Below, one piece after another: positions 1-64,000 of a DNA stretch of 64,000 nt. The position numbers and the translations under genes are program-made. Positions within the stretch are counted from its first letter, which is position 1; each line of letters begins with the position of its first letter. The notes under the pieces are model-generated. The model was not told the origin of the DNA and ran no database searches. It saw nothing but the letters and a program-made list of their open reading frames with translations. Source of the stretch: Pseudomonadota bacterium (GTDB taxonomy: Bacteria; Pseudomonadota; Alphaproteobacteria; Rhizobiales; CAJQND01); assembly GCA_039030315.1 (NCBI GenBank), contig JBCCEL010000001.1, positions 9,714 through 73,713 of the forward strand, given 5' to 3'.

Positions 1-519
1 CAGCGCCTCATCGAACCGGTCAATGAATTTGGTCTTGCTGGCGATGGACGTGTCTGAAACCGTGACGGAGATGGCACCAAGCATTTCGCACCGGCCATCT
101 TCATCCTCCGTAGCGTGGTCGAGCAAGCCGATACAGATGGTTTTGGTTTCGGGGTCCATCTGGGAAATGACTTCAAGGTACGGCGTCAGGCCCAGCTGCT
201 CGCATAGCTTGTCATTGCCCCGGTAGGCCAGATCAACCATTCGAAATGTGGATGTCCCGGGCCGCGCCGGTCCGAGACACCGGAATGAGTCTTGTGATTT
301 GTAATCACAATCGACAGAGACCCAGGGGGTCAGGCGGAAGCCGTGACCATCCTGATCGAGCAGCCAGAGCATCGAGCCCTTTGGTTTGTAACCGTGAAAC
401 AGGTCCTGCAGGTGCCGGAGTGCTTCCTGTCTGAATTCGAGGGTCTTGTCCGGTTTGCCTTGAAAGCTTATCAGGCGGGCGAAATTTTGATCGAACATGT
501 TACTTAACTTGTCAGCCAT
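1..519 (-). CDS. hypothetical protein; only the N-terminal 173 codons are in the window, which truncates the gene at the left edge
   Basis: Absent from the ORF track because there is no stop inside the window. Hand translation of the minus strand from ATG (519..517) stays open to position 1: MADKLSNMFDQNFARLISFQGKPDKTLEFRQEALRHLQDLFHGYKPKGSMLWLLDQDGHGFRL... Faintly GAF-like, but I cannot name a motif securely. Confidence 0.5.
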   Translation of the reverse strand, partial: MADKLSNMFDQNFARLISFQGKPDKTLEFRQEALRHLQDLFHGYKPKGSMLWLLDQDGHGFRLTPWVSVDCDYKSQDSFRCLGPARPGTSTFRMVDLAYRGNDKLCEQLGLTPYLEVISQMDPETKTICIGLLDHATEDEDGRCEMLGAISVTVSDTSIASKTKFIDRFDEAL

Positions 520-1080
520 TGCGGGCCTGTGTTGCGTTATTAATTTTATTTGAGGCCGGAAGGTGAGTGCCTCCGGCGCAATGCATTTTTTCCAGGTGAT
601 ATACGCATTGATACTGGGGCTAGCCAAGAGGGGCTGTCCAAAATTGCTTGTGGACCGTGTTTTCCTTCCGTCAGGTTAGTCAGGTTCTGCTCAGACGCTT
701 CTTCCGCGTCCGCCGGTGATGTGGGCGTCTCGGCTCGCCTAGGCTGAACGAGTGGTGGTCCGGCAAGGTGGCGTCAGGGCGAAAACGGACAGGCCGCCGG
801 CATGTGCGCAGGCGCCAGAGCTGGACTGAATTGTCATCATACCCTGCGGCGAGGACGACTGCTGCCCGGTCAAACCCCAGCTCAAGTGTCTGGCCGGGCA
901 TTTGCTGCGTTTGGCTCGAAGTGCCTTGAGCCTGCGGTTCGTCTTCAGGTCCGTCAGGTCAACGGAGCCGGTTTCCGGTCCGCGAGCCAAAACCTGCCCA
1001 GCTTCGAGCAGTCCGGGCCGTACAGGTCTGCAGATACTGACTGGCTTCCCGATTTTGTCACGCCTGTACGTCATAGTCAT

Positions 1081-1285
1081 GCGATATGGTTGAGATTATA
1101 TTTGTGTATGGAATCAAATATTCTTGAAGATATCTGCGCAACGTCTAATGTAGTTTCAAAAATTCCTTATACGGAAGATTAGAATTTGTAGATTGAATAA
1201 TAAATTTTGATTTCACAAAAATATCTTTTGATGTATGTGTGAATTCATGTGGCTGATTTCGAAATAATGGCAAAGTGAACAAGCA
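1081..1285 (+). promoter_or_regulatory. AT-rich upstream/promoter island of the giant-ORF pair
   Basis: I counted 32 G/C in the 120 nt at 1141..1260 (27%). A spot count at 1861..1920 inside the downstream gene gave 38/60 (63%). The island lies directly 5' of the ATG at 1286. No -35/-10 assignment attempted. Confidence 0.55.
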
Positions 1286-4200
1286 ATGAACATAATGAAT
1301 GCTTTTCGTCTTTGGGGTCATTTTCAAGTTGCCACCGCCTACGATGACGAGGATCCGCAATCCGTTCAGGCCCCTGGCGTAATTGACATCAGTTTTGCCG
1401 AACAGAGTGACGGCACGGTCCGTGCTTTTCTGACATGGCAGAAGGTTGATGTCGGCGTCCCGGCCTTCCCGAGTGAAACGCCTGCGACGGGACATTCCGT
1501 CTTTGGGGATTTTGACGCTGCAGATGCCCTTCTTGCGGCGACCGACAAGGTAAATTTCTGGATCAGCTTGCCGGAAGATGAATCGGAAACGGTAGAACGC
1601 AGAGTTTTCATCCGTGGTGCAATCGCCTTCCAGCAATTCGCGCATCCGGGCATTGGCGTGCCTGAGCTCCTCTGGCCTTGCGTCGCACATGGTCCGGAGC
1701 TCGATCCGTACAATGTGAGCAGCTACGAGGACGATGTGTTGGGCACCTGGCTGGTGCTCGGACAGGGAGCCGGCACGGACTGGAACAGCAATTTCCGGCT
1801 CGATCTCGCGGTTCCCAGTCCGGTTCAGTTCAATCAGGAAGCGGCACCGAGTGGGAGGGGATCGGCCGCGATCGGTGTCAGCGGGGTTTTCGCCAGCAGA
1901 CCTGAGCCTGAGGAAATGGCCAGGCCCGCGCCGTTGCTGACCGGACTGCCGGGCGATTTTGCCACGGCGGCGCGCAACGAGTATTTCGGCACCTTTGTTA
2001 TGGGCGCGCGGGATTCCACGTCCGACGGAATGTTTGCTTATGCGGACAAGGCGACCCTCCTGCCGTCGCTCGCGGCGGGGCTGGAAAGTGCCGGCTTTGC
2101 GGGCGTGCGCAACCGGCCCAGCATTTCTTCGGCATTGATCCGGCCGCACTGGGATGCCGATGAGGGAAGGTTCTCGCTGACTCTCCGCCGGATGGTGGCA
2201 TTTCCTGAAGAATATCTGGATCTCACCGGGCAGACGGGCGGCTTCATGCGGGTGGGTACGGCAGATGCGCTTTGCGAGCTTGAGTACAGCGTTGAGCTCC
2301 AGCCGGACGATCTGGTGGCCCGCCTGAAAGCAGGATTGGCGGCCTTTGAAGGCGACCTTCAACTGAGTTTCCGCTTTGTCACCACGGAGACCGTCAACCT
2401 TTCAGACGGTCTCCGGGACGTCACGAAACTGGACCAGGCAGTTCCCAGGTTCGATGCCGGCGGTCTCTATCAGGCGATCTTCGAGATGAACCGTGTCCGC
2501 GCCGGGCTGTTGCCGGCGAAGAGCGGGCCACAAAGCGTGTTCCCCGACATTCACGAGCATGGCGGCGGTGTCGACCAGGAAACCGCGTTCTGCTGGAAGG
2601 TGCACGGACAGGCGGCTGCGCCATCCCGGCCGGAGATCGTCGACACCGAAGCTCCGAAGAACCTTGGCAACCTGGGCTGGGCGCCGCCACGGGAAGAGAC
2701 CGCGCGCATCACGGTCACGCCTCTTGATGTGCGCTTTGAGGAAGACCTTGTCGCGCGGCTTTACGCCGGCCGGACGCTCATTGAGATAAGGTGCCGGTTC
2801 GAGAACTTCGTCTCTGCGCCGGACCTTGAGCCTCCCCGGAACAAGGTGTTCGTGCTGGCGAGAGATGCGCGTGCCGACCGGCAGCCGGAGGACCGGTCGT
2901 TCGGATTTTTTGCGCTCGAAGAGACGAAAGATGACCGCAACAAGCTCGGTTACTCCGCCCAGTTGGGAGCCTTGAACTTCACCAAGGCATTCACGGAGGA
3001 GGGCCCGAACAGTCCGTTCCTGGTCACGAACGCCGGCGACAATGCCCTGGTCCTCTCGCGCCGTGTCCGGCGGCTGCCGCGTATTGTCGACGGCGTGACC
3101 GATCACGGGCGCCCCCTCATGCCGGCGCTGAATGCCAGGCTCGACCTTAGCCTGGCGATTGATGTGGTGGATCCGGTGACAACGGATATCGCCCATGGTG
3201 ACCGCAGCCGGCAGACGGCTCCTTTGCTGATCCGCGAGCCTGCCCGAGCCGAACGGCTGGCAGCCCGCGAGCCACGGCTCGGACCGATGGCGGTCGGCCC
3301 GATGGCGGAACCGGCGGAACTGGGCAGAACCGAGTTCATCCTCAAGGTTTCTGAGCAGGTGCTCGACGACCAGGACTGGCACCTGCAGGCAACACTGCTG
3401 GAAACCAGCCGGCTGCGCGGAGCGGCGGATGAGCGCTACACCGTGCTGTCGTTCGAGCCGTTCTCACTCTACCGCTTCTCCCGCGAGCCCCTTACGGTCA
3501 GCGGGCAGGAAGATCAGCCGTCCGTTGCGGAGTATGACAGCGACGAACGGAGCTGGCGCTTCAGCCGTCGCTCAGAGGACTATCAGCTAACCCTGCAGCC
3601 TGCTGTGACCGGAGACGCGGCAGACAAGCCGCATCGTCTCGAAATCCACGATCCCGCACCGGCTGCTGGCGACTTTCCCGAGCCTGTGCCGGAGTTTGAG
3701 GGCGTTCCGAGAACCCATGTCGTAGACAGCCGCTTCGCACCACCCGTGAACCTCTGGGTTCGGCCGACGGATCTTACCCGAAATGCCGTTCTACCTGAGT
3801 TTGCCGGATACGATCTGTTCCGGCAGGCCGGTGACTTTGGCCGCGGTGTATCCCTGGCAGGCATGACGGCGGAATTCCTGTATGGTCTGAGCGTCGGCAT
3901 CAATCCCGGACGTGAAACCGGTCCGTCCGCCCAGGCACGTGTTGCTGAATTGGATGTGCTATACGGTCGGCACCGTCGCCGGGCACCAGCAACTCCGGCG
4001 AAGGGAAGCCTGATCCGATGGCTGCGGCTCCAGCACAGTCTGAGAACCCGGCCTGAGCATCTTGAAATCTGGAATTTCGATTCAGAGAGCCAGAACGGAT
4101 TTGTGTCCGCCCGGTTCTCCGAAGGAACATCGTTCGCGCTCCGGCACACGGCCTTTCAGAAGCCGCCGGTTGAGCCGGTTGGGCCGATCCCTTCGAACCC

Positions 4201-7200
4201 GGTGGGTCCGCGGTTCCATGACCGTGGCCTGCCCGGCGGTGCACTCTGGCCTCTGGAATCGTGGAACATCGCCCGCGCGCTGGTCGCAAACCCCACGGCC
4301 GCACCCGGCGGCACAATTGAGCGAATTGCCCTGGCGCCCCACGGCGGCACGGCAGATCAGACAGCGCGCTTCCTGGGCGGGGTGATGACGATCATCTCTG
4401 AGACCCGCAACGGTTTTGTGCAGAAGCAGAGGGTCGAGATTCTCGGGCGGATTTCCGTCTTCTGGCACCGCGCCAAGCATGTCGTCATATACGAGCGCAC
4501 GACCGCGCCTTCGGACCAGTTCGCGCCGGACGAAGGCCATGAGACCCGCACCGAACGTCCTGCACTCCGCAAGGTTGAAGAGTTTGTGGAAATACTGCAG
4601 CCGGTGCGCAGCTACCCCGATTATCCCCGCAATGAGCAGGCGACCGCCGGCTTCCTGGAGGAAGTTCGGTTCAACTCAAAAATCATCCATGTCGACAGCG
4701 CCTGGGGCGGCGACGTCGGAACGACGGGCTGGCGGGTGCCGCTCTGGAACCGCGGGGCTTCGAATGAGCGGCCTTTGGTCTATCCGTTCCCGGACATTGC
4801 GATGGTCACGCTGGGAGAAGGCGATGACGACCGGCCGCGGGTTGTTCAGGAATGCCTCGATCCGGCGAACATCTATTTCTTCACCGATGCCGAGGCGGCG
4901 CAGGAGGGTAATGCGGATACGGACAGCTGGGACAGCCGCGAGGGCCTCGACTACTCGTCGCTCGGCAGTCCGGTCGATATTGATGCCGCTCTGGAAAAGG
5001 TGCTGGCTGGCAGGGATGGTGTGGACAGAGGCCGCCGGCCTTCCTCATCGCGTATCCTGCCGGGCATGCGCCCCTTCACCTGGCGTTTGGCGCCTGCTCC
5101 TGCGCGGACGCAGCTCAACGCAGGCCGCTCCGCCAAGCCGGTATACGGCGGCCTGGAATCGATCACCTTCATGCGCACCGTGTCATTCCTCGTGACGGAT
5201 GACCCTATTGACCCAAAGGCTGTCGATGTCCGGGGGCTAGCCGAGTTCCGTGTCCTTGGCGATTCAGGCAACCTTGCGTCTGTCGGGACAACTCCTCAGC
5301 AACCCCCTGTTGGACGGACGGAGAACCTGCCGGAGGATTCAGACGGAGACTTCGGTGATCTTCTGAATGCGGCCAGGGACTCACTTACAAGCGCGGACCC
5401 GGCCCAGGTCAGAACCGCACTGATGAACCTTGCAAACAGTGGGGCCATTCCCAGTGCAGGTCAGGCAGTGCAGGCCTTTGGCGTGGATCTTGGAAAGCTT
5501 GAAGACCTGCGCGCTGCATTCAGGTCGGGATCGGACGCGCTAAAGAAGTTCCGCGATTTTGATGCAGACACCTGCGACCGCCTGAAGTCGGACGCATCCA
5601 GGCTTATCGAGCGCAAGCGGCTGATTGCGGTGGAAGCCATCCGCACCGCGCAAGGGGCAATGCTTGCCGAGATCGATAAGGTCTCGCTCGACAATCTCCC
5701 GGGCTGGTCCAAGCGTCAGACACGTCATGAGCTGCGGGAGCTTCTGACCGAATTGGTCAGGGCGGAACTCGACCCGCATTTTGCCAGGGCCAGGGTCAAT
5801 GTCGGTAACCTGCAGGATAGTGTCGAGGTCGCCCGGGCGATCGTCCGGGACTGGCGCCAGGATGCGGCCGCCGGTCTGGCGCGGGCCCGCGCCAGGGTAG
5901 ATGCCGTCGAGGCGGGCTTCGATAACGCTAAGCCATGGTCCATCAACCGCATCGAGATGCTGCGTCAGCAGGTGCTCGAACAGGTTGATGCCGCCCGTGC
6001 CGAAGTGCTGGCGACCCTGGACGAAGCGCGCCAGCGGCTTGCCGGCGAGATTGAGGGGCTGGCCTCGCGGCTCTCATCGAAGGTGTCGCGCGCGCTGGCC
6101 TTTGCGCTCGGACAGGCGATCGATGCGGAACTCCTGCTCACAGAGGTAGCAGCGCAATTGCAGGGCACGGCCACACAGGTGCGGGCCGTGATCGACAAGG
6201 TCAGGAATGCGACCGATCAGGGGAAACTGGCGCTGCATCTCCTCTCGGTTCAAAACAACACGGACCTGCCGCAAACCGTCAGAGACCTCGCAAAAGATCT
6301 CGAAGCGCTCCGTCTCAAGGTTGTGCGGGGTGCAACAGACCTCTCGCAGGATGTCGGGCAGCTCAACAGGCTGGCTCAGGGTGCAATCACGGTTGGCAAG
6401 GGTGAACTCGTCGCCGGACGCGCCCGTGCCCAGTCTCTCCATGACGACAGTCAACAGTTCATTGAAGACACTGCCGAACTGTCGGCGGCGCTTGTGGCGG
6501 CAGGGGAGGCGGCCCTGGCCCAGGATGTCGAAGACGCCGCGGCCTTCATCAATGCCACAGTCAACGACCTGACGGACGATTTGATCAGCGCGGTGTCGGG
6601 GATCGACTTCCAGATGGAAGAGGCCTGGCGCTGGATCGATCGCGCGCTCAGCGAGCTGGAGGCGGTCAGCACTCAGGGCTTCGACGCCGTCGAGGAGTAC
6701 CAGTCCTATTTCGCATCCATGCTGCAGGTCACGCAAGGCGCGCTGTCCGGCGGCATCCAGTCAGCCGTCGAACGGCGCATCATCGCGCCTGTCGTGGACC
6801 GGGTGCTCGGTCCCTTCCCGGAGAGGTTCTACCTGTCGGAAACGCCGGCCGCCGATGACGTGGAGGTTTTCAAGACTGAGCTTCGCATCACAGTTGGCGA
6901 GCTCGGAGACAGGGCTCAGACAATTGTTCAGGACGCAAACGCTCTTGTTACGGGCGGTCTGGAGGAGATCGATCAGCTTTGCCGCGATCTTGCCGGCGCC
7001 AAGCTGCTCCTTGGCAATACCATCCAGGACGCCTATGATCAGGCGGTGACGGCCGCGCGTGATGCACTCAGCGGCCTTGCCGGCGATCTGCCCGGTGACT
7101 GGAGGGACGTCGATCCGGCCGCAATTGCCCAGGCGATCGAAGCGTTCGACTATCAGGTTCGGGATGTCATCAACGCGGTGGGCGACAGCACCGAGCTGGC

Positions 7201-8698
7201 GCGCGACTACTCCGACCGCATCATCAATGCCGCCGGCAGCATCGGCAAGCGCGGCATAGCGGCCGGCCCGAACAACGTTCTGCGGCTTTACTCGGCGGTT
7301 TCGCAGGCGCCGGAGCTTGCGGCCCTCAAGGTCAACATGGACCGCATCAGGGTCAGCATCAGAGAAGCCGACCGCATTCTTCAAACCCCTGCTCTCAGAG
7401 CCGGTTTCGACAAGCTCGGCGATGCCCTGAAGGCGCTGGGCATCGAGATACCGTTCAGTGAGCTCGGAGACACGCTCAAGATTGATGCGGATGAACTGGC
7501 CGGTTTCGATATCGGGCGCTGTTTTGGCAACTTCGGCGGCCTCAATCTGTCTGACCTGTTCTCCGGTCTGAAGATGGACAGGGGCTGGGCAGACTACATC
7601 GACATCACCCACCAGTTCGACAAGAAGGCTGTGCGGGCCTGGGTACAGATTGATGTCGATGTGCCCATCGGGGGACGCAGGACACTCTTCAGCATCGGGC
7701 CCTTCACTCTGTTTCTGCGCAACGCCCGCTTTTCCGGATTTGTCCGGGTGGAGGCGAGCAAGGATACCGAGCAGGTCACCCAATCCGATTTCGCCGTGAT
7801 CCGGACGGATCTGGAAGCCGTGGTTGCCGGTCAGGTCATGGTGACGTTGCAGGACGTGCGCATCGAGTACACCAAGGACGGCGGCCTCGACTTCAAGTTC
7901 GATCCCAAGAACATCAAGATCAATGAGGTCTTCCGCTTCATTCAGGACACGTTGGGAACCCTCTTCCCCGGCGAGTTCGGCGGGCTGAGGTTCGTCAAGC
8001 AGGCGGGCATTCCGGTCGGCATCGAGCACGAGTTCAAGATGCCTCCTGTCTCGCTCAACTTCGGCACGAGCGGCGTCTCGAACCTGGCGATCTCGAACCG
8101 CTTCTCCCTGGTAGCCTATCCCGACTTCGTGATCGCCAACCGGTTCAACCTGAGCAGGGTCGAGCAGCCATTCATCTTCTCGATCTTTATCATTGGCGGG
8201 GCCGGGTACATCCAGGTCGATACCGAATACCGCCCCTTCGACAAGCGCCTGATGGTTGTCGTGGAGGCCAGTGCCGGCGGGTCCGCGGCTCTTGCGTTCT
8301 CGTTCGGGCCGGTTTCCGGCGGCGTGTATATAACCCTCAGCGTTGCCCTCACCTACCGCAAGCTGATTGGCCAGGGACCGTCAGGAGGCGGCCTATCTGT
8401 CTCCCTCGTACTGGTCATCGCAGGCAATGTAAGCCTCTGGGGCATGGTGCATGTGTTCCTCAGCCTCGTCTTGCGGATGACCTACCATTCGAACGGCCAG
8501 ATTGACGCGCTGGGTTCGCTTTCGGTCGAGGTGAGGATCTCCCGCTTCTTCAAACTGAAGTTCTCCACGACCGTTCGCTACAAGCTCAGGGACGGACAGA
8601 GCAGAACGCAAGTGTCCTCCAACACCCAGGTTGGGGGCGAGGCGGCTGAAATCGCGAAGAAGGCCGGGCAACTGAACAAGGCGAGGAAACGGCTGTGA
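1286..8698 (+). CDS. giant protein 1 (2470 aa), unknown function: mixed N-terminal region, long Ala/Leu/Asp/Glu-rich helical rod, C-terminal Gly-rich hydrophobic membrane-type module
   Basis: Uninterrupted 7.4 kb ORF. No N-terminal signal peptide (MNIMNAFRLWGHFQVATAYDDED). I could find no P-loop, HExxH, RHS/YD or RTX repeats. Hydrophobic stretches near the C-terminus are PFIFSIFIIGGAGYIQV, GGSAALAFSFGPVSGGVYITLSVALTY and LSVSLVLVIAGNVSLWGMVHVFLSLVL, followed by a basic tail. Confidence 0.85.
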   Translation: MNIMNAFRLWGHFQVATAYDDEDPQSVQAPGVIDISFAEQSDGTVRAFLTWQKVDVGVPAFPSETPATGHSVFGDFDAADALLAATDKVNFWISLPEDESETVERRVFIRGAIAFQQFAHPGIGVPELLWPCVAHGPELDPYNVSSYEDDVLGTWLVLGQGAGTDWNSNFRLDLAVPSPVQFNQEAAPSGRGSAAIGVSGVFASRPEPEEMARPAPLLTGLPGDFATAARNEYFGTFVMGARDSTSDGMFAYADKATLLPSLAAGLESAGFAGVRNRPSISSALIRPHWDADEGRFSLTLRRMVAFPEEYLDLTGQTGGFMRVGTADALCELEYSVELQPDDLVARLKAGLAAFEGDLQLSFRFVTTETVNLSDGLRDVTKLDQAVPRFDAGGLYQAIFEMNRVRAGLLPAKSGPQSVFPDIHEHGGGVDQETAFCWKVHGQAAAPSRPEIVDTEAPKNLGNLGWAPPREETARITVTPLDVRFEEDLVARLYAGRTLIEIRCRFENFVSAPDLEPPRNKVFVLARDARADRQPEDRSFGFFALEETKDDRNKLGYSAQLGALNFTKAFTEEGPNSPFLVTNAGDNALVLSRRVRRLPRIVDGVTDHGRPLMPALNARLDLSLAIDVVDPVTTDIAHGDRSRQTAPLLIREPARAERLAAREPRLGPMAVGPMAEPAELGRTEFILKVSEQVLDDQDWHLQATLLETSRLRGAADERYTVLSFEPFSLYRFSREPLTVSGQEDQPSVAEYDSDERSWRFSRRSEDYQLTLQPAVTGDAADKPHRLEIHDPAPAAGDFPEPVPEFEGVPRTHVVDSRFAPPVNLWVRPTDLTRNAVLPEFAGYDLFRQAGDFGRGVSLAGMTAEFLYGLSVGINPGRETGPSAQARVAELDVLYGRHRRRAPATPAKGSLIRWLRLQHSLRTRPEHLEIWNFDSESQNGFVSARFSEGTSFALRHTAFQKPPVEPVGPIPSNPVGPRFHDRGLPGGALWPLESWNIARALVANPTAAPGGTIERIALAPHGGTADQTARFLGGVMTIISETRNGFVQKQRVEILGRISVFWHRAKHVVIYERTTAPSDQFAPDEGHETRTERPALRKVEEFVEILQPVRSYPDYPRNEQATAGFLEEVRFNSKIIHVDSAWGGDVGTTGWRVPLWNRGASNERPLVYPFPDIAMVTLGEGDDDRPRVVQECLDPANIYFFTDAEAAQEGNADTDSWDSREGLDYSSLGSPVDIDAALEKVLAGRDGVDRGRRPSSSRILPGMRPFTWRLAPAPARTQLNAGRSAKPVYGGLESITFMRTVSFLVTDDPIDPKAVDVRGLAEFRVLGDSGNLASVGTTPQQPPVGRTENLPEDSDGDFGDLLNAARDSLTSADPAQVRTALMNLANSGAIPSAGQAVQAFGVDLGKLEDLRAAFRSGSDALKKFRDFDADTCDRLKSDASRLIERKRLIAVEAIRTAQGAMLAEIDKVSLDNLPGWSKRQTRHELRELLTELVRAELDPHFARARVNVGNLQDSVEVARAIVRDWRQDAAAGLARARARVDAVEAGFDNAKPWSINRIEMLRQQVLEQVDAARAEVLATLDEARQRLAGEIEGLASRLSSKVSRALAFALGQAIDAELLLTEVAAQLQGTATQVRAVIDKVRNATDQGKLALHLLSVQNNTDLPQTVRDLAKDLEALRLKVVRGATDLSQDVGQLNRLAQGAITVGKGELVAGRARAQSLHDDSQQFIEDTAELSAALVAAGEAALAQDVEDAAAFINATVNDLTDDLISAVSGIDFQMEEAWRWIDRALSELEAVSTQGFDAVEEYQSYFASMLQVTQGALSGGIQSAVERRIIAPVVDRVLGPFPERFYLSETPAADDVEVFKTELRITVGELGDRAQTIVQDANALVTGGLEEIDQLCRDLAGAKLLLGNTIQDAYDQAVTAARDALSGLAGDLPGDWRDVDPAAIAQAIEAFDYQVRDVINAVGDSTELARDYSDRIINAAGSIGKRGIAAGPNNVLRLYSAVSQAPELAALKVNMDRIRVSIREADRILQTPALRAGFDKLGDALKALGIEIPFSELGDTLKIDADELAGFDIGRCFGNFGGLNLSDLFSGLKMDRGWADYIDITHQFDKKAVRAWVQIDVDVPIGGRRTLFSIGPFTLFLRNARFSGFVRVEASKDTEQVTQSDFAVIRTDLEAVVAGQVMVTLQDVRIEYTKDGGLDFKFDPKNIKINEVFRFIQDTLGTLFPGEFGGLRFVKQAGIPVGIEHEFKMPPVSLNFGTSGVSNLAISNRFSLVAYPDFVIANRFNLSRVEQPFIFSIFIIGGAGYIQVDTEYRPFDKRLMVVVEASAGGSAALAFSFGPVSGGVYITLSVALTYRKLIGQGPSGGGLSVSLVLVIAGNVSLWGMVHVFLSLVLRMTYHSNGQIDALGSLSVEVRISRFFKLKFSTTVRYKLRDGQSRTQVSSNTQVGGEAAEIAKKAGQLNKARKRL

Positions 8699-11600
8699 AG
8701 ATCTTCATCCATACCAACACGAGTGCAGAGCCGGGCGCCTTCCACGGCGATGAGAACAAGATCTTCTATGCCGTGCACTTGGCGGCCGAGGTGTGCCGCG
8801 ATGCAGCGACCGACACCGAAGCAGATGCCAAGGAAGTCTTTGCCGATTTTCTGGGGAAGGCGCCAACCTTCAAGTATGCGCTGGTGCCTGATATCGGCCT
8901 GGGGGTCGCTGAGGCGGTCGACGTGGAGGCAACCGCCGGCAGCCTTGGCGGGTTGATGGATTGGCTGGAGCAAAGGGACCCGAACGCGGCAGGTGCGTCC
9001 GACCCGGAACCATACTATCTGACCCCAACCGCCGAGCCGGCCGTCACGGATACGTTCGATGCTGCAACCGTGGGTGCGGCCCAGCTACTCCGGTCGACCC
9101 TGAACTGGATCGGCCCCGTGCCCGAGCGGCTCGGGCTGACACGGCTGATTGCGCAAGACAGTGCGCCCAGCGCGCAGGCCGCAATCATTCCCTATCTCGG
9201 CGCCACGCCGCCGGCCTCTGTCGTTACCGACGGCAGCACGATCACCTATGACCTGGCCGGGACGCTAGGAGGCATCAGCGAGGTCAGTGTCGTGTTCGAG
9301 GAGCTCGGTGATTACACGGCACCATCTTCGATTGTTCTCCCGGACGGGTCCGTCGAGGCGGTTCCTGCGGACCCGGAGTTCCGCCGCACTCTCAACCGGA
9401 TCGACGCGGAAAGTGCAGGCAGGCTCTGGACCGTTCCGCACATGCTGGAGCCTTACGACGACGTCGACTGGTCGTCGCTGGACGCACGGAAGTGGCTGGC
9501 GGACGCAGGCCTGAAATCTGCCTTCGATCCATTGTTCTGGTCGCTCGCCATGCCGGCGACACTTGCAACCGGGGAGTTGGCGCCTCGGGGACAGATCATG
9601 CTGCCCTTCATAGCCTTCCTGGCCGGTGCGAACGAAAGGTTCGGCCACGCCGCCGGCGTCGATGCGGATCAGGCCTGGAGCACGTGGAGGCCTCGTCTCC
9701 GGACGGTCCTGTCCTCGCTGAGCTTCGCGGATCTGGTCGGCCTGTTGAGGGATGTCGAAGCGGTGGACCCGGAAACGCTGGGTGTCCTGGAGGACGCCGA
9801 GGCCGGAGAGGTGCCGGACGACGGAAAGACCGCGGATGAACGCGTGGCGCAGCTCCGCGAGACTCTCAACGCGGCGGTTGTCGCGCTCCAGGAGGAGGCA
9901 GCGGTCGAAGCAGTTATTGTCGCGCTTCTGAGGAAAGTGGCCGACAGCTCGGCTCTGGAGCCAACTGCCGAGCGGCCGGCATTCGATGCGGCGATGAGGG
10001 CGTTTGGCGAGTTTCTCGAGGAGGGGTTCAACGGTGCGGATGCGGTGCGCCGCTCAGTCGGCAGCATCATCTCGCGCGAGCTGGTGCTGAAGGCGTCGCG
10101 GGACCTGGACGCGCTGAACGAGTCTCTGGCCGAAGCTGACCTGTTTGCGCGGCGTCTGCTGGGAAGAACAGGTACACCGCAGGATCTTGATCAATTACTG
10201 GATGCGTTGCCGGACAGCTTTGCAGGTGTAGCACCGGCCACCCTTCGCGCGCGGCTTCAGGAGCGCTACCGGGAAGTCGCGACGATGCTGTCGTCCCCGC
10301 CGGCGGCGGAAATGCGATTCGTGCCGGACACCAGCCCGCAGCCCCTGGCCATCAGGATCCTTCCGGGCATGGACGTCGCGGAGCTCACGGAAATCTCGTC
10401 GGCCCTTCAGGGGTTTGGCGTTGTGATCAACAGCAAGATCCGGGGGGACGAGGACGCGGGCCACGGCAACCTGGTGAGAGTGAACCCTGGAAGCTCGACA
10501 ATTCCCACCGCCGTGCAGCCACTGATCCCCGGGCTTAGCGATGGCCGTCCGGTCCTGTTCGCCGAATACAATGGCAGACCTCTTGCCGGTGCCAGCCAGA
10601 CCGGCATCGGCGGCCGCGATGCGATCGAGGATGCCGAGCAGCGCGCGGCGCGGGAATTGGCCTCCAGAGTCTACTACAATCTCGATGAGGCCGAGGAAGA
10701 AGATCTGCTCCCGGCCGATCTCGCCTATGGCGCGCAGTATGCGGCAAAGGCATTCTGGACCCCCAATTCCGGACGCCTTCCCGCAGGGTTGCGTGATGGG
10801 ACAGACCCTTCCAAGCCAGTGAAGCCTGCCGGCGATTTCAAGCCCCAAATCCCGGATGGCGCAGCCTACTACCTGCGCCGCACCGCGATTTCGGAAACCG
10901 GCCTGTCGGAAGTCGATGCCCGCAAGAGAATTAGTGTGGTGCCGGCCGACGTCTTCCCGCTTGCCTCCGACTATCCGCGGATTGCCAAGAGTGCACCGGC
11001 CGAGGCCACCGGCTATATTGATGTCTTCAGGAACGGCGATGGAACCGGCGCTCTGCCGGATGGGACAGCAAGCATAGTGCTCGTTGATGCGCTGGTTGTC
11101 GGTGCCGGGGCTGAGGTTCAGCTGCGCCGCTGCTGGGACCCGACCGGAGCCGACGAGGGGATCGAATTCGCAGCGACGCTGGCCGGGAACGGCAGCGATG
11201 AGACCCTTCAAGTGCCGGCAGACAGCGATGCCCGCCCGTTCTGGGTTCGCGTTGTCCTGACGGCCGGAAGCGGGGAGGGGGCCACCCTCAGTTTCGCCGA
11301 CCCGTCCGACGACGCGGAACTTGAGGGCAAACCGGCCACGGCTCCGATTCTGTTGCTGGCGCAGGGCGACGAATGGCAATCCGAAATCGCCCGCGAAAAT
11401 GTGCTTGAGCTTTCCGTGCCCCGTGTATCCTTTGCCGATTTCGAACGCTGGGCCGCAAACAGGGAGCTGTTCGTTCATTCAACCGGCAACACAGATGACC
11501 GGTTGCCGCAAGTCTTGCTCGTCGCATCCATGATGCGGCATCTCTCTGAAACTATTGACGAACTCATTGAGCAATTGCCCGATCCAGCGGTCTCCGCCCT

Positions 11601-14577
11601 GCATCTGGGTCTGCAGGTGACAGATGCGTTCGACGGGTTCCATGCAGAACCGAAGTTCTTCGATCTCCCCGTTGCGCCCTATGCCGGATTTGATCTGGAC
11701 GCCATTGCCACAGCGCTTGACGAACTGGAACGGGCCGGTGCGATGGATCAGCCAGCAAAGGCCAGGGTCCTGATGGATCTTCTGGAAGATCTCTTGCGGG
11801 AACTGGACCGGAAGGCGCGGCCGCGCCTGACCGCCGAAGTCGGTGGTCTGCAGCTGGATGCCCGGCGCGTAGGGGTTCCGGCTGGCAAGGTTGTACATTT
11901 GTCTGCCCAGCCTGTCGTCGCCGAGACCTACTTTGACAATGGCCACGATTTCTATTGCATGGAGCCGCGTCTGACAGAGATTGCAGCGGGCAGGCTGGAA
12001 GACGCCTGGCTCTTCCCGGGCGTCGCGCTGCAGATCGAAGCCATGCAATTGCCCGAACTTGGGCTCCCGGCTGAAGACTGGTGGCGGGACGCCAGGATCG
12101 CTCCTCTCGGTCGGACAAGGGAATACGGTCTGGACCTCGATCTCACGGACTATGCCAGCAGACCCTTCAGTGATCCCGCCTTCAATTTCTGGCGCCAGTT
12201 CGCACAGGCCGACGTCGCGACTCAGCGCTGGCGCCCGACCGGCCGGCCGATCTACCACTGGATAAGGCCGGTCTCGGCAGTCGGCGGGATCGAGCATGTT
12301 TCCGGCCCCGTCGTCGATCTCAGCCACCTGGTCGCCGATCCTTCGCAGAAATCCTTGTTGTTCGAGTTTGAGAGTGACGCGTTTGACCGGGACGTGGATG
12401 AATCGGACATAGTGCGGGTGCGGCTTGATCCGGTGGACCGGATCACCCGGCTCAACACATTCAGCTGGGAGCAGCACTCCGCTACGGCGCGGCGCCACCG
12501 GATCGATCTGCGGACCCGTTACTGGGGCGGGCTCAGAAATCCTTCTGCTCGGCCCATGGTGGCCCCGCCGTCCGAGCCGCCCAGGGCCGACGATGATCTC
12601 TGGACGAACCGTGCAGCCATACTGGCGGATCTCAGCGTGCTTGAGCTGACCCGCCCCCAGGTCAGGGCGCTTCTGCCTCTGACCCGCCGCGTGGGTGACG
12701 CTGGATCCGCGCTGCCGATCGCCTGCCTGCTGGCGGAGAAGCCGTTTGACCAGGCCGGGCTGGCCGACCGGATCGCAGCCGAGATCGACACGGTGGAGAA
12801 GTTCAGGTTCTACGACCTCGACAGCACGGCCGGTGACCGCCGCCTCGGACTGGAAACGCTCCGCAAGGAAGTCGGACCTGACCCCCGGCTGAGCTACTAC
12901 GGCATCGGAGACCAGCCATCCCGGAAGTTCTCCTTGATGTGCGAAGGGCCCGTCGGGCTGCACTTCGAAGCAGTCGATGCGGCCGCGCCGGCCTTCACCA
13001 ATTCCCAGTACCTGCTGCATATGCGGGCCAGTGGAGACGACGTGCCAGGTATGGATGAGAGCTTTGCCGGCATCTCGCTGCGCCGCTATGTGGATCCGGA
13101 CTGGTCCTGGTCTCCTTACACTGCCGCGCCGGAAAGCCTGCCGGATGTCTGGTGGCAGGACCTGCTGACCGACGAGATGTTCACCGATTTCCTGGTGACC
13201 TACGAGAATCCGCAAAGCGGGCAAACCGTTTCCGCAGTCTCCGTTGCACCATCCGCCGATGGTCAGGAGTTCGTCTTCCGCTTGGCGACAGAGGCAATCT
13301 ATCCAACGCCCGGCGAACTGGATGGCGCGCCGTCATCCGTTGAACTCTGTCGTGTGGCGGTTGGACAGCCGGCAAGCGTTCTCTTCCAGAAGCTTGATGC
13401 CAGCAGATATGCATTCTCGGTCTTCGTGCCCGGTCCTTCCCCGACCCAGACCGCGGTGGAGGTCGACGGGGCGTCCGGGTTGCCGATCCTCCTCGCAAGC
13501 ATGGACTGGACCGCAATGGGCCCGGTGACCGTGAGCGGTGAGGTCAGCATGAAGCGTGCGATCACCGCTTCGGCCGCTACGTTCGTGGAGTGGGCCCGCT
13601 CCGGGCGGGATTTCCAGAAGTTCGTTGCTACGCCCCTCCAAGAGGACGCGGAAGGATCAACTGTCCAGCAGCGGGACATTGAAGCAGTCTGGGACAGGAC
13701 AGAGCGCCGGATTGCACTGCGCTCGGCCGTTTTCGACGACGCGGAGATCCGGCTTTCGAGCCTGACCGGGCAGGAACCCTATCCTCTTCATGTCCAGCGT
13801 CACCTGGCAATCCTGCTGACGAAGGCGTCGCCTGCGCTCGGCCGGGAAGTACCCCTGTTCGACCGGATCCTGCTGAGTGACGGGGCCGGTATCCCCCTGG
13901 CAGGTGATGATCCTGATCCCGGGGCAACTCTGCGGCTGGTGGAGTACGAAACCAGGGCCGAGGTTCTCACCAGCGATCGGTCCCATACGGTCGAGTACTT
14001 CCACCGGGCCTACTTTGATCTGGTGTCGATCGGTGCAGACACCAGATTGCAAAGCGGTGACGGGTTCCGTTTCCATCTGCGCCTCACGAACGGATCAATG
14101 CCGAAGGATATCGCGCCGGTCCTGCACATGAGCGGTGCAGGTGCTCCCGAGGGCGAAACGCCCATTGCCCTGTCCGCCAGGACTCCTGACGAGCTGCAGG
14201 CGCTCACCGTGGAGCTTGTGCTGTCCGATGCGGCCGACACCTGGAACTGGCGGGCAACCGGGCGAACGAAGAACGGCCCTGTGGAGCTCGATGGAGGCAC
14301 CGTGGACCTGCCGTTTCTGGCAGCCGGTGAAGACGGCGTGTGGCTCCGGTTGGAGGCGCCGGGCCCGGGCCTCTGGGCCGACGTCTCCATGCTGTTCTCC
14401 CGCGCGAAGGCAGAAGAGCAGCGGGACGCCGCTTTCGATTTCGACTGGCTGTTCACCGCCGACACCCTGCCGCGCAAGGCCACCGAGGCTGTCATGCCTG
14501 AGAACCTGGTCCACATGTCGGAGGCTCAGGCAAAGATAATCGCCGTCTCCGACCCCATCGTGGTGCAGACGCGCTGA
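8695..14577 (+). CDS. giant protein 2 (1960 aa), unknown function, translationally coupled to giant protein 1
   Basis: GTG start overlaps the upstream TGA (GTGA at 8695..8698). A GAGGAA Shine-Dalgarno sits 6 nt upstream. 5.9 kb uninterrupted ORF. No TM segments, signal peptide or nucleotide-binding motif recognised by eye. Confidence 0.85.
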   Translation: MKIFIHTNTSAEPGAFHGDENKIFYAVHLAAEVCRDAATDTEADAKEVFADFLGKAPTFKYALVPDIGLGVAEAVDVEATAGSLGGLMDWLEQRDPNAAGASDPEPYYLTPTAEPAVTDTFDAATVGAAQLLRSTLNWIGPVPERLGLTRLIAQDSAPSAQAAIIPYLGATPPASVVTDGSTITYDLAGTLGGISEVSVVFEELGDYTAPSSIVLPDGSVEAVPADPEFRRTLNRIDAESAGRLWTVPHMLEPYDDVDWSSLDARKWLADAGLKSAFDPLFWSLAMPATLATGELAPRGQIMLPFIAFLAGANERFGHAAGVDADQAWSTWRPRLRTVLSSLSFADLVGLLRDVEAVDPETLGVLEDAEAGEVPDDGKTADERVAQLRETLNAAVVALQEEAAVEAVIVALLRKVADSSALEPTAERPAFDAAMRAFGEFLEEGFNGADAVRRSVGSIISRELVLKASRDLDALNESLAEADLFARRLLGRTGTPQDLDQLLDALPDSFAGVAPATLRARLQERYREVATMLSSPPAAEMRFVPDTSPQPLAIRILPGMDVAELTEISSALQGFGVVINSKIRGDEDAGHGNLVRVNPGSSTIPTAVQPLIPGLSDGRPVLFAEYNGRPLAGASQTGIGGRDAIEDAEQRAARELASRVYYNLDEAEEEDLLPADLAYGAQYAAKAFWTPNSGRLPAGLRDGTDPSKPVKPAGDFKPQIPDGAAYYLRRTAISETGLSEVDARKRISVVPADVFPLASDYPRIAKSAPAEATGYIDVFRNGDGTGALPDGTASIVLVDALVVGAGAEVQLRRCWDPTGADEGIEFAATLAGNGSDETLQVPADSDARPFWVRVVLTAGSGEGATLSFADPSDDAELEGKPATAPILLLAQGDEWQSEIARENVLELSVPRVSFADFERWAANRELFVHSTGNTDDRLPQVLLVASMMRHLSETIDELIEQLPDPAVSALHLGLQVTDAFDGFHAEPKFFDLPVAPYAGFDLDAIATALDELERAGAMDQPAKARVLMDLLEDLLRELDRKARPRLTAEVGGLQLDARRVGVPAGKVVHLSAQPVVAETYFDNGHDFYCMEPRLTEIAAGRLEDAWLFPGVALQIEAMQLPELGLPAEDWWRDARIAPLGRTREYGLDLDLTDYASRPFSDPAFNFWRQFAQADVATQRWRPTGRPIYHWIRPVSAVGGIEHVSGPVVDLSHLVADPSQKSLLFEFESDAFDRDVDESDIVRVRLDPVDRITRLNTFSWEQHSATARRHRIDLRTRYWGGLRNPSARPMVAPPSEPPRADDDLWTNRAAILADLSVLELTRPQVRALLPLTRRVGDAGSALPIACLLAEKPFDQAGLADRIAAEIDTVEKFRFYDLDSTAGDRRLGLETLRKEVGPDPRLSYYGIGDQPSRKFSLMCEGPVGLHFEAVDAAAPAFTNSQYLLHMRASGDDVPGMDESFAGISLRRYVDPDWSWSPYTAAPESLPDVWWQDLLTDEMFTDFLVTYENPQSGQTVSAVSVAPSADGQEFVFRLATEAIYPTPGELDGAPSSVELCRVAVGQPASVLFQKLDASRYAFSVFVPGPSPTQTAVEVDGASGLPILLASMDWTAMGPVTVSGEVSMKRAITASAATFVEWARSGRDFQKFVATPLQEDAEGSTVQQRDIEAVWDRTERRIALRSAVFDDAEIRLSSLTGQEPYPLHVQRHLAILLTKASPALGREVPLFDRILLSDGAGIPLAGDDPDPGATLRLVEYETRAEVLTSDRSHTVEYFHRAYFDLVSIGADTRLQSGDGFRFHLRLTNGSMPKDIAPVLHMSGAGAPEGETPIALSARTPDELQALTVELVLSDAADTWNWRATGRTKNGPVELDGGTVDLPFLAAGEDGVWLRLEAPGPGLWADVSMLFSRAKAEEQRDAAFDFDWLFTADTLPRKATEAVMPENLVHMSEAQAKIIAVSDPIVVQTR

Positions 14578-14612
14578 AGCCGCGAGGCGCGGGGATCTGA
14601 GCGGGAAGTGCC

Positions 14613-15800
14613 CTAGAGGCCCAAGGCGCTGGCGATCATGTTCCAGGTCTCCATCTGATACGAATACCCGTCCTGGTCGGGGGTGTAGTAACGGTAGTCG
14701 TAGATGAACACCCCGCCGAACTGCGCACGTCCCGACGCGTCTTTGCCGTAGTGCTGAACGAGATCGTTGACGGCGTCCAGCACAAGGGTTCCGCTCGTGC
14801 AGTTGTCTGTCTGGACCGTGCCCGGCTTGGTGCAACAGTTCTGCTGCGCCGTCGCATCACGGGGCTGGATCCAAAGCCGGAAATCCGGATCACAGATGCA
14901 GGGTGAGAAGCCGGCGAGGCAGAAGTAAGCCGGTTCGGCGATGCCGGAATTGGGGATTGCCGCGGTTGCGCTGACGGCCGTGATGTACTGCTGCAGCACG
15001 GCGCTCGCGCTCCCCTGTTCGCCGCCGGAGTAGTACTGGATGTTCAGCCAACTGATTGAGTTTTGCCGCTCTCCCGCCCCGTTCTCGATCACCGTGTGTC
15101 CAACCAGCGGTGTCGTTTGCGGGGCGCTCTGCTCGGGGCACAGATAGTAGGCGAGCATTGTTTCGAAGCCGGAGCTGCAGTCGAGGTAGCCGTACGGAGC
15201 GTGGGAGACGAGGCGGCCCTCCTTTCCAAACGTGTTGGAGAGTTCGATGAGAACATTCGGATATGTGCTCCACTGCGATTCCATGTCCAGATCAAGGCCG
15301 GTGAGATGGAACGGCGTGAGCACCTGCGCGTCGAAGGCCTCGTAGAAGCCTTCCGTGGTCCAGTTGTTCTGGATGTACGCAAGATCGGCGTCATGCTGCA
15401 TCGAAGCAACAAGGTTCTTCCCGGAAGCGGCGATCTTCTGGAGGTACTCGCCCACATTGGGTAGCAGGCCCCACTTCTGGTCCGGGTGTTTCCAGTCCGG
15501 CGGAGTCGTCATTGGGCTCACGGGAACACCGTTCCAGGTAATCACCGGAGTGTCATGCTGGTACCAGGGAGAGCTCGTGTCGGTGTTTGCAAGTCCGAAG
15601 TAGCCCATGATGAGGTCTGTGAACGGCGCATCGACGAGCATGTCGGTGGTGATTTCGATGGCCTGCTTGACGGCTGTCTGCGTAAGCAGTTCGCTCCCCT
15701 CCCAGGTGTGATTTGCTGTGTTCGCAAGGTTGTACTGTGGCGCGTAGTAGTTCAGGCCAAACGGAGCCGTTACGTAGATTGCAAAGCGAACATTACCCAT
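14613..15800 (-). CDS. glycoside hydrolase family 18-like (chitinase/endo-beta-N-acetylglucosaminidase-like) protein without a signal peptide
   Basis: LTGLDLDMES matches the GH18 catalytic DxDxE signature (nt 15279..15293). The N-terminus starts directly in a beta-strand-like VRFAIYVTAPF. GGAGG lies 9 nt upstream of the ATG at 15800. The C-terminal part is Cys-rich (FCLAGFSPCICD...NCCTKPGTVQTDNCTSG). Confidence 0.7.
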   Translation of the reverse strand: MGNVRFAIYVTAPFGLNYYAPQYNLANTANHTWEGSELLTQTAVKQAIEITTDMLVDAPFTDLIMGYFGLANTDTSSPWYQHDTPVITWNGVPVSPMTTPPDWKHPDQKWGLLPNVGEYLQKIAASGKNLVASMQHDADLAYIQNNWTTEGFYEAFDAQVLTPFHLTGLDLDMESQWSTYPNVLIELSNTFGKEGRLVSHAPYGYLDCSSGFETMLAYYLCPEQSAPQTTPLVGHTVIENGAGERQNSISWLNIQYYSGGEQGSASAVLQQYITAVSATAAIPNSGIAEPAYFCLAGFSPCICDPDFRLWIQPRDATAQQNCCTKPGTVQTDNCTSGTLVLDAVNDLVQHYGKDASGRAQFGGVFIYDYRYYTPDQDGYSYQMETWNMIASALGL

Positions 15801-16275
15801 ATGGAGACCCTCCGATAATAGTGTGAAACTCCGATAGTCTGTTTGGTTCCTTTCATTGTCGAGGGAAATTCAGATGCGGAACCCGCTGGCGGCACCGAAC
15901 TGTGCTGCAGCAGCGCCTGGCACGACAATCTGGATGTAAGCGCGAAATCAAAAACCAGCCAGGTGGTCCGCTGCTTGCGGCAGGAATCTATGACCGGTTG
16001 GGTGGTGAAACCGGAGCTGGAAACTTCCCCCTTGGGCCAGTGTCTTCACATACCGGAATCTGCCCTGAAGGACTTTTCTCCCGCGTCAAGAGGTTGAAAT
16101 TTGGCGAGCGCTTTGTTGACCGGGGTACTTGTAGAAGTATTTTGATTTTTTGGAGTTACCGGCGTCGAGCAGCAATTTCTGCGCGATTTTGGATTTGCTG
16201 TCTGCTGGACGAGATCAGTTATTGTCTGTAGTCTCTAAATAGGAATCGAAATTTATTTGAAGATTAATTGAGCCC

Positions 16276-17466
16276 ATGAGCTTTGTTGGCGGTGACTATA
16301 TTCACGATGTCTTCATCAGTTACAGCCACGGCACGCTGAATGACGGGGTCCCGGGTCCTCTCAAGGACTGGTCCGATGCGTTTGCCGAGGAACTTCGCAC
16401 CCGGATCCATCAGATCTTTCTGTTTCGGAACGTGTCAGTCTTCTTTGATAGCTCAGAACGCCCGGCAGAGAGCGTTGATCGCAGTAGGAAACTAACCGGC
16501 CAAATTCAGAAGCATGTCCGTGGGTCAGCCATCCTGGTCAGTCTCATGACGCCGCACTATTCGGACTCTGATTGGTGCGGCGAGGAGCGGAACTGGTGGA
16601 TTGAAGAAGGCGAGACCCGGACCCTGGACATGGACGGAAGGATCATCGTCTGCAAGGTCATGCCGAACGTGACGGAGGCGGGATGGAGCCTTACCAGAGA
16701 GCACGAGTCCTGGCCGGAGTGTTTCAAGGACGAGAACGGACATGGGCACGTCGGCTTCAGCTTCTACTCTCAGTCCGGCGTGACCGCAGGCACAGTCCCC
16801 TACAAGTGGCTTGGATCAAGCAACGGCCTGGACGAATTTGATGCTGAAATGCGCATGCTCGTGTCCAGCATTACCAACCGGCTCACCGAGATAAAGGCCG
16901 AACTGGACCAACGTGCCCGATGTACGGACCCCGCCGGCGGAGGGGAGAGGGAGCAGATCAGCGTCCGCATCGCAGAGCCGGATTTTGGTGAAGAGTCGAT
17001 CGATGTAATCTATCTGCACGCGCGAAAGCCGCAGGCGGCGTGGTGGAACTCTGTGCGTGACACGCTGATCGACAAGGGGCGGATCATAGTACCTGATGAG
17101 TTGTCGCTGAACGAAATCGGCGCGAGGGAGCAAAAGCGACCGGCAGGAAGGAACGAAGAGCAGGTTGCCGAACGCATAGAGGCGAGAAACGAGCTCCTCT
17201 GCGAGTGCGATGCCATCGTGATCCTGGGCACGGAAAAGAATGATCTCCTGCGCAAAGATCTTCTCAGTATCGGGTTGCGTGCCTGGAGAAAGGCATGCGG
17301 ATTCCAGCGCAAGGTCCTGCCGCGGGCACTGTTGAGCAAGATCGGGGAACCGGTTCCGTTGGCCAGGAATCTCAAGATTCCGGAATGCAACGGCCGCAAT
17401 GCGGCCTGGCCTCGACAACTGGCCGAAGAGTTCAGGCGCACTGCCGCACGCGATGCTGAGCCATGA
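16276..17466 (+). CDS. TIR-domain protein (N-terminal TIR, about 240-aa uncharacterised C-terminal region)
   Basis: DVFISYSHGT at the N-terminus, VFFDSSE, and ILVSLMTPHYSDSDWCGEE (the SxWCxxE-type region holding the usual catalytic Glu, nt 16573..16587). AT-rich upstream region. The stop overlaps the next start (ATGA at 17463..17466). Confidence 0.8.
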   Translation: MSFVGGDYIHDVFISYSHGTLNDGVPGPLKDWSDAFAEELRTRIHQIFLFRNVSVFFDSSERPAESVDRSRKLTGQIQKHVRGSAILVSLMTPHYSDSDWCGEERNWWIEEGETRTLDMDGRIIVCKVMPNVTEAGWSLTREHESWPECFKDENGHGHVGFSFYSQSGVTAGTVPYKWLGSSNGLDEFDAEMRMLVSSITNRLTEIKAELDQRARCTDPAGGGEREQISVRIAEPDFGEESIDVIYLHARKPQAAWWNSVRDTLIDKGRIIVPDELSLNEIGAREQKRPAGRNEEQVAERIEARNELLCECDAIVILGTEKNDLLRKDLLSIGLRAWRKACGFQRKVLPRALLSKIGEPVPLARNLKIPECNGRNAAWPRQLAEEFRRTAARDAEP

Positions 17467-20400
17467 CATTGGTCGCCCCGTTCTCTGAATCTTTAGATCA
17501 TGCGCTGCCGGACAAGCCGTATCCGGGCCTGCGTGCGTTTGAGAAGGAGGAGTGGCCGATCTTCTTCGGCCGTGAACGCATGATGTCCGAGGTTGTCAGC
17601 CGGGTTCTGGAACACCAGCTGGTGGTCGTTCACGGTTCATCCGGTTGCGGAAAATCTTCTCTGATCCGGGCTGGGGTATTGCCGGAACTCGAGATCGAAC
17701 ACAGCGAACTGGGCAAGCAGTGGCGGACCGTGATCACCCGGCCAAGCTACGGTCCGATTGACGGTCTGGCACGGGCCATGGCCGATCTCGTGGAGGCTGG
17801 CTCAAGAGAACCGGAACGTATTGAAGAGGACCTTGCCGAAATCCTTTCATCCGGCCGCGAGGCTGCGCCTAGGCTGGCCGATTACCTCCGCCGGAATGAG
17901 AATGACTACGTCTGTGTCCTGATCGATCAGTTTGAGGAGCTGTTTGCCCATGCCAAGCGGGTGAGCCGGGCCGAAGCAATTGTGTTGACCGATGTGCTGG
18001 TTGGCCTGCAGCAGCATCGGCCAGAGGGGCTGCACTTCATCTTGACCATGCGTTCTGAGTTTCTCGGCGAGTGCGGCCGGTTCGACCGGTTTGCTCAGAC
18101 CGTGAACGCCACGCAGTATCTCCTGCCCGAGATGGAACGGGCAGATCTGCTCCGGGCCATCTGCCACCCCGCCGAACTGTTCAACGGGCACGTGAGTGAG
18201 AAGCTTGCGGTGCGGATGATCCGGGAGACGGAAGGCCGGCAGGATGAATTGCCGCTGATCCAGCACGGGCTGATGCTGATGTCGCAGGACAAGCTGGAAC
18301 GAACTGATCACGCGGAGGAAGACGGCTCGATTGCCGGTTTCAAGGCCTGGAATCTGGACCTTCGGGACTATTCAGAGCGCGGTGGGCTTACGCAGATCCT
18401 TTCAGACCATGCCGATAGGGTGTTTGAGACAGCGCTACAGCAGAACCTGGGGCCAGGCGGTGCCGTGGTCGGCCAGGAGCGTATCCGGGTTCTTCTGGCC
18501 CACACCTTCCGTGCGCTGACGGATGTCAATGCAGAGGGGCAGGCGATCAGGAGGCCGCGAGCATTCGGTGAACTGTGCAGGATTTGCGGTGCGAAGGGAC
18601 CGTTTCTTGCGCGGCTGCTGGCACCCTTCCGAGCGGATGGCGTTTCGTTTCTTGTTCCGTACGAACCCGCCGAGCTCACGGACGACAGCATTGTCGATAT
18701 CAGCCACGAGGCGCTGATCCGCTGTTGGGGGCTCATTGCGAAGGAAGAAACTGGTTGGCTGGCGCAGGAGTTTGAGGCCGGATTGAGATGGCGGACGCTT
18801 GTGCACCAGGCGCGGCGCTCCGGGCCGGGTGCAACCCGCGCGCCACTAAGCGCTTCAGCGACAGAGGATCTGCAGGCATTCCTGCCATCACTGCCATCGT
18901 CCGCGTGGGCGGACCGCTATGGAGGCGGGTATGGGGATGTCAGGAGCCTTCTCGAGCTGAGCCGCCGCGTGAACAGCCAGGCGCAACGGCGGAAGGACGC
19001 GGTTATCAAGTGGGGCGGACTCTCTCTGGCCCTGGTCGCGACGGCGTTCGCCGCAATTTCCGCGTTTCAATGGAGGCAAGCAACGAACTCGCGAGAGGTG
19101 GCGTTGAATGTTGCAAAAATTGCGCGACAAAACGCTGAGAGTGCACGCAGATCATTGGGAAGGGCCGTTGCTGCGCGAAGGGCGATGCGGAAAGCGTTGC
19201 GACGAGCTCGGGAGAGCGAGGCCCGGGCTCGGGAGAGCGAGGCACGGGCTCGGAGAGCATTGGTTAAGGCAGGTCGGGCGGAGCTGGAAGCAGAAAAACA
19301 AGCACTCCTGGCTCGAAAGGCAGAAAAGGAGGCCATCAATGCTGCCAAAGGCCAATCTCTTCTCTGGGCGCGGCAAGCGCGAACGCAATTGAAGAAAAAC
19401 CTTCCATCACTGGCTGCAAACATTGCACTGGCCGGACTTCCTGCAAATCCCGATAATGCCGAGCGGCCCTGGGTTGCCCAACTGGCGGGAGTGCTGATCG
19501 AGGCGCTGAGCAGAATTCAAGCTGCGAGTGCAAGACCGATCCGTCCGGTAGCAGTCAATGCGGCGGCGTTTTCGCCGGACGGAAGGCGGCTGGTGTTTGG
19601 TGGCAGGGATGGAAGGGTGCGCCTCAATGATGCGCGAAGTGGAGCGGTGCTCTGGACCCGGTCCGGTCATCATACGGCAGTTTCTTCCCTCGCCTTTTCT
19701 CCCGACGGTCGGCGGCTGGCGTTCGGCGCAGGAGACGGAGTCGTGCAGGTTTGGGATGCCAATCGTGGCAGGCCCCTTTGGAAACGACAGGGACATAGGG
19801 GCACGGTCACCTCTGTCGCGGTTTCTCCCGATGGCAAACGTGTGGTCTCAGCCGGTTCTGCTGGGCGGTTGCGGCTTTGGGATGCGGTGAGGGGCACTCC
19901 GCTCAAAGATTTGAAAGGCCAGACTGGTGCTGCATCCTCGGTTGCATTTTCGCCCGACGGCAAGCGACTGGCTTCCGCCGGCTCTGGAGAAACGCTGCGA
20001 CTTTGGAACCTTGAGTTTGACGGCAAGTTCGAAGAACTGCACGGGCATGTGAGCGCTGTAAAGTCGGTTGCATTCTCGCCTGACGGCAGACGGCTGGTTT
20101 CGGGAGACAACGACGAGACCGTCCTTCTCTGGGACGCCCGCAGTGGCAAGCTTCTCAGAAGGTTAAGTGGTGACAAGGCCAGGGTATACGCGGTTGGGTT
20201 TTCGCCTGATGGCAAGAGGGTGCTGGCGGCGGGCGGAAAAAACAGAACGGCGCGGCTGTGGGATGCCGAAACAGGCAGAACCCTTGTCGCCCTGAAGAAC
20301 CACAAAAGCGAGGTTAGATCGGTTGTGTTTTCGCCTGACGGCAGGCGCTTTGTGTCTGCGGACCGTGACGGGAACGTCAAGACCTGGCCTCGCCGCCGCG

Positions 20401-21368
20401 GTTACGGCAGGCAGAACCCGCGTATCTCCGGCCCCGTCGGGTTTTCGTCTGACGGCAGGCTGGCGGCGTCAAATGGTTCGCGTGGATCTGGTGGAACGAT
20501 ACGTCTGTGGAACGCGCAGAGCGGCAGGGAACTGCGTGATCTGAAAACCGGCCAAAGCCGGCTCACCAAGTTTGCCCTTTCGCCTGACGGCAAGCGCTTG
20601 GCTTCCGGTGGGGCCGACGGAACAGTAAGAATTTTGAACGTTGCCACCGGTCGGCCCCTTTATCAAATGAAGGGGCATCGCGCCAGCGTGACCTCCATCG
20701 CGTTTTCGCTTGACGGCCGGCGGGTGGTATCGGGTGGTTACGACAAGTCAGTGGGACTTTGGGACGCGGTGAAGGGGCAGCAACTTTGGAGGGTCGCCAG
20801 CCGACAGAGTTTCGTTTATGCCGTCGCCGCTTCGTCGGATGGCAAACTGGTGGCGTCCGGCGGTTTTGACGGGACGGTTCGCCTTTGGGGTGCAGCTGGT
20901 GGCCGGGCATTGAGGGTCTTCAAAGGTAGACAGAGTGTGGTGATGTCGGTTGCCATTTCGCCCGATAGCAAGCGGGTAGCTTCCGGCGGCCGTGACGGGA
21001 CGGTGCGGATCTGGGACATTGCAAGTGGGCGCCAGATTCTTAATCTGAAGGGCCACAAGGACGGCGCGGTCTCGGTCGGATACTCGCCCGATGGCAAGCG
21101 AGTGGTTGCCGGAGACAACAGCTCGACCGTACGGATCTGGGACGTAGAAAGTGGCGAAGAACTGATCCAGTTCCGCGGGATACAGGGCGGGGCCACCTAC
21201 GCGGAGTTCTTGTCAGATGGACGAAGGGTGGCGTTCGGCGGCGCGGGCGCATTCGCTATCGCCTTCGTTGGACGGACCAGGGAGGATCTGCTCAAATATG
21301 CGCGGAGTCGCGTTCCGGGGCGTTTGACCACTGAACAGAGAAAACAATTCCTTCTGCCGGCAAACTGA
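17463..21368 (+). CDS. STAND-type P-loop NTPase with a hydrophobic segment, Arg-rich coiled coil and about 14 WD40 repeats
   Basis: N-terminal PYPGLRAFEKEEWPIFFGRE followed by Walker A GSSGCGKSS (17634..17660) and Walker B-like VCVLIDQFEELF. Hydrophobic WGGLSLALVATAFAAISAFQW. Coiled coil with RESEARA duplicated. Then repeated xFSPDGxRLxSGxxDxTxRLWD units from about 19540 to 21250, enough for two 7-bladed propellers. Confidence 0.9.
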   Translation: MTLVAPFSESLDHALPDKPYPGLRAFEKEEWPIFFGRERMMSEVVSRVLEHQLVVVHGSSGCGKSSLIRAGVLPELEIEHSELGKQWRTVITRPSYGPIDGLARAMADLVEAGSREPERIEEDLAEILSSGREAAPRLADYLRRNENDYVCVLIDQFEELFAHAKRVSRAEAIVLTDVLVGLQQHRPEGLHFILTMRSEFLGECGRFDRFAQTVNATQYLLPEMERADLLRAICHPAELFNGHVSEKLAVRMIRETEGRQDELPLIQHGLMLMSQDKLERTDHAEEDGSIAGFKAWNLDLRDYSERGGLTQILSDHADRVFETALQQNLGPGGAVVGQERIRVLLAHTFRALTDVNAEGQAIRRPRAFGELCRICGAKGPFLARLLAPFRADGVSFLVPYEPAELTDDSIVDISHEALIRCWGLIAKEETGWLAQEFEAGLRWRTLVHQARRSGPGATRAPLSASATEDLQAFLPSLPSSAWADRYGGGYGDVRSLLELSRRVNSQAQRRKDAVIKWGGLSLALVATAFAAISAFQWRQATNSREVALNVAKIARQNAESARRSLGRAVAARRAMRKALRRARESEARARESEARARRALVKAGRAELEAEKQALLARKAEKEAINAAKGQSLLWARQARTQLKKNLPSLAANIALAGLPANPDNAERPWVAQLAGVLIEALSRIQAASARPIRPVAVNAAAFSPDGRRLVFGGRDGRVRLNDARSGAVLWTRSGHHTAVSSLAFSPDGRRLAFGAGDGVVQVWDANRGRPLWKRQGHRGTVTSVAVSPDGKRVVSAGSAGRLRLWDAVRGTPLKDLKGQTGAASSVAFSPDGKRLASAGSGETLRLWNLEFDGKFEELHGHVSAVKSVAFSPDGRRLVSGDNDETVLLWDARSGKLLRRLSGDKARVYAVGFSPDGKRVLAAGGKNRTARLWDAETGRTLVALKNHKSEVRSVVFSPDGRRFVSADRDGNVKTWPRRRGYGRQNPRISGPVGFSSDGRLAASNGSRGSGGTIRLWNAQSGRELRDLKTGQSRLTKFALSPDGKRLASGGADGTVRILNVATGRPLYQMKGHRASVTSIAFSLDGRRVVSGGYDKSVGLWDAVKGQQLWRVASRQSFVYAVAASSDGKLVASGGFDGTVRLWGAAGGRALRVFKGRQSVVMSVAISPDSKRVASGGRDGTVRIWDIASGRQILNLKGHKDGAVSVGYSPDGKRVVAGDNSSTVRIWDVESGEELIQFRGIQGGATYAEFLSDGRRVAFGGAGAFAIAFVGRTREDLLKYARSRVPGRLTTEQRKQFLLPAN
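19206..19260 (+). repeat. 21-bp in-frame tandem duplication (about 2.6 copies) inside the STAND coiled coil
   Basis: gctcgggagagcgaggcccgg / gctcgggagagcgaggcacgg / gctcggagagca, encoding ARESEARARESEARARRA. Confidence 0.8.
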
Positions 21369-21651
21369 GCTTGAGCGATCGGACTTGGCATTCTGTCGGT
21401 CCCGACCCCGAAGGGCATTCCTGGTGGTGCGGATCGATCAGTCCCAAAAGGTCCTGTTGAAATTGCTCAGTCCCGCGGAGCGATGGAAGCATGGTTTGTT
21501 GAACCGTCCTGGGGCGTTTGCACGGCAGTTCGCGATGATCTCGAACAGCGGCATGTCTTTCAGCGCTTTACATCACCAGCCACCATAGTGGTCGGCGTTC
21601 ACGAAATCACTGAGATGGTCTCCAAGAGCGCAACTCGGCGCAGCAGTGCTG

Positions 21652-24090
21652 TTATCGGCGATTGGTCGGTTTCCACCTTGCATCCCAGGCAACGAGTTCC
21701 GCCTCCAACACGGGCCAAACCTCGGCCAGCTCCCACAAGTCGTCGTACCAGGGCGGTGTTGGAAGTTCGACGTCAACGGCATCCGGCAAAACCTGTTCGG
21801 ACAACCCGCATTTCTCGAGCTCCGGCAAGACCTGTGTTTCGATGTCCTGATGCAGGGATATTGACCAGAGAGCGATCAGATCCGATCTGGCAGCTATGGC
21901 AATTTTTGCCAGATAGCCTTCGAACCCCTGGCCCGCAAAGTGGCTCCAAAACGTCTGGATCAGGCCCTTCGGCCAATGCGGGTGTTTGCCGTTCAACGAA
22001 GACTGGAGCACCGTTTCCAGGGCTTTGTACACGTCTGAATGCAGATGGTGCGAAAGTGCCCGGCTGATCCAGAGTTTGTGTGCGTCCGGCAGAATTTTGG
22101 CTTCGCGCGAAAAGTCCGGCAGAAGATCGGAAAGCGCGCAAAAGTGTCTCTCGACTTCAGGACTGAATGTGCCGGGTTCAGAGGAGTGGGCAAAGTCAGG
22201 CCACGCCTCGTCCAGCACGCTGGGTCTGATCTCGCGGATGCGTTCGGGTAACTCGATCTCCGGAGCATGATGAAGCTCTCCGGTCGATGCGATATGCACG
22301 ATGAGTTCGTGCCGGATTCGATCAGCGAAGAAAGTATCCGGAGAGTGCAGGCTGTGCCGGAAGGCCGACCTGACATTTCCAAAAGTCAGTTCCCCGGAGC
22401 GGGAGTATGCCAACAAGCCGACGGGATGCTCCCGGTGACGCGCGATGACATGATCGATCTCGCTTGGGCTTTGCAGCTTGAGCACTTCGCCATCGAAGAC
22501 ATGAACCCGGTCAATCATGCCTTGCCACCATCGGGCGTCCTGAACGCCCGGAGGCCTCTGAAACTGCTCTTCGATCGTGCCAGCGGGCGGTTTGAGTTCC
22601 TGCGTTCCGTGCGGCACACCCGGAAAGCGCGCGAGCGTCTGATAACACCTCAACCTCTCGGGTCCATCGTTAAGAGTCGCGAGAAAAGCGTCGTTCATGG
22701 CCCAGTTTCTTGTCCAGCGTGTGTGCCATGTCGATGGTGGCGGCTTGCTTTCGACCAGTGACACCGGATTTCTCCAGATGCGCAGAAGCCTCATCCAGGC
22801 AAGGCTGGTCGGTTGCATGTGCCGCGTATGCTGAAGAAAGTTTATCAGCCTGGACTTCTGCAGCCTGCCGAGGGCCGCCCCAAATCGCTCCTCCACATAG
22901 GCCACCAGTTCGGGTTCCGACTTGTCAATCAATGCATCCGCAATGAAGTCGAGTTGCGTTTCCATGACCGGAACGTACTCAAAGATCCCGTGGAGCCGTA
23001 TCAATGCGGACAAGTCCGTAGGGCTGCGAAAGTTGCCGACGCACGCTGAGCAATAAACGTTGTTTACAAGCTTCTTGGCGAAACGCGCGCTGGCGTTGCC
23101 GTGCAGCATAAACACGCGCGCCAGGTCGCCGCAGATAGACGGATGCGTGAATGTTTGCGCGACACGGCAGTCCGGGTTCCTCTGGGCCAGTTCCATGGCG
23201 AAGGAACTTCCCATCTCGCCGGCATCCCTCGCGTTCATGGGGGCAAGCCTGAAGCTGGCATCAAAAACCTTGGTGAGGAACTCCTGGATTTGCTGCTGAG
23301 TTTGCGCCGCTTCGAGTATCGGCGAGTCGTCAAAGACCACCAACACAACACCTTCAAAGTCCAGCCTGTGACGGTTCAGACTTTTGAGAACCGCTTCCTG
23401 CTGTTCGGTCGATGCACGATCCAGATCATCAATTATGAGCATGTCGGGCCGCATGATAATTCGGTCGGCAGCGGTGTAGAGCACCTGCGACAGGGGGTTC
23501 CCGAGGCGCAGCGATCGCCAGACGTCGCGCACGACGTGGCGCAGCGAACCGAAACTCAGCGCAAGGAAGCTCAAGACGGAAAGCAGCAGCTGTTGCTGGG
23601 CAAGAAACTCCAGGCCTGAGATTAGAGACAGGTTTTGCGTGAGGAAAAAGACTGCAACCGCGAGCGATGTGGCGATGATCAGGAGCAGCCTAAGTCGCGC
23701 GCCCTCGATGAAATGATCGAAATTGTAAAGCAGGTCTTCGGGCGCGTAGTTTGCGCAATTGAAGTTCAGTATTCTTGCGGGAACCAGTTTCTTGCGACCG
23801 GAGATTATCTTCAGATCAATGTCACGCCGCAGTTGTTCGATCACTCCCGACTTGCCCTGGCCAAACCGTCCGTGCAGAGCGAGAAAGAGGTTTTTCGGGC
23901 CCTGATTCCGGGAGGCAGCCTTTCGATGGAGAAAACTGTCGACCGTTCTGAGCAACTCTCCTGCAATCCGGTTCTGCTCGAACAGTTCGGGCAGATGGGG
24001 CTCGGAGGTTGACGCGTCGTCCAGCAGGAACCGGTCGGGCGGAGCCGGCCGTCGCTCAGGCCATTCGCCACGCCCAGCTCTGGACATCAC
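21652..24090 (-). CDS. KAP-family P-loop NTPase (membrane-inserted), last gene of the kinase operon
   Basis: Walker A GRFGQGKSG (23848..23871). Two hydrophobic helices are inserted between Walker A and B (LLLIIATSLAVAVFFLT, LLLSVLSFLALSFGSL). Walker B is MLIIDDLDRAS, the DDLDR form typical of KAP NTPases. About 430 aa of C-terminal region are unassigned. The start overlaps the upstream stop (GTGATG at 24085..24090). Confidence 0.85.
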   Translation of the reverse strand: MMSRAGRGEWPERRPAPPDRFLLDDASTSEPHLPELFEQNRIAGELLRTVDSFLHRKAASRNQGPKNLFLALHGRFGQGKSGVIEQLRRDIDLKIISGRKKLVPARILNFNCANYAPEDLLYNFDHFIEGARLRLLLIIATSLAVAVFFLTQNLSLISGLEFLAQQQLLLSVLSFLALSFGSLRHVVRDVWRSLRLGNPLSQVLYTAADRIIMRPDMLIIDDLDRASTEQQEAVLKSLNRHRLDFEGVVLVVFDDSPILEAAQTQQQIQEFLTKVFDASFRLAPMNARDAGEMGSSFAMELAQRNPDCRVAQTFTHPSICGDLARVFMLHGNASARFAKKLVNNVYCSACVGNFRSPTDLSALIRLHGIFEYVPVMETQLDFIADALIDKSEPELVAYVEERFGAALGRLQKSRLINFLQHTRHMQPTSLAWMRLLRIWRNPVSLVESKPPPSTWHTRWTRNWAMNDAFLATLNDGPERLRCYQTLARFPGVPHGTQELKPPAGTIEEQFQRPPGVQDARWWQGMIDRVHVFDGEVLKLQSPSEIDHVIARHREHPVGLLAYSRSGELTFGNVRSAFRHSLHSPDTFFADRIRHELIVHIASTGELHHAPEIELPERIREIRPSVLDEAWPDFAHSSEPGTFSPEVERHFCALSDLLPDFSREAKILPDAHKLWISRALSHHLHSDVYKALETVLQSSLNGKHPHWPKGLIQTFWSHFAGQGFEGYLAKIAIAARSDLIALWSISLHQDIETQVLPELEKCGLSEQVLPDAVDVELPTPPWYDDLWELAEVWPVLEAELVAWDARWKPTNRR

Positions 24091-25322
24091 TCGGCTGCTT
24101 GTCTTAGCTCGAGACGGTTCGTTTCGCTGTTGCGGTCTGCTTCAAAGCCTTTGTCGAGAGGAATCAGCCGACCGCCGTCCCCCAACCGCGTGAAGACGCG
24201 TCCAGGCCGTGTTTGCGGAACATTGCCGGTAAAGTGGATCTCGGTTTTGACACTCTGCCGATGGTTGAGGTCGGTATAGACCAGGTAACTGTCCCGCTTG
24301 TATGGGCCGGTGATGAGCGGCAGGCGCATGAGCCACGCCACCACATCAAACCACCGGAAGATCTCGGCCAACTGCTTGTCAAAATCTTCTGGAGCGAAGA
24401 CCCGGTTACGGTGTATCGCCGGATTGCGTGTCTCCCGCAAAGTCGCGCAGGCTTCGGTGAAGAACTCCGAGAATTTCTGATTCTCATCCAAATGGAAGTA
24501 GGACTTGATCAGGCCCATGTCGTTGGAACCCTCCAGCCGGTTCAACTGGTTGGATATCCATGATTCAAGTTTGGACGCTGGCGCCTCGGTGCCGGGAGGC
24601 GCTTTCGTGTCCAAATTGAGGCTGGAGACGATCCCGTAGATCAGCTGCGCAAACTCAAGATTGAAGTTCTCGCGAAACTTGCTGAGCTCGGTGAAAAAAT
24701 CCTTGGCCGCGTCATCATCCAAGAACCCTGAACCCGCCAGACGCTTATAGCTGTTCAAGGTGTCGCGAGCGAGATCCCGGAGAGTCGGGAACCCGGATTC
24801 CATCACAAGGGAAAGGACTCGAGCCACATATCTGTCGTGGATCTGCTTGAGAAAAAAATCCGCATACGTCGCGGCCGTCATGTACTCGTGCGCGTCGTCC
24901 GCCTCTTTATCTATGCTGGACTTCACAATGTACGGGATCTGGGCTTTGGCTCCGGCGAAGTTGGCCAGATTGGTGTTGGGGTAAGCGGTAAACAGCGCCA
25001 TGAAGCCGGGCGGGTCCCATGCTCGCAGTTCCTCTATGAAATCTCGTCCCTTCTCCCGGGATACCGGACCTCCGGGCTCGTCAGGCAGATTCTGATCAAT
25101 CGATACTCCGTGAAAGCAGTGATTGCGAACTAGCTTCAATGCCTCGGCTGTTGTTTCTGCGCAACTGAGGTCAACGTCGACGTCGAGTGTATCGCCTGCG
25201 ATCCGCATGGCCCGTTTGATGTCAGCTATCCAGGTCGGAGTGTCCTCAATGACAAGAATTCGCATTACGTGCTTCACGAACGTTTCCTTCAACTTCAAGC
25301 AAGCTTCAGAGCCGGAGTTCAA
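24087..25322 (-). CDS. response-regulator receiver (REC) domain protein with a C-terminal HEPN-like (RNxxxH) domain and no HTH
   Basis: REC hallmarks: RILVIEDT (acidic pair), HGVSIDQNLPD (phospho-acceptor Asp), MALFTAY (Thr) and PYIVKSS (Lys). The C-terminal region contains TLRETRNPAIHRN, an Rx4H motif with Asn after Arg (nt 24411..24428). The 25322 start is TTG. GTG at 25277 (AAGGA 7 nt upstream) or ATG at 25265 are alternative starts. Confidence 0.75.
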   Translation of the reverse strand: MNSGSEACLKLKETFVKHVMRILVIEDTPTWIADIKRAMRIAGDTLDVDVDLSCAETTAEALKLVRNHCFHGVSIDQNLPDEPGGPVSREKGRDFIEELRAWDPPGFMALFTAYPNTNLANFAGAKAQIPYIVKSSIDKEADDAHEYMTAATYADFFLKQIHDRYVARVLSLVMESGFPTLRDLARDTLNSYKRLAGSGFLDDDAAKDFFTELSKFRENFNLEFAQLIYGIVSSLNLDTKAPPGTEAPASKLESWISNQLNRLEGSNDMGLIKSYFHLDENQKFSEFFTEACATLRETRNPAIHRNRVFAPEDFDKQLAEIFRWFDVVAWLMRLPLITGPYKRDSYLVYTDLNHRQSVKTEIHFTGNVPQTRPGRVFTRLGDGGRLIPLDKGFEADRNSETNRLELRQAAE

Positions 25323-28083
25323 AACAATTGGCGTCGTCGCGCCGGATCAACACTAGATCGCCCTTGAGATCGTTCGCAATTCCCTGCGAGAGAAACAACC
25401 CTTGCCCGCCGCCTTGAGACTTTGTCGTCGCGCCCATGTTGAAAATTCTGCGGACAAGATCGGGGTCAATCTCATTTCCGTTGTCACACACCGCGCAGCC
25501 TTCTTTTCCGTCGGGCAACCCCTCAAACCAGATGAGGGTCGCTCCGTTTTCCTTGCCGTGAATGAGCGCGTTGTCCAGTAGATTAAACAGGACATAGCTT
25601 GCGAGCTTCGGATCGGTATACGCTTCGATTTCTTCCGAGCGTGTCTCAACACGAAGACCTGCTGCTTTTATCCTCGGTTGCATATCTTCGACGACGGCTC
25701 GCCACAAGCCGACGAGGTCGCACGTGTCATACTCCGGACTCTTAAGCAGCACGCGGGATTTGTCGAAATCCTCCTGTGCAGTTCGCACCCGCTCAACGAC
25801 CTCGTCCAGAATGTCACTGTCAGCATCCTTCGCCCTTCTGCCGAGGTCGACCGCGTTGTAGATGGAAGCGAGCTGGCTGGCGATGGAATGACGTACTTGC
25901 GAGTAGACCCGTCCGGCGCGCGCTTCAATGCGGGCGGCCGTCAGCGCCTCGCCATAGTTGTGGATTTCGGCGAACGTGGTGCTGTAGATCGTGTTGAGGA
26001 ATGTCGAGTAGTCGGAAAACACCTGCACGAAGTGACCAGGGATGGGGCTTGGATGCTCAAAGAGCAGCATCAGCGCCCGCGTTTTCTGCGCGTCTGGCTC
26101 GCCAAAGAGCACAACCACATGAGATAGTGTCGGGCGTCCTCGGGGACGCAGCAGTCCATCACCATCATCGGTCACGCCAAGCTGATTGCCGTGGCTGACG
26201 AAAATGACTTCATTTGTCTTGGCATCAAGGCAGGACTTGAGAAATGTTTCCTGCCAACGCGTGCTGATATGATGATTCATGCCTTCAAGTGTATCGAGCG
26301 GGCGCCGGTTGATTTTGTTGCCGCAATCGTCGCCCTCCCACGCCTTGACAATCTGCCAGGGGTCATCTGAGACTTCCTGCGCCTCGAACAGCAGGAAGTC
26401 GGAGAACCCGCATAGCTCGTAAAGGATCTTTGCTCCCCGATTCAGAAGCGCATCCGGATCTGACGGCTCGCTCGCGGCCGGGTTGACCGCGAGAGATGTG
26501 AGCTGCGCAAGCTGTGTCATGAAACGCTGACTGCGGTGGTTCAACACAGCCGCGGCAGCCGCGCCCGCTACCGCCTCAACAATCGAGACATCGGCTTGCT
26601 TGTATGCGTCCTTGAGGCCCGTTTCCAGATTGATTGCCCCGATCGCGGCACCGTCATAGACAAGAGGAACATTGATGTAAGAGTGTATTTTTATACGCGT
26701 GGTCGGCTTGAATTTCTTGTCACACTCTTCCGGGTCGAGGCTGGTTTTCGTCTGTTTCGATATGATCGCACGCGAGTAGACGCAATCCTCATTCACGCTG
26801 ATCGGCTTGACCCCGTGTTCTTCAAGCAGTCCGATCTTCGATCGTTCCGCTTCTCCCCAGCGGGCGAGCATACCGGTTCCACGCAGGAACAGCCGGGCGG
26901 TGGTTTTCGTCTTGTGCCCGCGAAACTCCAGGGACTCCTGGATCTGGGTGTGGAGAAAATCGCAAAGGCTGGCAGTTATCTGGGCGGTTGAGCTTGCCCT
27001 CAAGACAGTGCCGATTGCATCTGTGAGTGCCTCGAGCCGTTCGTTGGTTCGCTGCGTTGCAAGTGCCAGTCTCAGAAGAACAGCGGCGTGATGCAGGTTT
27101 CGCGCATCGCTTTCGAAAAATTTCCGGTCTTCAGGTTTCCGGTAAGCAGTGAGCAGCGCGATCACGCCTCCGCCCAACGTGCTGCCAACCCGCGCCGCGA
27201 TGGCGTGATGTCCCAGCATTCCTGGTCTGGCACCGACTTGTTTTTCGGTCAGCTCGTTTAGAAACTGCCAGCTGTCTGCGTTGGGCTTGGAGCTGAACAC
27301 AAGCTCCTTCTGGAAATCCGGCGAGTTATCGAGGTTCAGCTTCTCGCCAGCCTCGAACAGTCCGTCGTCCATGGCAATGGCATCCAGAGTGTCCCCGCGC
27401 AGCTCCCTGAAGTACCAGGCAGAAATACCGTAGTGGTCCCGAAGCAAACTTCCCAGACGCTCTGCCGCCTCCCGAACGCCGAGACCGCCGTCAAGAGCGA
27501 CCGACAATTCCTTCTGGCAATCGGTCCAGAACATTTCCCGGGCCTGAGTCTGAAGATCCGGCAAGTCCGTCCGAAACTTCCGGATCGCCGCGCGTCCGGT
27601 CAGCTCGAACTTGCCCATAATCCTTGTTTCGTGGGTGGTTGCCGTTTGCTCCAGGAAGAAACTTTCAATTGCCGTGATTATGGCGATGGGCTGGTATTTG
27701 AGACCGGGCAGTTCGCGAATTCGTCTGGCCAACTCGACACCGTTGCCCTGATCCTTCAGCAACCCGTCTATGTAAATCGCTTCAAATGGCTCCTGCTCGG
27801 AAATCCAGTTGATACAGTCCGACAACCTGGCCCCACGTCTGGATGCGACTCTGAAAAAATAGAAACACGCGCGCAGCTCTGTCTGGAATGAGGAATACTT
27901 TTCCTCCGATTTCCGGAAATCGTTGATGATATCGCTTCTGTCGTCGATAACCAGAATACGCGTGCCGGTGGTGGATGTGCCTTTGATCGGGCCAAACACT
28001 TCCTCGCCATCAACGACGTCCTCCTCCCCGCGGATACCGCGAAGAAGCCTCTCAAATTCCGCCTCCCGGTTGCCCTGGTTCAT
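25306..28083 (-). CDS. hybrid sensor kinase: N-terminal REC-like domain, GAF-type sensor region(s), HisKA/HATPase_c core
   Basis: REC-like: TRILVIDDRS, AIYIDGLL, IAIITA. Central GAF-like stretches (e.g. VPLVYDGAAIGAINLE). H-box candidate VRHSIASQL. N-box LFNLLDNALIHG. G-boxes VCDNGNEI and GGGQGLFL. No TM segment. ATG overlaps the upstream stop (ATGA at 28080..28083) with GAAGGTGA upstream. Confidence 0.85.
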   Translation of the reverse strand: MNQGNREAEFERLLRGIRGEEDVVDGEEVFGPIKGTSTTGTRILVIDDRSDIINDFRKSEEKYSSFQTELRACFYFFRVASRRGARLSDCINWISEQEPFEAIYIDGLLKDQGNGVELARRIRELPGLKYQPIAIITAIESFFLEQTATTHETRIMGKFELTGRAAIRKFRTDLPDLQTQAREMFWTDCQKELSVALDGGLGVREAAERLGSLLRDHYGISAWYFRELRGDTLDAIAMDDGLFEAGEKLNLDNSPDFQKELVFSSKPNADSWQFLNELTEKQVGARPGMLGHHAIAARVGSTLGGGVIALLTAYRKPEDRKFFESDARNLHHAAVLLRLALATQRTNERLEALTDAIGTVLRASSTAQITASLCDFLHTQIQESLEFRGHKTKTTARLFLRGTGMLARWGEAERSKIGLLEEHGVKPISVNEDCVYSRAIISKQTKTSLDPEECDKKFKPTTRIKIHSYINVPLVYDGAAIGAINLETGLKDAYKQADVSIVEAVAGAAAAAVLNHRSQRFMTQLAQLTSLAVNPAASEPSDPDALLNRGAKILYELCGFSDFLLFEAQEVSDDPWQIVKAWEGDDCGNKINRRPLDTLEGMNHHISTRWQETFLKSCLDAKTNEVIFVSHGNQLGVTDDGDGLLRPRGRPTLSHVVVLFGEPDAQKTRALMLLFEHPSPIPGHFVQVFSDYSTFLNTIYSTTFAEIHNYGEALTAARIEARAGRVYSQVRHSIASQLASIYNAVDLGRRAKDADSDILDEVVERVRTAQEDFDKSRVLLKSPEYDTCDLVGLWRAVVEDMQPRIKAAGLRVETRSEEIEAYTDPKLASYVLFNLLDNALIHGKENGATLIWFEGLPDGKEGCAVCDNGNEIDPDLVRRIFNMGATTKSQGGGQGLFLSQGIANDLKGDLVLIRRDDANCFELRL

Positions 28084-29726
28084 GCGTCACCTTCAATTTT
28101 CGCAAACTTTGGAATGGTAAATCGAAATTTCACGGTTGCATCGGACAGGAGCCGCGATTCGGGCGCAAATCCGAACGAACCTCCCAAGTGTTGAGCAATC
28201 TGCCGGCACAAATACAGCCCCTGGCCGTGGCCGACTCCCATGGGCTTGCTCGTTATGCCCTTTTCAAAAATTCGGCTTGATATCTTAACAGGAATGTCGG
28301 GTCCGTCATTGGCAATGATGATGTAGATTTTGTCATCCTGCGAATAGGCTTCGATTGCGATTGTGTGCTTCGGGCCGGAGTCGTGCTCATTGACATCCGG
28401 AATGTCTTCCTTTGCGGCTCCTTGCTCCAGCTCCAGTGGCTTTTCAGCCTGAAGTGAAGGGTCTTCGATCGGGTCCGTTTGATCCGGCACACCATTCGAG
28501 TCAGGCTGTTGCAGGGTCGGCAGAATGGCCTCTAACGCGTTTATCACAACATTCATCACAACGTGCTCGATGTATCGGGCATCCGACACCACTTCGAGAT
28601 CATCCGGTATGTCGATCAGGAACTGAGAGCGGGCGCGGTCCAGGTTGTGCTGAAGAACGGTCTCGACTTCGCGAACCAACGAAAGCAGATCGATTTTGGT
28701 TGCCGGATTCCTGCGCTCGTAGTTCGTAAACGCATCGGTAGTTCTCTTCGCATGATCGATTCTGGTCCGGACGAAGTTAAGCTCTTGCGCGAGATGAAAA
28801 AGCTCTCCGTCGTTGGCCGCGAGAGCGGTATACAATTCTGCCAGAATTTCAGTTGTTCTGCTCAGAGACGACTCCATCAGGCTGAGACTGGTCCCAAGTT
28901 CATGGGTAATTGCACTCGGCGCCAGTCCGGACAACAGCTTCCTTTGGTCTTCTTCTACATGGTCGTGGAGAGATCGAACTCTGTGTTGGAGCAGGGTAAA
29001 AATGTCCGGGACCAGCTGAATAATGTCCCACTCCTGATGGGCCCCGAGAGGAAATGACTTCCCGCCTTCACCTGTGGGATAGAGTGCCAGCAGCGAACGC
29101 TCCGGCTCGCCGCTTTCCGACGCAGGCAGCGGAAGGGAGCAGAGCCAGAACTCTCCCTTGCCGTGCAGGTTGTCGAACTCGTCGGTGTACCGCATATCGT
29201 CGATCGCTCCGTATCCGGCGACGATGCTCCGCAATTCAAAATCATAGCTATGCCGGTGAACAAGCAGGCCGATCAGGAACCTGGACTTCTCTTGACCGCG
29301 CAAGGATTCGCGCAGGTTCTCCACCCGTTGCGGGTTCTTGCTGACCATGTATGGAGCGGTCAGCCCTCGGACTCGAACGCTTTTCTCCGGATACGCCTCC
29401 AGGACCAGAACGCTCCGATCGGAGGCGTCATCCTTAGCCAGCTCTGAAAACAGGCTAGAGAGGAACTGGTTTCGCGAAACCCCGCCCCGAATGGCCTCAA
29501 GCATCTGGCGAATTAACCGCAGGTACGAGGCTGCGGTCCGAGAAGTGGGATTGTGTTTGTCCTGTGATCCGGCGATCGCCTGGATCATTTCTCGCGTAGC
29601 CGTATCGGCGATTGCATCGATGGACTTTCCGCCAGATTGCGCCTGTCTCAGTGCGCTCAAGATTTGGCTTCTGACTTGCGTAGTGACGTTTTCGAGGCGT
29701 ACTTGGGCTTTGGTCTCTCTATTCAA
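28080..29726 (-). CDS. soluble sensor histidine kinase (first gene of the operon)
   Basis: H-box SAITHELGTSL. N-box MNVVINALEA. G1 IANDGPDI. G2 GVGHGQGLYL. No TM segment. The N-terminal 270 aa are unassigned. TTG start at 29726 preceded by AGGAGG. About 50 aa of acidic insertion sit between the N-box and G1. Confidence 0.85.
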   Translation of the reverse strand: MNRETKAQVRLENVTTQVRSQILSALRQAQSGGKSIDAIADTATREMIQAIAGSQDKHNPTSRTAASYLRLIRQMLEAIRGGVSRNQFLSSLFSELAKDDASDRSVLVLEAYPEKSVRVRGLTAPYMVSKNPQRVENLRESLRGQEKSRFLIGLLVHRHSYDFELRSIVAGYGAIDDMRYTDEFDNLHGKGEFWLCSLPLPASESGEPERSLLALYPTGEGGKSFPLGAHQEWDIIQLVPDIFTLLQHRVRSLHDHVEEDQRKLLSGLAPSAITHELGTSLSLMESSLSRTTEILAELYTALAANDGELFHLAQELNFVRTRIDHAKRTTDAFTNYERRNPATKIDLLSLVREVETVLQHNLDRARSQFLIDIPDDLEVVSDARYIEHVVMNVVINALEAILPTLQQPDSNGVPDQTDPIEDPSLQAEKPLELEQGAAKEDIPDVNEHDSGPKHTIAIEAYSQDDKIYIIIANDGPDIPVKISSRIFEKGITSKPMGVGHGQGLYLCRQIAQHLGGSFGFAPESRLLSDATVKFRFTIPKFAKIEGDA

Positions 29727-30207
29727 CTGACTGTTTGCCTCCTATGGTTGAAGGTAAATATCATGATACTTCAAAGTATACAATAAACTCCGCTCCGATT
29801 GCGGTCCACGGCGGCTGAAGCCTGCGTAGCTTGCGGCGAGAAGTCTGCCAAGCAACGATTCTCAGCACAAGCCGGGTTGTTTGACCAAATCAAGCCTACG
29901 AGGTTCTGCGATTCTGGGCGACCACATCGCAGAGGCAGGGGACGCAGAGGTATCTGTCCAATACTTGCTCCCGCTCTTGCGAGAGCGCACCATAGCACCG
30001 CAGAAGAGAACTTTGCGTCCCTGCACAAGACCGGATGATACACTCGAGTGCCAATGGATGTCCTGAGTATGCTCAACACGCCCGGCCAGTAGCGATAGAA
30101 AAAGAAACCCAAGTATCGGCTTTGCTCCTCAATGCGGCCGTCACGATTATGACGATGTCATCGTCGGTTGAAGTCCGATGCCGGGCAAAGCACTGGCGGC
30201 GAGCGTC

Positions 30208-30315
30208 CTAACGCAGTGCAAAGGCGAGCAGCGCTGCGGCTCCGAGCAGGTTGAGTGTCCAGAAGACCTCCTGGTGGCGGAGCCGGGCTCGGAGGCGTGA
30301 TACCACATCAGTCAT
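30208..30315 (-). CDS. possible 35-aa small membrane protein, translationally coupled to the ferric-reductase-like gene
   Basis: Hand-found; it is below the track length cutoff. ATG (30315..30313) overlaps the last codons of the upstream gene (TATGACTGA). Translation: MTDVVSRLRARLRHQEVFWTLNLLGAAALLAFALR, a basic N-terminus followed by one hydrophobic helix. No homology evidence. Confidence 0.25.
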   Translation of the reverse strand: MTDVVSRLRARLRHQEVFWTLNLLGAAALLAFALR

Positions 30316-31627
30316 ACTTAAACTTCTCGCTCAGGATTCGATGGCGTGAGACGCCCATCTTTATCAGCGCTTCTTCCACGCTATCCATCATTGGCGGCGG
30401 GCCGCACAACACATATAGCCAATCCCGTTTCGACGGGCCTGAGAACTCCCTGGCCAGAGGTGTCGCATCGACCATTCCTGTGTCGCCCGTCCAGTCCGTC
30501 TCCGGTTCTGAAAGCACATGAACAATTCGAGTGCCGTGCTTGGCCGATAGGCTCTCCAGTTCAGACGGATAAATGATCTGCTCCTTGCATCGGTTGCCAT
30601 AGATCAGAACCCAGGGGCGGTCGTCCCCGTCCGCCCGCAGTTGCCGCAGAATCCCAAGCAGGGGCGCGACACCGACGCCTCCCGCTATAAATGCAAGGCC
30701 CGGTTCCGCGCGTTCCTGCACCACAAGATTGCCGTGGGGGCCATCAATATAGGCCCTGGTCCCCGTCCTTATCGTGCCAACCGTGCGGGTGAAATCCCCG
30801 AGCTCCTTGATAACGAACTGGAGACCTGGTCCTGAAGCCGGCGCAGAGCTGATGGAGAAAGGGTTCTCCTGCAGCGAGAACGGGCTATGTCCCAGATTGA
30901 GCCAGGCGAATTGGCCAGCCTTGTACCGGAGTCCCGAGTGTCCCTCGGGTGCGACGGCCACCTCCCAGGTCTTCAGACCGACCGGCCGGACCGAGGTGAC
31001 GGTCCACGGCCGGTTTCTCCTCCGCAAAGGACCGATCAGATAGACGTAGACCACCGTGAGGCAGGCCAGGGCGAACATGACAGCCCAGAACAGAACCAAT
31101 GCGGGCACCTGGCTGTAGCGTCCGATGGTCAGACTGTGGTGCAGAACCAGAGCCGCAATCACAACCGCACCAAGTCCATGAGCCAGTCGCCAGCTCTCAT
31201 AGGTATAAGGAAGCTCGTCCCGTGCAATCGAAACCAGAACCAGCAGAGCCAGCAGCACCCAGGCGATGGTGCCCCCTGCCATCGCCAGCACATCGAACTG
31301 TAATGTCAGGCGCAGAGTTCCGTCCCAAGGCCTCGCGGACGCAAAGGGAGAGGCGTAGAGGAATGGATGAACCAACGCGAGAACCAGAAGCGAACGCGCA
31401 AACAGTTGATGCATACGCATCGTCACATCCATGCCGATTCGGGCCGACACCGTTCTGAATCGGCCGGACAGCACGAACTCGGCGAGCAGCGCGGAAAATG
31501 CCAGCATGCCCATGCCGGATGCCAGTTCATCGGGAACTGATCGCGGAGCGTATCCGCTCAACCAGGCAATGCCCAGCGGCGTCAACAAGACGATGACATA
31601 GAGGACAATCAGGGCTGGCGCATGCAC
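30308..31627 (-). CDS. ferric-reductase/NOX-like membrane flavoprotein (ferric reductase TM domain plus FAD- and NAD-binding domains)
   Basis: The N-terminal half has multiple TM helices with conserved His (MRMHQLF...LVHPFLY, AHGLGAVVIAALVLHHS). The C-terminal half is ferredoxin-reductase-like (RPVGLKTWEVAV..., LAFIAGGVGVAPLLGIL, CGPPPMMDSVEEAL). GTG start at 31627. Confidence 0.8.
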   Translation of the reverse strand: MHAPALIVLYVIVLLTPLGIAWLSGYAPRSVPDELASGMGMLAFSALLAEFVLSGRFRTVSARIGMDVTMRMHQLFARSLLVLALVHPFLYASPFASARPWDGTLRLTLQFDVLAMAGGTIAWVLLALLVLVSIARDELPYTYESWRLAHGLGAVVIAALVLHHSLTIGRYSQVPALVLFWAVMFALACLTVVYVYLIGPLRRRNRPWTVTSVRPVGLKTWEVAVAPEGHSGLRYKAGQFAWLNLGHSPFSLQENPFSISSAPASGPGLQFVIKELGDFTRTVGTIRTGTRAYIDGPHGNLVVQERAEPGLAFIAGGVGVAPLLGILRQLRADGDDRPWVLIYGNRCKEQIIYPSELESLSAKHGTRIVHVLSEPETDWTGDTGMVDATPLAREFSGPSKRDWLYVLCGPPPMMDSVEEALIKMGVSRHRILSEKFKYD

Positions 31628-31938
31628 TGTAGGCTATCCATCTTTCCCGATACCGGTTCTGGGCTTCGGCAGCGCGCTCCGGTAAAGCAGCACCTGGCGC
31701 ACCTGACCGGCCGGCAGGAAAAGTTCAGAAAGACTCTACGTGCCCATCGATCGTGCACATTGTTATCTCTCGTGTTTTCCGGACATTCATTGACCTGGCG
31801 CAAGACATCGTTGGCCAATCTCCCCTCACACTGACCCGTGCACGACAGATGAACGGCCTGAAGCGAACTACATGCCTGATGGCAGAACGGCACTTATCTG
31901 AACGGACATTGCGGCCTGCAGAGTTTGACCAAGGTCCA

Positions 31939-33189
31939 TCATCCGGGCGTTTCAGCAGGTTGCCGGGCTAACGGGAGTTCGGCATCGCAACGGTTTCCCC
32001 TCACCGCTAGTGCTTGCACGGCCTGGGCGATCACGACCTCTTGGTCTGTTGGAATGACAAGCACTTCAATGCTCGAGGACTCCGTGCTGATCCGGGCCGC
32101 ATGCGCGGTGTTCTTGTCGTTGTCGAGTTCCAGCCCTGTCCAGAAAAGTCGCTCACAGATGCGGCGGCACACCTCGGCCGAGTTTTCTCCGATACCGGCA
32201 GTGAAGACGATCGTATCAAGCCCGGCGAGTGCGGTTGCCAGCGAGCCGATGTTCCCGGCCGCAGTATAACGATACAATTCAAGGGCTTCCCGGGCGCGAG
32301 GTTCGGTGCTGTGCTCAAGGTCTTTGACGCTGTTGGAGATGCCGGAAACGCCGAGAAGTCCGGATTCCTGATAGAGCATCCGCCAAACCTCGTCCGTGCT
32401 CACGCCGCGTTCCTGCAGCAGGTGAAGCACAATCCCGAGATCGATCGATCCGCAACGCCTGGCCATCATAAGCCCGTCCAGAGCGGTAAAGCCCATGGTC
32501 GTGGCGACGCTCTTCCGCTCCTTCATGGCGCACATGCTCGCTCCATTGCCGAGATGCGCCACGATATCCCGGCCATCTGCGCTGGTGCCTATTTGCGCAG
32601 GCGGTGCGCTGGCGATGTATTCGTAGGACAGTCCGTGAAAGCCGAAACGGATCATGCCCTCGTCGCTCACGCAATGCGGAATTGCAATGAGCTGTGCCAG
32701 TCGCGGCTGGGTGCGCTGAAAGCTGGTGTCGAAACAGGCGATTTGGGGAACACGCGGATACTTTTCCGCAATCGCCTTTATTGCCGCCAGATTGTGCGGT
32801 TGCTGCAGCGGTGCCAGCGGAACCAGTTGCTCCAGATCTGTAAGGACCTGGGCGTTGATGAGAACGGGCGCTGTCTAGCGCAGTCCTCCGTGCACCACGC
32901 GGTGACCGATCGCCACCATCTCCATCCCGCCATTGTGGTCCTCGATCCATTCAAACAGGCGCAGGATCAACGCCGCATGGGCTGCGTCCGGCTGAATGTT
33001 CTCCAAGCCGTCCTCAACCAGCAAATGGCCGTCGGCGCCTCGCGCCACGAAGTCCGGTGCTCGCCCGATCCCGCCAATCTCGCCACGCATCGGCGGCTTC
33101 TCTTCGATGTGATCTGGTGGGAACAGGGCGGACTTGATGCTTGACGACCCGGAATTCAAAACCAGCGTGGCCTGCGGCGCGGCCGTCAA
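31939..33189 (-). pseudogene. ackA: acetate kinase interrupted by a single in-frame TAG
   Basis: Two track ORFs (32875..33315 and 31939..32670) are in the same frame. Read-through gives LVLNSGSSSIK...GHRVVHGGLR*TAPVLINAQVLTDLEQLVPLAPLQQPHNL...CFDTSFQRT...RFGFHGLSYEYI...TAGIGENS, colinear with AckA. The stop (32875..32877) sits where E. coli AckA has Tyr (HGGEKYTSS). The likely TTG start at 33189 overlaps the phaC stop (TTGA). Confidence 0.8.
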
Positions 33190-35009
33190 TCCTGAAACAC
33201 ATACGCGCCGGGGGCGGCGCAGAGCGGGCCATACCCTGATCTTTCGGCGCCCATTGGGGGTGGGCTCTCCGGAGCGCCTGAGCGCTCTTTCAGCCAATCC
33301 GCGAACGAAGGCCACCAGGAACCGTCCCGAACCGCGGTTTCTGCAAACCAGATTTCAGGATCCTGATAGGGTAGTTGATCGCCCCGCGATGACATTCTGA
33401 AGCGTCGCCCGGGATGGCGCGGCTCCGAAACGATTCCGGCATTGTGGCCGCCGCTTGTCAGCAGAAATGTTACGTCCGTGTCTGTCAAAAGGTTGATCTT
33501 GTACACCGAGCGCCAGGGCGCCACGTGATCCCGCTCGGTTGCGACAGCGAATATGGGGGCACGGATATCCGAGACGGTCACCGGGCTGCCGCCTGCCTCG
33601 TAGCGGCCGGCTGCAAGATCGTTGTTCAGAAAGAGATGGCGCAGATACTCCGAATGCATTTTGTAGGGCATGCGCGTCGCATCGGCATTCCAGGCCATCA
33701 GATCGGTCATCCCGGCCCGGTCGCCCATGAGGTAGTTGCGCACCATGCGTGACCAGATGAGATCGTTGGAACGAAGCAGTTGAAACGCGCCGGCCATTTG
33801 GCTGGTATCCAGGAAACCCTGCTCCCACATCATGTCTTCCAGGAAGGTCACCTGACTTTCATTGATGAAGAGCGTCAGTTCGCCAGCTTCCGTGAAATCG
33901 GCCTGGGCCGCAAACAGCGAAACAGAGGCGAGCCTCTCATCTCCGTCCCGGGCCATTGCGGCTGCGGCGATCGAGAGTAATGTTCCCCCCAGGCAATAGC
34001 CCACGCCATGGAACTTTCGCTCACCGCAGATCGCTTCGATCGCATCCAGAGCCTCCATGATGCCAAGGATCCGGTAGTCCTCCATGCCGAGCTCCCGGTC
34101 TTCGGGTCCGGGGTTCTTCCAGGACGCCATGAAGACTGTGAATCCCTGTTCGGTGAGATACTTCACCAGCGAATTCTTCGGGGATAGATCGAGAATATAG
34201 TATTTCATGATCCAGGCCGGAACGATCAGGATCGGTTCCGGGTGGACCTTCTTTCCTGCCGGTTCGTATTGGATGAGCTCGATCAGGCGATTGCGGTGAA
34301 CGACCTTGCCGGGAGTGACGGCAACCTCGACTCCGGGCCTGAAGCGTTCTGTCCCTTCTGGCTTGCGGCCACTGGCCGCTCTTTCCCAGTCAGACCGGAA
34401 GTTCTCCGCGCCTCTGACCAGATTCTGCCCGCTTTCTTCGATGGTCCGATTGATGACCGAGGGATTTGTGAGGAAGAAGTTGGAAGGTGAGAACACGTCC
34501 AACAACTGCCGGGAGGCGAACTCGACGACGCTTTCATGCTGCCTGGTCACGCCGCGGACACCGGTCGTTGCGTTGTGCCACCACTGCTGGTTCAGCAGGA
34601 ATCCCTGATACATGAGATTGTAGGGCCATTGCTGCCAGGCCCCGCCCTGGAAGCGCCGGTCTTGCGGGAGCGGCTCGATACAAGCCTCCGGCTCGGATCC
34701 CGTGACGCAATTGGCAGCAAATCCGGCGAGACGGACAGTTTTCTTGGCGGCCTTCTGCAGGAGCTGAGCCTGTTTGCCGGGCGCCGTTGCGAGATGAAAC
34801 GCCCAGTCCATCCAGGCACCGCCGAGCGCGCTCGGAGACAACCCCAATGTAATGCGTGAGGCGGCCGCGTGAACCGCACGGTCAAGAATTTCCTGCATCG
34901 CCGTCGAAGCATAGGAATCCCGCTCGAACGGACCAACGCTCTCAGCAGCGGCTACCCGCATCGGACCTTTCGGAATTCCAGCTTTTCTCTTCGTTGATAT
35001 CTGTTCCAT
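33186..35009 (-). CDS. phaC: class I poly(3-hydroxyalkanoate) synthase
   Basis: 607 aa, typical class I length. Lipase-box-like GYCLGG with the catalytic Cys (HGVGYCLGGTLLS). Conserved PILIVPAWIMKYYILDL region. Confidence 0.9.
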   Translation of the reverse strand: MEQISTKRKAGIPKGPMRVAAAESVGPFERDSYASTAMQEILDRAVHAAASRITLGLSPSALGGAWMDWAFHLATAPGKQAQLLQKAAKKTVRLAGFAANCVTGSEPEACIEPLPQDRRFQGGAWQQWPYNLMYQGFLLNQQWWHNATTGVRGVTRQHESVVEFASRQLLDVFSPSNFFLTNPSVINRTIEESGQNLVRGAENFRSDWERAASGRKPEGTERFRPGVEVAVTPGKVVHRNRLIELIQYEPAGKKVHPEPILIVPAWIMKYYILDLSPKNSLVKYLTEQGFTVFMASWKNPGPEDRELGMEDYRILGIMEALDAIEAICGERKFHGVGYCLGGTLLSIAAAAMARDGDERLASVSLFAAQADFTEAGELTLFINESQVTFLEDMMWEQGFLDTSQMAGAFQLLRSNDLIWSRMVRNYLMGDRAGMTDLMAWNADATRMPYKMHSEYLRHLFLNNDLAAGRYEAGGSPVTVSDIRAPIFAVATERDHVAPWRSVYKINLLTDTDVTFLLTSGGHNAGIVSEPRHPGRRFRMSSRGDQLPYQDPEIWFAETAVRDGSWWPSFADWLKERSGAPESPPPMGAERSGYGPLCAAPGAYVFQD

Positions 35010-35080
35010 ACCGCCCTTGCTCCCCGGCGAAAACTGTCAGGATGACCACAACTGTCCTTTGGCTAACTTGCCCGGTTTTT

Positions 35081-35096
35081 TTGCAGTGCAGCATTG
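35081..35096. promoter_or_regulatory. TGC-N3-GCAG operator-like box in the phaC / exporter divergent intergenic region
   Basis: TTGCAGTGCAGCATTG lies 72-87 nt upstream of the phaC ATG. A 15/16-identical copy lies at 48391..48406. Confidence 0.4.
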
Positions 35097-35184
35097 ATCT
35101 GGATCATATCCCTGAGGGAATTCCGACGTAGTGTTCGCTGGCAATTGTGCGGTGCATCACGGACATGCTGGAGATCATAATCCG

Positions 35185-36168
35185 ATGGGGCTCAGAAAGG
35201 TCATTGCCGCAGCCGCGGTCATGCTTGCGCTAGGCGCAGGCGGCTACGTCTATTGGCAAAAGCAGATTGCGGGGCGCTTGCCGGCCGGGATTGTCACCTC
35301 GAATGGCCGATTGGAAGCTGATCAGATCAATGTCGCTACCAAGTATGCCGGACGTGTGCGGGAAGTTATGGTCGACGAGGGCGAGATGGTCGACACGGGC
35401 CAGGTCGTGGCCCAGATGGATGACGGCGAACTGACGGCACAGTTCAGGCGTGCCGGAGCCGAGGTCCGACGAGCAGAACAGGGAAAGGAAGAAGCGACCG
35501 CATCCGTCCTAAGGGCGCGAAGTCAGCTGGAGTTCGCAGAAGCGGAGCTCAAGCGGGTACAGCGGCTGCATCGCGAGGGGTTCGCCACCACCGAGAAGAC
35601 GGACCAGCGCTACACGGAACTGCAGGCGGCCGATGCCGCGTACCGCGCCGCCGTCGCGGGAACCCAGCGCGCAGAAGAAGCAATCTCGTCCGCCAAGGAA
35701 GAACGTGGCCGACTTGCGACCATTCTTGCGGACATGACGCTGAAGGCTCCGAAGCGTGGGCGCGTGCAGTACCGTCTCACCGAGCCTGGCGAGGTCATCG
35801 CAGCCGGAGGCCGGGTCGTGACGCTGCTCGACATTTCCGATCTGCACATGACCCTTTTCTTGCCGGCAGCCGACGCCGGGCAACTGGTGGTCGGCAGCGA
35901 GGCTCGCATTGTGCTCGATCCGGTGCCGCAGTATGTGATCCCCGCAAATGTCTCGTTCGTTGCCGCCGAGGCGCAGTTCACGCCCAAGGCCGTCGAGACT
36001 GCGGAAGAACGCGCCAAGCTGGTGTTCCGTGTAAAGGTCCGGATCAAGCCCGAACTCTTGCGCAAATACGAGGACCGGGCCAAGTCGGGGGTCCGAGGCA
36101 TGGCCTATCTCCAGCTGCCCGGAGCGGAAGACTGGCCGGAGCGCCTCCAGATCAAACTGCCGAAATGA
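35185..36168 (+). CDS. HlyD-family membrane-fusion/periplasmic adaptor protein of the ABC-2 exporter
   Basis: N-terminal TM anchor (VIAAAAVMLALGAGGYVYW), GRLEADQINVATKYAGRV lipoyl-like hairpin, long coiled coil, beta-barrel end. The track ORF begins at GTG 35131. I prefer ATG 35185 (GGAG upstream). Same position as yhiI in the E. coli yhiI-rbbA-yhhJ operon. Confidence 0.8.
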   Translation: MGLRKVIAAAAVMLALGAGGYVYWQKQIAGRLPAGIVTSNGRLEADQINVATKYAGRVREVMVDEGEMVDTGQVVAQMDDGELTAQFRRAGAEVRRAEQGKEEATASVLRARSQLEFAEAELKRVQRLHREGFATTEKTDQRYTELQAADAAYRAAVAGTQRAEEAISSAKEERGRLATILADMTLKAPKRGRVQYRLTEPGEVIAAGGRVVTLLDISDLHMTLFLPAADAGQLVVGSEARIVLDPVPQYVIPANVSFVAAEAQFTPKAVETAEERAKLVFRVKVRIKPELLRKYEDRAKSGVRGMAYLQLPGAEDWPERLQIKLPK

Positions 36169-38906
36169 GCAATGCACGGCCATTCATTGTCGAGGTGCGG
36201 GGGGTCACCCACACCTATCGCGACCTCATTGCCCTATCTGATGTGGGGCTTGAGGTTCCCGCCGGGTGTATGGCCGGGTTGATCGGCCCTGATGGCGTGG
36301 GAAAATCCACACTGCTCGGCCTCATGGCGGGCGTGCGGAAAATCCAGTCCGGAGAAGTTCAGGCACTCGGTGCTAGCCTGACCGCAAGGACGGATCGCAG
36401 GACGTGCGTAAACCGGATCGCCTTTATGCCTCAGGGGCTGGGCAAGAATCTCTATCCGACTCTCAGCATCTACGAGAACCTCGAATTCTTCGGCCGCCTC
36501 TTCGGCCAGTCAAAAGCCGAACGCGATCATCGCATTGCAGAGCTTCTGGCCGCGACGGGCTTGAGTGAGTTTGCCGACCGTCCGGCCGGCAAGCTTTCCG
36601 GCGGGATGAAACAGAAACTGGGGCTCTGCTGCACCCTGATCCACGATCCCGACCTGCTTATTCTGGACGAGCCGACAACCGGCGTTGATCCGTTGTCGCG
36701 CCGCCAGTTCTGGCAGCTGATCGCGATGATCCGAAAACGCAGACCTGAGATGAGCGTGATCGTTGCAACCGCGTACATGGAGGAAGCCGAACTGTTCGAT
36801 TGGCTGGCAGCACTAGACGATGGCCGGGTCATCGCCACCGGGACGCCGGCGCAGCTGATATCTCAGACTGGAAAGGAGACGCTGGAGACAGCCTTTATCA
36901 GCCTGCTTCCGGAAGACAAGCGGGCTGGGCACACAAGCATCGTGGTGCCGCCGCGTACCGCAGGGGACGGCACGCCCGCCATCCAGGCGGAAGATCTGAC
37001 AATGCGGTTCGGGGACTTCACGGCGGTGGACAACGTGAGTTTCGAAATCGAGCGCGGTGAGATCTTCGGGTTTCTCGGTTCGAACGGGTGCGGCAAGACC
37101 ACAACGATGAAGATGCTCACCGGTCTGCTGGAGGCTAGCGAAGGCGAAGCCAGGCTGTTCGGCACAGTTCTTGATGCACGGGACATGACGACCCGCCGCC
37201 GCGTCGGGTACATGTCACAGTCCTTCTCCCTCTACGGCGAACTTTCCGTTGAACAGAACCTGTTGCTGCATGCTCAGCTGTTTGACCTGGGGCCGGAGGA
37301 AACGGCAGCCAGGATTGAGGAACTGGTCTCCCGGTTTGAGCTTGCCGCAGTTCGCGAAAGTCAGCCGCAAGGCCTGCCGCTCGGTATCAAGCAACGGCTC
37401 CAACTTGCCGTGGCCGTACTGCACCGTCCGGAGGTTCTCATACTGGACGAGCCCACATCCGGCGTGGATCCCATCGCCAGGGATGACTTCTGGCGTCTCT
37501 TGATCGAACTGTCCCGCGATGAAGGCGTGACCATCTTCATCTCGACCCACTTCATGAACGAGGCGGAGCGCTGCGATCGGATCTCCCTGATGCATGCGGG
37601 CAAGGTGCTGGCGGTGGGCGAGCCGGAAGAACTGATTGCGAACAAGAAAGCCGGATCACTGGACGAAGCCTTCGTTGGCCACATGCTGGAAGCGATTGGA
37701 GAAGCGGCGGCGGACGCGCCCGATACTGTCGTCCAAGACTCGAAAGCAGATCGCCGGTCACGTTCTGCTGGCAGCAGTCCCGTCAGCACCCGCAGGATCT
37801 GGGCCTATGCCAGCCGCGAGGGGCGGGAACTATCGCGTGATCCGGTCAGACTGGCGTTTGCACTCCTTGGCCCCATCATCCTGATGATCACGTTCAGCTT
37901 CGGCATCTCTTTCGATGTGGAGGACCTGCCGTATGCGGTGCTTGATCAGGACCGGTCCGTCGAAAGCCGGCAATACCTGGAGAACTTTGCTGGCTCACGC
38001 TATTTCGAGCAGCGCGCACCCATCACATCGACGGACGGCATTGACACCAGATTACGTAGTGGCGAGCTCAAATTCGCCATCGAAGTCCCGTCCGGATTTG
38101 GCAAGCAGCTCCTGAAGGGGCAAAAACCCCAGGTTGGCATCTGGCTGGATGGGGCCATGCCGTTTCGCGCCGAAACAGCCCGCGGCTACATTCAGGGCGT
38201 AACCCAGCACTATCTCTCGGATCTGTCGCTGCGCCGCTTCGGGGAGCCTGCGGATCTCAGCCCAGCGCTTATCGAAACCCGCTTCCGCTATAACCAGTCC
38301 TTTGAAAGTACTCATGCCATCACGCCCGGCGTGATCATGCTGCTCTGCGTGTTCATTCCGGCGATGATGACCGCAGTCGGCATCGTTCGTGAAAAAGAGC
38401 TGGGATCGATCACCAATCTCCATGCAACACCGGTGACCAAGGTGGAGTTCCTCCTGGGCAAGCAGCTGCCCTATGTCATGATCGCCTACATCAGCTTCCT
38501 CAGCCTGACTGTTCTGGCCGTGGCTGTGTTTGGCGTTCCGCTGAAAGGGTCGCTGCCGGCGTTGTTCGTTGGAGCGCTGGTCTATGTCTGGGCGACGACG
38601 GGCTTCGGAATGCTCGTCTCTTCGTTCGTCAACAGTCAGATCGCCGCCATCTTTGCCGCCGCAATCCTGACCGTCGTGCCAACACTGAACTTCTCCGGAT
38701 TCCTGAGCCCGGTATCTGCCATTGAAGGTGGCGGCAAGGTCATGTCGGCTGTATTCCCCGCAACATATTTCCAGCAGATAAGCATTGGCAGTTTTACCAA
38801 GGCGCTGGGATTTGCCGATCTGTGGAGGAACCACCTGTCCTTGCTGGTTTTTGCATTGATTGCATTCGTTCTTGCTGCACTTTTGTTGCGCAAACAGGAC
38901 ACCTGA
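36165..38906 (+). CDS. fused double ATP-binding-cassette plus ABC-2 permease protein (RbbA/YhiH-like)
   Basis: Two ABC ATPase modules (GPDGVGKST...LSGGMKQKL...LLILDEPT and GSNGCGKTT...LPLGIKQRL...VLILDEPT) followed by a C-terminal multi-TM ABC-2 domain. 913 aa, the same architecture and size as E. coli RbbA. The start overlaps the upstream stop (ATGA). Confidence 0.85.
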   Translation: MSNARPFIVEVRGVTHTYRDLIALSDVGLEVPAGCMAGLIGPDGVGKSTLLGLMAGVRKIQSGEVQALGASLTARTDRRTCVNRIAFMPQGLGKNLYPTLSIYENLEFFGRLFGQSKAERDHRIAELLAATGLSEFADRPAGKLSGGMKQKLGLCCTLIHDPDLLILDEPTTGVDPLSRRQFWQLIAMIRKRRPEMSVIVATAYMEEAELFDWLAALDDGRVIATGTPAQLISQTGKETLETAFISLLPEDKRAGHTSIVVPPRTAGDGTPAIQAEDLTMRFGDFTAVDNVSFEIERGEIFGFLGSNGCGKTTTMKMLTGLLEASEGEARLFGTVLDARDMTTRRRVGYMSQSFSLYGELSVEQNLLLHAQLFDLGPEETAARIEELVSRFELAAVRESQPQGLPLGIKQRLQLAVAVLHRPEVLILDEPTSGVDPIARDDFWRLLIELSRDEGVTIFISTHFMNEAERCDRISLMHAGKVLAVGEPEELIANKKAGSLDEAFVGHMLEAIGEAAADAPDTVVQDSKADRRSRSAGSSPVSTRRIWAYASREGRELSRDPVRLAFALLGPIILMITFSFGISFDVEDLPYAVLDQDRSVESRQYLENFAGSRYFEQRAPITSTDGIDTRLRSGELKFAIEVPSGFGKQLLKGQKPQVGIWLDGAMPFRAETARGYIQGVTQHYLSDLSLRRFGEPADLSPALIETRFRYNQSFESTHAITPGVIMLLCVFIPAMMTAVGIVREKELGSITNLHATPVTKVEFLLGKQLPYVMIAYISFLSLTVLAVAVFGVPLKGSLPALFVGALVYVWATTGFGMLVSSFVNSQIAAIFAAAILTVVPTLNFSGFLSPVSAIEGGGKVMSAVFPATYFQQISIGSFTKALGFADLWRNHLSLLVFALIAFVLAALLLRKQDT

Positions 38907-38908
38907 AC

Positions 38909-40036
38909 ATGACGGTGCGGGTCGGCCATGTCGTTCGCCTGGGGGTCAAGGAGCTGCGCAGCGTCCGTTCGGACAAGGTCCTCATCGTGCTCATGCTCTG
39001 GGCATTTACGGCGGCGGTCTATATCGTCGCGACCACAGGCAAGATGGAGGTCAACAACGCCGCAATTGCCATTGTCGACGAAGACCATTCTGAAGTGTCC
39101 CGCCGGATTGGCGATGCCTTTCTCAAACCCTACTTCAAGCCTGCGGTCAGGATATCCAGCGCCGAAGTCGATAGGGCCTTGGATGGCGGCCGCTTCATCT
39201 TCATCGTCACCATAGCGCCCCGGTTCGAAGCCAAGCTGCTTTCGGCGGAAAAGCCGGAAGCGCTCATCGCCGTCGATGCCACGGCCATGTCGGTCGCGGG
39301 GAATGGCGCCGCTTACGTGCGCAGCATCATCAGCAACGAAATCAATGACTATCTCGCCGAGCAGGGAAGAATGGCGGCGCTCCCACTGGACGCAGTGATC
39401 CGTGCCAAGTTCAATCCAAACCTGGATTCCGGCTGGTTCATGGGCGTGATGCAGATCGTGAACTTCATCACCCTGCTGGCCATGATCCTCACCGGCGCGG
39501 CGCTGATCAGGGAGCGCGAGCATGGCACGATTGAGCATCTGCTGGTCATGCCGGTCACGCCGAGCGAGATCATGATTTCCAAGGTCTGGGCCAGCGGTCT
39601 GGTTATCGTGACGGCAGCCGGCCTGTCGCTGACCATTGTTGGTGAAGCCCTGCTGGGAATTCAGATTACCGGGTCCAAGCTCCTGTTCCTGTCAGGAGCG
39701 GTGGTCTACCTGTTCTCGGTCACATCCCTCGGCATCCTGTTGGCCACAATCACCGGTTCCATGCCGCAATTCGGGCTGCTGACAATTCCGGTATTCATCG
39801 TGATGAACATGTTGTCCGGCAGCACGACGCCAATGGAAAGCATGCCTGACTGGCTGCAAACGATTATGCAGCTCGCACCCTCCACCCACTATGTATCGTT
39901 CGCCCAGTCGGTGCTTTTCCGTGGCGCCGGCCTCGGCATTGTGTGGCCGGAACTGGCGGCAATGGCCGCCATTGGATGTGTTTTCTTCTGCACAGCGCTT
40001 TTCCGTTTTCGCCGGGCGATTGCCCGACTGGGTTGA
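38909..40036 (+). CDS. ABC-2 type transporter permease (YhhJ-like)
   Basis: The ATG at 38909 is 2 nt after the upstream TGA; the track ORF start at 38822 overlaps rbbA-like coding sequence and is unlikely. One N-terminal TM, a large periplasmic loop, then 5 C-terminal TM helices. Confidence 0.8.
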   Translation: MTVRVGHVVRLGVKELRSVRSDKVLIVLMLWAFTAAVYIVATTGKMEVNNAAIAIVDEDHSEVSRRIGDAFLKPYFKPAVRISSAEVDRALDGGRFIFIVTIAPRFEAKLLSAEKPEALIAVDATAMSVAGNGAAYVRSIISNEINDYLAEQGRMAALPLDAVIRAKFNPNLDSGWFMGVMQIVNFITLLAMILTGAALIREREHGTIEHLLVMPVTPSEIMISKVWASGLVIVTAAGLSLTIVGEALLGIQITGSKLLFLSGAVVYLFSVTSLGILLATITGSMPQFGLLTIPVFIVMNMLSGSTTPMESMPDWLQTIMQLAPSTHYVSFAQSVLFRGAGLGIVWPELAAMAAIGCVFFCTALFRFRRAIARLG

Positions 40037-40249
40037 GCTTTCGGAACAGGGCTGCATCGCAGAGTTCCTGCAACAATCACGCCTCTCTCGATCGAGTTTC
40101 TTGGGGGGGCACGTCAGAGGCAGGTCCCTTTTATTAGTACGCGCTCAGAGGCGCTTAGCGCATATCGGGGTGTGCTGCTCTGATGGCCGATCCCTGCCCG
40201 GCAGGCGATACCTGTATCGCCGGGAAGGAGGCTTGGGTGCGTTATGCAA

Positions 40250-41460
40250 TCAGGGCCCTTTCCATCTTCGGAGCGTGGAGACGATCTCCACCTGTCCTTC
40301 GTGTTCTGCAGCCTATGCTGTGCTGAGCGGTGCGGGTTTGTAACTTTCGCCTTTGGTCATCAAGACCCAGGCGATACGGGCAATCTTGTTGGCCACTGCC
40401 ACTGCCGCGATCTTGATTGTGCGTCGTTCCATGAGCTTCACCAGCCAGGGATAGGTGATGGCGCCCAACTGCTTGGCCCATCCGATCACTGCCATTGCAC
40501 CAACGAACAACAATTGACGCATATATCGGTCGCGTGCCTCGGAGATAGAGCCGGAACGCTCCTTGCCGCCACTTGAATGCTGTTTTGGAACCAGCCCGAT
40601 CCAGGCGCTCATGTCGCGGCCGGAGGCAAATGCGCGGGCATCGGGAATGTTGGCCACAAGTGCCGCGGCTGACAACGGTCCCACGCCAGGGATTGCTTCG
40701 AGACGTTTGCTCAACTCGCTGGATTTGTGGATTGCCATGATGCGCCGACCGGCTCCAAGGATTTGACGCCTGGCCAGTTTCAACTGACCGGCCAAAGCCA
40801 CAAGGCAATCGCGGGCCAACTGGAGGGTACGGGAGTCCTCACCTGACACGAGTTCTCCCAACAGCTTCTGAATGCCCTTGCGCACGACAGGGGCCACAAT
40901 GCCCAATTCGGCCATGTGAGCGCGGATAGCGTTGATCAACATTGTGGACTGGCGCACCAGCATCATCCGTGTGCGGTGAAGCATCAGGACCGATTGCGGC
41001 TCCGGCGTCCTCACCGGCACAAAGCGCATGGTCGGACGCTGCACCACTTCGCAGATCGCTTCAGCATCGGCCGCATCGGTTTTGTTGCGCTTCACGTAGG
41101 CTTTGACTTAGCGCGCCGGCATCATGCACACGTTGTGGCCCAGCTTCCTCAGTTCACGAGCCCAATAGTGCGACGTCGCACAGGCTTCCAGGCCGATGAG
41201 ACACGGCGGCAGCTTGGCGAAATAGGCCAAAACCTGGCCCCGCCTCAATTGCCGGCGAATGACAACCTTGCCGGCCTCATCAATGCCATGCGCCTGAAAC
41301 ACGTTCTTGGCGATATCGAGACCGATTGTGCTAACTTCCTTCATGGATGGCTCCTCCTTGGCGTTTCTAAAGACACCGCAATGTGGCACATCGCGATGCT
41401 GGCGGAGGAGCCGTCCACCGCAGTACTAGGTGACATGGGCTTAACGGAGAATTTGGGAGG
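40250..41460 (-). mobile_element. IS110-family insertion sequence (ends approximate)
   Basis: Contains a DEDD-type IS110 transposase gene. It lies between the exporter operon and an AraC gene. IS110 elements lack clear terminal inverted repeats, so the boundaries are guesses. An imperfect hairpin (about 40196..40222) abuts the left side. Confidence 0.5.
40313..41344 (-). pseudogene. IS110-family transposase interrupted by a single in-frame TAA
   Basis: MKEVSTIGLDIAKNVFQAHGIDEAGKVV...LIGLEACATSHYWAR...MMPAR*VKAYVKRNKTDAADAEAICE...LEAIPGVGPLSAAALVANI...GLVPKQHSSGGKER. The stop is at 41108..41110, where family members have Tyr (P-x-YVKPYVK). ATG at 41344 is preceded by AGGAGG. Confidence 0.8.
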
Positions 41461-41518
41461 TCAAACGGAAGCATCTTGCCGCCAGACGATTCTCCGTCCT
41501 ACGCTGAACTCCGGCCAG

Positions 41519-42469
41519 ATGAGATGTACGCCTCTGGGGCCGGACAGTGGGGGCCGAAAGGATTGTGGATTGGATAACGAAGTTGATGATCCGTACGCTG
41601 GTCGACGGATCTCCGGTTCAGAAATTGATGTGTTCGAGCCGTTTGGGCCCATGTATTGCGGTTCGGAGACGCGCGTCTACTATCAAAAGCCCGTGGCCCA
41701 TCATGTCGATGTGCATCTCGATCGCGGCTGGCTGGTCCTCTGTCTGGGAGGCTGCCGGTCCACGGCAGCAATCGGCTCGGACCGGATGGGGGTCGCTGAA
41801 AGTTTCGGCCCCTCGATAACGTACATGCCCCCTGACTGCGATGTCCGCGTTTGCGAGGACAATGCGCGGACAAGCGATATCGTTCTCGTTGCACCTCCCG
41901 TCCAATCCTTCGAGGCGGCGGCGGACTTGCGCAATATCAAACCTGGCACCATGAGCTACTTCTGGCGGGAAGGGGCGGCCATCGGCAAGCTGACACGATC
42001 CCTCAGGGACATGCTCCTGATCAACGAATTTCACCGCTTCGACCCGCTGGAGATTGAAACGTGTGTGGAATATGTGGTCGCTTTCCTGACCGAACTCTAT
42101 GCGGGAGAAATCGGCAAGACGCGTCGAAAAGCGAACTTTGGCCTCACCACACGGCAGCTCCGAAATGTGGCTGACTTTGTCGACGCAAACCTTGAAAACA
42201 CGGTCACCCTCCAAGCGCTTGCAGAGCAGGCCGGTCTTTCTCAGCACCACTTTGCGCGTCAGTTCCGTAGAGCGACCGGGACAAGCGCATACCACTATGT
42301 GCTCACCAAGCGCATTTTGAAGGCAATGGCACTCCTCGCCGACACAGAGACTCTGTTGTCGGAGATCGCGCTTGCCTGCGGCTTTTATGACCACGCCCAC
42401 ATGAGCAACCACTTCGCAAAGCATGTGAGTGTCCGGCCCGCCAGATACCGGCAAATCATTCGAACTTGA
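41519..42469 (+). CDS. AraC-family transcriptional regulator
   Basis: C-terminal double HTH: VTLQALAEQAGLSQHHFARQFRRATGTSAYHYVLTKRILKAMALL...IALACGFYDHAHMSNHFAKHV. The 517-aa track ORF extends back through the IS and is not credible. ATG 41519 (or 41435) gives a normal size of about 315-345 aa. Confidence 0.7.
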   Translation: MRCTPLGPDSGGRKDCGLDNEVDDPYAGRRISGSEIDVFEPFGPMYCGSETRVYYQKPVAHHVDVHLDRGWLVLCLGGCRSTAAIGSDRMGVAESFGPSITYMPPDCDVRVCEDNARTSDIVLVAPPVQSFEAAADLRNIKPGTMSYFWREGAAIGKLTRSLRDMLLINEFHRFDPLEIETCVEYVVAFLTELYAGEIGKTRRKANFGLTTRQLRNVADFVDANLENTVTLQALAEQAGLSQHHFARQFRRATGTSAYHYVLTKRILKAMALLADTETLLSEIALACGFYDHAHMSNHFAKHVSVRPARYRQIIRT

Positions 42470-42673
42470 GGCCAATTCGAAGCAAGATCATACAAATCGC
42501 GGTTGCATCTTCCAATCGCTCCGGCCCTCCGCTCGATAACATCCACCGCATAAGCACGTCTCAGGCAGTTGCTCAGTTTTCTGCGCCGTACATCCCATTA
42601 CCCGGATTCTGCGCGATGGTGACTTGGCTCGACCCGAGAACGTTCTGCAAAGCAAATGTCGAGGGAGCGAACC

Positions 42674-43519
42674 ATGAGCAAGGGCACAACGGGCGATGAG
42701 TGCTGTGTCACCAAAGAACAAGTCAATGATGCCCGCCGGCGCGTCCTGGCAGGCACAGTGGCCGCTGCCGCAGCAGCAGGCGTGACCGGCTCTGCGTCAG
42801 CTGCGGCCGACGCAAAGAACGCAGCCTACGCGGACCCTTCCAAGCCCGGACTTCCACCGGTGGAAATGACCGTCGAGGCGGGCAGCACGGCCCTGGTGGT
42901 CGTAGATCCGCAGGTCGATTTCCTCTCAACTGAGGGCGTCACCTGGGGGGTCGTCGGCGAGAGTGTCACCGAACAGGGTACGGTCGATAACATCGAGCAA
43001 CTGTTTGCCGCGGCGAAAGCCGTGAAAATGCCGGTCTTCATTTCTCCCCATTACTACTATCCCCACGATCACAAGTGGAACTTCGAGGGCGTTCTCGAGA
43101 AGACCATGCATTCCATATCGATGTTCGACCGCAAGGACCCGCTGAATCTCGACGGATTTGAGGGGTCGGGTGCCGATTGGATGCCGCAATACAAGCCGTA
43201 CATCAATGACGGTGAGACCGTCGTCTGCTCCCCGCACAAGGTCTACAGCCCGGCGCAAAACGATCTCAATCTCCAGATGAGAAAGCGCGGCATCGACAAG
43301 GTGATCCTCGCCGGCATGTCCGCCAACCTGTGCGTACAGGCTCATCTCTATGACATGCTCGAACTCGGCTATGAAGTTGCCGTCGTCCGCGACGCGACCG
43401 CAGGCGCGAAAGTGCCGGAGGGCGATGGATACCTTGCCGCCCTCATCAATTTTCGGTTTGTCGCCAATGGCGTTTGGTGGACCAAGGAAGCCGTGACCCG
43501 CATCAAGGCATCTGGCTGA
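42674..43519 (+). CDS. isochorismatase-family (cysteine) hydrolase with a Tat-type signal peptide
   Basis: ARRRVLAGTVAAAAAAGVTGSASAAA leader. ALVVVDPQVDFLS. VILAGMSANLCVQAHLYDMLELGYEVAVVRDATA with the catalytic Cys. GGGAG upstream of ATG 42674. Confidence 0.75.
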   Translation: MSKGTTGDECCVTKEQVNDARRRVLAGTVAAAAAAGVTGSASAAADAKNAAYADPSKPGLPPVEMTVEAGSTALVVVDPQVDFLSTEGVTWGVVGESVTEQGTVDNIEQLFAAAKAVKMPVFISPHYYYPHDHKWNFEGVLEKTMHSISMFDRKDPLNLDGFEGSGADWMPQYKPYINDGETVVCSPHKVYSPAQNDLNLQMRKRGIDKVILAGMSANLCVQAHLYDMLELGYEVAVVRDATAGAKVPEGDGYLAALINFRFVANGVWWTKEAVTRIKASG

Positions 43520-43626
43520 CAATAGCCCGGTGCCTTGAAATTCCCCCAGTCACGCGTCGTCCGGTGTCTGGCAATCCGCACATTTTCAGGAAAGAGCCGT
43601 GCTCCGTACGCGAGAAGGAATAAGCA

Positions 43627-44394
43627 ATGGAAAACAAGGTTAGTTACATCATCGGAGGATCGTCGGGCATGGGCCTGGCGACTGCACGTAAACTGGTTGA
43701 AGACGGACGCAATGTCGTTCTGTTTGCCAATGACATCAGCAAGTTGGCAGATGCCAAATCCGGCCTTGATGCGCTTGGGCACGGCCAAACCGAAGTCAGG
43801 ACTATAGATCTCTACGATTTTGACGCGGTCGATGTCGCCGTGGATGAGATTGACGGTGATACTCGTCATATCGACCAACTCGTGAATTCTGCGGGCGTTT
43901 TCGCGCCTAAGCCGTTCATCGAGAACGAAAAGACGGATTACGACAGGTACATGGACATGAACCGGTCGACGTTCTTCCTGACCCAGGCCGTGGTCCGAAA
44001 CATGATCAGGAACGGCGGCGGTGCCATTCTGAACATCGGCTCGATGTGGGCCCGCCAGTCGATCAAGGCCACCCCTTCCACGGCCTATTCCATGGCCAAG
44101 GCGGGGATACACTCGATGACGCAGAACCTTGCGATGGAACTGGGGGATCACGGTATTCGCGTGAACGCGATTGCGCCTGCCGTGGTGGTGACACCGATCT
44201 ATGGAGCGTTCATTGATCCGGACAAGATCGATGACACGCTTTCAAGCAGCTTCGACAGTTTTCACCCGGTCGGCCGCATTGGCCGTCCCGAAGATATCGC
44301 CAATCACGCGGCCTTTCTGCTGTCCGACAAGGCGGCATGGACGACGGGTGCGATCCACGATGTTGATGGTGGTGTGATGGCCGGGCGCTGCTGA
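43627..44394 (+). CDS. short-chain dehydrogenase/reductase (SDR)
   Basis: YIIGGSSGMGLATARKL (TGxxxGxG-type dinucleotide fold), NSAG, YSMAKAG (YxxxK). Confidence 0.85.
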   Translation: MENKVSYIIGGSSGMGLATARKLVEDGRNVVLFANDISKLADAKSGLDALGHGQTEVRTIDLYDFDAVDVAVDEIDGDTRHIDQLVNSAGVFAPKPFIENEKTDYDRYMDMNRSTFFLTQAVVRNMIRNGGGAILNIGSMWARQSIKATPSTAYSMAKAGIHSMTQNLAMELGDHGIRVNAIAPAVVVTPIYGAFIDPDKIDDTLSSSFDSFHPVGRIGRPEDIANHAAFLLSDKAAWTTGAIHDVDGGVMAGRC

Positions 44395-44552
44395 TCGCAG
44401 GAGCACGCTGTCACGGCTTCAGAAAGCTCGAACAATGATGGCGGTTTTGGACGCGCCGGCTGAGAGACGTCGGCGATGCTGCCCAGGCTGATCGAGTTGG
44501 TGCAAGTGCGCGGATTCCATCCGCCGTCATTAGGTTCAAGTAAGGAAATTTC

Positions 44553-45026
44553 ATGATGTACGCCACGAGGAACAACATGGATGTGGCCTGCAGATTGGAG
44601 GTCATCGCATTGCTGCAAGCGAGGCTTTGCGACACGCTCGATTTGGGGATGCAGGCCAAACAGGCTCACTGGAATGTCAAGGGGCCGAACTTCCTGACCC
44701 TTCATGAACTTTTCGATCGCCTGCACCAGGAACTGGACGATCACGCGGACACTATCGCGGAGCGGATAGTTGCGCTTGGCGGCCAAGCGCTTGGGACGGT
44801 TCAGGAGGTTGCCGACCAGTCGGCTCTTGATCCCTATCCGATCCGCGCAAGCGCTGCCAGCGATCATATCTCGGCATTTGGGGCGGCGCTGTCCAGGCAC
44901 GGCACGGCCGTCCGGGCGGACATCGACGCCGCGGCCAATCTGGGTGATCAGGCCACTTCGGACCTCTTTACTGAGGTTTGCCGTGGGATCGACAAGGCCC
45001 TTTGGCTGGTCGAAGCGCACGGCTGA
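44553..45026 (+). CDS. dps: Dps-family DNA-protecting ferritin-like protein
   Basis: LNALLA-type N-terminus, AKQAHWNVKGPNFLTLHELFD...DDHADTIAERIVALGG. Typical Dps ferroxidase-site residues and length (157 aa). Confidence 0.85.
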   Translation: MMYATRNNMDVACRLEVIALLQARLCDTLDLGMQAKQAHWNVKGPNFLTLHELFDRLHQELDDHADTIAERIVALGGQALGTVQEVADQSALDPYPIRASAASDHISAFGAALSRHGTAVRADIDAAANLGDQATSDLFTEVCRGIDKALWLVEAHG

Positions 45027-45065
45027 CCTGAACAAACAGATCAAATGATATCAAGGAGAACTGAC

Positions 45066-46007
45066 ATGCTCGGCACGCGAACGATCGCACTTTTCGGAGG
45101 CTTTCTGGGCTTGTTTCTTTGTTTTGCCGCACAGGCCACGGAGGTTCGTTATGGGCATGAAGTCGTCGACGGACACAAGATCTTCTTCCGCGAAGCGGGC
45201 GATCCCGCCAAGCCCACCATCGTCCTGCTGCACGGGTTCCCGAGTTCTTCGCACCAGTATCGCAATCTGCTGAGGGCTCTCGGAGATGCATACCATTTGA
45301 TTGCCCCGGATTATCCCGGATTCGGCTCGAGCGATTTTCCTTCACGCGAGGCGTACACGTATACGTTCGACAGCATTGCATCGACGATTGACAGGTTTCT
45401 CACGCAGCGCGGCATCGCTCGATATTCCCTTTTCATTCAGGATTACGGGGCCCCCGTCGGGATGCGGATCGCGGCGAAGCATCCGGACCGCGTCCAATCA
45501 CTCATCGTGCAGAACGGCAATGTCCATGAAGACGGCATGAACAGGGAAACCTGGAAGCCGATCATGAAGCTTTGGAAGCAGCGGACTCCCGAGCTTGAAA
45601 GAATGATCGCCTCCAATGTGTTCACCCTGGCCAGCTTGCGCTGGCAGTATACGCACGGCACGAGAAACCCGGATTCAATCCTGCCCGATAACTGGCTCCT
45701 GGATCACCAGGCCCTGTCGAGACCGGGCCAGCACAAAATGCAGCTGGATCTGTTCTACGACTATCAGAACAACGTGAAGCGCTATCCCGAGTGGCAGGCA
45801 TACCTGCGAAAGCACCAGCCTCCCGTGCTCGTCGTCTGGGCAAAGAACGATGCTTTCTTCCCCGTCCCCGGTGCCCAGGGCTGGAAGCGCGACGTGAAGG
45901 ATGTCGATTACAATATTCTAAACACGGGCCATTTTGCCCTCGAAGAGGACGGACTGCTGATTGCACGGAAGATGAGAGAGTTTCTGAGCAAGCGGGGCAT
46001 CAGATAG
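45066..46007 (+). CDS. alpha/beta-fold hydrolase (epoxide hydrolase/haloalkane dehalogenase-like) with an N-terminal signal-like segment
   Basis: IVLLHGFPSSSHQYRNLL, nucleophile elbow region FIQDYGAPVG, C-terminal TGHFALEE. ATG 45066 has AAGGAG 8 nt upstream. The track start at 45045 is in-frame but lacks one. Confidence 0.75.
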   Translation: MLGTRTIALFGGFLGLFLCFAAQATEVRYGHEVVDGHKIFFREAGDPAKPTIVLLHGFPSSSHQYRNLLRALGDAYHLIAPDYPGFGSSDFPSREAYTYTFDSIASTIDRFLTQRGIARYSLFIQDYGAPVGMRIAAKHPDRVQSLIVQNGNVHEDGMNRETWKPIMKLWKQRTPELERMIASNVFTLASLRWQYTHGTRNPDSILPDNWLLDHQALSRPGQHKMQLDLFYDYQNNVKRYPEWQAYLRKHQPPVLVVWAKNDAFFPVPGAQGWKRDVKDVDYNILNTGHFALEEDGLLIARKMREFLSKRGIR

Positions 46008-46750
46008 CGAAGCGCGCATGGCTCCCGGGAGCTGTGGCGGCCAGCGCTTCCGAAATCCGACCTCGGCCCGCGTGCTGAAAGCTTCTAAGGATCGCAGTCC
46101 TACGTTTGATGGGTAACGTAAACTCCCACAACGGGCTTTTCTGCACTCCGAAACCAATCGCTCGCTCGATGGCGAGCTTAGGACCCAATGCGGGTGCTGT
46201 TTCAGCCAGTTCAGACTTCCATCTTGGGGCAAAAGCACCTTGTTCTTTCAATTCATCCGGCGCCGCCCCCCTCATCGTTTTTCGCAATCCAGTTCCCGGT
46301 TCTGGCGATTTCTCAAGTCTGGAAAAATTGGATAAACTGCTGTTATTGTTGCGTGAATTGTACAAGTGGGAATTCTTGTCAAACTGTAAAGTCGATTTCC
46401 CAGTTTTTCACACATATCCATCCGGTCAAGTGAGCCGGTTTTTGGCGGAGTTCTGCGGATCTCGCGCCCGGAAGCGCCATGCCACGGAGCCAATCCATCT
46501 GTCGTCAATTGCGGTTCAAAGTGTCGTCAGGCCAATTTTGGATCGCGCGACTGGTTCGCTCCCGTCTCAGCCTGTAACTCGCAGAAACCAGAGACTTTTG
46601 CCCACCAAATCCCGCTTGATCCCAGACAATCCCGTCTACCGGTCTGTGCCAATCCAAGTGTCGTTCTACAACAATTGTCGGAGTGATGTGACGAATTTGT
46701 CGGAATGAAATCCGGCACAAAAATTACACCATTGATATCATTTGAAGAAT

Positions 46751-46826
<76 letters not shown>

Positions 46827-47150
46827 GCCGGGTCGGGTTTGTGCGGCGATACAGGTCCGTGGCCAGGCAAACCCGAAGGGTGGCGGGCTGTAGCAGGCAC
46901 GGTGCGCCATGTCCAGTGCAATCGCCCGCAACGCCGTCCTCTGAACCCCTGGTGAACGGCGCCTTCAGCTCACGCTCAATCACATTCAGGTAACAGACGC
47001 GTTATCAGCAAGCCCTGGAAGGCTGCCGGCGGTGCCTGAGTGCCGCCGGCCCCCTCCGCCCAAACCCGTAATACCCCAAACCTGCTCGCCCGCCTCAAGG
47101 CGCCACAGCCGAGGGGGGCGAGCCCAATAAATGAAAGAGCATGTAGTCCC

Positions 47151-47462
47151 ATGACCTCAACGACGACGAAACTCGCCGCTGCCGCAGCTCTTGCCGCAGC
47201 GGCCTTGGCGCTGAACACTGTCTCTGCCTCGGCCAAGACCTGCTGGCCCTATGGCACCATCGCCGGCAACGAAGGCACTGCCTACAAGATCGCCAATGCC
47301 AAGCAGAACGCGCGCATCAAATGGCGCATCCGGGTGCGTGGTTCCGCCACCGCCGGCATGGGCTGGACCGACTGGGGATTGGCCGCGAACCGCAGCTATT
47401 CCTGCCGCAAGAAGAACGGCCGCCACCGCTGCCGTGCGGTTGCCACGCCCTGTAAAGCCTGA
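47151..47462 (+). CDS. small secreted Cys-containing hypothetical protein (103 aa)
   Basis: MTSTTTKLAAAAALAAAALALNTVSASA signal peptide, then 5 Cys and a basic mature part. The track ORF begins at 47040, but the ATG at 47151 gives the signal peptide at the N-terminus. Confidence 0.55.
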   Translation: MTSTTTKLAAAAALAAAALALNTVSASAKTCWPYGTIAGNEGTAYKIANAKQNARIKWRIRVRGSATAGMGWTDWGLAANRSYSCRKKNGRHRCRAVATPCKA

Positions 47463-47474
47463 GTGTTGATCTGC

Positions 47475-47498
47475 GGCAGCCGGCTCTGGCCGGTTGCC
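47475..47498. terminator. GC-rich hairpin between convergent genes (possible bidirectional terminator)
   Basis: GGCAGCCGGC-tctg-GCCGGTTGCC: a 10-bp stem with one mismatch and a 4-nt loop, between the stop at 47462 and the zapA stop at 47525. No U-tract. Confidence 0.35.
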
Positions 47499-47524
47499 GC
47501 CCGGCTCGCAGTGAACCGGTGCCC

Positions 47525-47881
47525 TCAGGGAGACATTTCCCGGGATAGGGCCTCGAGCCGGTCTGCTGCCGCGGAAAGGCGCTCCGCCACACTGCGTTCA
47601 AGCGATGCCGCCCGGTTCGTGGCCGCCGCCCGGGCATCCTTCATGGTGGCGATTTCGTCTTCCAGGTCTTCGATTTTCAACAGAGAGGACGCCAGCTTGT
47701 CAGCAATCACCAGGCTGGCCATGAGCAGCAGTCGGGAATCGCCAACCTGCCCAAAGCTGCGCTTGAGTTTTGCGACCTCGGTGTCGATCAACTGAGCCAG
47801 TTCGGAAAGGTGCTCTTCTTCGCCCTCATCGCACTGCATCGCATAAGGGCGGTCATTTACGGTGACAACTACTTGCGCCAT
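47525..47881 (-). CDS. zapA: cell division protein ZapA
   Basis: MAQVVVTVNDRPYAMQCDEGEEEHLSELAQLIDTEVAKLKRSFGQVGDSRLLLMASLVIADKL: the typical ZapA N-terminal domain plus a coiled-coil tail. Confidence 0.85.
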   Translation of the reverse strand: MAQVVVTVNDRPYAMQCDEGEEEHLSELAQLIDTEVAKLKRSFGQVGDSRLLLMASLVIADKLASSLLKIEDLEDEIATMKDARAAATNRAASLERSVAERLSAAADRLEALSREMSP

Positions 47882-47941
47882 GGCCTCTGACCAATTCGTC
47901 CACTCGTTTCGTTACGCCGGCCCAGACCGTGCCGGGACCGC

Positions 47942-48223
47942 TCAATCACCGTCCTTGTCAACGATGCGCACCACCGCCGCCATCGCCGCATCAAGACGTT
48001 TGACCGCCTCCGCCGTAACCCTGCTCTGATCGGAAAGCCGCGCCTTGGTGCGGTCCAACTCAGCCGCCAGCTTGGACCGGTCCTCGCGCATGGCATGGGT
48101 TTCATTGTTGGCCGCCGCACTTGCCGCAAGCTGCTGGCGCACCCTGACCGCCGCCCCCTCGAAGGTCTGCATTGCCTGCTCAAAACGGTTTAGCGCAGCC
48201 TCCAAGGACAACTGCTCAGACAT
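47942..48223 (-). CDS. small coiled-coil protein (DUF4164-like), the usual upstream partner of zapA in alphaproteobacteria
   Basis: 93 aa, entirely helical/heptad-like. Position immediately upstream of zapA. Family name recalled from memory, not searched. Confidence 0.6.
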   Translation of the reverse strand: MSEQLSLEAALNRFEQAMQTFEGAAVRVRQQLAASAAANNETHAMREDRSKLAAELDRTKARLSDQSRVTAEAVKRLDAAMAAVVRIVDKDGD

Positions 48224-48390
48224 ACACTATCCACATGTTTAGGTCCGGACCCACCCGGTCCTGACGCTCACCGCCCCGCCCCGAAGCAGTGCCGATTATG
48301 CAATCCCGGGCGGCAGCGTCAATCAAAAGCTCTTCATTATCCGTGCTTTCTGCGAAAAACATGACCCTCTACAGCAATTGTGCCGTTATC

Positions 48391-48406
48391 TTGCACTGCA
48401 GCATTG
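48391..48406. promoter_or_regulatory. second copy of the TGC-N3-GCAG box, upstream of tkt
   Basis: TTGCACTGCAGCATTG lies about 100 nt upstream of the tkt ATG, followed by more TGC/GCA-rich sequence (gcggcaaaagcagcatgcga). Confidence 0.35.
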
Positions 48407-48503
48407 CGGCAAAAGCAGCATGCGATCCGTCCCCCTGAGAGGATTGACTCGGCAAAGGCAGGTGCTAAGAGTGCGCGCCAAATCCACGGGGTGGTGGTGA
48501 ACC

Positions 48504-50555
48504 ATGTCACAAACCAGCGCGGCGGCATCCCTTGCCTCCGATGAAACCGGCGCTGACGTGCCCAATCAGGAAAATTCACGCGAAATGCAGATGGCAAACG
48601 CAATCCGGGCGCTGTCCATGGACGCCGTCCAGGCGGCCAGGAGCGGCCACCCGGGCCTGCCGATGGGCGCGGCCGATATCGCGACAGTACTCTTTACCCG
48701 GGTGCTGAAATTCGACGCGACTGCGCCGGATTGGGCCGATCGGGACCGCTTTGTCCTGTCCGCCGGCCATGGCTCGATGCTGCTTTATTCTTGCCTGCAT
48801 CTGCTGGGTTACGAGGATTTCTCACTCGACCAGCTGAAGAACTTCCGCCAGCTCGGATATCTCACCGCCGGTCACCCTGAATTTGGCCATGGCGCTGGGA
48901 TCGAAACCACGACCGGGCCGCTGGGGCAGGGGGTCGGAAACGCTGTGGGCATGGCTCTGGCCGAGCGTATCATGGCGGCAAACTTTGGCAACGAGGTCGT
49001 CGATCACTACACGTTCGCGCTGGCCGGCGACGGTTGCCTGATGGAGGGGATCAGCCAGGAAGCGATTACGCTTGCGGGCCATCTGAATCTCTCCAAGCTC
49101 ATCGTTCTGTTTGACGACAACGGTATTTCGATTGATGGGCCGGTCTCTTTGAGCGATTCGACCGACCAGCAGGCGCGGTTTGCCGCCTCCGGCTGGGATG
49201 TCCGAGCAGTGGACGGGCACGATCAAGACGCGATTTTCGCTGCCATCGAAGCGGCGAAGGCAACGGACAAGCCCTCCCTGATCGCGTGCAAGACCATCAT
49301 CGGCTACGGCTCGCCGAACAAGCAGGGCACGTCATCGACCCACGGCGCGCCGCTGGGCGATGAGGAGATTGCCGCAACGCGTGAGGAGCTGGGCTGGAGT
49401 TCTCCGCCATTCGAGATCCCGACCGAGATCCGCGATGCCTGGCGGCTTGCCGGCATCCGCGGCTGCAAGGTCCGCAAGGCCTGGGAGAAAAAGGTCAAGG
49501 CGCTGGAGCCTGATGTTCGCGCTGATTTCGAACGGCGCCTGGCGGGCAATCTGCCGTCCGGACTTGGAGAAGCCATCACCGCCTACAAGGAACAGCTGGC
49601 GGAGGACAAGCCCGCGCTTGCCACGCGCGCGTCGTCGCAAAACGCTCTTGATGTCATCAACGAGGTGGTGCCGGAGACAATCGGCGGATCCGCTGACCTT
49701 ACCGGCTCCAATAACACCAAAAGTGCTGGCATGGCTGCGCTGACCGCGGCGGATTACAGTGGGCGGTTCATCCACTACGGCATCCGGGAGCATGGCATGG
49801 CGGCTGCCATGAACGGCATGGCGCTGCATCGCGGGGTCATTCCATATTCCGGCACCTTCCTGGTCTTCACGGACTATTGCCGGCCGTCTATCCGGTTGTC
49901 CGCGCTGATGAAACAGCGGGTGATCTACGTGATGACCCACGATTCCATCGGTCTTGGCGAGGACGGACCGACCCATCAGCCGGTCGAACATCTGGCGGCG
50001 ATGCGCGCGATTCCCAATCTCAACGTCTTCCGGCCGGCGGATGCCACCGAAGTTGCCGAATGCTGGCAATTGGCGCTGGAGGCAACCGATACCCCGAGCG
50101 TGATTGCCCTGACGCGGCAAAAAGTTCCTGCGGTGCGTCAGCGCTTCTACAAGCAGAACGAATGTGCGCGCGGTGCCTACGAGCTGATGTCTGCTGAAGG
50201 GCAGGCGGAAGTGGTGATCTTCTCAACTGGTTCCGAAGTGCATCTGGCGGTCGAGGCTAAGGCGCGGCTCGATGAGGCCGGTACGCCGACCAGAGTGGTT
50301 TCCGTCCCCTCCATGGAGCTGTTCGCGGCCCAGGACGACGAATACCGGCGGTTCATTCTCGGCGAAGAGAAGATCCGGGTTGCGATCGAGGCAGGGGTCG
50401 ATCTTGGCTGGTCGCGCTATGTCGGCTCCGAGGGCGTGTTCATCGGCATGAACAGCTTTGGCGCAAGCGGTCCGGCTCCGGAACTCTATGAGCATTTCGG
50501 CATTACAACCGATGCTGTTGTGCAGGCTGTGGAGGAGCGCAAGGGCGCAGGCTAG
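48504..50555 (+). CDS. tkt: transketolase
   Basis: [56 protein letters not shown]. 683 aa. Confidence 0.95.
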
Positions 50556-50683
50556 CCAGGCGTTCACCACGACTTATTGATAGTCGGCTGAAGAGTTGAT
50601 TCTGGCGCCGGAATCGTTCAAATCGTACGCGCCCTGAGGCTCGTTTTGGCCCGCAGGCGCAGTCCCAGGAGATTAGAGACACA

Positions 50684-51688
50684 ATGAGTGTTCGCGTTGC
50701 GATCAACGGGTTTGGCCGTATCGGCCGCCTTGCCTTGCGCGCCGTGGCCGAGAGCCGGCGCAACGACGTGGAAGTGGTGGCGATCAACAACCGGTCGGAC
50801 ATCGGCATCGCTGCCCACCTTCTGAAGTACGACACTGTGCACGGGCGCTATCCCGGCGAGGTCCGCGTGGAAGGGGACATGCTGGATGTGGGCGGCGGCC
50901 CCATCCGGGTGTTCCAGGAAAGTGCGCCGGAGGACATCCGCTGGAACGATGTCGGGGTCGATGTCGTGCTTGAGTGTACCGGCAAGTTCCGCGACGGCCC
51001 GTCCAATCAGGCGCATCTGGAGAACGGCGCCGGCAAGGTTCTCATCTCCGCTCCTGGCAAGAACTGCGATCACACTGTCGTCTACGGCGTCAATCACGAG
51101 AGCCTGAGCACCGAGCACAAGGTGGTTTCAAACGCGTCCTGCACCACGAACTGCCTGGCGCCCATGGCCAAGGTCCTGCACGAGGCGTTCGGCATAGAGC
51201 GCGGCTTCATGACCACGATCCACGCCTACACCACGGACCAGCGCATTCTCGACAACAGCCACAAGGACCTGCGCCGGGCGCGTGCTGCCGCATTGTCGAT
51301 GATCCCGACAACCACGGGCGCGGCGAAGGCTGTTGGTCTCGTGATGCCCGAACTTGCGGGCAAGCTCGACGGCACCTCCATCCGCGTTCCCACGCCGAAT
51401 GTCTCCATGGTCGATCTGGTGTTCGTTCCTGAGAAAAGCGCCACGGTGGATGACGTGAACGCGGCGATGCGCGCGGCGGCAGACGGGAACATGCGTGGTG
51501 TGATCGAATATTGCGACGAACCGCTGGTTTCCTCTGATTTCAATCATAACCAGGCCTCTGCCGTTTATGACGCAGAAGAAACCGCCGTTGTGGACGGCGG
51601 GCTGATCCGGGTCGCCGGCTGGTACGACAATGAATGGGGTTTTTCGCACCGCATGAACGACACTGCGGCCTTGATGGGTTCACTCTAG
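50684..51688 (+). CDS. gap: glyceraldehyde-3-phosphate dehydrogenase
   Basis: VAINGFGRIGRL, SNASCTTNCLAP (catalytic Cys), WYDNEWGFS. Confidence 0.95.
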   Translation: MSVRVAINGFGRIGRLALRAVAESRRNDVEVVAINNRSDIGIAAHLLKYDTVHGRYPGEVRVEGDMLDVGGGPIRVFQESAPEDIRWNDVGVDVVLECTGKFRDGPSNQAHLENGAGKVLISAPGKNCDHTVVYGVNHESLSTEHKVVSNASCTTNCLAPMAKVLHEAFGIERGFMTTIHAYTTDQRILDNSHKDLRRARAAALSMIPTTTGAAKAVGLVMPELAGKLDGTSIRVPTPNVSMVDLVFVPEKSATVDDVNAAMRAAADGNMRGVIEYCDEPLVSSDFNHNQASAVYDAEETAVVDGGLIRVAGWYDNEWGFSHRMNDTAALMGSL

Positions 51689-51714
51689 CGACTGAAGACG
51701 GCTGAAGACGGGAT

Positions 51715-52923
51715 ATGGACAAGACTTTCCGCACGCTCGACGACTATGACATTGACGGCAAGCGCGTGCTCGTGCGCGCCGATCTGAACGTCCCTCTGGA
51801 AGAGGGAATTGTGCGCGACACGACCCGGATCGAGCGCATTGCGCCGACGCTCGAGGAACTTTCCTCAAAGGGGGCGATTGTCGTGGTGCTGTCCCATTTG
51901 GGCCGCCCGCGCGGCGCCGTCGTGCCGAACATGTCACTGGCGCCCCTGGTCGGCCCGCTGTCTGTTGCCATCGACCGCCCGGTCCGTTTCGTTGCCACGA
52001 CCTGGACAAACGGGGAGGCCCAGCGGGCGGTCTCCAATGCCAAGCCCGGAGATATCCTGTTGATGGAGAACACCCGATTCCATCCGGGTGAGGAGAAGAA
52101 TCAGCCCAAATTCGTGAAGATGCTGACCGATCTCGGCGACATCTTTGTCAACGATGCCTTCTCCGCTGCCCATCGTGGTCATGCCTCGACAGAGGGCATT
52201 GCATGGTTTCTTCCCAACGCTGCCGGACGCGCCATGGAAGCCGAAATCACCGCATTGGAGAAGACGCTCATCGAGCCAGAGCGGCCGCTCACGGCGATTA
52301 TCGGTGGAGCAAAGATCTCAACGAAGATTGACGTGGTCGGGCATCTCTCCAGTCTGGTCGACTGCCTGGTGATCGGCGGAGGCATGGCCAATACGTTCCT
52401 GGAGGTACAGGGCCACAATATCGGCAAGTCTATCGCCGAGCACGATATGGCCGAAAAGGTGGATGCAATTCTGAAAGAAGCAGAAGAGAACAACTGCGAG
52501 ATTGTTCTGCCCGTTGACGTGGTCGTTGCGGAGGATTTCAAGCCGCACGCCCCCTATCGCACGGTGGGACTTGGCGAGGTTGGCAACCGGGAAATGATCC
52601 TCGATATCGGTCCGGATACGGTCAGCAAGATCGGCGAGACCATAGACCGGTCGAGGACACTGGTCTGGAACGGGCCGATGGGTGTGTTTGAATTGCCTCC
52701 TTTCGATGCAGGCACGATGGCCATAGCCGATATCGCGGCAAAACACTGCCGCGACGGCAAACTGCTTGCCGTTGGCGGTGGCGGAGACACCGTGGCGGCG
52801 CTCAACCGGAACAATCTCGCTAAAGACTTCACATATGTTTCCACAGCTGGCGGCGCCTTCCTTGAATGGCTGGAAGGCAAGGTGCTTCCTGGGGTAGAAG
52901 TGTTGCAAAAGTCCGGCGCCTGA
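51715..52923 (+). CDS. pgk: phosphoglycerate kinase
   Basis: KRVLVRADLNVP, SHLGRP, FVNDAFSAAHRGHAST, GGGDT. Confidence 0.95.
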   Translation: MDKTFRTLDDYDIDGKRVLVRADLNVPLEEGIVRDTTRIERIAPTLEELSSKGAIVVVLSHLGRPRGAVVPNMSLAPLVGPLSVAIDRPVRFVATTWTNGEAQRAVSNAKPGDILLMENTRFHPGEEKNQPKFVKMLTDLGDIFVNDAFSAAHRGHASTEGIAWFLPNAAGRAMEAEITALEKTLIEPERPLTAIIGGAKISTKIDVVGHLSSLVDCLVIGGGMANTFLEVQGHNIGKSIAEHDMAEKVDAILKEAEENNCEIVLPVDVVVAEDFKPHAPYRTVGLGEVGNREMILDIGPDTVSKIGETIDRSRTLVWNGPMGVFELPPFDAGTMAIADIAAKHCRDGKLLAVGGGGDTVAALNRNNLAKDFTYVSTAGGAFLEWLEGKVLPGVEVLQKSGA

Positions 52924-52960
52924 TTTGGCAGAAACGGCGCCGGGAATGGGAGGACAGGCT

Positions 52961-53989
52961 ATGAGTGAAACACTCAATCAAATCGCTGAGGCCATGGTAT
53001 CCCCCGGCAAGGGTATCCTGGCTGCCGACGAGAGCACCGGTACGATCAAGAAGCGGTTCGACAGCATTGGCGTGGAATCCACGGCCGACCGCCGCCGCGA
53101 CTACCGCGAGATGCTGTTCCGCGCGGACGCGGCGATGAGAAACCGTATTTCTGGTGTCATTCTGTACGATGAGACACTCCGCCAGAACGCGGCGGACGGC
53201 ACGCCGCTTGTCGATCTGATCAAGGCTTCCGGTACGGTTCCCGGCATCAAGGTGGACACTGGTGCCAAGGATTTGGCCGGCTTTCCCGGTGAAAAAGTAA
53301 CCGAGGGCCTCGACGGACTGCGCGAGCGGCTCAAGGAGTACTACGACATCGGTGCGCGCTTTGCGAAATGGCGTGCGGTGATCACGATCGGCGAGGCAAT
53401 CCCCACTTATGCCTGCGTACACTCAAATGCCCATGCGCTTGCCCGCTACGCTGCTCTTTGCCAGGAACAGAAGATCGTGCCGATCGTGGAGCCGGAGGTG
53501 CTGATGGACAATCCGGGTTCCTCCCATGATATCGCCAGATGTGAGGAGGTGACACGCAAAACGCTGGAAGCGGTGTTCGAGCATCTCGCCGCACACAACG
53601 TGGCGCTCGACGGCATCGTCCTGAAACCCAACATGATCATCTCCGGCAAGGAAGCACCTGTTCAGGCTTCGCCTGATGAAGTTGCTGAACGAACCGTTGC
53701 GGTTCTGAAGGACTGTGTGCCGGGAGAAGTGCCTGGCATTGCCTTCCTGTCCGGCGGTCAGTCCGATACTGCCGCCACCCATCATCTTTCGCTGATGAAC
53801 GCGGCCGGGCCGTTGCCCTGGAAACTCACATTCTCGTACGGCCGGGCGCTCCAGGCTCCCGCGCTGCAGGCATGGGGCGGGAGGCCTGAGAACGTGGCGG
53901 CCGCTCAAGCGGCCTTCAGCCATCGGGCGGAAATGAACGGCCTGGCGGCGATGGGAGAGTGGTCTGAGGGGCTTGAACTGGCCGCCTGA
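52961..53989 (+). CDS. fba: class I fructose-bisphosphate aldolase
   Basis: GKGILAADESTGTIKKRF, LLKPNM-type Schiff-base Lys region (IVLKPNMI), GIAFLSGGQS. ATG 52961 is preceded by GGGAGGA; the track TTG at 52925 is unlikely. Confidence 0.9.
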   Translation: MSETLNQIAEAMVSPGKGILAADESTGTIKKRFDSIGVESTADRRRDYREMLFRADAAMRNRISGVILYDETLRQNAADGTPLVDLIKASGTVPGIKVDTGAKDLAGFPGEKVTEGLDGLRERLKEYYDIGARFAKWRAVITIGEAIPTYACVHSNAHALARYAALCQEQKIVPIVEPEVLMDNPGSSHDIARCEEVTRKTLEAVFEHLAAHNVALDGIVLKPNMIISGKEAPVQASPDEVAERTVAVLKDCVPGEVPGIAFLSGGQSDTAATHHLSLMNAAGPLPWKLTFSYGRALQAPALQAWGGRPENVAAAQAAFSHRAEMNGLAAMGEWSEGLELAA

Positions 53990-54063
53990 CGGGCGACGAT
54001 TCGCGGGACCGGCGCCGTTTGGCGTCCTTGCATTAACCCTCATGATCACAATCCGGGGCTGCC

Positions 54064-54669
54064 ATGGCGCTGCCACACTCACGGCTTTTTCTGAAACTAT
54101 CGAGGCTGCCGGAGACCGGTTCGCCCAGGGACTGCATTGAGGCGGCGCTGCAGGCGGGTGATGTGGCGGCTCTCCTCATTGACGGGCGAGCAAACACGGA
54201 GCTCATGTCGGACGTGGCGGAGTTGGTCTCTATTGCCCAGGATAAGGACGTGGCGGCCCTGATCGCCGAGGATGCGCTGCTGGCCAGACGGTCCGGTGCT
54301 GACGGCGTACAGATTTCGGCGGATCTCGCGGCCTATCAGTCAGTCCGCAAGGATCTGGGTGAGCAGGCGATCGTCGGCGTCGATGCCGGTCGCAGCCGCC
54401 ATGCAGCCATGGAGCTTGCCGAGGCCGGCGCCTCTTACGTCAGCTTTGGGGACGGTTTCGGTGTCGATGAATTGTCCGAGTGGTGGGCCGAGGTCATGGA
54501 AGTCCCGTGTGTTGCGCATGTCGCGGCGACGGAAGAGGCATTGGCCGCCGCCGCCGGTGCTGGTCTTGAGTTCGTTAGCCCGGATGAATCTGTATGGCAT
54601 TCGCCGGACGAGGCAGCTGGCGCTGTCGCGCGTTTCAATGAAATACTAGCAGGAGCCCCCGTGTCATGA
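54064..54669 (+). CDS. ThiE/TenI-family (thiamine-phosphate synthase-like) protein
   Basis: Weak but colinear resemblance: RLFL...AALQAGDVAALLI, ADGVQIS, IVGVDAGRSRHAAMELAEAGASYVSFG. Several ThiE catalytic positions look degenerate. Confidence 0.45.
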   Translation: MALPHSRLFLKLSRLPETGSPRDCIEAALQAGDVAALLIDGRANTELMSDVAELVSIAQDKDVAALIAEDALLARRSGADGVQISADLAAYQSVRKDLGEQAIVGVDAGRSRHAAMELAEAGASYVSFGDGFGVDELSEWWAEVMEVPCVAHVAATEEALAAAAGAGLEFVSPDESVWHSPDEAAGAVARFNEILAGAPVS

Positions 54670-55643
54670 GTAAGCGCGGCGCCGCAGTTTTCTGTTTGAT
54701 CTGGGCATTCACCGCCCTCTGGGCCATGCCTGCGGCCGCCACCTACCAGGAGGCGCTGAAGGCCTATCAGGAGAAAAACTGGCCTGCGGCGTTCGTCGAA
54801 GCCAATCTGCTGGCGCAGCAAGGTAACCCGCGCGGCCAGGCGCTTCTCGCCGCCCTCTATGCTCAGGGACTGGGCGTCAAGCGGGATCTTCGTACGGCAA
54901 TGAAGTGGTATGCGTCAGCCGCGGACCAGGGCCATCCCGGCGCATCGTTTGCTCTTGGGCTGATGTATCTTGACGGCCGGGCCGGAACCCAGGACCTGAA
55001 GAAGGCCCGTGAGCTGTTCGAGAGGGCCGCGGCAAAGGGGCATGCGCCTTCGGCCCACAACATCGGGTTGATCTACGCCGGCGCCGGGGGCGGAGAGCCG
55101 GATTGGAAGCTGGCTGCCAACTGGTTCACCAGGGCTGCGGAAAAGGATTTTCCCGAAGCGCAGTACAATCTGGGAATTCTCTACGCTGATGGTCGCGGCG
55201 TCATCAAGGATATGGTCAAGGCGAGCTTCTGGCTCTCAAAGGCGGCGCTGAAGGGGTTGCGGGATGCTGCGCGCGACTACGGCATCATGATCTTCCGGGG
55301 AGACGGCGTTCAGAAGAACGAGAAAATCGGGGCGCAATGGCTTCTGGTGGCCGCGAACAAGGGCGATGTCGAAGCCCAGAGCCGGGTGGCCAAGCTTTAT
55401 ATGAAAGGTCTCGGTGTGAAGCGGAATGCGGTGGAGGCCGCCCGCTGGCACCTACTTGCCCGCGAATCCGGCATGAAGGACAAGGAACTGGAACTGTTTG
55501 CCCTGCAACTGGAGCGCAAGCAGCTGGCAAGGGCGCAGCGGCTGGCGCTGGACTGGCGCAAGACGACCGGCATCAAGCCCAATGGCGCGCGCAGTTCCAG
55601 TGTTTCCAAGCGTGCCGGCGCCGCGGAGCAGAAATCGCAATAG
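54666..55643 (+). CDS. Sel1-repeat (TPR-like) secreted protein
   Basis: Signal peptide AVFCLIWAFTALWAMPAAA. About 7 Sel1 units (GxxxAQxxLGxxYxxGxGVxxDxxxAxxWYxxAA). ATGA overlap with the upstream gene. Confidence 0.85.
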   Translation: MSKRGAAVFCLIWAFTALWAMPAAATYQEALKAYQEKNWPAAFVEANLLAQQGNPRGQALLAALYAQGLGVKRDLRTAMKWYASAADQGHPGASFALGLMYLDGRAGTQDLKKARELFERAAAKGHAPSAHNIGLIYAGAGGGEPDWKLAANWFTRAAEKDFPEAQYNLGILYADGRGVIKDMVKASFWLSKAALKGLRDAARDYGIMIFRGDGVQKNEKIGAQWLLVAANKGDVEAQSRVAKLYMKGLGVKRNAVEAARWHLLARESGMKDKELELFALQLERKQLARAQRLALDWRKTTGIKPNGARSSSVSKRAGAAEQKSQ

Positions 55644-55766
55644 CTCAAGGGTTGACGTTCCCCACGTTCGCCAATAGGTACGGCAGCGAAGAGCCGCCGC
55701 GCGCCAGCGTATGCCAGCGCTGCCGGCCAACTCCCTGAAATTCAGCTTCCAACCATTGGGTCAGCC

Positions 55767-56330
55767 ATGAAAATCAACGGCAATCAGATCAACCCGGGGC
55801 ACGTGCTGCAGCACAAGGATTCCCTTTGGGTTGCGGTAAAGACCGAGCACGTAAAGCCGGGCAAGGGCGGCGCGTTCGCGCAGGTCGAAATGAAAAATGT
55901 GTTCAACGGCTCCAAGCTAAACGAGCGGTTCCGCTCTTCCGAAACCGTCGAGCGCGTCCGCCTTGAGCAGAAGGACCATCAGTATCTCTTTGAAAGCGGA
56001 GAGATGCTCACGTTCATGGACATGGAATCCTACGAGCAGATCGAATTGCAGCGCGAATTCGTCGGGGAGCGCGCCGCTTATCTGCAGGAGGGCATGGAAG
56101 TGACCATCGAAAGCCATGAGGGCCGGCCGATTTCCGTGGCGCTGCCCGATCAGGTGGTCTTCGAGGTGACCGAAACCGAGCCCACCATCAAGGGCCAGAC
56201 GGCGTCCTCTTCCTACAAGCCCGCCATTCTTGACAACGGAACCCGCACCATGGTGCCACCGTTCGTCACCGTCGGTGAGCGGGTTGTGATCGCAACGGAA
56301 GACGGTTCCTACGTGAAACGCGCAGACTAG
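55767..56330 (+). CDS. efp: elongation factor P
   Basis: [17 protein letters not shown] loop. 187 aa with three-domain EF-P colinearity. Confidence 0.95.
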
Positions 56331-56360
56331 CGCCCGACCGCGCGCTGCAGGACAAGATTT

Positions 56361-57155
56361 ATGCCCCGTTCCGCCTTGCTGAATGTCATGGTCTCCGCCG
56401 TCCGTAAGGCGGCCCGCGGTCTTGTCCGCGACTTTGGTGAGGTTGAAGCGCTGCAGGTGTCCCGCAAGGGCCCCGGCGATTTCGTCACCGCAGCCGACCG
56501 CAAGGCCGAGCAGGTACTGATGCGCGAGCTCGAACATGTACGGCCCGGCTACAGCTTCCTGACCGAGGAAACCGGCACGGTCGACGGGCGCGACAAGAGC
56601 CATCGCTGGATTATCGATCCCATCGACGGGACCACCAACTTCATTCACGGGATTCCGGCCTTCTGCGTGTCGCTAGCACTGGAACGCGAGGGCACGCTGG
56701 TTGCCGGGGTGGTGTACAACCCGATTACGGACGAACTCTATGTCGGCGAACGCGGTGCGGGCGCCTATCTGAATGACCGACGCCTGCGGGTTGCGGCCCG
56801 CCGGGACCTGACCGATGCAGTCGTTGCGTGCGGCATTCCCCATAATGGCCGTCCGGACCACCCACAGTTCATTCGCGAGCTGGCGCGCGTTCAGGCACGT
56901 GTGGCCGGCGTGCGGCGGTCAGGATCCGCGGCACTCGATCTCGCCTGGGTCGCTGCGGGACGCTTCGATGCCTACTGGGAACGGGACATAGAACCTTGGG
57001 ACATGGCGGCCGGCATTGTCCTTGTGCGCGAAGCCGGCGGCATGGTCGGTGATATCGATAACAAGCCCGATCCAATGAAGACCGGTCATGTTCTTGTCGC
57101 CAATGAGGATATCTACCGGGCAATGCAGAAAGAGCTGAAAGCTGCGCGATCCTGA
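56361..57155 (+). CDS. suhB: inositol monophosphatase family protein (SuhB)
   Basis: FLTEE, WIIDPIDGTTNFIHG, WDMAAG. Confidence 0.9.
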   Translation: MPRSALLNVMVSAVRKAARGLVRDFGEVEALQVSRKGPGDFVTAADRKAEQVLMRELEHVRPGYSFLTEETGTVDGRDKSHRWIIDPIDGTTNFIHGIPAFCVSLALEREGTLVAGVVYNPITDELYVGERGAGAYLNDRRLRVAARRDLTDAVVACGIPHNGRPDHPQFIRELARVQARVAGVRRSGSAALDLAWVAAGRFDAYWERDIEPWDMAAGIVLVREAGGMVGDIDNKPDPMKTGHVLVANEDIYRAMQKELKAARS

Positions 57156-57282
57156 AACAGGTGCTGCGCTAACCCGGCAGAACCACTGGATTTTCCACAG
57201 ATTTGTTTTGCGATTCGGGCCGCATTGGCTATTTTCGAATCTGGCAGGGGAGGCGGCCCCGTGAGGAGGATATCCTAGATCC

Positions 57283-58419
57283 ATGGCCCGCGATGAAGCA
57301 ATTCAGCGGCTTTCACCGCCGCGCATCTATCTGGTGCGCATGGTCATCTTTCTTATTCTGACGGGATTTGTCGCCGCGATCCTGTATCCGCAGGTGCAGC
57401 AGGCGTTCATGGCCAATCCGGGCCTCAACGGCCTGATCGTCGGAGTTCTGTTTGCGGGATTGATCTATGCGTTCCGGCAGGTGCTGCGGCTGTTTCCGGA
57501 GGTCAACTGGGTCAACAGCTTCCGCGTTGCCCAGTCTGGTGACGAGGTCAAGAAACAGCCGGTTCTGCTGGCGCCCATGGCCTCCATTCTGGGCGGCAAG
57601 CAGGGCCGCATGGTGCTGTCGCCGATGTCCCTGCGTTCACTGCTGGATTCCCTGGCGTCGCGTCTTGATGAGTCCCGGGATCTGGTGCGTTACCTGATCG
57701 GACTCCTGATTTTTCTCGGTCTTCTCGGTACCTTCTGGGGTCTGCTGGACACCGTGAGTTCCGTGTCGACCACCATCCGCTCGCTCGATGTGACCGCAAG
57801 CGAATCCGGTGTGATCTTTGAAGATCTGAAGGCTGGCCTTGAGGCTCCGCTCCAGGGCATGGGCACCGCGTTCTCATCATCGCTGTTCGGACTTGCCGGT
57901 TCGCTTATCCTCGGCTTCCTGGAGTTGCAGGCCGGCCAGGCTCAGAACCGGTTTTACAATGATCTTGAGGACTGGCTTTCTTCGGTCACGGACATTGAAG
58001 CGCGTGACGGCGTCGATCCGACGGTGCCGAATTACCTGAAGCTTGATCTGCGCGATATCCAGAACCGCCTCGACCATGTGAGCGACGTGCTGGACGAGGC
58101 GCTCGTGGCTGAAGATGACGAGGACTATGAGACCGTGCCTCGCCGGCCTGCGAGAGCCGCCGAAGAGGACAACTCGGTCGAAAACCTGGCCGGTGCCGTC
58201 CAGGGCCTCGTTGAGCAGATGCGCGAGGAGCAGAAAGTTGTGCGTGAGTGGGCGCAGTCCCAGGCCGATCAACAGCAGGAAATCCACGAGGTCCTGAACC
58301 GGCTCTCACGCTCCTCTCCTGTCTACGAGATAGATCCGCCGGCGCCAGCGTCCGATGAGCAGCCCGACAGCGAGGTTGATCCGGCGACCGCGGGTACGCA
58401 CCACAAGGCAAGGAGCTAG
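57283..58419 (+). CDS. MotA/TolQ/ExbB-family proton-channel-like membrane protein
   Basis: TM helices with LGLLGTFWGL and GTAFSSSLFGLAGSLILGFL (MotA/ExbB-type plug/pore region). Acidic cytoplasmic tail. Confidence 0.65.
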   Translation: MARDEAIQRLSPPRIYLVRMVIFLILTGFVAAILYPQVQQAFMANPGLNGLIVGVLFAGLIYAFRQVLRLFPEVNWVNSFRVAQSGDEVKKQPVLLAPMASILGGKQGRMVLSPMSLRSLLDSLASRLDESRDLVRYLIGLLIFLGLLGTFWGLLDTVSSVSTTIRSLDVTASESGVIFEDLKAGLEAPLQGMGTAFSSSLFGLAGSLILGFLELQAGQAQNRFYNDLEDWLSSVTDIEARDGVDPTVPNYLKLDLRDIQNRLDHVSDVLDEALVAEDDEDYETVPRRPARAAEEDNSVENLAGAVQGLVEQMREEQKVVREWAQSQADQQQEIHEVLNRLSRSSPVYEIDPPAPASDEQPDSEVDPATAGTHHKARS

Positions 58420-58428
58420 GCGCCGGTC

Positions 58429-59460
58429 ATGGCCCTCGCCCGCCGCAGAGGCAGACAGGACAGTTCAGCTTTCTACTGGCCTGGTTTTGTTGATGCCATG
58501 GCAACGCTCCTGCTTGTCATCATTTTCCTTCTGTCCATATTCATGCTCGCGCAGTTCATGCTGGCGCGCGAGATCACGGGCCAGGGATCGGTACTGAACC
58601 GTTTGCGCTCCCAGATAACCGAATTGACTGAACTGCTGGCGCTGGAAAAGACTGCCGGACTGAACGCGGAAAGTGCCCTCGCGGCCCTGACCGACAAGCT
58701 GAATGACCGTCGCAAGCAGAATCTCAACCTCCTCGGCCAGCTTGAGACAGAATCGAAGAAGGCCAAGGACGGCGCCATAACGATCGAAGCGCTGAAGGGC
58801 GATATCAACGACGAGAAGAAGCTCTCCGCCGAAGCCCTCTCGCGTGTGGAACTGCTGAACCAGCAGATCGCCGCCCTGCGGCGCCAGATGGCCGCGCTCA
58901 ACGAGGCGCTCGGAGCAGCGGAGCAGCGGGATTCAGAAGCAAAGGCCCAGATTGTCGATCTCGGGCGGCGCCTTAACGCGGCTCTGGCCCAGCGGGTCCG
59001 CGAACTTGCGCGCTATCGTTCGGAATTCTTCGGACGCCTGCGCACGATCCTCAATCAGCGTGAAGACATCCGCATTGTCGGCGACCGTTTCGTCTTCCAA
59101 TCCGAGGTGCTGTTTCCGAAGGGCGCCGCCGAGATCAATCCGGAAGGCAGCGCCGAGCTCGAAAAGCTGGCGCTGGCGCTTCTTCAGGTGGCCCAGCAGA
59201 TCCCGACGGACATCAACTGGGTTCTGCGCGTCGATGGTCACACGGACGTTGATCCGATCAACAGCCCGCGCTTCCAGTCCAACTGGGAGTTGTCGGCTGC
59301 CCGCGCCATCGCCGTCGTGAAGCGCCTTGTCCAGCGCGGCGTCCCGCCAGACCGCCTGGTCGCCGCGGGTTTCGGCGAGTTCCAGCCGATTGATCCTGCA
59401 ACAACGGCAGAAGCCAAGGCAAAGAACCGCCGGATCGAGCTGAAGCTCACGGAGAAGTAG
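58429..59460 (+). CDS. MotB-like protein: N-terminal TM, coiled coil, C-terminal OmpA-type peptidoglycan-binding domain
   Basis: YWPGFVDAMATLLLVIIFLL (MotB-type TM with Asp). C-terminal GHTDVDPINSPRFQSNWELSAARAIAVVKRLV...NRRIELKL. Confidence 0.75.
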   Translation: MALARRRGRQDSSAFYWPGFVDAMATLLLVIIFLLSIFMLAQFMLAREITGQGSVLNRLRSQITELTELLALEKTAGLNAESALAALTDKLNDRRKQNLNLLGQLETESKKAKDGAITIEALKGDINDEKKLSAEALSRVELLNQQIAALRRQMAALNEALGAAEQRDSEAKAQIVDLGRRLNAALAQRVRELARYRSEFFGRLRTILNQREDIRIVGDRFVFQSEVLFPKGAAEINPEGSAELEKLALALLQVAQQIPTDINWVLRVDGHTDVDPINSPRFQSNWELSAARAIAVVKRLVQRGVPPDRLVAAGFGEFQPIDPATTAEAKAKNRRIELKLTEK

Positions 59461-59629
59461 GATCGGGCATCTTCGCCCGGGACACGCTTCGGCGGGGATC
59501 ACCACGTGCAACCAGAGACCTCTTTGTTTTTCATCTCTCGGGTGAGCTGGAAACGATAACCAAGAGTCATCGAACGATGCCTGGCACAATGAGGTTCAAC
59601 CTCCAGGCGCCAGATCGCGGGATCGTCGA

Positions 59630-60073
59630 TCAGCCTCCAGGGCCGTCCGCCATGATGAATCGCGTCAAGTCGCTCACGTCGAGTTCCAGTTTTTCGATGA
59701 TTTCCTTGACCACGTCTCCAATGGAGATCACCCCCACGACCCGGCCCGCGTCCATCACTGGCAGATGGCGAAAGCCCCGGGAAGTCATTGCTGCCATGCA
59801 GCCTTCCACTTTGTCGTCCAGCTTGACTGTTACCGGGTCGCCCGTCATCACCTGGCTGACTGGAGTCTCCGTCGCGTCGAGCCCGGGCAGCAGCACTCTT
59901 ATGGCGCAGTCTCCCTGAGTCAGGATTCCGACCAGCACGTCATCGTCGATGACCAGCACCGACCGGACCCGGTTATCGCGCATCTGCCGCAAGGCTTCGA
60001 CGACCATGTCGCTCGAACGAATATAGACCAGGGCGCCGCTCTTCCGGGTCAAAGCATCCTTGACTGTGTTCAT
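59630..60073 (-). CDS. CBS-domain pair protein
   Basis: Two CBS motifs (VRSVLVIDDDVLVGILTQGD; FRHLPVMDAGRVVGVISIGDV). ATG 60073 is preceded by GGGAGAGGA; the track start at 60154 is unlikely. Confidence 0.8.
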   Translation of the reverse strand: MNTVKDALTRKSGALVYIRSSDMVVEALRQMRDNRVRSVLVIDDDVLVGILTQGDCAIRVLLPGLDATETPVSQVMTGDPVTVKLDDKVEGCMAAMTSRGFRHLPVMDAGRVVGVISIGDVVKEIIEKLELDVSDLTRFIMADGPGG

Positions 60074-60379
60074 TGTGATCCTCTCCCGGGCGCTGTACTG
60101 GCCCGCCTGGCTGGAGCGCATCGAACGTTTATCAACTCGTTCAGCATTGACCACAGTCTAGCCTACTAAGCCGCGATTGATCGAGAGGCCTGGTTCCTTC
60201 GATTGGGCGGGCTTATCCATGCCTCAAGAGGTGACATCGGCGGCGTTCACCCAAGATCAGAAGCGGTTCCGATAGCGGCGTTCACTCTGCTCTGCAGTTC
60301 TGTCTTGGAGTCGCCGTTGGCTCAGTGTGCTTGGAGCGTGGGTACCGTCTGATCGCCCGGAGCTTCCGAGCCAGACCAT

Positions 60380-63300
60380 CTACTCCGCCGCCATTGCGGC
60401 CGGAGCGCTTGTGCGGCCCGTCTCATAGGCGGTCATCAACTCAGCCTCGCGCGCCTTCACATCCTGGATGTTTTGCTCCTTGATGTGGCCGTAGCCGCGG
60501 ATGTGTTCGGGGAGGGCGGCGATTTCGGCGGCAAGGTCAATGTTGGAGACGTTGAGTTTGGATGAGAGGGTTTCCACCATCGCCTCATAGTCCCTGATCA
60601 ACTGGCGCTCCTGTTTGCGTTCGGCCGTGTAGCCAAAGACGTCGAACATGCCGCCCCGCAGTGACTTGAACTTTGCAAGCCACTCGAACGCCGTGAGCAT
60701 CCAGGGGCCGAACTCTCTTTTAATCAGCTGTCCTGTTTCCGGGTCCCGGCGGGCAAGGAGCGGCGGAGCCAGATGATACTTGATCGTGTAGTCGCCCTTG
60801 AATTGCTTCTTCACCTGCTCGGCGAAGCTGCCGTCCGAATGGAGCCGCGCGACTTCATACTCGTCCTTGTAAGCCATCAACTTGAATCCATACCGCGCAA
60901 CCGCGGTCGAAAGGACACTGGAGCCCGCCTTGGCCTGCTCTTCGCTCCGGCGAACCTTGTCGACAAGCGCGCGGTAGCGCTCTGCGTAGGCGGCATCCTG
61001 ATAGGCGGTCAGGAACTCCACCCGGCGCGCGACCATCTCGTCCAGGGTCTGGGAGAGATTGTGCGTCTGGGCAATAGCGCTTTCCTTGGCTGTTGCGGAG
61101 CGCTCAATGACCTTTTGCACCGCGCCAAGGTTATGTGCAGCCCGCCGGCCCCATTCGAAGGCCTTCAAATTCATCTCCACCGCCACATTGTTCAGTGTGA
61201 TCGCGCGCTCAATGGCAGCGCGGGAGACCGGTATCAGTCCTTTCTGCCAGGCATAGCCGAGGGTGAAGAGGTTGGAAGCGATACTGTCTCCCATCAGCGC
61301 GGTTGCGATCCTGGTGGAGTTGATGAGGTCCGTCCGGCCCCGGCCCATCCGCGCTTCGATCGAAAGCCGCAACTCATCGCCCGGCAGCTTGTAGTCTGCA
61401 TCATTGGTGAAGAATGCGGGCATGGTCTCATAGTCGTTCACCACAGCGCGCGTCTGGCCCTTGCCTGCGGCTGCGAGGTTGTGTTCCGCCGCAGACGTGA
61501 CGAGATCGCAGCCGAGCAGAAGATCGGCGCCGCCCGCCGAAACGCGAATCGTGGAAATGTCTTCCTGCCGGGCGGCGATCTTCAGATGCGAGACCACGGC
61601 CCCGTTTTTCTGGGAGAGGCCGGCCATGTCGATGATCCCGGCGCCCTTGTCCTCCAGGTTTGCCGCCATGGCGATAATCTGGCCAACCGTCACAACGCCC
61701 GTGCCGCCAATGCCGGTGACCAGGATTGCGTAGGGGGAGGAGAGATCGGGGAGCTCGGGCTCAGGCAGCGCCTCGAACGCCGGCACATCTACGGTCTTTG
61801 CCTTCTGTTCGGTACCGCGGACAAGTTCGCCGCCTTCAACCGTCACGAAGCTTGGACAGAATCCGTTCACACAGGAATAGTCCTTGTTGCAGGACGATTG
61901 ATCGATCCGCCGCTTGCGGCCGAACTCGGTTTCCACCGGCTGGATGGCGACGCAGTTGGATTGCACGCCGCAGTCCCCGCAGCCCTCGCAGACCAGTTCG
62001 TTGATCACCACCCGCTTTGCCGGATCCGGGAACAGGCCCCGCTTGCGCCGGCGGCGCTTCTCCGCGGCGCAGGTCTGGTCATAGATCAGAACCGTCAGGC
62101 CGTCCTCATCCATCAGCTCGCGCTGTACCTTGCCGAGCTCACGCCTGTGATGGATCGATGTGTGCGGTGGAAAGCCGGTGCTGGCCGGATACTTGTCCGG
62201 TTCGTCCGTGACCACGACCACGCGGCGGGCGCCTTCGGCGGCCACCTGGCGGGCAATCTGCGGCACGGTCAGTTCACCGTCGTGGCCCTGGCCGCCGGTC
62301 ATGGCAACAGCGTCGTTGTAGAGAATCTTGTAGGTGATGTTCACACCGGACGCGGCAGCTGCACGGATCGCCAGAGTGCCGGAATGGTTGTAGGTGCCGT
62401 CACCGATGTTCTGGAAGACGTGCTTGCGGGTGGAGAAGGGCGCCTCGCCAATCCAGTTGGCCCCTTCCGCTCCCATGTGCGTAGAGCCCTCTGTCCGCCG
62501 CTCCGGGACAAACTGTGCCATCCAGTGGCAGCCGATGCCGGCATAGGCTCGTCCGCCTTCGGGAACCGTTGTCGAAGAGTTGTGGGGGCAGCCGGCGCAG
62601 AAGTAGGGAATGCGGGTGGCTGCCTCCTGCAGATTTGCGACCGACCGCAGTGCTGACTGCAGCCGGGCGATTTCCTTGGATACCCGGTCGGTCTTTGCCT
62701 GCTTGTTCAGCCGCGCACCGATTGCGATAGCAATTTCGTTCGGATCGAGGGTGCCGTAGGCCCGGAAAAGGGGCAGGCCCTTCTCATCCTTCTTGCCGAT
62801 GATCTCCGGCACCCTGTGGCGTCCGAAGAGCTGCTCCTTGATTTGAGTTTCAATGAGAGACCGTTTTTCTTCGACGACTATGATCAGGTCGAGGCCTTTA
62901 ACGAACTTCTCGATGATATCCGGCTCAAGTGGCCAAACCATTCCGATCTTGAGAAGGCGGAGCCCCAGCTTCGACGCGGCGACTTCGTCGATGTCCAGCT
63001 CTTCCAGAGCCTGACGAACATCAAGGTAGCTCTTACCGGTGGAGACGATGCCGATCTTGGGCGACTTGCCGCCGGAGAGAACGATTTCGTTCAGATTGTT
63101 TGCCCTTGCAAACGCTGTTGCCGCAAATCGCTTATACGTGTGTACCCGTTCCTCCTGCTCATGCCGGTCGTCCCATGGCCGGATGTTCAGGCCGCCTTCG
63201 GGTACTTCGAAGTCGGTTGGCGTCTTGATGTCGATGCGGTCGATGTCGCCATCGACGATTGCCGTGGACTCCACGTTGTCATGCACGCATTTGACGCCCA

Positions 63301-63889
63301 CCCAGCAGCCAGAGTACCGCGAAAGGGCGAAACCCAGAATCCCGTAGTCCAGGATCTCCTGAACGCCCGCCGGGTTGAGGACGGGCATCATCGCGTCCAT
63401 CAGGGCGAACTCGCTCTGGTGGGGAACGGTCGAGCTTTCTGCGGCGTGGTCATCGCCCATCATCACCAGCACGCCGCCCAGCGGAGATGTCCCGGCAGAA
63501 TTGGCGTGGCGGAAAACGTCCCCGCACCGATCAACGCCCGGGCCCTTGCCGTACCAGACCGAGAACACACCGTCATAGGCGCCTTCGCCGCGCATCTGCG
63601 CCTGCTGGGCGCCCCAGACGGCGGTCGCGGCCAGATCCTCGTTGAGGCCCGACTGGAACACCACGTTGTGCTTTTCGATGTGTTTCTGGGCACGCATGAA
63701 CTGCTGGTCGACAGCGCCGAGAGGCGAGCCGCGGTAACCTGTAACGTAGCCCGCTGTATTGTGTCCCGCCCGCCGATCGCGCTCGTGCTGCATCATGGTC
63801 AGGCGCACGATCGCCTGGATGCCGCTCATGAGGACCCGCTTCTTGGAGAGGTCGTATTTGTCGTCGAGCTTGACGTCATGGAGGGTCAT
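60380..63889 (-). CDS. indolepyruvate:ferredoxin oxidoreductase family protein (fused alpha/beta)
   Basis: 1169 aa. N-terminal LSGIQAIVRL..GYRGSPLG. TPP-binding GDGTYNHSG. 4Fe-4S Cys clusters (CEGCGDCGVQSNC; CNKDYSCVNGFCPS). Confidence 0.9.
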   Translation of the reverse strand: MTLHDVKLDDKYDLSKKRVLMSGIQAIVRLTMMQHERDRRAGHNTAGYVTGYRGSPLGAVDQQFMRAQKHIEKHNVVFQSGLNEDLAATAVWGAQQAQMRGEGAYDGVFSVWYGKGPGVDRCGDVFRHANSAGTSPLGGVLVMMGDDHAAESSTVPHQSEFALMDAMMPVLNPAGVQEILDYGILGFALSRYSGCWVGVKCVHDNVESTAIVDGDIDRIDIKTPTDFEVPEGGLNIRPWDDRHEQEERVHTYKRFAATAFARANNLNEIVLSGGKSPKIGIVSTGKSYLDVRQALEELDIDEVAASKLGLRLLKIGMVWPLEPDIIEKFVKGLDLIIVVEEKRSLIETQIKEQLFGRHRVPEIIGKKDEKGLPLFRAYGTLDPNEIAIAIGARLNKQAKTDRVSKEIARLQSALRSVANLQEAATRIPYFCAGCPHNSSTTVPEGGRAYAGIGCHWMAQFVPERRTEGSTHMGAEGANWIGEAPFSTRKHVFQNIGDGTYNHSGTLAIRAAAASGVNITYKILYNDAVAMTGGQGHDGELTVPQIARQVAAEGARRVVVVTDEPDKYPASTGFPPHTSIHHRRELGKVQRELMDEDGLTVLIYDQTCAAEKRRRRKRGLFPDPAKRVVINELVCEGCGDCGVQSNCVAIQPVETEFGRKRRIDQSSCNKDYSCVNGFCPSFVTVEGGELVRGTEQKAKTVDVPAFEALPEPELPDLSSPYAILVTGIGGTGVVTVGQIIAMAANLEDKGAGIIDMAGLSQKNGAVVSHLKIAARQEDISTIRVSAGGADLLLGCDLVTSAAEHNLAAAGKGQTRAVVNDYETMPAFFTNDADYKLPGDELRLSIEARMGRGRTDLINSTRIATALMGDSIASNLFTLGYAWQKGLIPVSRAAIERAITLNNVAVEMNLKAFEWGRRAAHNLGAVQKVIERSATAKESAIAQTHNLSQTLDEMVARRVEFLTAYQDAAYAERYRALVDKVRRSEEQAKAGSSVLSTAVARYGFKLMAYKDEYEVARLHSDGSFAEQVKKQFKGDYTIKYHLAPPLLARRDPETGQLIKREFGPWMLTAFEWLAKFKSLRGGMFDVFGYTAERKQERQLIRDYEAMVETLSSKLNVSNIDLAAEIAALPEHIRGYGHIKEQNIQDVKAREAELMTAYETGRTSAPAAMAAE

Positions 63890-63921
63890 AGAGCGAGCGG
63901 CCTCTCAAACAGAAAGTTCAA

Positions 63922-63944
63922 ATAGGTAAGCAATGCTTACATAT
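63922..63944. promoter_or_regulatory. 23-bp palindrome (operator-like) upstream of the oxidoreductase gene
   Basis: ATAGGTAAGCA-A-TGCTTACATAT: 11-bp arms with one mismatch and a perfect core GTAAGCAATGCTTAC (63926..63940), 37-51 nt upstream of the ATG at 63889. Confidence 0.45.
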
Positions 63945-64000
63945 TTTTGGGCGAACCGTCAAATCACACCTCTGCGACTCGCCAGCAAGCACGCCGAGCC

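Follow-up and report, generated by a model that had tools for sequence, protein, structure and literature searches.

On the plus strand of the window (the whole 64,000-nucleotide stretch of DNA analysed here), two giant genes encode proteins that, judged from their sequences, belong to a widespread, paired and mobile bacterial cassette matching no known protein family. ORF1 (nucleotides 1286–8698, plus strand, ATG start) encodes a giant subunit of 2,470 amino acids that ends in a predicted membrane-type amphipathic beta-sheet module, and ORF2 (8695–14577, plus strand, GTG start) encodes its obligate partner subunit of 1,960 amino acids. The earlier note, which was made from the sequence alone, described a giant ORF pair with a GTGA overlap and a good Shine-Dalgarno sequence, and the coupling junction (8683–8698, plus strand) is present exactly as described there. 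The GTG of ORF2 (8695–8697) overlaps the TGA of ORF1 (8696–8698), a GAGGA Shine-Dalgarno sequence (8683–8687) lies 7 nt before the start, and the sequence across this overlap is ...GAGGAaacggctGTGA. The two genes form a genuine, translationally coupled operon, and chance is excluded because both proteins have homologues of 25–38% identity in the same order and with the same spacing at about 50 independent loci. Measured at 30 intact loci, the distance between the two genes always falls between −8 and +10 nt, and nine of these loci have a spacing of −4. Paralogy of ORF1 and ORF2 was considered and rejected (hhalign probability <3%). Upstream of ORF1 lies an AT-rich intergenic region (1081–1285, plus strand) that we presume, from its low GC content, to contain the promoter; the 320 nt preceding the ATG have 40% GC, compared with ~63% within genes. 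No regulatory motif is common to this region and its counterparts at 30 other loci.

The earlier note had left the phyletic spread of the two genes and their co-occurrence to be checked, and the family proved to be large. Word-indexed searches for homologues, including one with a 19-sequence ORF2 profile, were misleading, as each returned only the query and one relative. By exhaustive HMMER search, we found 831 clusters (50% identity) carrying the C-terminal module of ORF1, which is nearly always terminal and occurs in proteins of 2,000–2,570 aa. A scan of metagenomes with this module yielded at least one locus, and the ORF2 profile has no stretch that is sufficiently conserved for such a scan. 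The pair co-occurs in ~50 loci, where ORF1 homologues of 2,250–2,700 aa are directly followed by ORF2 homologues of 1,885–2,260 aa. Gene order and tight spacing are strictly kept across these loci, including a subgroup of ~26% identity whose ORF2 has colinear homology to the ORF2 described here (E 1.2e-9). The hosts are mainly Alphaproteobacteria but also include Variovorax, Pseudomonas, Planctomycetota, and Selenomonadaceae, and all identified hosts are diderm. Among the carriers are Rhizobium leguminosarum, Sinorhizobium sojae, Mesorhizobium, Ruegeria, and Sulfitobacter, as well as members of Pseudomonas and Variovorax. The distribution is sporadic and patchy, and the cassette is carried by mobile or accessory DNA, with copies on a conjugative element, on a conjugative megaplasmid, and among clusters of integrases and transposases. 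It evolves fast, above all at the N-terminus of ORF1, and is sometimes frameshifted.

Screening of ORF1 and ORF2 against Pfam, NCBIfam, PADLOC, PHROGs, and PDB sequences gave no family assignment. The proteins were queried singly and as 19-member family sets (Pfam and PDB profiles), and neither approach placed them in a well-characterised family, in agreement with the earlier view that they carry no assignable motif and that their sequences match neither Tc toxins nor Druantia. The sole Pfam-type matches of ORF1 are compositional (Apolipoprotein and Baculo_PEP_C) and fall within a helical spacer, and sequence and profile searches of the PDB with ORF1, ORF2, and the C-terminal module returned helical-bundle noise only. 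A motif scan of both proteins detected no Walker A, HExxH, PLD HxK, RTX, DEAD, or DxDxE motif, and a lone YD-like string is kept in only two of 33 relatives. Neither protein has a signal-peptide-like N-terminus or an N-terminal transmembrane segment. The absence of a signal peptide, P-loop, HExxH, PLD HxK, RTX, helicase motif, and RHS/YD repeats, as first read from the letters, thus holds. What that reading missed is the hydrophobic, Gly-rich, and highly conserved C-terminal module of ORF1. No description of the pair was found in the literature.

ORF1 has a modular anatomy. Its N-terminal region (aa 1–599, nucleotides 1286–3082, plus strand) is fast evolving, has beta-type periodicity, and starts with a conserved 13-residue motif (M...AFRLxGxF) in which G11 and F13 are invariant. 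Family identity in this region is 11–26%, compared with 40–66% in the core, and the regional identities are 21% for the N-terminal region versus 51%. The conserved beta-rich core (aa 600–1310, nucleotides 3083–5215, plus strand) contains many invariant Arg, Glu, and Trp residues, and its conservation peaks at 66%. Modeling with AlphaFold2 (AF2) gave a core structure with a pLDDT of 75.3 and a pTM of 0.76, for which Foldseek identified no match in the PDB (best E 0.22) or among the viral structures of BFVD (best E 0.015, TM 0.07). The core is followed by a variable, Ala/Leu-rich region (aa 1311–1949, nucleotides 5216–7132, plus strand) that composition and alpha periodicity predict to be an amphipathic alpha-helical spacer, flanked by invariant Cys1430 and Cys1899. 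Matches to apolipoproteins, helical bundles, tape measures, and the ZorA tail are all restricted to this low-conservation spacer.

One of these matches, to the phage tail tape measure 9g8s_w (E 6.5e-9), would fit a protein with a structural or ejection role in a phage, a phage-like particle, or a conjugation machine (e.g., a tape-measure-like protein or an internal-virion giant). The match is compositional, because it is restricted to low-complexity helices and appears alongside apolipoproteins and designed bundles. The genomic context offers further hints, as the pair occurs on one IMG/VR contig, one locus (L001) adjoins a small-terminase gene, integrases, and recombinases, and another (L049) lies beside Tra genes. 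Yet this contig is the only one among 2.9 million in IMG/VR to carry the pair, and tblastn found it in none of 50,697 phage genomes, on which ground a phage origin was rejected. Neither protein matches a PHROG, the core lacks a viral fold match, and no capsid, tail, or portal genes surround the pair at ~50 loci. We consider a virion or conjugation component highly improbable, and the phage reading is close to refuted.

The C-terminal module (aa 1950–2470, nucleotides 7133–8695, plus strand) defines the family and is the most conserved part of ORF1, with identity of up to 72%. According to the secondary structure predicted by AF2, it comprises a helical stalk, ~20 amphipathic beta-strands, and a basic (Lys/Arg-rich) terminal helix. 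The long strands form the beta part of the module (aa 2105–2450, nucleotides 7598–8635, plus strand), and each has one hydrophobic face (mean KD +2 to +3, dyad hydrophobicity) that is conserved family-wide. The AF2 model is of modest confidence (pLDDT 69, pTM 0.47). Direct coupling analysis (DCA) of 172 sequences independently recovers the hairpins S2–S5 and S15–S21 (z 2.8–7.0) and cross-sheet contacts (S10–S16 and S2–S19), and at a Meff of 142 it gives no signal for closure between S1/S2 and S21/S22. The Foldseek neighbours of the module are outer-membrane barrels only (e.g., 9h80_M, E 3.8e-5, and the Hbp barrel 3aeh), with TM scores of 0.2–0.3. In these models, the module resembles outer-membrane barrels in architecture only.

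These features could also belong to a resident cell-envelope apparatus, in which ORF1 and ORF2 would be anchored in membranes or bridge them via the C-terminal beta-sheet. The sheet would form a barrel or a lipid-groove "taco" that acts with the apolipoprotein-like helices, cell-wall remodelling enzymes would make room for the complex, and its roles might include the handling of lipids or hydrophobic cargo, vesicle formation, or surface architecture. An amphipathic beta-sheet combined with long amphipathic helices is the make-up of giant lipid-binding and lipid-transfer proteins, and LptD, TamA, BamA, PelB, and porins are listed by Foldseek together with faint matches to MTP and apoB. The strands reach 20 residues with a continuous hydrophobic face, which exceeds what a bilayer needs, and the cross-sheet contacts from DCA differ from simple barrel closure. 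Diderm hosts and the peptidoglycan (PG) peptidase, L,D-transpeptidase-like, PG-binding, and deacetylase genes near some copies are also consistent with an envelope role. However, the proteins have no Sec signal, lipobox, N-terminal anchor, or C-terminal beta-signal, and ORF1 ends in a basic helix. No AsmA, TamB/DUF490, LptD, or autotransporter match to Pfam was found in 19 members, and a sporadic, mobile, fast-evolving, and sometimes frameshifted cassette is unlike housekeeping envelope machinery. We regard a resident apparatus as quite unlikely.

ORF2 contains no domain detectable with Pfam or the PDB among 19 members, ORF2 itself and 18 relatives yielding zero matches. Its periodicity map predicts a beta region (1–200), an alpha region (200–550), and a mostly beta region (800–1960). 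The C-terminus of ORF2 is conserved rather than hypervariable.

The flanks of the pair vary across loci and are frequently mobile, and the recurring neighbours, which are cell-wall enzymes, subtilase-like proteins, and DUF3238-like proteins, are all optional. A Hedgehog-N/M15 (HhN/M15) peptidase that is membrane-anchored by transmembrane (TM) segments and has intact Zn ligands is encoded directly beside the pair in five loci, and Ruegeria-type loci are an example of those that carry it. YkuD-like genes are found near the pair in five loci, PG_binding_1 in four, and subtilase-like genes in three; a polysaccharide deacetylase gene is also among the neighbours, and lipase, patatin, and trypsin-nuclease genes occur in one locus each. 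Only about one locus in four has the cell-wall enzymes, and the window itself encodes no homologue of the HhN, YkuD-like, DUF3238-like, or subtilase-like proteins. We identified neither a separate holin or spanin beside the pair nor a conserved immunity-like small ORF adjoining it. The earlier note had also pointed to a GH18-like neighbour, and this assignment failed every profile test (Pfam, NCBIfam, PHROG, and PDB). Of the DxDxE string, the 395-aa protein in question (14613–15800, minus strand) shows only a part (LTGLDLDMES); the full DxxDxDxE motif is absent from all six frames, and LDLDME alone is present. Instead of GH18, the recurring partners of the pair are the cell-wall enzymes and the subtilase-like protein.

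Some neighbours suggest an anti-phage or anti-plasmid abortive-infection system, in which a cytoplasmic sensor complex (the N-terminus and core of ORF1 together with ORF2) would detect infection. The C-terminal module of ORF1 would then be released or re-oriented and depolarise the producer's own inner membrane. The missing signal peptides fit a cytoplasmic sensor, and in this window a TIR and nSTAND1-WD40 module is 1.7 kb away from the pair, with a KAP NTPase block also close by. The closest relative is located just downstream of a Druantia-DruE-like DEAD/Helicase_C/YjiV_N giant, other copies adjoin SIR2, Patatin, and Patatin-WD40 genes, and Septu is found in ~2 loci. Carriage as mobile-element cargo, a patchy distribution, and fast evolution are likewise compatible with defence, and the subtilase-like, trypsin, and C70 protease neighbours are reminiscent of pore formers that proteases activate, as in bacterial gasdermins. 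Yet the TIR/STAND and KAP modules, the defence-like neighbours on which the earlier note drew, are specific to this window, and only ~2 of 121 immediate neighbours at 33 other loci match a defence model, which is about background. Many flanks are plain housekeeping genes (SHMT, aminotransferases, MarR), neither protein has a PADLOC match, and domains common in sensors or effectors, such as NTPases and nucleases, are absent. Peptidoglycan peptidases and transpeptidases would be unusual partners for a defence system, and such a system was found nowhere in the literature searched. Abortive infection appears unlikely.

The two alternatives set out in the earlier note, an envelope or toxin apparatus and a defence or competition factor, remain the leading readings. 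We tentatively favour a toxin or competition complex of two components, without signal peptides, that would insert into membranes and would be analogous, not homologous, to Tc toxins. ORF1 and ORF2 would be two subunits of one large complex, which would be synthesised in the cytoplasm and would then act on a lipid membrane. Engaging the membrane would fall to ORF1, whose fast-evolving first 600 aa might determine target specificity and whose beta-rich core might serve as a platform for ORF2. The ~640-aa helical spacer and the C-terminal beta-sheet would bind and insert into the bilayer as a pore or lesion. Translational coupling would supply ORF2 in fixed proportion, as a partner, cargo, or chaperone. 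Action would most likely take place outside the producer. Both families are poor in Cys (0.43% and 0.57%, compared with 0.96% in the other proteins of the window), which is weak evidence for a toxin or competition complex. Where the additional genes are present, the HhN/M15 peptidase and the YkuD-like, PG-binding, and subtilase-like proteins may aid release or activation. Such release would resemble the type-10 (holin/endolysin) release of giant signal-less toxins, and there is precedent for giant signal-less toxins that are released via dedicated peptidoglycan-hydrolase cassettes (PMC10847048, PMC10847046). Against a toxin, the 4,430 residues of the pair contain no recognisable toxin, enzyme, or receptor-binding domain, and no hypervariable toxic tip was found.

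A broader proposal, which we put forward with considerable doubt, is that the pair is the founding example of a hitherto unrecognised class of giant machines that attack membranes with two components. In such a machine, ORF1 (~270 kDa) would drive a large amphipathic beta-sheet into a membrane, either that of a target or the cell's own, with ORF2 (~210 kDa) as the obligate partner, and both would be built from folds without solved relatives. The cassette would pass horizontally between rhizobia, roseobacters, and other diderm bacteria, and Hedgehog-N peptidases of bacterial type would service it. If so, it would provide the first functional context for the enigmatic bacterial Hedgehog-like proteins, and the recurrent linkage to HhN/M15 already offers a testable context for these bacterial proteins, which are related to the Hedgehog signalling domain of animals.

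Hundreds of lineages, well-studied symbionts and marine bacteria among them, maintain the two genes intact and together, at nearly 4,500 codons per copy. Neither protein is named in any database, and the best-modelled domain, the ORF1 core, has no solved structural relative. A cassette so costly and mobile very likely mediates conflict or host interaction. Should it prove to be a novel toxin that attacks membranes or a novel immune system, either field would gain a new kind of machine, with possible relevance to plant–microbe and alga–microbe ecology. Several carriers are cultured, among them Sulfitobacter delicatus DSM 16477, Hoeflea alexandrii, Rhizobium leguminosarum SiuDiyapA, Sinorhizobium sojae CCBAU 05684, Pseudomonas alkylphenolica xwS2, and Variovorax ginsengisoli CGMCC 1.12090, so the question of function is directly testable. 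The searches also illustrate that word-indexed homology searching can overlook a family of >800 clusters.

Compared with known systems, the pair shares large size, an accessory and mobile character, fast evolution, and occasional defence and protease neighbours with Druantia, Zorya, and gasdermins, and the ZorA tail of Zorya weakly matches the helical region of ORF1. The hallmark of Druantia is the helicase DruE with DUF1998. The pair, in contrast, has no helicase, MotA-like, or gasdermin domain and matches none of the PADLOC families. AsmA/TamB-like proteins are anchored in the membrane by their N-terminus and contain beta-taco domains of the AsmA or DUF490 type, whereas ORF1 has no N-terminal hydrophobic segment and no AsmA or DUF490 domain (19 members). 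ORF1 resembles apolipoproteins and apoB/MTP-type lipid giants in its ~640 aa of amphipathic helices followed by long amphipathic beta-strands, and its hosts are diderm; however, the helical matches are compositional, and the matches to the MTP/apoB fold are insignificant (probability ≤0.1). Like porins, PelB, LptD, and type V autotransporters, the ORF1 module is an up-and-down amphipathic meander, and like the autotransporter barrel, it is located at the C-terminus of a very large protein. Type V autotransporters have an N-terminal Sec signal peptide and a C-terminal barrel of 12–16 strands that ends in an aromatic beta-signal. ORF1 differs in having no Sec signal, no aromatic beta-signal, and no Pfam barrel family, as well as in the low TM scores of its Foldseek barrel matches.

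In Tc (ABC) toxins, TcA and TcB-TcC each comprise ~2,500 aa, and the TcA channel is alpha-helical, unlike the putative membrane module of ORF1, which is a beta-sheet. No similarity to TcA, SpvB, RHS/YD, or TcB-binding regions was found in the 19 + 19 family members or in PDB sequences, nor did ORF1 and 18 relatives have a VRP1, neuraminidase-like, or TcB-binding domain (Pfam and PDB); ORF2 also lacks a hypervariable toxic C-terminus. Tc toxins are exported by type-10 (holin/endolysin) release, whereas the hydrolase here is a TM-fused Hedgehog-N/M15 peptidase rather than a holin/endolysin/spanin cassette and is missing at most loci. The likeness to Tc toxins lies in the two giant signal-less subunits of similar sizes, encoded by adjacent genes, one of which carries a putative membrane-penetrating device, and in an accessory, mobile cassette with occasional dedicated peptidoglycan-hydrolase genes nearby (PMC10847048).

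ORF1 (1286-8698, plus strand, ATG start, 2470 aa) and ORF2 (8695-14577, plus strand, GTG start, 1960 aa) overlap by 4 nt, with the start codon of ORF2 at 8695-8697 and the stop codon of ORF1 at 8696-8698 (junction sequence ...GAGGAaacggctGTGA), and a Shine-Dalgarno sequence (GAGGA) is found 7 nt 5' of the ORF2 start. This confirms the pair of giant ORFs described in the earlier note. ORF1 is preceded by ~200 nt of AT-rich DNA, and GC content is 40% over the final 320 nt before its ATG versus ~63% within genes. The two giant proteins of the cassette are co-translated and lack signal peptides, and both are acidic and poor in cysteine (0.43% in ORF1 and 0.57% in ORF2 versus 0.96% in other window proteins). 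The absences listed earlier also hold: both N-termini are unlike signal peptides; Walker A, HExxH, PLD HxK, RTX, DEAD, and DxDxE motifs are missing from both proteins; and, as for RHS/YD repeats, a single YD-like string is kept in just two of 33 relatives.

As single sequences, ORF1 and ORF2 matched nothing in PADLOC, NCBIfam, PHROGs, or PDB sequences, and the sole exception in Pfam was a sub-threshold Apolipoprotein match (ORF1 aa 1555-1688). Scans of 19 diverse relatives of each protein returned just compositional Apolipoprotein and Baculo_PEP_C matches for ORF1 and no match at all for ORF2. When the ORF1 profile was searched against the PDB, every match (helical bundles, apolipoproteins, tape measure, ZorA tail) fell inside the Ala/Leu-rich aa 1436-1930; profiles of ORF2 and of the ORF1 C-terminal module gave nothing. 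No enzymatic or toxic domain was recognised in either protein by family/domain, motif, and PDB searches, and family members are publicly annotated as 'hypothetical protein' or 'apolipoprotein A1/A4/E domain-containing protein'. Judged by profile alignment, the two proteins are not paralogs (hhalign probability <3%).

An exhaustive HMMER search with the C-terminal 570 aa of ORF1 matched 831 clusters (50% identity), 569 of these at E <1e-30, and the module nearly always sits at the extreme C-terminus of 2000-2570-aa proteins. Besides a close group, the family has a second, more distant one of 2000-2250 aa, in which colinear homology of the partner to ORF2 persists (E 1.2e-9). A word-indexed search returned two relatives per protein versus these 831 clusters, a misleading impression of near-orphans; long queries containing low-complexity sequence seem to saturate its 8000-candidate list.

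Scanning one genome per GTDB species, we found 37 loci in Alphaproteobacteria (Ruegeria, Roseobacter, Sulfitobacter, Rhizobium, Mesorhizobium, Pararhizobium, Hoeflea, Nitrobacter, Methylosinus, Bosea, Sphingopyxis, and Roseomonas), other Pseudomonadota (Variovorax and Pseudomonas alkylphenolica), and other phyla (a Planctomycetota MAG and a Selenomonadaceae MAG). In ~30 intact loci an ORF1 of 2250-2700 aa precedes an ORF2 of 1885-2260 aa, with a gap of -8 to +10 nt (-4 in nine); frameshifts or truncations affect a few copies. The same pair turns up in additional loci, drawn from metagenomes, a plasmid, and other assemblies. The window copy shares at most 38% (ORF1) and 31% (ORF2) identity with any GTDB representative; its nearest relative is metagenomic (P0005, 70% identity in the ORF1 C-terminal module), and its sequence places it as a deep branch of the family. 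ORF2 is 100% identical in a Roseobacter MAG (L005) and a Hyphomonadaceae MAG (L006), which come from one study and are assigned to different families; this is either a very recent transfer or a binning artefact.

Family conservation, composition, hydrophobic periodicity, and two AF2 models define four parts in ORF1. The N-terminus (aa 1-600) opens with a conserved 13-residue motif, evolves fast (11-26% identity), and has beta-type periodicity. It is followed by a conserved core (aa 600-1310, identity up to 66%) with many invariant Arg, Glu, and Trp residues, for which AF2 predicted a beta-rich structure (pLDDT 75, pTM 0.76); Foldseek matched this model to nothing in the PDB (best E 0.22) or among viral structures. 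The third part (aa 1310-1950) is a variable amphipathic helical spacer. Two of just eight cysteines in ORF1, Cys1430 and Cys1899 (window 5573-5575 and 6980-6982), are invariant and bracket this poorly conserved spacer, perhaps forming a disulfide staple or a metal site. ORF2 is evenly conserved (~27%) with a peak at aa 1300-1450. From periodicity, a short beta stretch is predicted in it, then an alpha domain (~aa 200-550) and, from ~aa 800, mostly beta structure.

The fourth part of ORF1 (aa 1950-2470, identity up to 72%) is the family-defining module, a conserved amphipathic helix-plus-beta-sheet device in which the protein terminates. AF2 places four long helices, ~20 antiparallel strands of 13-21 residues, and a basic terminal helix in this order (pLDDT 69 overall, 70-87 within the beta part). 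Its Foldseek neighbours are outer-membrane barrels only (PelB, E 3.8e-5; porins; LptD; an autotransporter barrel), a likeness of architecture and not homology because TM-scores are only 0.2-0.3. The sheet is backed by two independent analyses. Family-averaged hydropathy alternates strongly in almost every strand, with a mean KD of +2 to +3 on one face and polar or small residues on the other. The antiparallel hairpins predicted for S2-S3-S4-S5 and for S15 through S21 are recovered by mean-field DCA (172 sequences, Meff 142; z-scores 2.8-7.0), which also gives cross-contacts S10-S16 and S2-S19 but no clear closure of first to last strand. Together, alternation and covariation therefore indicate that this amphipathic beta-sheet is large and of a membrane or lipid type, be it a closed barrel, a groove, or a pre-pore. 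The best-supported reading, which we hold tentatively, is that the cassette forms a toxin or competition complex that has two components and inserts into membranes. A resident apparatus for the envelope or for lipid handling, to which a sheet of lipid type could also belong, seems quite unlikely for these two proteins, which are encoded by a mobile cassette.

The cassette is linked recurrently but non-obligatorily to cell-wall-remodelling enzymes, which are among the optional accessory genes beside it. Five loci have a Hedgehog-N (PF01085)/M15 peptidoglycan peptidase gene on the same strand and directly adjacent (L004 3104-4075, L005 3108-4085, L038 3093-4070, L001 22994-24298, and L014 18371-19165); Zn ligands and the catalytic Glu are intact, and most lie behind N-terminal TM segments. 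An earlier paper describes Hedgehog-N proteins of bacteria but not their genomic surroundings (PMC6027127). Related membrane proteins without this domain take the gene's position in L033 and L035. Further accessories are YkuD-like proteins of 300-370 aa in five loci (L047 23674-24621, L052 12518-13624, L040 18893-19798, and, upstream, L012 and L039), PG_binding_1 proteins (four matches), a polysaccharide deacetylase (one locus), subtilase-like proteins of 720-770 aa in three loci (L052 14041-16191, L016 666-2984, and L031 652-2964), and DUF3238-like proteins of ~200 aa in four (L045 25119-25718, L003 9934-10524, L027 3526-4131, and L041 3208-3795). The loci carrying the YkuD-like, DUF3238-like, and subtilase-like families are unrelated to one another. 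None of these recurring genes is in the window.

The right two-thirds of the window is housekeeping (PhaC, HlyD/ABC exporter, AraC, transketolase), and the left 30 kb is accessory, comprising the giant pair, an orphan gene, and two further blocks. A TIR_2 protein (16276-17466, plus strand, 396 aa) and, with a 4-nt overlap, an nSTAND1 NTPase-WD40 protein (17463-21368, plus strand, 1301 aa) look like an NLR/Avs-like two-gene immune module. Four minus-strand genes with overlapping junctions (21652-29726) are a candidate defence operon encoding HATPase_c/HTH_58 (548 aa), GAF and HATPase_c (925 aa), a protein of 411 aa that weakly matches Response_reg and HEPN_Swt1, and a KAP-family NTPase (812 aa). 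The orphan, a 395-aa ORF convergent with ORF2 (14613-15800, minus strand), matches nothing in Pfam, NCBIfam, PHROGs, or PDB, and other copies of the pair have no homolog of it alongside. Its LTGLDLDMES, a partial GH18-like DxDxE string, is probably what the earlier note took for a GH18-like gene, and that assignment falls away. The tRNA-Lys(CTT) gene (46751-46826, minus strand), ~32 kb from the pair, gives no sign of being its island boundary. Occasional defence neighbours elsewhere are a Druantia-like helicase (L047), SIR2 (L042), Patatin-WD40 (L043), and Septu (~2 loci). An abortive-infection defence, the same module turned on the producer's own membrane, is unlikely, and the argument from adjoining defence modules fails, known defence genes showing no enrichment among the 121 immediate neighbours of the pair. 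The earlier observation stands, as does its interpretation in part, apart from the GH18 neighbour and this argument.

Flanks of the other loci are mutually unrelated and frequently mobile, with integrases, recombinases, and a small terminase (L001), Tra genes, ParB, and DUF736 (L049), Tn3, IS21, and Mu transposases (L051), an integrase fragment (L047), or a conjugative megaplasmid with IS110 (L042). A structural protein of a phage or of conjugation is a highly improbable reading. None of 50,697 phage genomes contains the family, and among megaplasmids or chromids it occurs on only six, all rhizobial. The two genes form an autonomous cassette that has spread horizontally and evolves fast.

The curated libraries, solved structures, and papers searched describe neither protein nor the pair, and the ORF1 core has no detectable structural relative; we therefore rate the cassette outside every known kind of system. 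Beyond the readings weighed here, the leftover probability goes to something not yet imagined. No immunity gene accompanies the pair. Each defining feature of Tc toxins that was tested is lacking in ORF1 and ORF2. A toxin or competition complex of the favoured kind might be released by lysis-like or peptidoglycan-hydrolase-assisted routes, and by that route would therefore be a functional analogue, not a homolog, of Tc toxins with type-10 release (PMC10847048, PMC10847046).

Follow-up and report, generated by a model that had tools for sequence, protein, structure and literature searches.

A TIR protein gene coupled to an nSTAND1-WD40 gene: a candidate two-protein NLR-like switch with a predicted membrane helix

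The window, i.e. the whole stretch of 64,000 nucleotides that was analyzed, contains two overlapping genes whose products combine a TIR domain, a STAND NTPase and a WD40 array. Their features are as follows:

16276..17466, + strand: ORF1, from the ORF list, a TIR domain with a putative docking-type C-terminal domain (TIR-CTD; 396 aa; the exact protein is present at NCBI as MEM7424459.1)
16276..16923, + strand: TIR domain, aa 1-216 including a long C-terminal helix (185-216), from Pfam TIR_2, Foldseek and the secondary structure of the model
16585..16587, + strand: codon of E104, predicted catalytic Glu of the motif S98-x-W100-C101-x-x-E104, from the plant TIR alignment and family invariance
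16924..16995, + strand: variable, low-confidence linker, aa 217-240 (pLDDT <50 over aa 218-239)
16996..17463, + strand: C-terminal domain (CTD), aa 241-396, alpha/beta, likely adaptor to nSTAND1, without Pfam family
17463..17466, + strand: ATGA start/stop overlap of ORF1 and ORF2, read from the sequence
17463..21368, + strand: ORF2, nSTAND1 NTPase, hydrophobic helix, stalk and 14 WD40 blades (1301 aa; NCBI MEM7424460.1)
17517..18809, + strand: nSTAND1 STAND NTPase module, aa 19-449 (PF20703, 231.5 bits, E 3.4e-68, cut-off 27.1)
17634..17660, + strand: Walker A GSSGCGKSS, aa 58-66 (Lys64 at 17652-17654)
17925..17939, + strand: Walker B DQFEE, aa 155-159
19011..19067, + strand: hydrophobic helix (WGGLSLALVATAFAAISAF), aa 517-535, predicted single-pass membrane segment from Kyte-Doolittle hydrophobicity
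19068..19547, + strand: charged helical stalk or linker, aa 536-695, about 160 residues
19548..21287, + strand: WD40 array of about 14 blades, predicted sensor (Pfam WD40 in 12 stretches, E 8.9e-109)

The start of ORF1 is backed by its N-terminus MSFVG, which is kept across the family. In relatives of the pair the two genes likewise overlap by 4 nt or lie no more than 24 nt apart. At NCBI the ORF2 product is labelled 'hypothetical protein'.

The N-terminal part of ORF1 scores below the Pfam gathering thresholds, just under for TIR_2 (PF13676; aa 12-110, 25.6 bits, gathering score 28) and also for TIR (PF01582; 16.6 bits, gathering score 21.3). The TIR call therefore rests on the fold search, on relatives that pass the threshold and on motif conservation. 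Two sister proteins (P0012/P0013) clear the Pfam TIR threshold with 44-48 bits. Foldseek comparison of the ORF1 AlphaFold model (pLDDT 70) with the PDB returned plant RPP1/RPS4/RUN1, SARM1 and the SPARTA TIR as top matches, with probability 1.0 and E values down to 1.7e-5; the model thus indicates a TIR (flavodoxin-like) fold. ORF1 carries the motif S98-D-W100-C101-G-E103-E104 (SxWCxxE), which the HMMER alignment places opposite the 'SSWCLDE' of plant TIR NADases. The initial annotation had pointed to a catalytic Glu at nt 16582-16587; these are the codons of E103 and E104, and the family-invariant residue is E104, conserved in 11/11 and 80/80 family representatives, as are Y16 and C101. With a Glu at the expected place in the SxWCxxE helix after strand C, NADase activity is predicted for ORF1. 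In NCBIfam, ORF1 weakly matches ThcB4, a protein of type III Thoeris (E 0.0086, 15 bits for a cut-off of 220). FxsC, the TIR-like protein of the FxSxx-COOH system, was considered and rejected, NF040588 giving only 23.7 bits for a cut-off of 130. The linker that follows the TIR domain contains an insertion specific to the window protein, and gaps in the alignment.

The association of the two genes was then analyzed across genomes. An nSTAND1 gene lies directly downstream of the ORF1 homologue, on the same strand, at 45 of 48 genome loci with unrelated flanks; at 40 of those 45 the nSTAND1 profile begins 0-50 nt past the stop of the ORF1 homologue. Six metagenome contexts show the same pairing, also with unrelated flanks. 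The same pair is found in Pseudomonas fluorescens, Thauera phenylacetica and Halomonas sp. BM-2019, and hosts include Myxococcales, Entotheonella and soil Alphaproteobacteria. The two genes co-diverge (r = 0.874, a value reached in 0 of 2000 permutations), and at least two single-chain fusions were observed (P0129 and the L045 ORF at 6881-9766). The pair is a conserved, self-contained module. Its patchy distribution across phyla and its differing flanks speak against a gene set of core housekeeping function; the initial annotation had named broad conservation as a core developmental or signalling gene set among what would refute its own proposal, and a patchy spread with varying flanks is what was found. 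PADLOC analysis of 128 flanking proteins from 40 loci revealed no clear enrichment of known defence genes next to the module: matches are singletons, mostly to helicase-type models, and the flanks are mostly housekeeping genes. Conflict-type neighbours are present at some loci, namely a caspase-FGE-sulfatase (L004/L011) and a MoxR-vWA with a patatin (L066). Across more than 50 contexts no third conserved gene was seen beside the pair. We detected no receiver of the SLOG, Macro, SAVED or CARF type and found no homologues on phages or plasmids.

The initial annotation had attributed to the TIR protein about 240 extra residues, with a second beta-alpha-beta-like stretch, that could serve for docking. 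The extra domain is confirmed at a smaller size, about 155 residues (aa 241-396), because the TIR fold extends to about aa 216; the stretch corresponds to AlphaFold strands 244-248 (VIYLH) and 313-317 (AIVIL) inside an alpha/beta domain. Pfam gave nothing for the window CTD at E <= 10. The family profile covers 223 representative proteins, nearly all of about 360-375 aa, with the CTD at about 215-360. CTD models (pLDDT 70) matched the TIR of TIR-STING, nucleoside 2-deoxyribosyltransferase (NDT), DNPH1 and the SPARTA TIR (Foldseek E 1e-3 to 3e-2), which weakly suggests a TIR/nucleoside-deoxyribosyltransferase-like fold; hhalign found no significant match between the CTD and the TIR domain of the same protein. 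A conserved acidic residue, D328 (nt 17257-17259), is D or E in 77 of 80 representatives (Asp in 60, Glu in 17) and sits on the helix after the third CTD strand, topologically like the TIR/NDT active-site position. The window ORF1 departs from two highly conserved CTD positions (C350 to R, W385 to E). The CTD profile matches ORF1-type proteins only, plus the fused L045 chain; in fused proteins the CTD lies directly N-terminal to nSTAND1, and in P0061 the N-terminal domain that precedes it is not a TIR but a ParA-like ATPase. As the CTD always adjoins nSTAND1, it is likely a docking domain that would contact the NTPase. The docking role supposed earlier is retained at this strength on the basis of synteny (45/48), co-divergence, the P0129 and L045 fusions and the P0061 domain swap.

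In addition to its Walker motifs, ORF2 contains PYPGLRAF and FFGRE, and its NTPase motifs are invariant in six partners. By profile score the NTPase is assigned to the nSTAND1 clade. The 14 blades span aa 702-1289 with a spacing of 38-45 residues (register 702, 744, ... 1248), a mean identity between blades of 38% and a degenerate last blade; from their number they are predicted to form two 7-bladed propellers. All sequence features described in the initial annotation were recovered where it had placed them: the ATGA overlap, the intact SxWCxxE region, the P-loop STAND NTPase with PYPGLRAF, FFGRE, GSSGCGKSS and DQFEE, and about 14 WD40 blades. Its logic of effector, switch and repeat sensor split over two co-translated genes is likewise upheld. 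Its assignment to the Avs/bNACHT type is not: neither Pfam NACHT (PF05729) nor NB-ARC matched aa 1-520 of ORF2 at E <= 0.01, the NTPase being nSTAND1, and the PADLOC check that it proposed gave no specific match for the pair. With PADLOC-DB v2, ORF1 had no match and no model fitted the pair specifically; ORF2 had one strong match, a non-specific one through WD40/coiled-coil to the candidate model HEAT-ARM_XIII, and marginal P-loop matches to mad3/mad8 (E ~0.007-0.01). Among close relatives the domain after the helix varies: WD40, TPR, Sel1, FGE-sulfatase or an unannotated Cys-pair domain. One Roseiarcus MAG carries two paralogues (L040 and L050) with differing post-helix regions, one Sel1 and one unclassified. 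We count this domain swapping as support for a sensor role.

The helix and stalk between NTPase and WD40 array were absent from the initial annotation. In ORF2 the 19 residues at aa 517-535 have a mean Kyte-Doolittle (KD) value of 1.71; the protein maximum, 1.76, is reached in the 19 residues from aa 514 on. The stalk holds a 21-bp x 2.8 tandem repeat (19202-19258) coding ARESEAR heptads. A hydrophobic segment is seen in every complete relative: at the same place, 39 non-redundant relatives have an equivalent segment of 19-27 residues (KD 1.5-3.3) preceded by an Arg/Lys cluster. Topology was read from hydrophobicity, flank charge and Cys counts. In the family, the 15 residues flanking the helix hold 5.4 K+R before and 2.4 after, for a net charge of +3.7 versus +0.4, and the net charge of the 30 residues before the helix exceeds that of the 30 after in 34 of 37 relatives. 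In 34/37 relatives the part past the helix has either no Cys or an even number of them, versus 21 even and 16 odd before it, and Cys density is 0.55% after and 1.03% before. An even-Cys pattern reportedly marks exported domains with disulfide bonds. Because the sensor is parted from the NTPase by a conserved single-pass helix, it probably does not lie in the cytosol, unlike that of NLR/Avs proteins; in the family it is probably extracytoplasmic, and in the window copy it may be so by extension from the family. Within the family, the window ORF2 is the weakest case for an outward-facing sensor. Its helix (1.76) is the third-lowest in KD among the 39 relatives scored, with only L033 (1.53) and L020 (1.59) below; its charge bias is reversed, with +3 before the helix and +4/+11/+15 over 30/60/100 residues after; its stalk charge of +15 over the first 100 residues is a family outlier (family mean near 0); and the 766 residues after the helix contain zero Cys.

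We propose, with a probability of about one half, that the products of ORF1 and ORF2 together make up a single, two-protein NLR-like switch with its anchor in the inner membrane. The nSTAND1 ATPase of ORF2 would lie in the cytoplasm, followed by one membrane-spanning helix, the long charged helical stalk and, facing the periplasm as suggested by the family, the two WD40 propellers. ORF1 would be a cytoplasmic TIR enzyme tethered to the ATPase through its CTD. Binding of a macromolecular ligand to the propellers would release ATP-dependent oligomerisation of nSTAND1; the attached TIR domains would then cluster and cleave NAD+ through Glu104, which would lead to growth arrest or cell death. The proposal builds on the observed anatomy, pairing and fusions, invariance of catalytic residues, conserved helix with its charge and Cys statistics, and domain swapping; from these we infer the CTD-nSTAND1 contact, the membrane topology, the NADase activity, the trigger and the immune role.

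The kind of system named in the initial annotation, an anti-phage NLR of the Avs/bNACHT type divided between two genes, would lie wholly in the cytoplasm, its WD40 array binding a phage protein inside the cell. We consider this unlikely, as we do the corresponding view of the hydrophobic segment as a helix that is buried, peripheral or no more than a tether to the membrane. The window copy is where such a view finds its arguments: a helix near the bottom of the family in hydrophobicity, a very basic stalk, which by the positive-inside rule should stay cytoplasmic, and a WD40 part without Cys. Cytoplasmic STAND-WD40 receptors are also well known, and Apaf-1-like bacterial STANDs have been described (PMC13581612). 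Against it stand the segment present in every complete relative, with its positive-inside (34/37) and even-Cys (34/37) statistics, the non-specific PADLOC match of ORF2 and the lack of a Pfam NACHT match; moreover, a single hydrophobic helix of such length with charged flanks must, if inserted at all, put the two large domains on opposite sides.

The anatomy could also be as we propose and its role not anti-phage: a transmembrane surveillance or signalling device whose TIR output causes growth arrest. Its cues might be envelope damage, contact-dependent attack (toxins, predators) or kin/non-kin recognition, as in fungal HET-E-type STAND-WD40 allorecognition. The mostly housekeeping flanks, the lack of PADLOC enrichment at 40 loci and of copies on phages or plasmids, and a predicted extracytoplasmic sensor that would miss cytoplasmic phage proteins are in line with such a role, as is the reported link of nSTAND1 to multicellular and social bacteria (PMC8195603), given the Myxococcales, Entotheonella and soil Alphaproteobacteria among the hosts. 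Yet the patchy, HGT-like spread, the sensor swaps and the paralogues in one genome are equally typical of anti-phage receptors, and conflict-type neighbours do occur (L004/L011, L066), so that this role too seems improbable to us. Still less do we expect the TIR to be a signal generator of the Thoeris or type IV-like kind, producing an ADP-ribose-derived nucleotide with no NAD+ depletion, for an unlinked effector or for the TIR/NDT-like C-terminal domain of ORF1 itself. The acidic CTD residue (D/E in 77/80) could bind or process a nucleotide, ORF1 has its weak Thoeris type III match, and DUF4062-type domains next to STAND-WD40 are active NADases (10.64898/2026.05.01.722283); but no third conserved gene and no receiver domain of the types listed above accompany the pair, and the evidence on the CTD fold is weak.

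Taken more broadly, and more tentatively than the membrane-anchored switch itself, the family may be a pattern-recognition receptor that senses outside the cytoplasm. Swappable periplasmic sensors (WD40, TPR, Sel1, FGE-sulfatase/lectin-like, small disulfide domain) would act through one helix on a STAND ATPase and a separately encoded TIR NADase, a Toll-like spatial logic on an NLR-type switch. Such receptors would be common across Proteobacteria, Pseudomonas fluorescens among them, and missing from the present catalogues of defence systems.

The characterised bacterial receptors of the STAND/NLR-like class, such as Avs and bNACHT, recognise phage proteins within the cell. A STAND switch with a sensor beyond the inner membrane would, if true, extend this receptor class to the periplasm, the first site of phage tail and ejection proteins, bacteriocins, secreted toxins and predators, and would offer a bacterial counterpart to the Toll-like layout of outside sensor and inside TIR. 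If the sensor is cytoplasmic, the finding shrinks to a new split TIR-nSTAND1 member of an already known kind. Hosts of the family include bacteria that can be cultured and manipulated genetically (Pseudomonas fluorescens, Thauera, Halomonas, Variovorax, Ramlibacter), which makes topology, NADase activity and trigger directly testable.

Among known systems, the nSTAND1 conflict systems are predicted counter-invader switches (PMC8195603; Kaur, Iyer, Burroughs, Aravind 2021, eLife). Their effectors include TIR, their variable C-terminal sensors include FGE-sulfatase (FGS) and repeats, and an effector is either joined to the N-terminus or brought in by identical adaptor domains (EADs) that pair with each other; the lectin-type sensors are described as lying inside the cell. 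The present pair shares the NTPase family (PF20703, 231 bits), the TIR effector and the variable C-terminal sensor. It differs in that the TIR is on a separate protein whose likely docking domain has no copy in the NTPase, and in that a conserved, predicted membrane helix parts NTPase from sensor. An EAD-coupled system (Kaur 2020/2021) was rejected: the shared adaptor is absent, the CTD profile finds none in separate NTPases, and since nSTAND1 of ORF2 starts at residue 19 there is no room for one. The CTD is likely a new, family-specific effector-docking domain and not an EAD pair. Thoeris was set aside as well, no third conserved gene or ThsA-type effector being seen in more than 50 contexts and the ThcB4 match being weak.

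Avs, bNACHT and TIR-NLR proteins (Gao 2022; Kibby 2023) have in common with the pair the effector, STAND switch and repeat sensor, TIR being among the known effectors, whereas here the NTPase is of another clade, two polypeptides are involved and the sensor is predicted to be extracytoplasmic; only some multi-TM bNACHT proteins are mentioned as possibly sensing membrane or periplasmic signals (Kibby 2023). DUF4062 TIR-like domains beside STAND-WD40 are active NADases (Osinski et al. 2026, bioRxiv 10.64898/2026.05.01.722283), and TEP1/NWD1 and bacterial Swarozyc from the same work likewise have a TIR-like domain just N-terminal of a STAND NTPase followed by WD40 propellers; the window CTD, in contrast, sits behind a canonical TIR. 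Sister-clade P0012/P0013 give weak DUF4062 (PF13271) matches at the CTD position, with E values of 0.005-0.008 under the cut-off. A DUF4062 NADase was rejected for the window CTD, which has no PF13271 match and belongs to a family in which position 328 is mostly Asp and not an invariant Glu.

The closest structures to the ORF1 TIR are plant TIR-NLRs (RPP1, ROQ1) and SARM1, with which it has SxWCxxE in common. In these proteins oligomerisation switches on the TIR NADase; unlike the pair they are single-chain and cytosolic, with an NB-ARC or ARM-SAM scaffold and not nSTAND1. Animal Toll-like receptors resemble the layout predicted here, with a repeat sensor outside, one membrane helix and a TIR output inside. 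They have no NTPase, they carry the TIR on their own chain, where it serves as a scaffold, and there is no homology in sensor or switch; the resemblance is architectural only. PknD is a bitopic receptor made of a kinase, a TM and an NHL propeller. Like PknD, the metacaspase-TM-WD40/FGE-sulfatase receptors (Asplund-Samuelsson 2012, PMC3501461) share with the predicted ORF2 topology an N-in/C-out single pass and an outer repeat or propeller sensor; what sets the present pair apart from both is its cytoplasmic module, a STAND ATPase whose TIR partner comes from a gene of its own.

The two reading frames proposed in the initial annotation are present exactly as described there, with an ATGA overlap. 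The pair and a short repeat within it are located as follows:

16276..17466, + strand, ORF1, TIR protein of 396 aa
17463..21368, + strand, ORF2, nSTAND1 NTPase with WD40 blades, 1301 aa
17463-17466, ATGA overlap joining the ORF1 stop and the ORF2 start
19202-19258, 21-bp tandem repeat in the ORF2 stalk (2.8 copies, 89% matches), encoding ARESEAR heptads

The corresponding NCBI entries are MEM7424459.1 for ORF1 (TIR domain-containing protein) and MEM7424460.1 for ORF2 (hypothetical), both singletons from a Pseudomonadota MAG. The SxWCxxE signature attributed earlier to the TIR protein was recovered as S98-D-W100-C101-G-E103-E104, which HMMER aligned to 'SSWCLDE' of plant TIR NADases; against Pfam TIR_2, ORF1 scored 25.6 bits, slightly below the 28-bit cut-off. 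The P-loop STAND NTPase was likewise recognized in ORF2 by nSTAND1 (PF20703, 231 bits), with Walker A (GSSGCGKSS, aa 58-66) and Walker B (DQFEE, aa 155-159) motifs. NACHT and NB-ARC gave no match to ORF2 at E <= 0.01, and the NTPase is a bona fide nSTAND1. The expected number of about 14 WD40 blades agrees with the 14 counted (aa 702-1289), which form two seven-bladed propellers, the final blade being degenerate. A highly repetitive, recombining array of the fungal NLR type is excluded (mean blade identity 38%), and apart from the 21-bp stalk repeat no tandem repeats were found at the DNA level for the array. Signals from promoter and terminator scans did not exceed shuffled expectation. Sequence searches of the PDB, run with ORF1, the N-terminal part of ORF2 and profiles of the CTD and nSTAND1, found no solved relative of nSTAND1 or the CTD, only marginal TIR and generic WD40 matches.

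An AlphaFold model of ORF1, with a mean pLDDT of 70, was built on 11 sequences of the family. In the model the TIR fold extends to about aa 216, with a long terminal helix (185-216), and is followed by a disordered linker (aa 217-240) and a separate alpha/beta domain, the C-terminal domain or CTD (aa 241-396; strands 244-248, 270-272, 313-317, 350-354 and 370-372). The best Foldseek matches of ORF1 in the PDB were the plant NLR TIRs RPP1, RPS4 and RUN1, SARM1 and the SPARTA TIR (probability 1.0). The CTD has no match in Pfam; modelled alone (pLDDT 70, pTM 0.68), it is similar in fold to the TIR-STING TIR, nucleoside 2-deoxyribosyltransferase, DNPH1, BcmB and the SPARTA TIR. An internal duplication of the TIR was rejected, as the hhalign profile-profile comparison with ORF1's own TIR was not significant (probability 0.6%). 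A DUF4062 or nucleoside deoxyribosyltransferase identity was also rejected, the matches being sub-threshold and in relatives only. A TIR/NDT-like CTD is thus weakly suggested at the fold level, since the Foldseek E-values are only 1e-3 to 3e-2 and the profile-profile comparison is not significant.

A search of 1.84 billion representatives with the CTD profile (E <= 1e-3) retrieved 223 proteins; nearly all are about 360-375 aa long, and in these the CTD occupies roughly 215-360. Y16, C101 and E104 (16585-16587) are invariant among 80 aligned members, and the P-loop residues of the NTPase are invariant in six partners. CTD position 328 (17257-17259), on the helix that follows strand three, is acidic in 77/80, which may leave room for a nucleotide-related role of the domain. 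ORF1 is a divergent member of its own family: residue 350 (17323-17325) is Arg where 63/80 relatives have Cys in an 'LPCAV' motif, residue 385 (17428-17430) is Glu where 75/80 have Trp, and identity to the TIR-CTD partner of the nearest nSTAND1 relative is 33%.

TIR-CTD and nSTAND1 form a conserved unit. Six metagenomic contexts have an nSTAND1 gene directly after the ORF1 homologue (4-nt or 1-nt overlap, or 24-nt gap) between unrelated, mainly housekeeping genes. A pattern search through genomes, one for each species, based on alignment A1 (alignment A4 was rejected as too divergent), yielded 50 loci in Alpha-, Beta- and Gammaproteobacteria, Myxococcales, Acidobacteriota, Verrucomicrobiota and Entotheonella. 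A family match is present at 48 loci, and at 45 of them nSTAND1 lies downstream in the same orientation; the other three are contig ends or fragments. The nSTAND1 profile begins within 50 nt of the stop in 40 of the 45 paired loci. Conversely, a search with the ORF2 N-terminus (E <= 1e-20) gave at least 1096 relatives. In all three cultured-strain contexts examined (P. fluorescens, Thauera phenylacetica and Halomonas sp. BM-2019), a TIR-CTD gene precedes the relative and overlaps it by 4 nt. Across 35 pairs, pairwise identity in one protein tracks that in the other (r = 0.874), a correlation that 0/2000 permutations reached. Fusions are also seen: the representative P0129 and an ORF of locus L045 carry TIR-CTD-nSTAND1 in one chain, and P0116 has the order CTD-nSTAND1. 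In P0061 (locus L062, 301-1908) a ParA/MinD-like ATPase replaces the TIR before the CTD, and no nSTAND1 follows within the short contig. Taken together, synteny, co-divergence, fusions and P0061 argue for the CTD as the constant adaptor adjoining nSTAND1. The docking role proposed earlier for the ORF1 C-terminal region is in keeping with this constancy, docking itself being inferred. Homotypic EAD coupling is excluded, as the CTD profile finds no further copy of the domain in the NTPase. Downstream on the P0061 contig, the following reading frame opens with a TIR-like 'DVFVSYSRAD' motif. Six other loci (L034, L035, L051, L053, L056 and L058) have a split or truncated TIR-CTD gene, nSTAND1 gene or both, which could reflect frameshift and decay or MAG assembly error.

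The initial annotation had overlooked a hydrophobic segment of ORF2, WGGLSLALVATAFAAISAF (aa 517-535, Kyte-Doolittle 1.71-1.76), which lies ten residues beyond the end of the family nSTAND1 profile and is separated from the first WD40 blade by a charged helix of about 160 residues. An equivalent segment follows an Arg-rich cluster in all five partners first aligned, and measures 19-27 residues across 39 non-redundant partners. In these 39, the 15 residues before the helix hold on average 5.4 K+R (net charge +3.7) against 2.4 (+0.4) for the 15 after it, and with flanks of 30 residues, 34/37 carry the more positive charge on the N-side. Even numbers of cysteines reportedly mark exported, disulfide-bonded domains (Dutton et al. 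2008). After the helix, 26 of 37 relatives have an even number of cysteines, 8 have none and 3 an odd number (34/37 zero or even), compared with 21 even and 16 odd before it, and cysteine density falls from 1.03% to 0.55%. The simplest reading is that the relatives are N-in/C-out bitopic proteins, with a cytoplasmic ATPase and an interchangeable extracytoplasmic sensor. The ORF2 of the window is the least convincing example: its outward topology is proposed by homology, because its hydrophobicity is low (third-lowest of 39 relatives scored), its stalk is basic (+4, +11 and +15 over 30, 60 and 100 residues after the helix, against a family mean near zero) and no Cys follows the helix. The ARESEAR repeat is part of this unusual positive charge. 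For the family, an extracytoplasmic sensor on an NLR-type switch is probable; it is the feature of real interest, and can be tested directly in culturable hosts.

The domain after the helix varies between WD40, TPR (about 20 repeats), Sel1 (9 repeats), FGE-sulfatase (E 2.3e-59) and a domain of about 100 residues without annotation or Pfam match. The last is the commonest, with the pattern 'RVYIHIA..QR..A...VPGVELV...LRCFRxxEC...L.L.DLS.RY...RHFEIWF' and exactly two conserved Cys, in the 'RCFRxxEC' pair; it was found at the C-termini of the nSTAND1 partners of loci L012-L015, L017, L019, L020, L022, L033, L043, L063, L064 and L066. Close relatives differ in sensor class on an otherwise conserved chassis, and one Roseiarcus MAG has two copies whose post-helix regions differ (Sel1 in the first, unclassified in the second).

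Further features in the window and at two related loci are these:

L004 8541-10283 and L011 5112-6827, convergent, directly after the module, caspase (Peptidase_C14) + FGE-sulfatase gene
21652-29726, - strand, four overlapping genes convergent with ORF2
1286-8698, + strand, giant ORF (2470 aa), translationally coupled to the next
8695-14577, + strand, giant ORF (1960 aa)

By its sequence features, the TIR-CTD/nSTAND1 module may be an immunity system. Effector and switch types point to this, as do sensor swapping, a patchy spread over several phyla, the presence of paralogues inside one genome and, now and then, conflict-type neighbours (L004/L011, the MoxR-vWA and patatin genes of L066, and the KAP NTPase operon of the window). 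Against an immune role, or neutral to it, flanks are mainly housekeeping genes, PADLOC gave singleton matches only among 128 flanking proteins of 40 loci, and tblastn found no phage or plasmid copies; defence-island association and plasmid or phage carriage were rejected on the last two results. At L004 the caspase-FGE-sulfatase gene is followed by one for a RyR-domain protein. The products of the 21652-29726 genes are a histidine-kinase-like protein of 548 aa, a GAF histidine kinase of 925 aa, a 411-aa protein joining a receiver domain to a HEPN-like region that has a 'TRNPAIH' Rx4H motif (both Pfam matches under cut-off) and an 812-aa P-loop NTPase of the KAP family. PADLOC had no match among them; they could form a second, two-component-controlled HEPN/KAP conflict system. 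GC content is 0.54-0.62 at about 15000-30000, an interval spanning the pair and the KAP operon, versus 0.62-0.65 at 2-14 kb, a drop compatible with an acquired island. The giant ORFs belong to no Pfam or NCBIfam family, and the sole tRNA of the window is a tRNA-Lys (46751-46826).

Plant TNLs, SARM1 and bacterial TIR effectors exemplify the activation of TIRs by oligomerisation, and the clustering step suggested here is modelled on that paradigm. The CTD would dock ORF1 onto the nSTAND1 module; ligand binding by the propellers would permit ATP-dependent oligomerisation, and the clustered TIRs would cleave NAD+ via E104, leading to growth arrest or death. As the pair is accompanied by no conserved third gene, direct depletion of NAD+ is the more parsimonious output, ahead of signalling of the Thoeris type.

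The NLR-like interpretation of the initial annotation is partly supported: an effector, a switch and a repeat sensor split over two genes are borne out, and membership of Avs or bNACHT is not supported by their defining profiles. PADLOC, to which that annotation had looked, made no defence-system assignment for ORF1 and ORF2, and none came from PADLOC, Pfam or NCBIfam for both ORFs with their four neighbours. FxsC and Thoeris ThcB4 matched far under their cut-offs; judged by defining profiles, the pair belongs to none of Avs, bNACHT, Thoeris, FxsC and Swarozyc. In the literature we found no description of a split TIR-CTD/nSTAND1 pair or of the conserved membrane helix. Kaur et al. 2021 (PMC8195603) gave the nSTAND1 family its name, and TIR is one of the N-terminal effectors in the STAND-FGS systems they described. 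A 2026 STAND survey (Nature) lists sensors of the WD40 and FGE-sulfatase types and assigns labels to the nSTAND clades. Kibby et al. go no further than noting that signals from the membrane or periplasm may be sensed by some multi-TM bNACHT proteins. Metacaspase architectures (Asplund-Samuelsson et al., PMC3501461) include some with a TM helix, an intracellular N-terminus and an extracellular C-terminus; WD40 or FGE-sulfatase domains occur in others. A parallel is offered by the DUF4062-NACHT-WD40 proteins TEP1/NWD1 (10.64898/2026.05.01.722283), in which a TIR-like domain abuts a STAND NTPase.

Follow-up and report, generated by a model that had tools for sequence, protein, structure and literature searches.

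The response regulator described here, P0001, has a genuine, intact receiver (REC) domain and a C-terminal helical domain that is probably a HEPN-type RNA-cutting domain, as judged from an invariant RNxxxH motif and the placement of that motif in a predicted structure. The regulator would act as the effector of a three- or four-gene phosphorelay cassette made up of HK1, REC-GAF-HK2 and the REC-effector, mostly together with a membrane KAP NTPase. We regard as evenly poised the reading in which it is a phosphorelay-gated HEPN RNase effector, Detocs-like in its working while not a member of Detocs. The cassette was found in a window of 64,000 nucleotides, the whole stretch of DNA that was analysed, and has the following features:

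28080..29726, reverse strand: HK1, soluble sensor histidine kinase; 548-residue open reading frame (526 residues according to NCBI) with H-box APSAIxHE.
25306..28083, reverse strand: HK2, hybrid kinase of 925 residues with N-terminal REC, GAF, H-box and HATPase_c.
24087..25277, reverse strand: response regulator P0001, 396 residues; REC, two linker helices, HEPN-like helical domain and small beta domain.
24888..25265, reverse strand: REC domain of P0001, residues about 5-130, from Pfam, conservation and Foldseek.
25097..25095, reverse strand: codon of D61, the phospho-acceptor, conserved in 21/21.
24324..24716, reverse strand: HEPN-like helical core, residues about 188-318, from the AlphaFold2 model, E203 and sub-threshold Pfam matches.
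24671..24669, reverse strand: E203, conserved acidic residue in the long helix of the HEPN-like core.
24411..24428, reverse strand: R284-N285-P-A-I-H289, candidate HEPN catalytic motif; invariant columns, at the C-terminal end of a helix in the model.
24099..24317, reverse strand: six-stranded beta domain, possibly an OB-like small barrel, residues about 321-393; model strands with pLDDT >90.
21652..24090, reverse strand: KAP-family P-loop NTPase, 812 residues; Pfam KAP_NTPase at 31.9 bits against a cut-off of 20.

The open reading frame in which the initial annotation had placed the regulator (24087..25322, reverse strand) is present in the window. Its likelier start is the GTG at 25277, which is preceded by GAAGGA, gives a protein of 396 residues and is also the choice of NCBI, where the product is labelled 'MAG: response regulator [Pseudomonadota bacterium]'. 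The canonical REC positions named in that annotation are likewise present and are kept across the family, with E11 conserved in 18/20, D12 in 20/20, D61 in 21/21, T97 in 22/22 and K119 in 23/23 of the aligned sequences. The Pfam Response_reg match to P0001 is sub-threshold (E=0.0025, 18.4 bits against a gathering score of 30.2). In the full-length AlphaFold2 model, strands and helices alternate over residues 4-125 as in a (beta-alpha)5 fold, and Foldseek aligns the model with the receiver domains of ArcA, PhoP, MtrA, RcsB, XynC and HemR (probability 1.00, TMt 0.6-0.72). An ANTAR or DNA-binding output domain was considered for P0001 and set aside, as Pfam gave no signal for either.

The helix TLRETRNPAIHRNRVF carries the motif just as first reported, with R284 at nucleotides 24428..24426 and H289 at 24413..24411. 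By itself the motif proves little, because a single sequence of the composition of P0001 is expected to contain Rx4-6H about 1.9 times (RNxxxH 0.03 times), and because a second RNxxxH, R51-H56 (RNHCFH), lies within the REC domain, its R and N unconserved. What lifts the C-terminal motif above chance is its conservation: R, N and H are the sole invariant columns across 23 C-terminal domains with 19-54% identity to P0001, and three randomly placed columns would fall within 6 residues with a probability of about 9e-4. RNxxxH occurs in 23 of the 24 family members, including every full-length one, and likewise in loci L005, L011, L013, L014 and L016. Furthermore, the column of E203 (within FRE), in the long helix ahead of the insert, is acidic in 22/23 members; the surrounding Ex3[KR] pattern is partial, with R at +4 in 6/23.

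A model of residues 133-396, built by AlphaFold2 from an alignment of 23 sequences, was predicted with high confidence (pLDDT 94.3, pTM 0.91). Its HEPN-like core begins with the long helix bearing E203, followed by an insert (a loop and two short helices) and the helix that ends in RNxxxH; after a further loop, a kinked helix closes the core. In model numbering, and as read from secondary structure rather than packing, these are the long helix 56-87, the insert 88-136, the helix 137-157, which ends with R152...H157, the loop 158-163, and the last helix 164-186, itself made up of segments 164-169 and 171-186. In published HEPN anatomy the motif closes a helix, a loop and a kinked helix come after it, and an insert and an acidic residue lie upstream (PMC3710099). 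The motif is placed in the same way in our model, and we count this correspondence in favor of the HEPN reading.

Profile comparison gave a more guarded picture. Of 22 Pfam matches in the motif region, 11 are to five HEPN families, and the families matched by more than one member are HEPN only; HEPN_Swt1 (PF18731) ranks top, and the four other HEPN families are also sub-threshold. None of these matches reaches its gathering score, the best standing at 18 bits against 27.5, and shuffled control sequences gave zero Pfam matches. Replacing R, N and H with alanine abolished every HEPN match, and we therefore do not count the Pfam matches as independent evidence. The family consensus matches HEPN_Swt1 at E=2.3 only, and weakly matches DUF6615 (E 0.05-0.16) even after the three residues have been masked; a literature search on DUF6615 gave nothing. 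Sequence-profile searches of the PDB with 4 sequences, with 23 sequences and with the motif region alone returned designed helical repeats, CD81 and compositional matches, with no HEPN protein among them. The Foldseek comparison that the initial annotation had proposed was run against the PDB and BFVD and left the helical part of the C-terminal region without any match, while the beta domain drew weak OB-fold matches only (E 0.3-2, probability up to 0.54), to cold-shock domains, HIN, RPA and the RNase II/R family. PADLOC, NCBIfam and PHROGs held nothing relevant for the regulator. Thus, of the original proposal that P0001 is a HEPN RNase, the conserved motif, its helical context and its HEPN-like placement hold, whereas profile and structure searches found no HEPN similarity independent of the motif.

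The genes upstream of the regulator encode its likely phosphodonors. HK1 begins with some 270 uncharacterised residues, followed by an H-box and an HATPase_c domain with an insert (Pfam E=1.2e-11), and its H, N, G1 and G2 boxes do not vary among 9 orthologues. HK2 matches GAF_2 (1.5e-08) and HATPase_c (1.1e-08), and both its N-terminal REC domain, with D, T and K conserved, and its H-box are kept in 10 orthologues. In the KAP NTPase, Walker A (GRFGQGKS) and Walker B (LIIDDLD) are set apart by a hydrophobic membrane segment; orthologues of this NTPase conserve Walker A as GRxGQGK[ST], have hydrophobic segments at about 130-190 ahead of Walker B, and score 20.4-25.8 bits against KAP_NTPase in loci L003, L004 and L005. 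The HK1 stop and the HK2 start overlap by 4 nt, and the KAP gene start overlaps the regulator stop, which suggests translational coupling within the cassette. A promoter and terminator scan was uninformative.

The order HK1-HK2-regulator is kept in 15/15 distinct loci, as far as the DNA reaches, and HK1 is the first cassette gene wherever there is enough upstream DNA. A KAP NTPase follows the regulator in 9 of these 15 loci and is missing from the other 6. The family is very rare, with about 24 clusters among 1.84 billion representatives, and a profile search of a 5.8-billion-protein set at E<=10, made for Pfam-labelled distant relatives, returned four family members only. A genome scan gave one match, to the completely sequenced named strain Rhodopseudomonas palustris BisB18, a metagenome scan added one further locus, and scans of plasmids and viral contigs found zero copies. 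All 14 HK1 homologues belong to the same cassette, with no swapping of the effector domain seen among them. The operon has a GC content of 0.55-0.57 against 0.60-0.64 in its flanks. Within the window, TIR and nSTAND1-WD40 genes adjoin the cassette, and separate loci elsewhere have PLD-like genes with DUF6361, patatin with an IS, an ABC-3C system, or an integrase with an MmeI-like R-M gene and nSTAND3. Several loci have housekeeping neighbours (L001, L016), and those in Bradyrhizobium lie beside haem, P450 and transporter genes. Taken together, the patchy occurrence of the cassette, its low GC and the genes around it suggest a conflict or anti-phage role along Detocs lines, and the cassette looks like a rare, horizontally moving element.

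Detocs is a defensive two-component system comprising the kinase DtcA, the buffer REC protein DtcB and the REC-effector DtcC (bioRxiv 10.1101/2023.01.24.525353). Our cassette shares with it a dedicated kinase operon ending in a DtcC-type protein, in which REC is joined to an enzymatic domain that does not bind DNA, may be toxic and would be turned on by phosphotransfer, and an extra REC domain, located at the N-terminus of HK2 here and in DtcB in Detocs. Unlike Detocs, it has two kinases rather than one, often an added KAP NTPase, and a HEPN-like effector in place of PNP, REase, TOPRIM or a TM hydrolase. A stand-alone REC gene of the DtcB type is absent from all loci, and Pfam finds no TPR or other sensor domain in HK1 or HK2 besides the GAF_2 of HK2, whereas DtcA has a TPR sensor; lacking DtcB and TPR, the cassette was rejected as a member of Detocs. 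None of the four cassette proteins matched PADLOC as Detocs at E<=1, in a release that may not include Detocs models.

Judged from sequence and predicted secondary structure, the closest likeness of the C-terminal domain is to the HEPN Abi2/Swt1-like clade (PF18731), in which R-N-x3-H, its R followed by a polar residue, closes the last core helix but one; a kinked last helix comes next, with a conserved acidic residue upstream and an insert between helix pairs (PMC3710099). In its main text, that survey describes no REC-HEPN fusion and refers to a receiver domain once, in connection with another TM domain (PMC3710099). P0001 departs from the clade in its sub-threshold, motif-dependent scores, its two extra N-terminal helices and its C-terminal beta domain. 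In Ire1, a HEPN-type RNase is turned on by dimerisation of the N-terminal signalling domain. The KEN domains of Ire1 and RNase L resemble the proposed working of our regulator, in that a HEPN-type RNase whose site is of the R-N-x3-H type is paired with phosphorylation- or ligand-driven dimerisation of an N-terminal domain; the likeness is an analogy only, as these proteins are eukaryotic, use a Ser/Thr kinase or pseudokinase switch and have a circularly permuted KEN domain. CARF-HEPN (Csm6/Csx1) and CBS-HEPN proteins (DS-11, PMC13092281) also place a dimeric C-terminal HEPN RNase under an N-terminal regulator in a defence setting, but their regulatory domains are ligand-binding, with cyclic oligoadenylates or adenine nucleotides as the small ligands, whereas P0001 would be phosphorylated on aspartate by its cognate kinases. 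KAP-family NTPases have been noted in phage defence (PMC8195603), and the fourth gene resembles them in passing the KAP_NTPase threshold and in having hydrophobic segments inside the P-loop domain. Its matches to PADLOC defence models are marginal (PifA E=0.04, Nhi E=0.08) and, unlike defence KAP NTPases, it joins a two-component cassette as an optional partner.

For the regulation of P0001 we propose the following model. A cytoplasmic signal would lead HK1 and/or HK2 to phosphorylate D61, and the phosphorylated REC domains would then dimerise, as is seen in many response regulators, bringing two HEPN domains together. HEPN RNases are typically dimeric (PMC13092281), and it is plausible that the paired RNxxxH motifs jointly make up a composite active site, as is usual for such enzymes, the helical domain being in this model a divergent, metal-independent endoribonuclease of the HEPN superfamily. 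The OB-like beta domain may hold the RNA, whose cleavage would stop growth, and the KAP NTPase could be a sensor, a membrane anchor or a second effector. The full proposal is of a hitherto undescribed system of phage defence or conflict: a two-step cascade, with soluble HK1 first and REC-GAF-HK2 second, would phosphorylate a REC-HEPN-OB protein to form an RNase dimer, and the KAP NTPase would be an optional sensor or second effector. We put this forward tentatively, considering it possible rather than probable. The initial annotation had likewise envisaged a phosphorylation-gated abortive-infection effector; the intact REC domain, the upstream kinases and the defence-like neighbours speak for it, while its HEPN fold is still without an independent match.

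Three other explanations were weighed against this proposal. The C-terminal domain could be a new, non-HEPN helical output domain, in which R, N and H make up the site where a nucleotide, a phospho-group, the KAP NTPase or some other partner binds, and which signals by binding instead of cutting RNA. The absence of any profile or fold match once the three residues are masked and the empty Foldseek and PDB searches would be expected of such a domain, and the overlap of the regulator and KAP genes in 9/15 loci fits a protein partner. It would nevertheless be a striking coincidence for an arginine, a polar residue and a histidine to occur with the spacing of proven HEPN RNases, at a HEPN-like helix end and with an acidic residue upstream; moreover, the KAP gene is missing in 6/15 loci and the motif is present in all full-length members. 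We hold this explanation to be unlikely, if a serious contender. That RNxxxH is instead a meaningless chance occurrence in a response-regulator linker or tail is scarcely credible: Rx4-6H is indeed expected about twice in a protein of this size, and the unconserved copy in REC is a case in point, but three residues that alone are invariant among 23 divergent homologues, in a confidently folded domain (pLDDT 94), mean that the conservation analysis in effect refutes it.

Alternatively, a HEPN-type RNase or RNA binder might serve an ordinary physiological two-component system, exerting post-transcriptional control over particular transcripts through a GAF-sensed metabolic signal, with no role in defence or suicide. 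Both kinases are cytoplasmic. Metabolites are commonly sensed by GAF domains, and the one in HK2 would fit such a function, as would the haem, P450 and transporter neighbours in Bradyrhizobium and the finding of zero phage or plasmid copies; non-defence and non-catalytic HEPN roles, such as that of MtlR, are also on record (PMC3710099). Conversely, the distribution of the cassette is extremely sparse and patchy, its GC lies below that of its flanks, and most of the other loci adjoin TIR/STAND, ABC-3C, R-M, PLD, patatin, integrase or IS genes, and we judge a purely physiological role unlikely.

If the phosphorelay-gated RNase model is correct, P0001 would be the first demonstrated case of a HEPN nuclease under the control of aspartyl phosphorylation, which would join cyclic oligoadenylates, AMPylation, kinase dimerisation and guide RNAs among the known switches of HEPN RNases, and a phosphorylation-gated RNase is a possible switch for synthetic biology. 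The small size of the cassette and its copy in the complete genome of Rhodopseudomonas palustris BisB18 make the idea directly testable, and the N-terminal domain of HK1 would become a candidate intracellular infection sensor. The cassette would then stand as a two-component bacterial counterpart of Ire1/RNase L and as a second, independent defensive two-component family beside Detocs, implying that two-component phosphorelays have been recruited to cell-autonomous immunity more than once.

The open reading frame in which the initial annotation placed the regulator (24087..25322, minus strand) proved to be real. NCBI's product of 396 aa (P0001, named 'MAG: response regulator [Pseudomonadota bacterium]') begins at a GTG at 25277 that is preceded by a GAAGGA box.

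24087..25277, minus strand: regulator gene, NCBI protein P0001
24888..25265, minus strand: REC domain, atypical, under the Pfam gathering score
25097..25095, minus strand: phospho-acceptor D61 (SIDQNLPD) of the REC domain

The canonical receiver residues read from the sequence hold across the family, with E11 and D12 conserved and D61, T97 and K119 kept in 21/21, 22/22 and 23/23 members of the alignment, respectively. The Pfam Response_reg match is sub-threshold (E=0.0025, 18.4 versus 30.2 bits), and Foldseek matches the full-length model to the receiver domains of ArcA, PhoP, MtrA, RcsB and XynC at probability 1.00. The REC of P0001, which bears the family-specific signatures HG[IV]SIDQN[ML]P and IPY[IK]VKS, is a genuine receiver, though divergent. 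Where the REC meets the linker, the regulator ORF contains a terminator-like hairpin followed by a T-run (24860..24874, minus strand); it probably arose by chance, since such sites are fewer in the scan than in shuffles.

The peptide on which the HEPN reading was built, TLRETRNPAIHRNRVF, is present in P0001, and its motif lies where it had been placed (R284, nt 24428..24426; H289, nt 24413..24411). At the composition of P0001, chance alone predicts 0.03 occurrences of RNxxxH and about 1.9 of Rx4-6H in each protein. A second RNxxxH, R51-H56 (RNHCFH; 25110..25127, minus strand), lies in the REC just before the phospho-acceptor strand, with R51 and N52 unconserved in the family and H56 kept in 20/21, and therefore warns that the bare motif arises by chance. 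RNxxxH in one protein alone would be no more than chance, and the weight rests on the relatives. When 23 C-terminal regions, 19-54% identical to P0001, are aligned, the only invariant columns are R, N and H (p ~9e-4 for three random columns within six residues), and RNxxxH is present in five further loci; a chance motif is essentially excluded. The sole family member lacking it is P0020, a 142-aa fragment that begins within the helical domain, carries LG...D in place of RN...H, and is perhaps a decayed copy. The family is very rare, with 4 clusters among 5.8 billion proteins and 21 representatives among 1.84 billion in an exhaustive HMMER search (E<=0.001). Most members have about 380-430 aa and the same layout, and three shorter entries (P0010, P0020 and P0021) look truncated.

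Residues 133-396 gave a confident AlphaFold2 model from an alignment of 23 sequences (pLDDT 94.3, pTM 0.91). Its elements are, in model numbering (protein numbering is model + 132):

3-27 and 32-50: two helices after the REC
56-87: long helix bearing the conserved FRE (E203)
88-128: loop and two short helices
137-157: motif helix, ending R152...H157
158-163: loop
164-169 and 171-186: kinked helix
189-261: six strands

The E203 position is acidic in 22/23 members. On predicted secondary structure, the order of these elements matches the HEPN description of Anantharaman et al. (PMC3710099) at every point. The one structural hint from the searches is in the beta domain, whose weak Foldseek matches (E 0.3-2) are nearly all to nucleic-acid-binding OB folds, among them those of cold-shock domains, HIN, RPA and RNase II/R.

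Profile and fold searches give the HEPN reading no independent support. Pfam HEPN_Swt1 matches the ORF at E=0.0037, with residues 281-328 aligned to positions 68-114 of a 115-position profile. When each of the 23 members was scanned over the 63 residues around the motif, five HEPN families made up 11 of 22 matches (Swt1 6, RiboL-PSP 2, Cthe2314, MAE_28990 and Apea 1 each), and no family outside HEPN was matched by more than one member. Every HEPN match was under its curated threshold, the family consensus reached only E=2.3 against HEPN_Swt1, and shuffled sequences had no Pfam match. Replacing R, N and H with alanine abolished all HEPN matches and left unrelated weak ones, so the Pfam matches restate the motif and are not independent homology. 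Sequence-profile searches of the PDB found no HEPN protein, and PADLOC, NCBIfam and PHROGs gave no matches. The Foldseek comparison proposed in the initial annotation returned nothing at E<=0.001 (C-terminal model against PDB and BFVD); because Foldseek is weak on helical bundles, this null is not strong negative evidence. It is probable, in our judgement, that the C-terminal domain is HEPN-related in some way. A novel, non-nuclease output domain would sit easily with these searches and less so with the invariant triad and HEPN-like architecture, and we regard it as unlikely.

The regulator gene lies in a cassette with two histidine kinases and a KAP-family NTPase, beside which stands a further gene pair:

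28080..29726, minus strand: HK1, soluble histidine kinase, first in the cassette
25306..28083, minus strand: HK2, REC-GAF histidine kinase, second
21652..24090, minus strand: KAP-family NTPase, after the regulator
16276..17466, plus strand: TIR-domain protein (TIR_2 E=1.9e-05)
17463..21368, plus strand: nSTAND1 NTPase, 1301 aa, about 11 WD40 repeats

HK1 overlaps HK2, and the regulator gene overlaps KAP. The soluble HK1 opens with about 270 aa that have no domain assignment, and its H, N, G1 and G2 boxes are invariant; HK2 runs from an N-terminal REC (D, T and K conserved) through GAF and H-box to HATPase. We compared 15 distinct loci (the window, L001, L003-L009, L011-L014, L016 and L017), among them the complete genome of Rhodopseudomonas palustris BisB18 (L005) and a Bradyrhizobium assembly (L016). 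The HK1-HK2-regulator order is kept wherever the DNA reaches far enough, and the regulator gene is never solitary. The protein database holds 14 homologues of HK1; each lies in such a cassette, and no other effector was seen among them. KAP, over its Pfam threshold with Walker A GRxGQGK[ST] kept and hydrophobic segments between Walker A and B, follows the regulator in 9/15 loci; in L012 it is split (5767..6198, 143 aa with Walker A; 6228..7130, at least 301 aa) by a frameshift, pseudogenisation or assembly error.

Cassette neighbours vary between loci. In the window, the TIR and nSTAND1-WD40 genes overlap by 4 nt and constitute a TIR/STAND conflict system that directly adjoins the cassette, convergent to it. 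L005 (NC_007925 4360649-4377518) carries the same four genes as the window; upstream of them is a MarR-PLD-like protein and downstream are DUF6361 and a PLD-like protein, possibly another defence module. Other neighbours are a PIN protein (L003), patatin and IS (L006), an ABC-3C-type system (L007 1531..4995; MC2, CTD6, 608-aa protein), and a phage-type integrase, a 1300-aa MmeI-like R-M enzyme and an nSTAND3/DUF4143 ATPase (L008 287..15739). Bradyrhizobium-type loci have ordinary neighbours (haem, P450 and transporter genes); in L001 and L016 a three-gene cassette without KAP has the same MFS/P450 genes on one side and hemY/HEM4/tsaD on the other, with an extra glycosyltransferase and dTDP-sugar gene block after the cassette in L001 alone. 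Cassette GC is 0.55-0.57 versus 0.60-0.64 in the flanks, 4-6% lower (22000..30000), consistent with horizontal acquisition, and scans of plasmids and viral contigs found no copies. This pattern suggests, but does not prove, an islet that spreads horizontally and frequently inserts near conflict systems. An HEPN RNase serving ordinary regulation would suit the Bradyrhizobium-type settings better than these conflict-system neighbours, and seems to us distinctly improbable. Elsewhere in the window, two overlapping giant ORFs (1286..8698 and 8695..14577, both plus strand; 2470 and 1960 aa; GC about 0.63) have no meaningful Pfam match.

The functionally closest system is Detocs, which comprises the kinase DtcA, the buffer REC DtcB and DtcC, a REC-PNP or other effector (bioRxiv 10.1101/2023.01.24.525353). 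Membership was rejected because the cassette shows neither a stand-alone REC gene nor a TPR sensor and gave no match in PADLOC.

P0001 joins an intact receiver, accompanied by two intact cognate kinases, to a confidently folded helical-plus-beta output region in which one helix ends with the invariant R-N-x3-H. We propose that D61 would be phosphorylated by HK1 and/or HK2, the REC on HK2 suggesting a cascade or buffering step. In many response regulators the phosphorylated REC dimerises, and here dimerisation would pair two HEPN-like domains into a composite RNase site, with RNA bound by the OB-like domain and growth arrest brought about through RNA cleavage. HEPN RNases are typically dimeric (PMC13092281), and in KEN, PrrC and RloC it is known what R, the next polar residue and H do in catalysis (PMC3710099). 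The whole package that we infer, the phosphorylation-gated RNase of the initial annotation carried from phosphorelay to growth arrest, seems to us evenly poised between right and wrong. The main text of PMC3710099 names a receiver domain once, with a different TM domain, and describes no REC-HEPN fusion; nor did we find one in the literature searched on HEPN with response regulators, histidine kinases or output domains. Sensor-HEPN fusions are already a known theme (CARF-HEPN, CBS-HEPN, kinase-KEN), and a REC-HEPN protein would therefore vary that existing theme and not open a new category.
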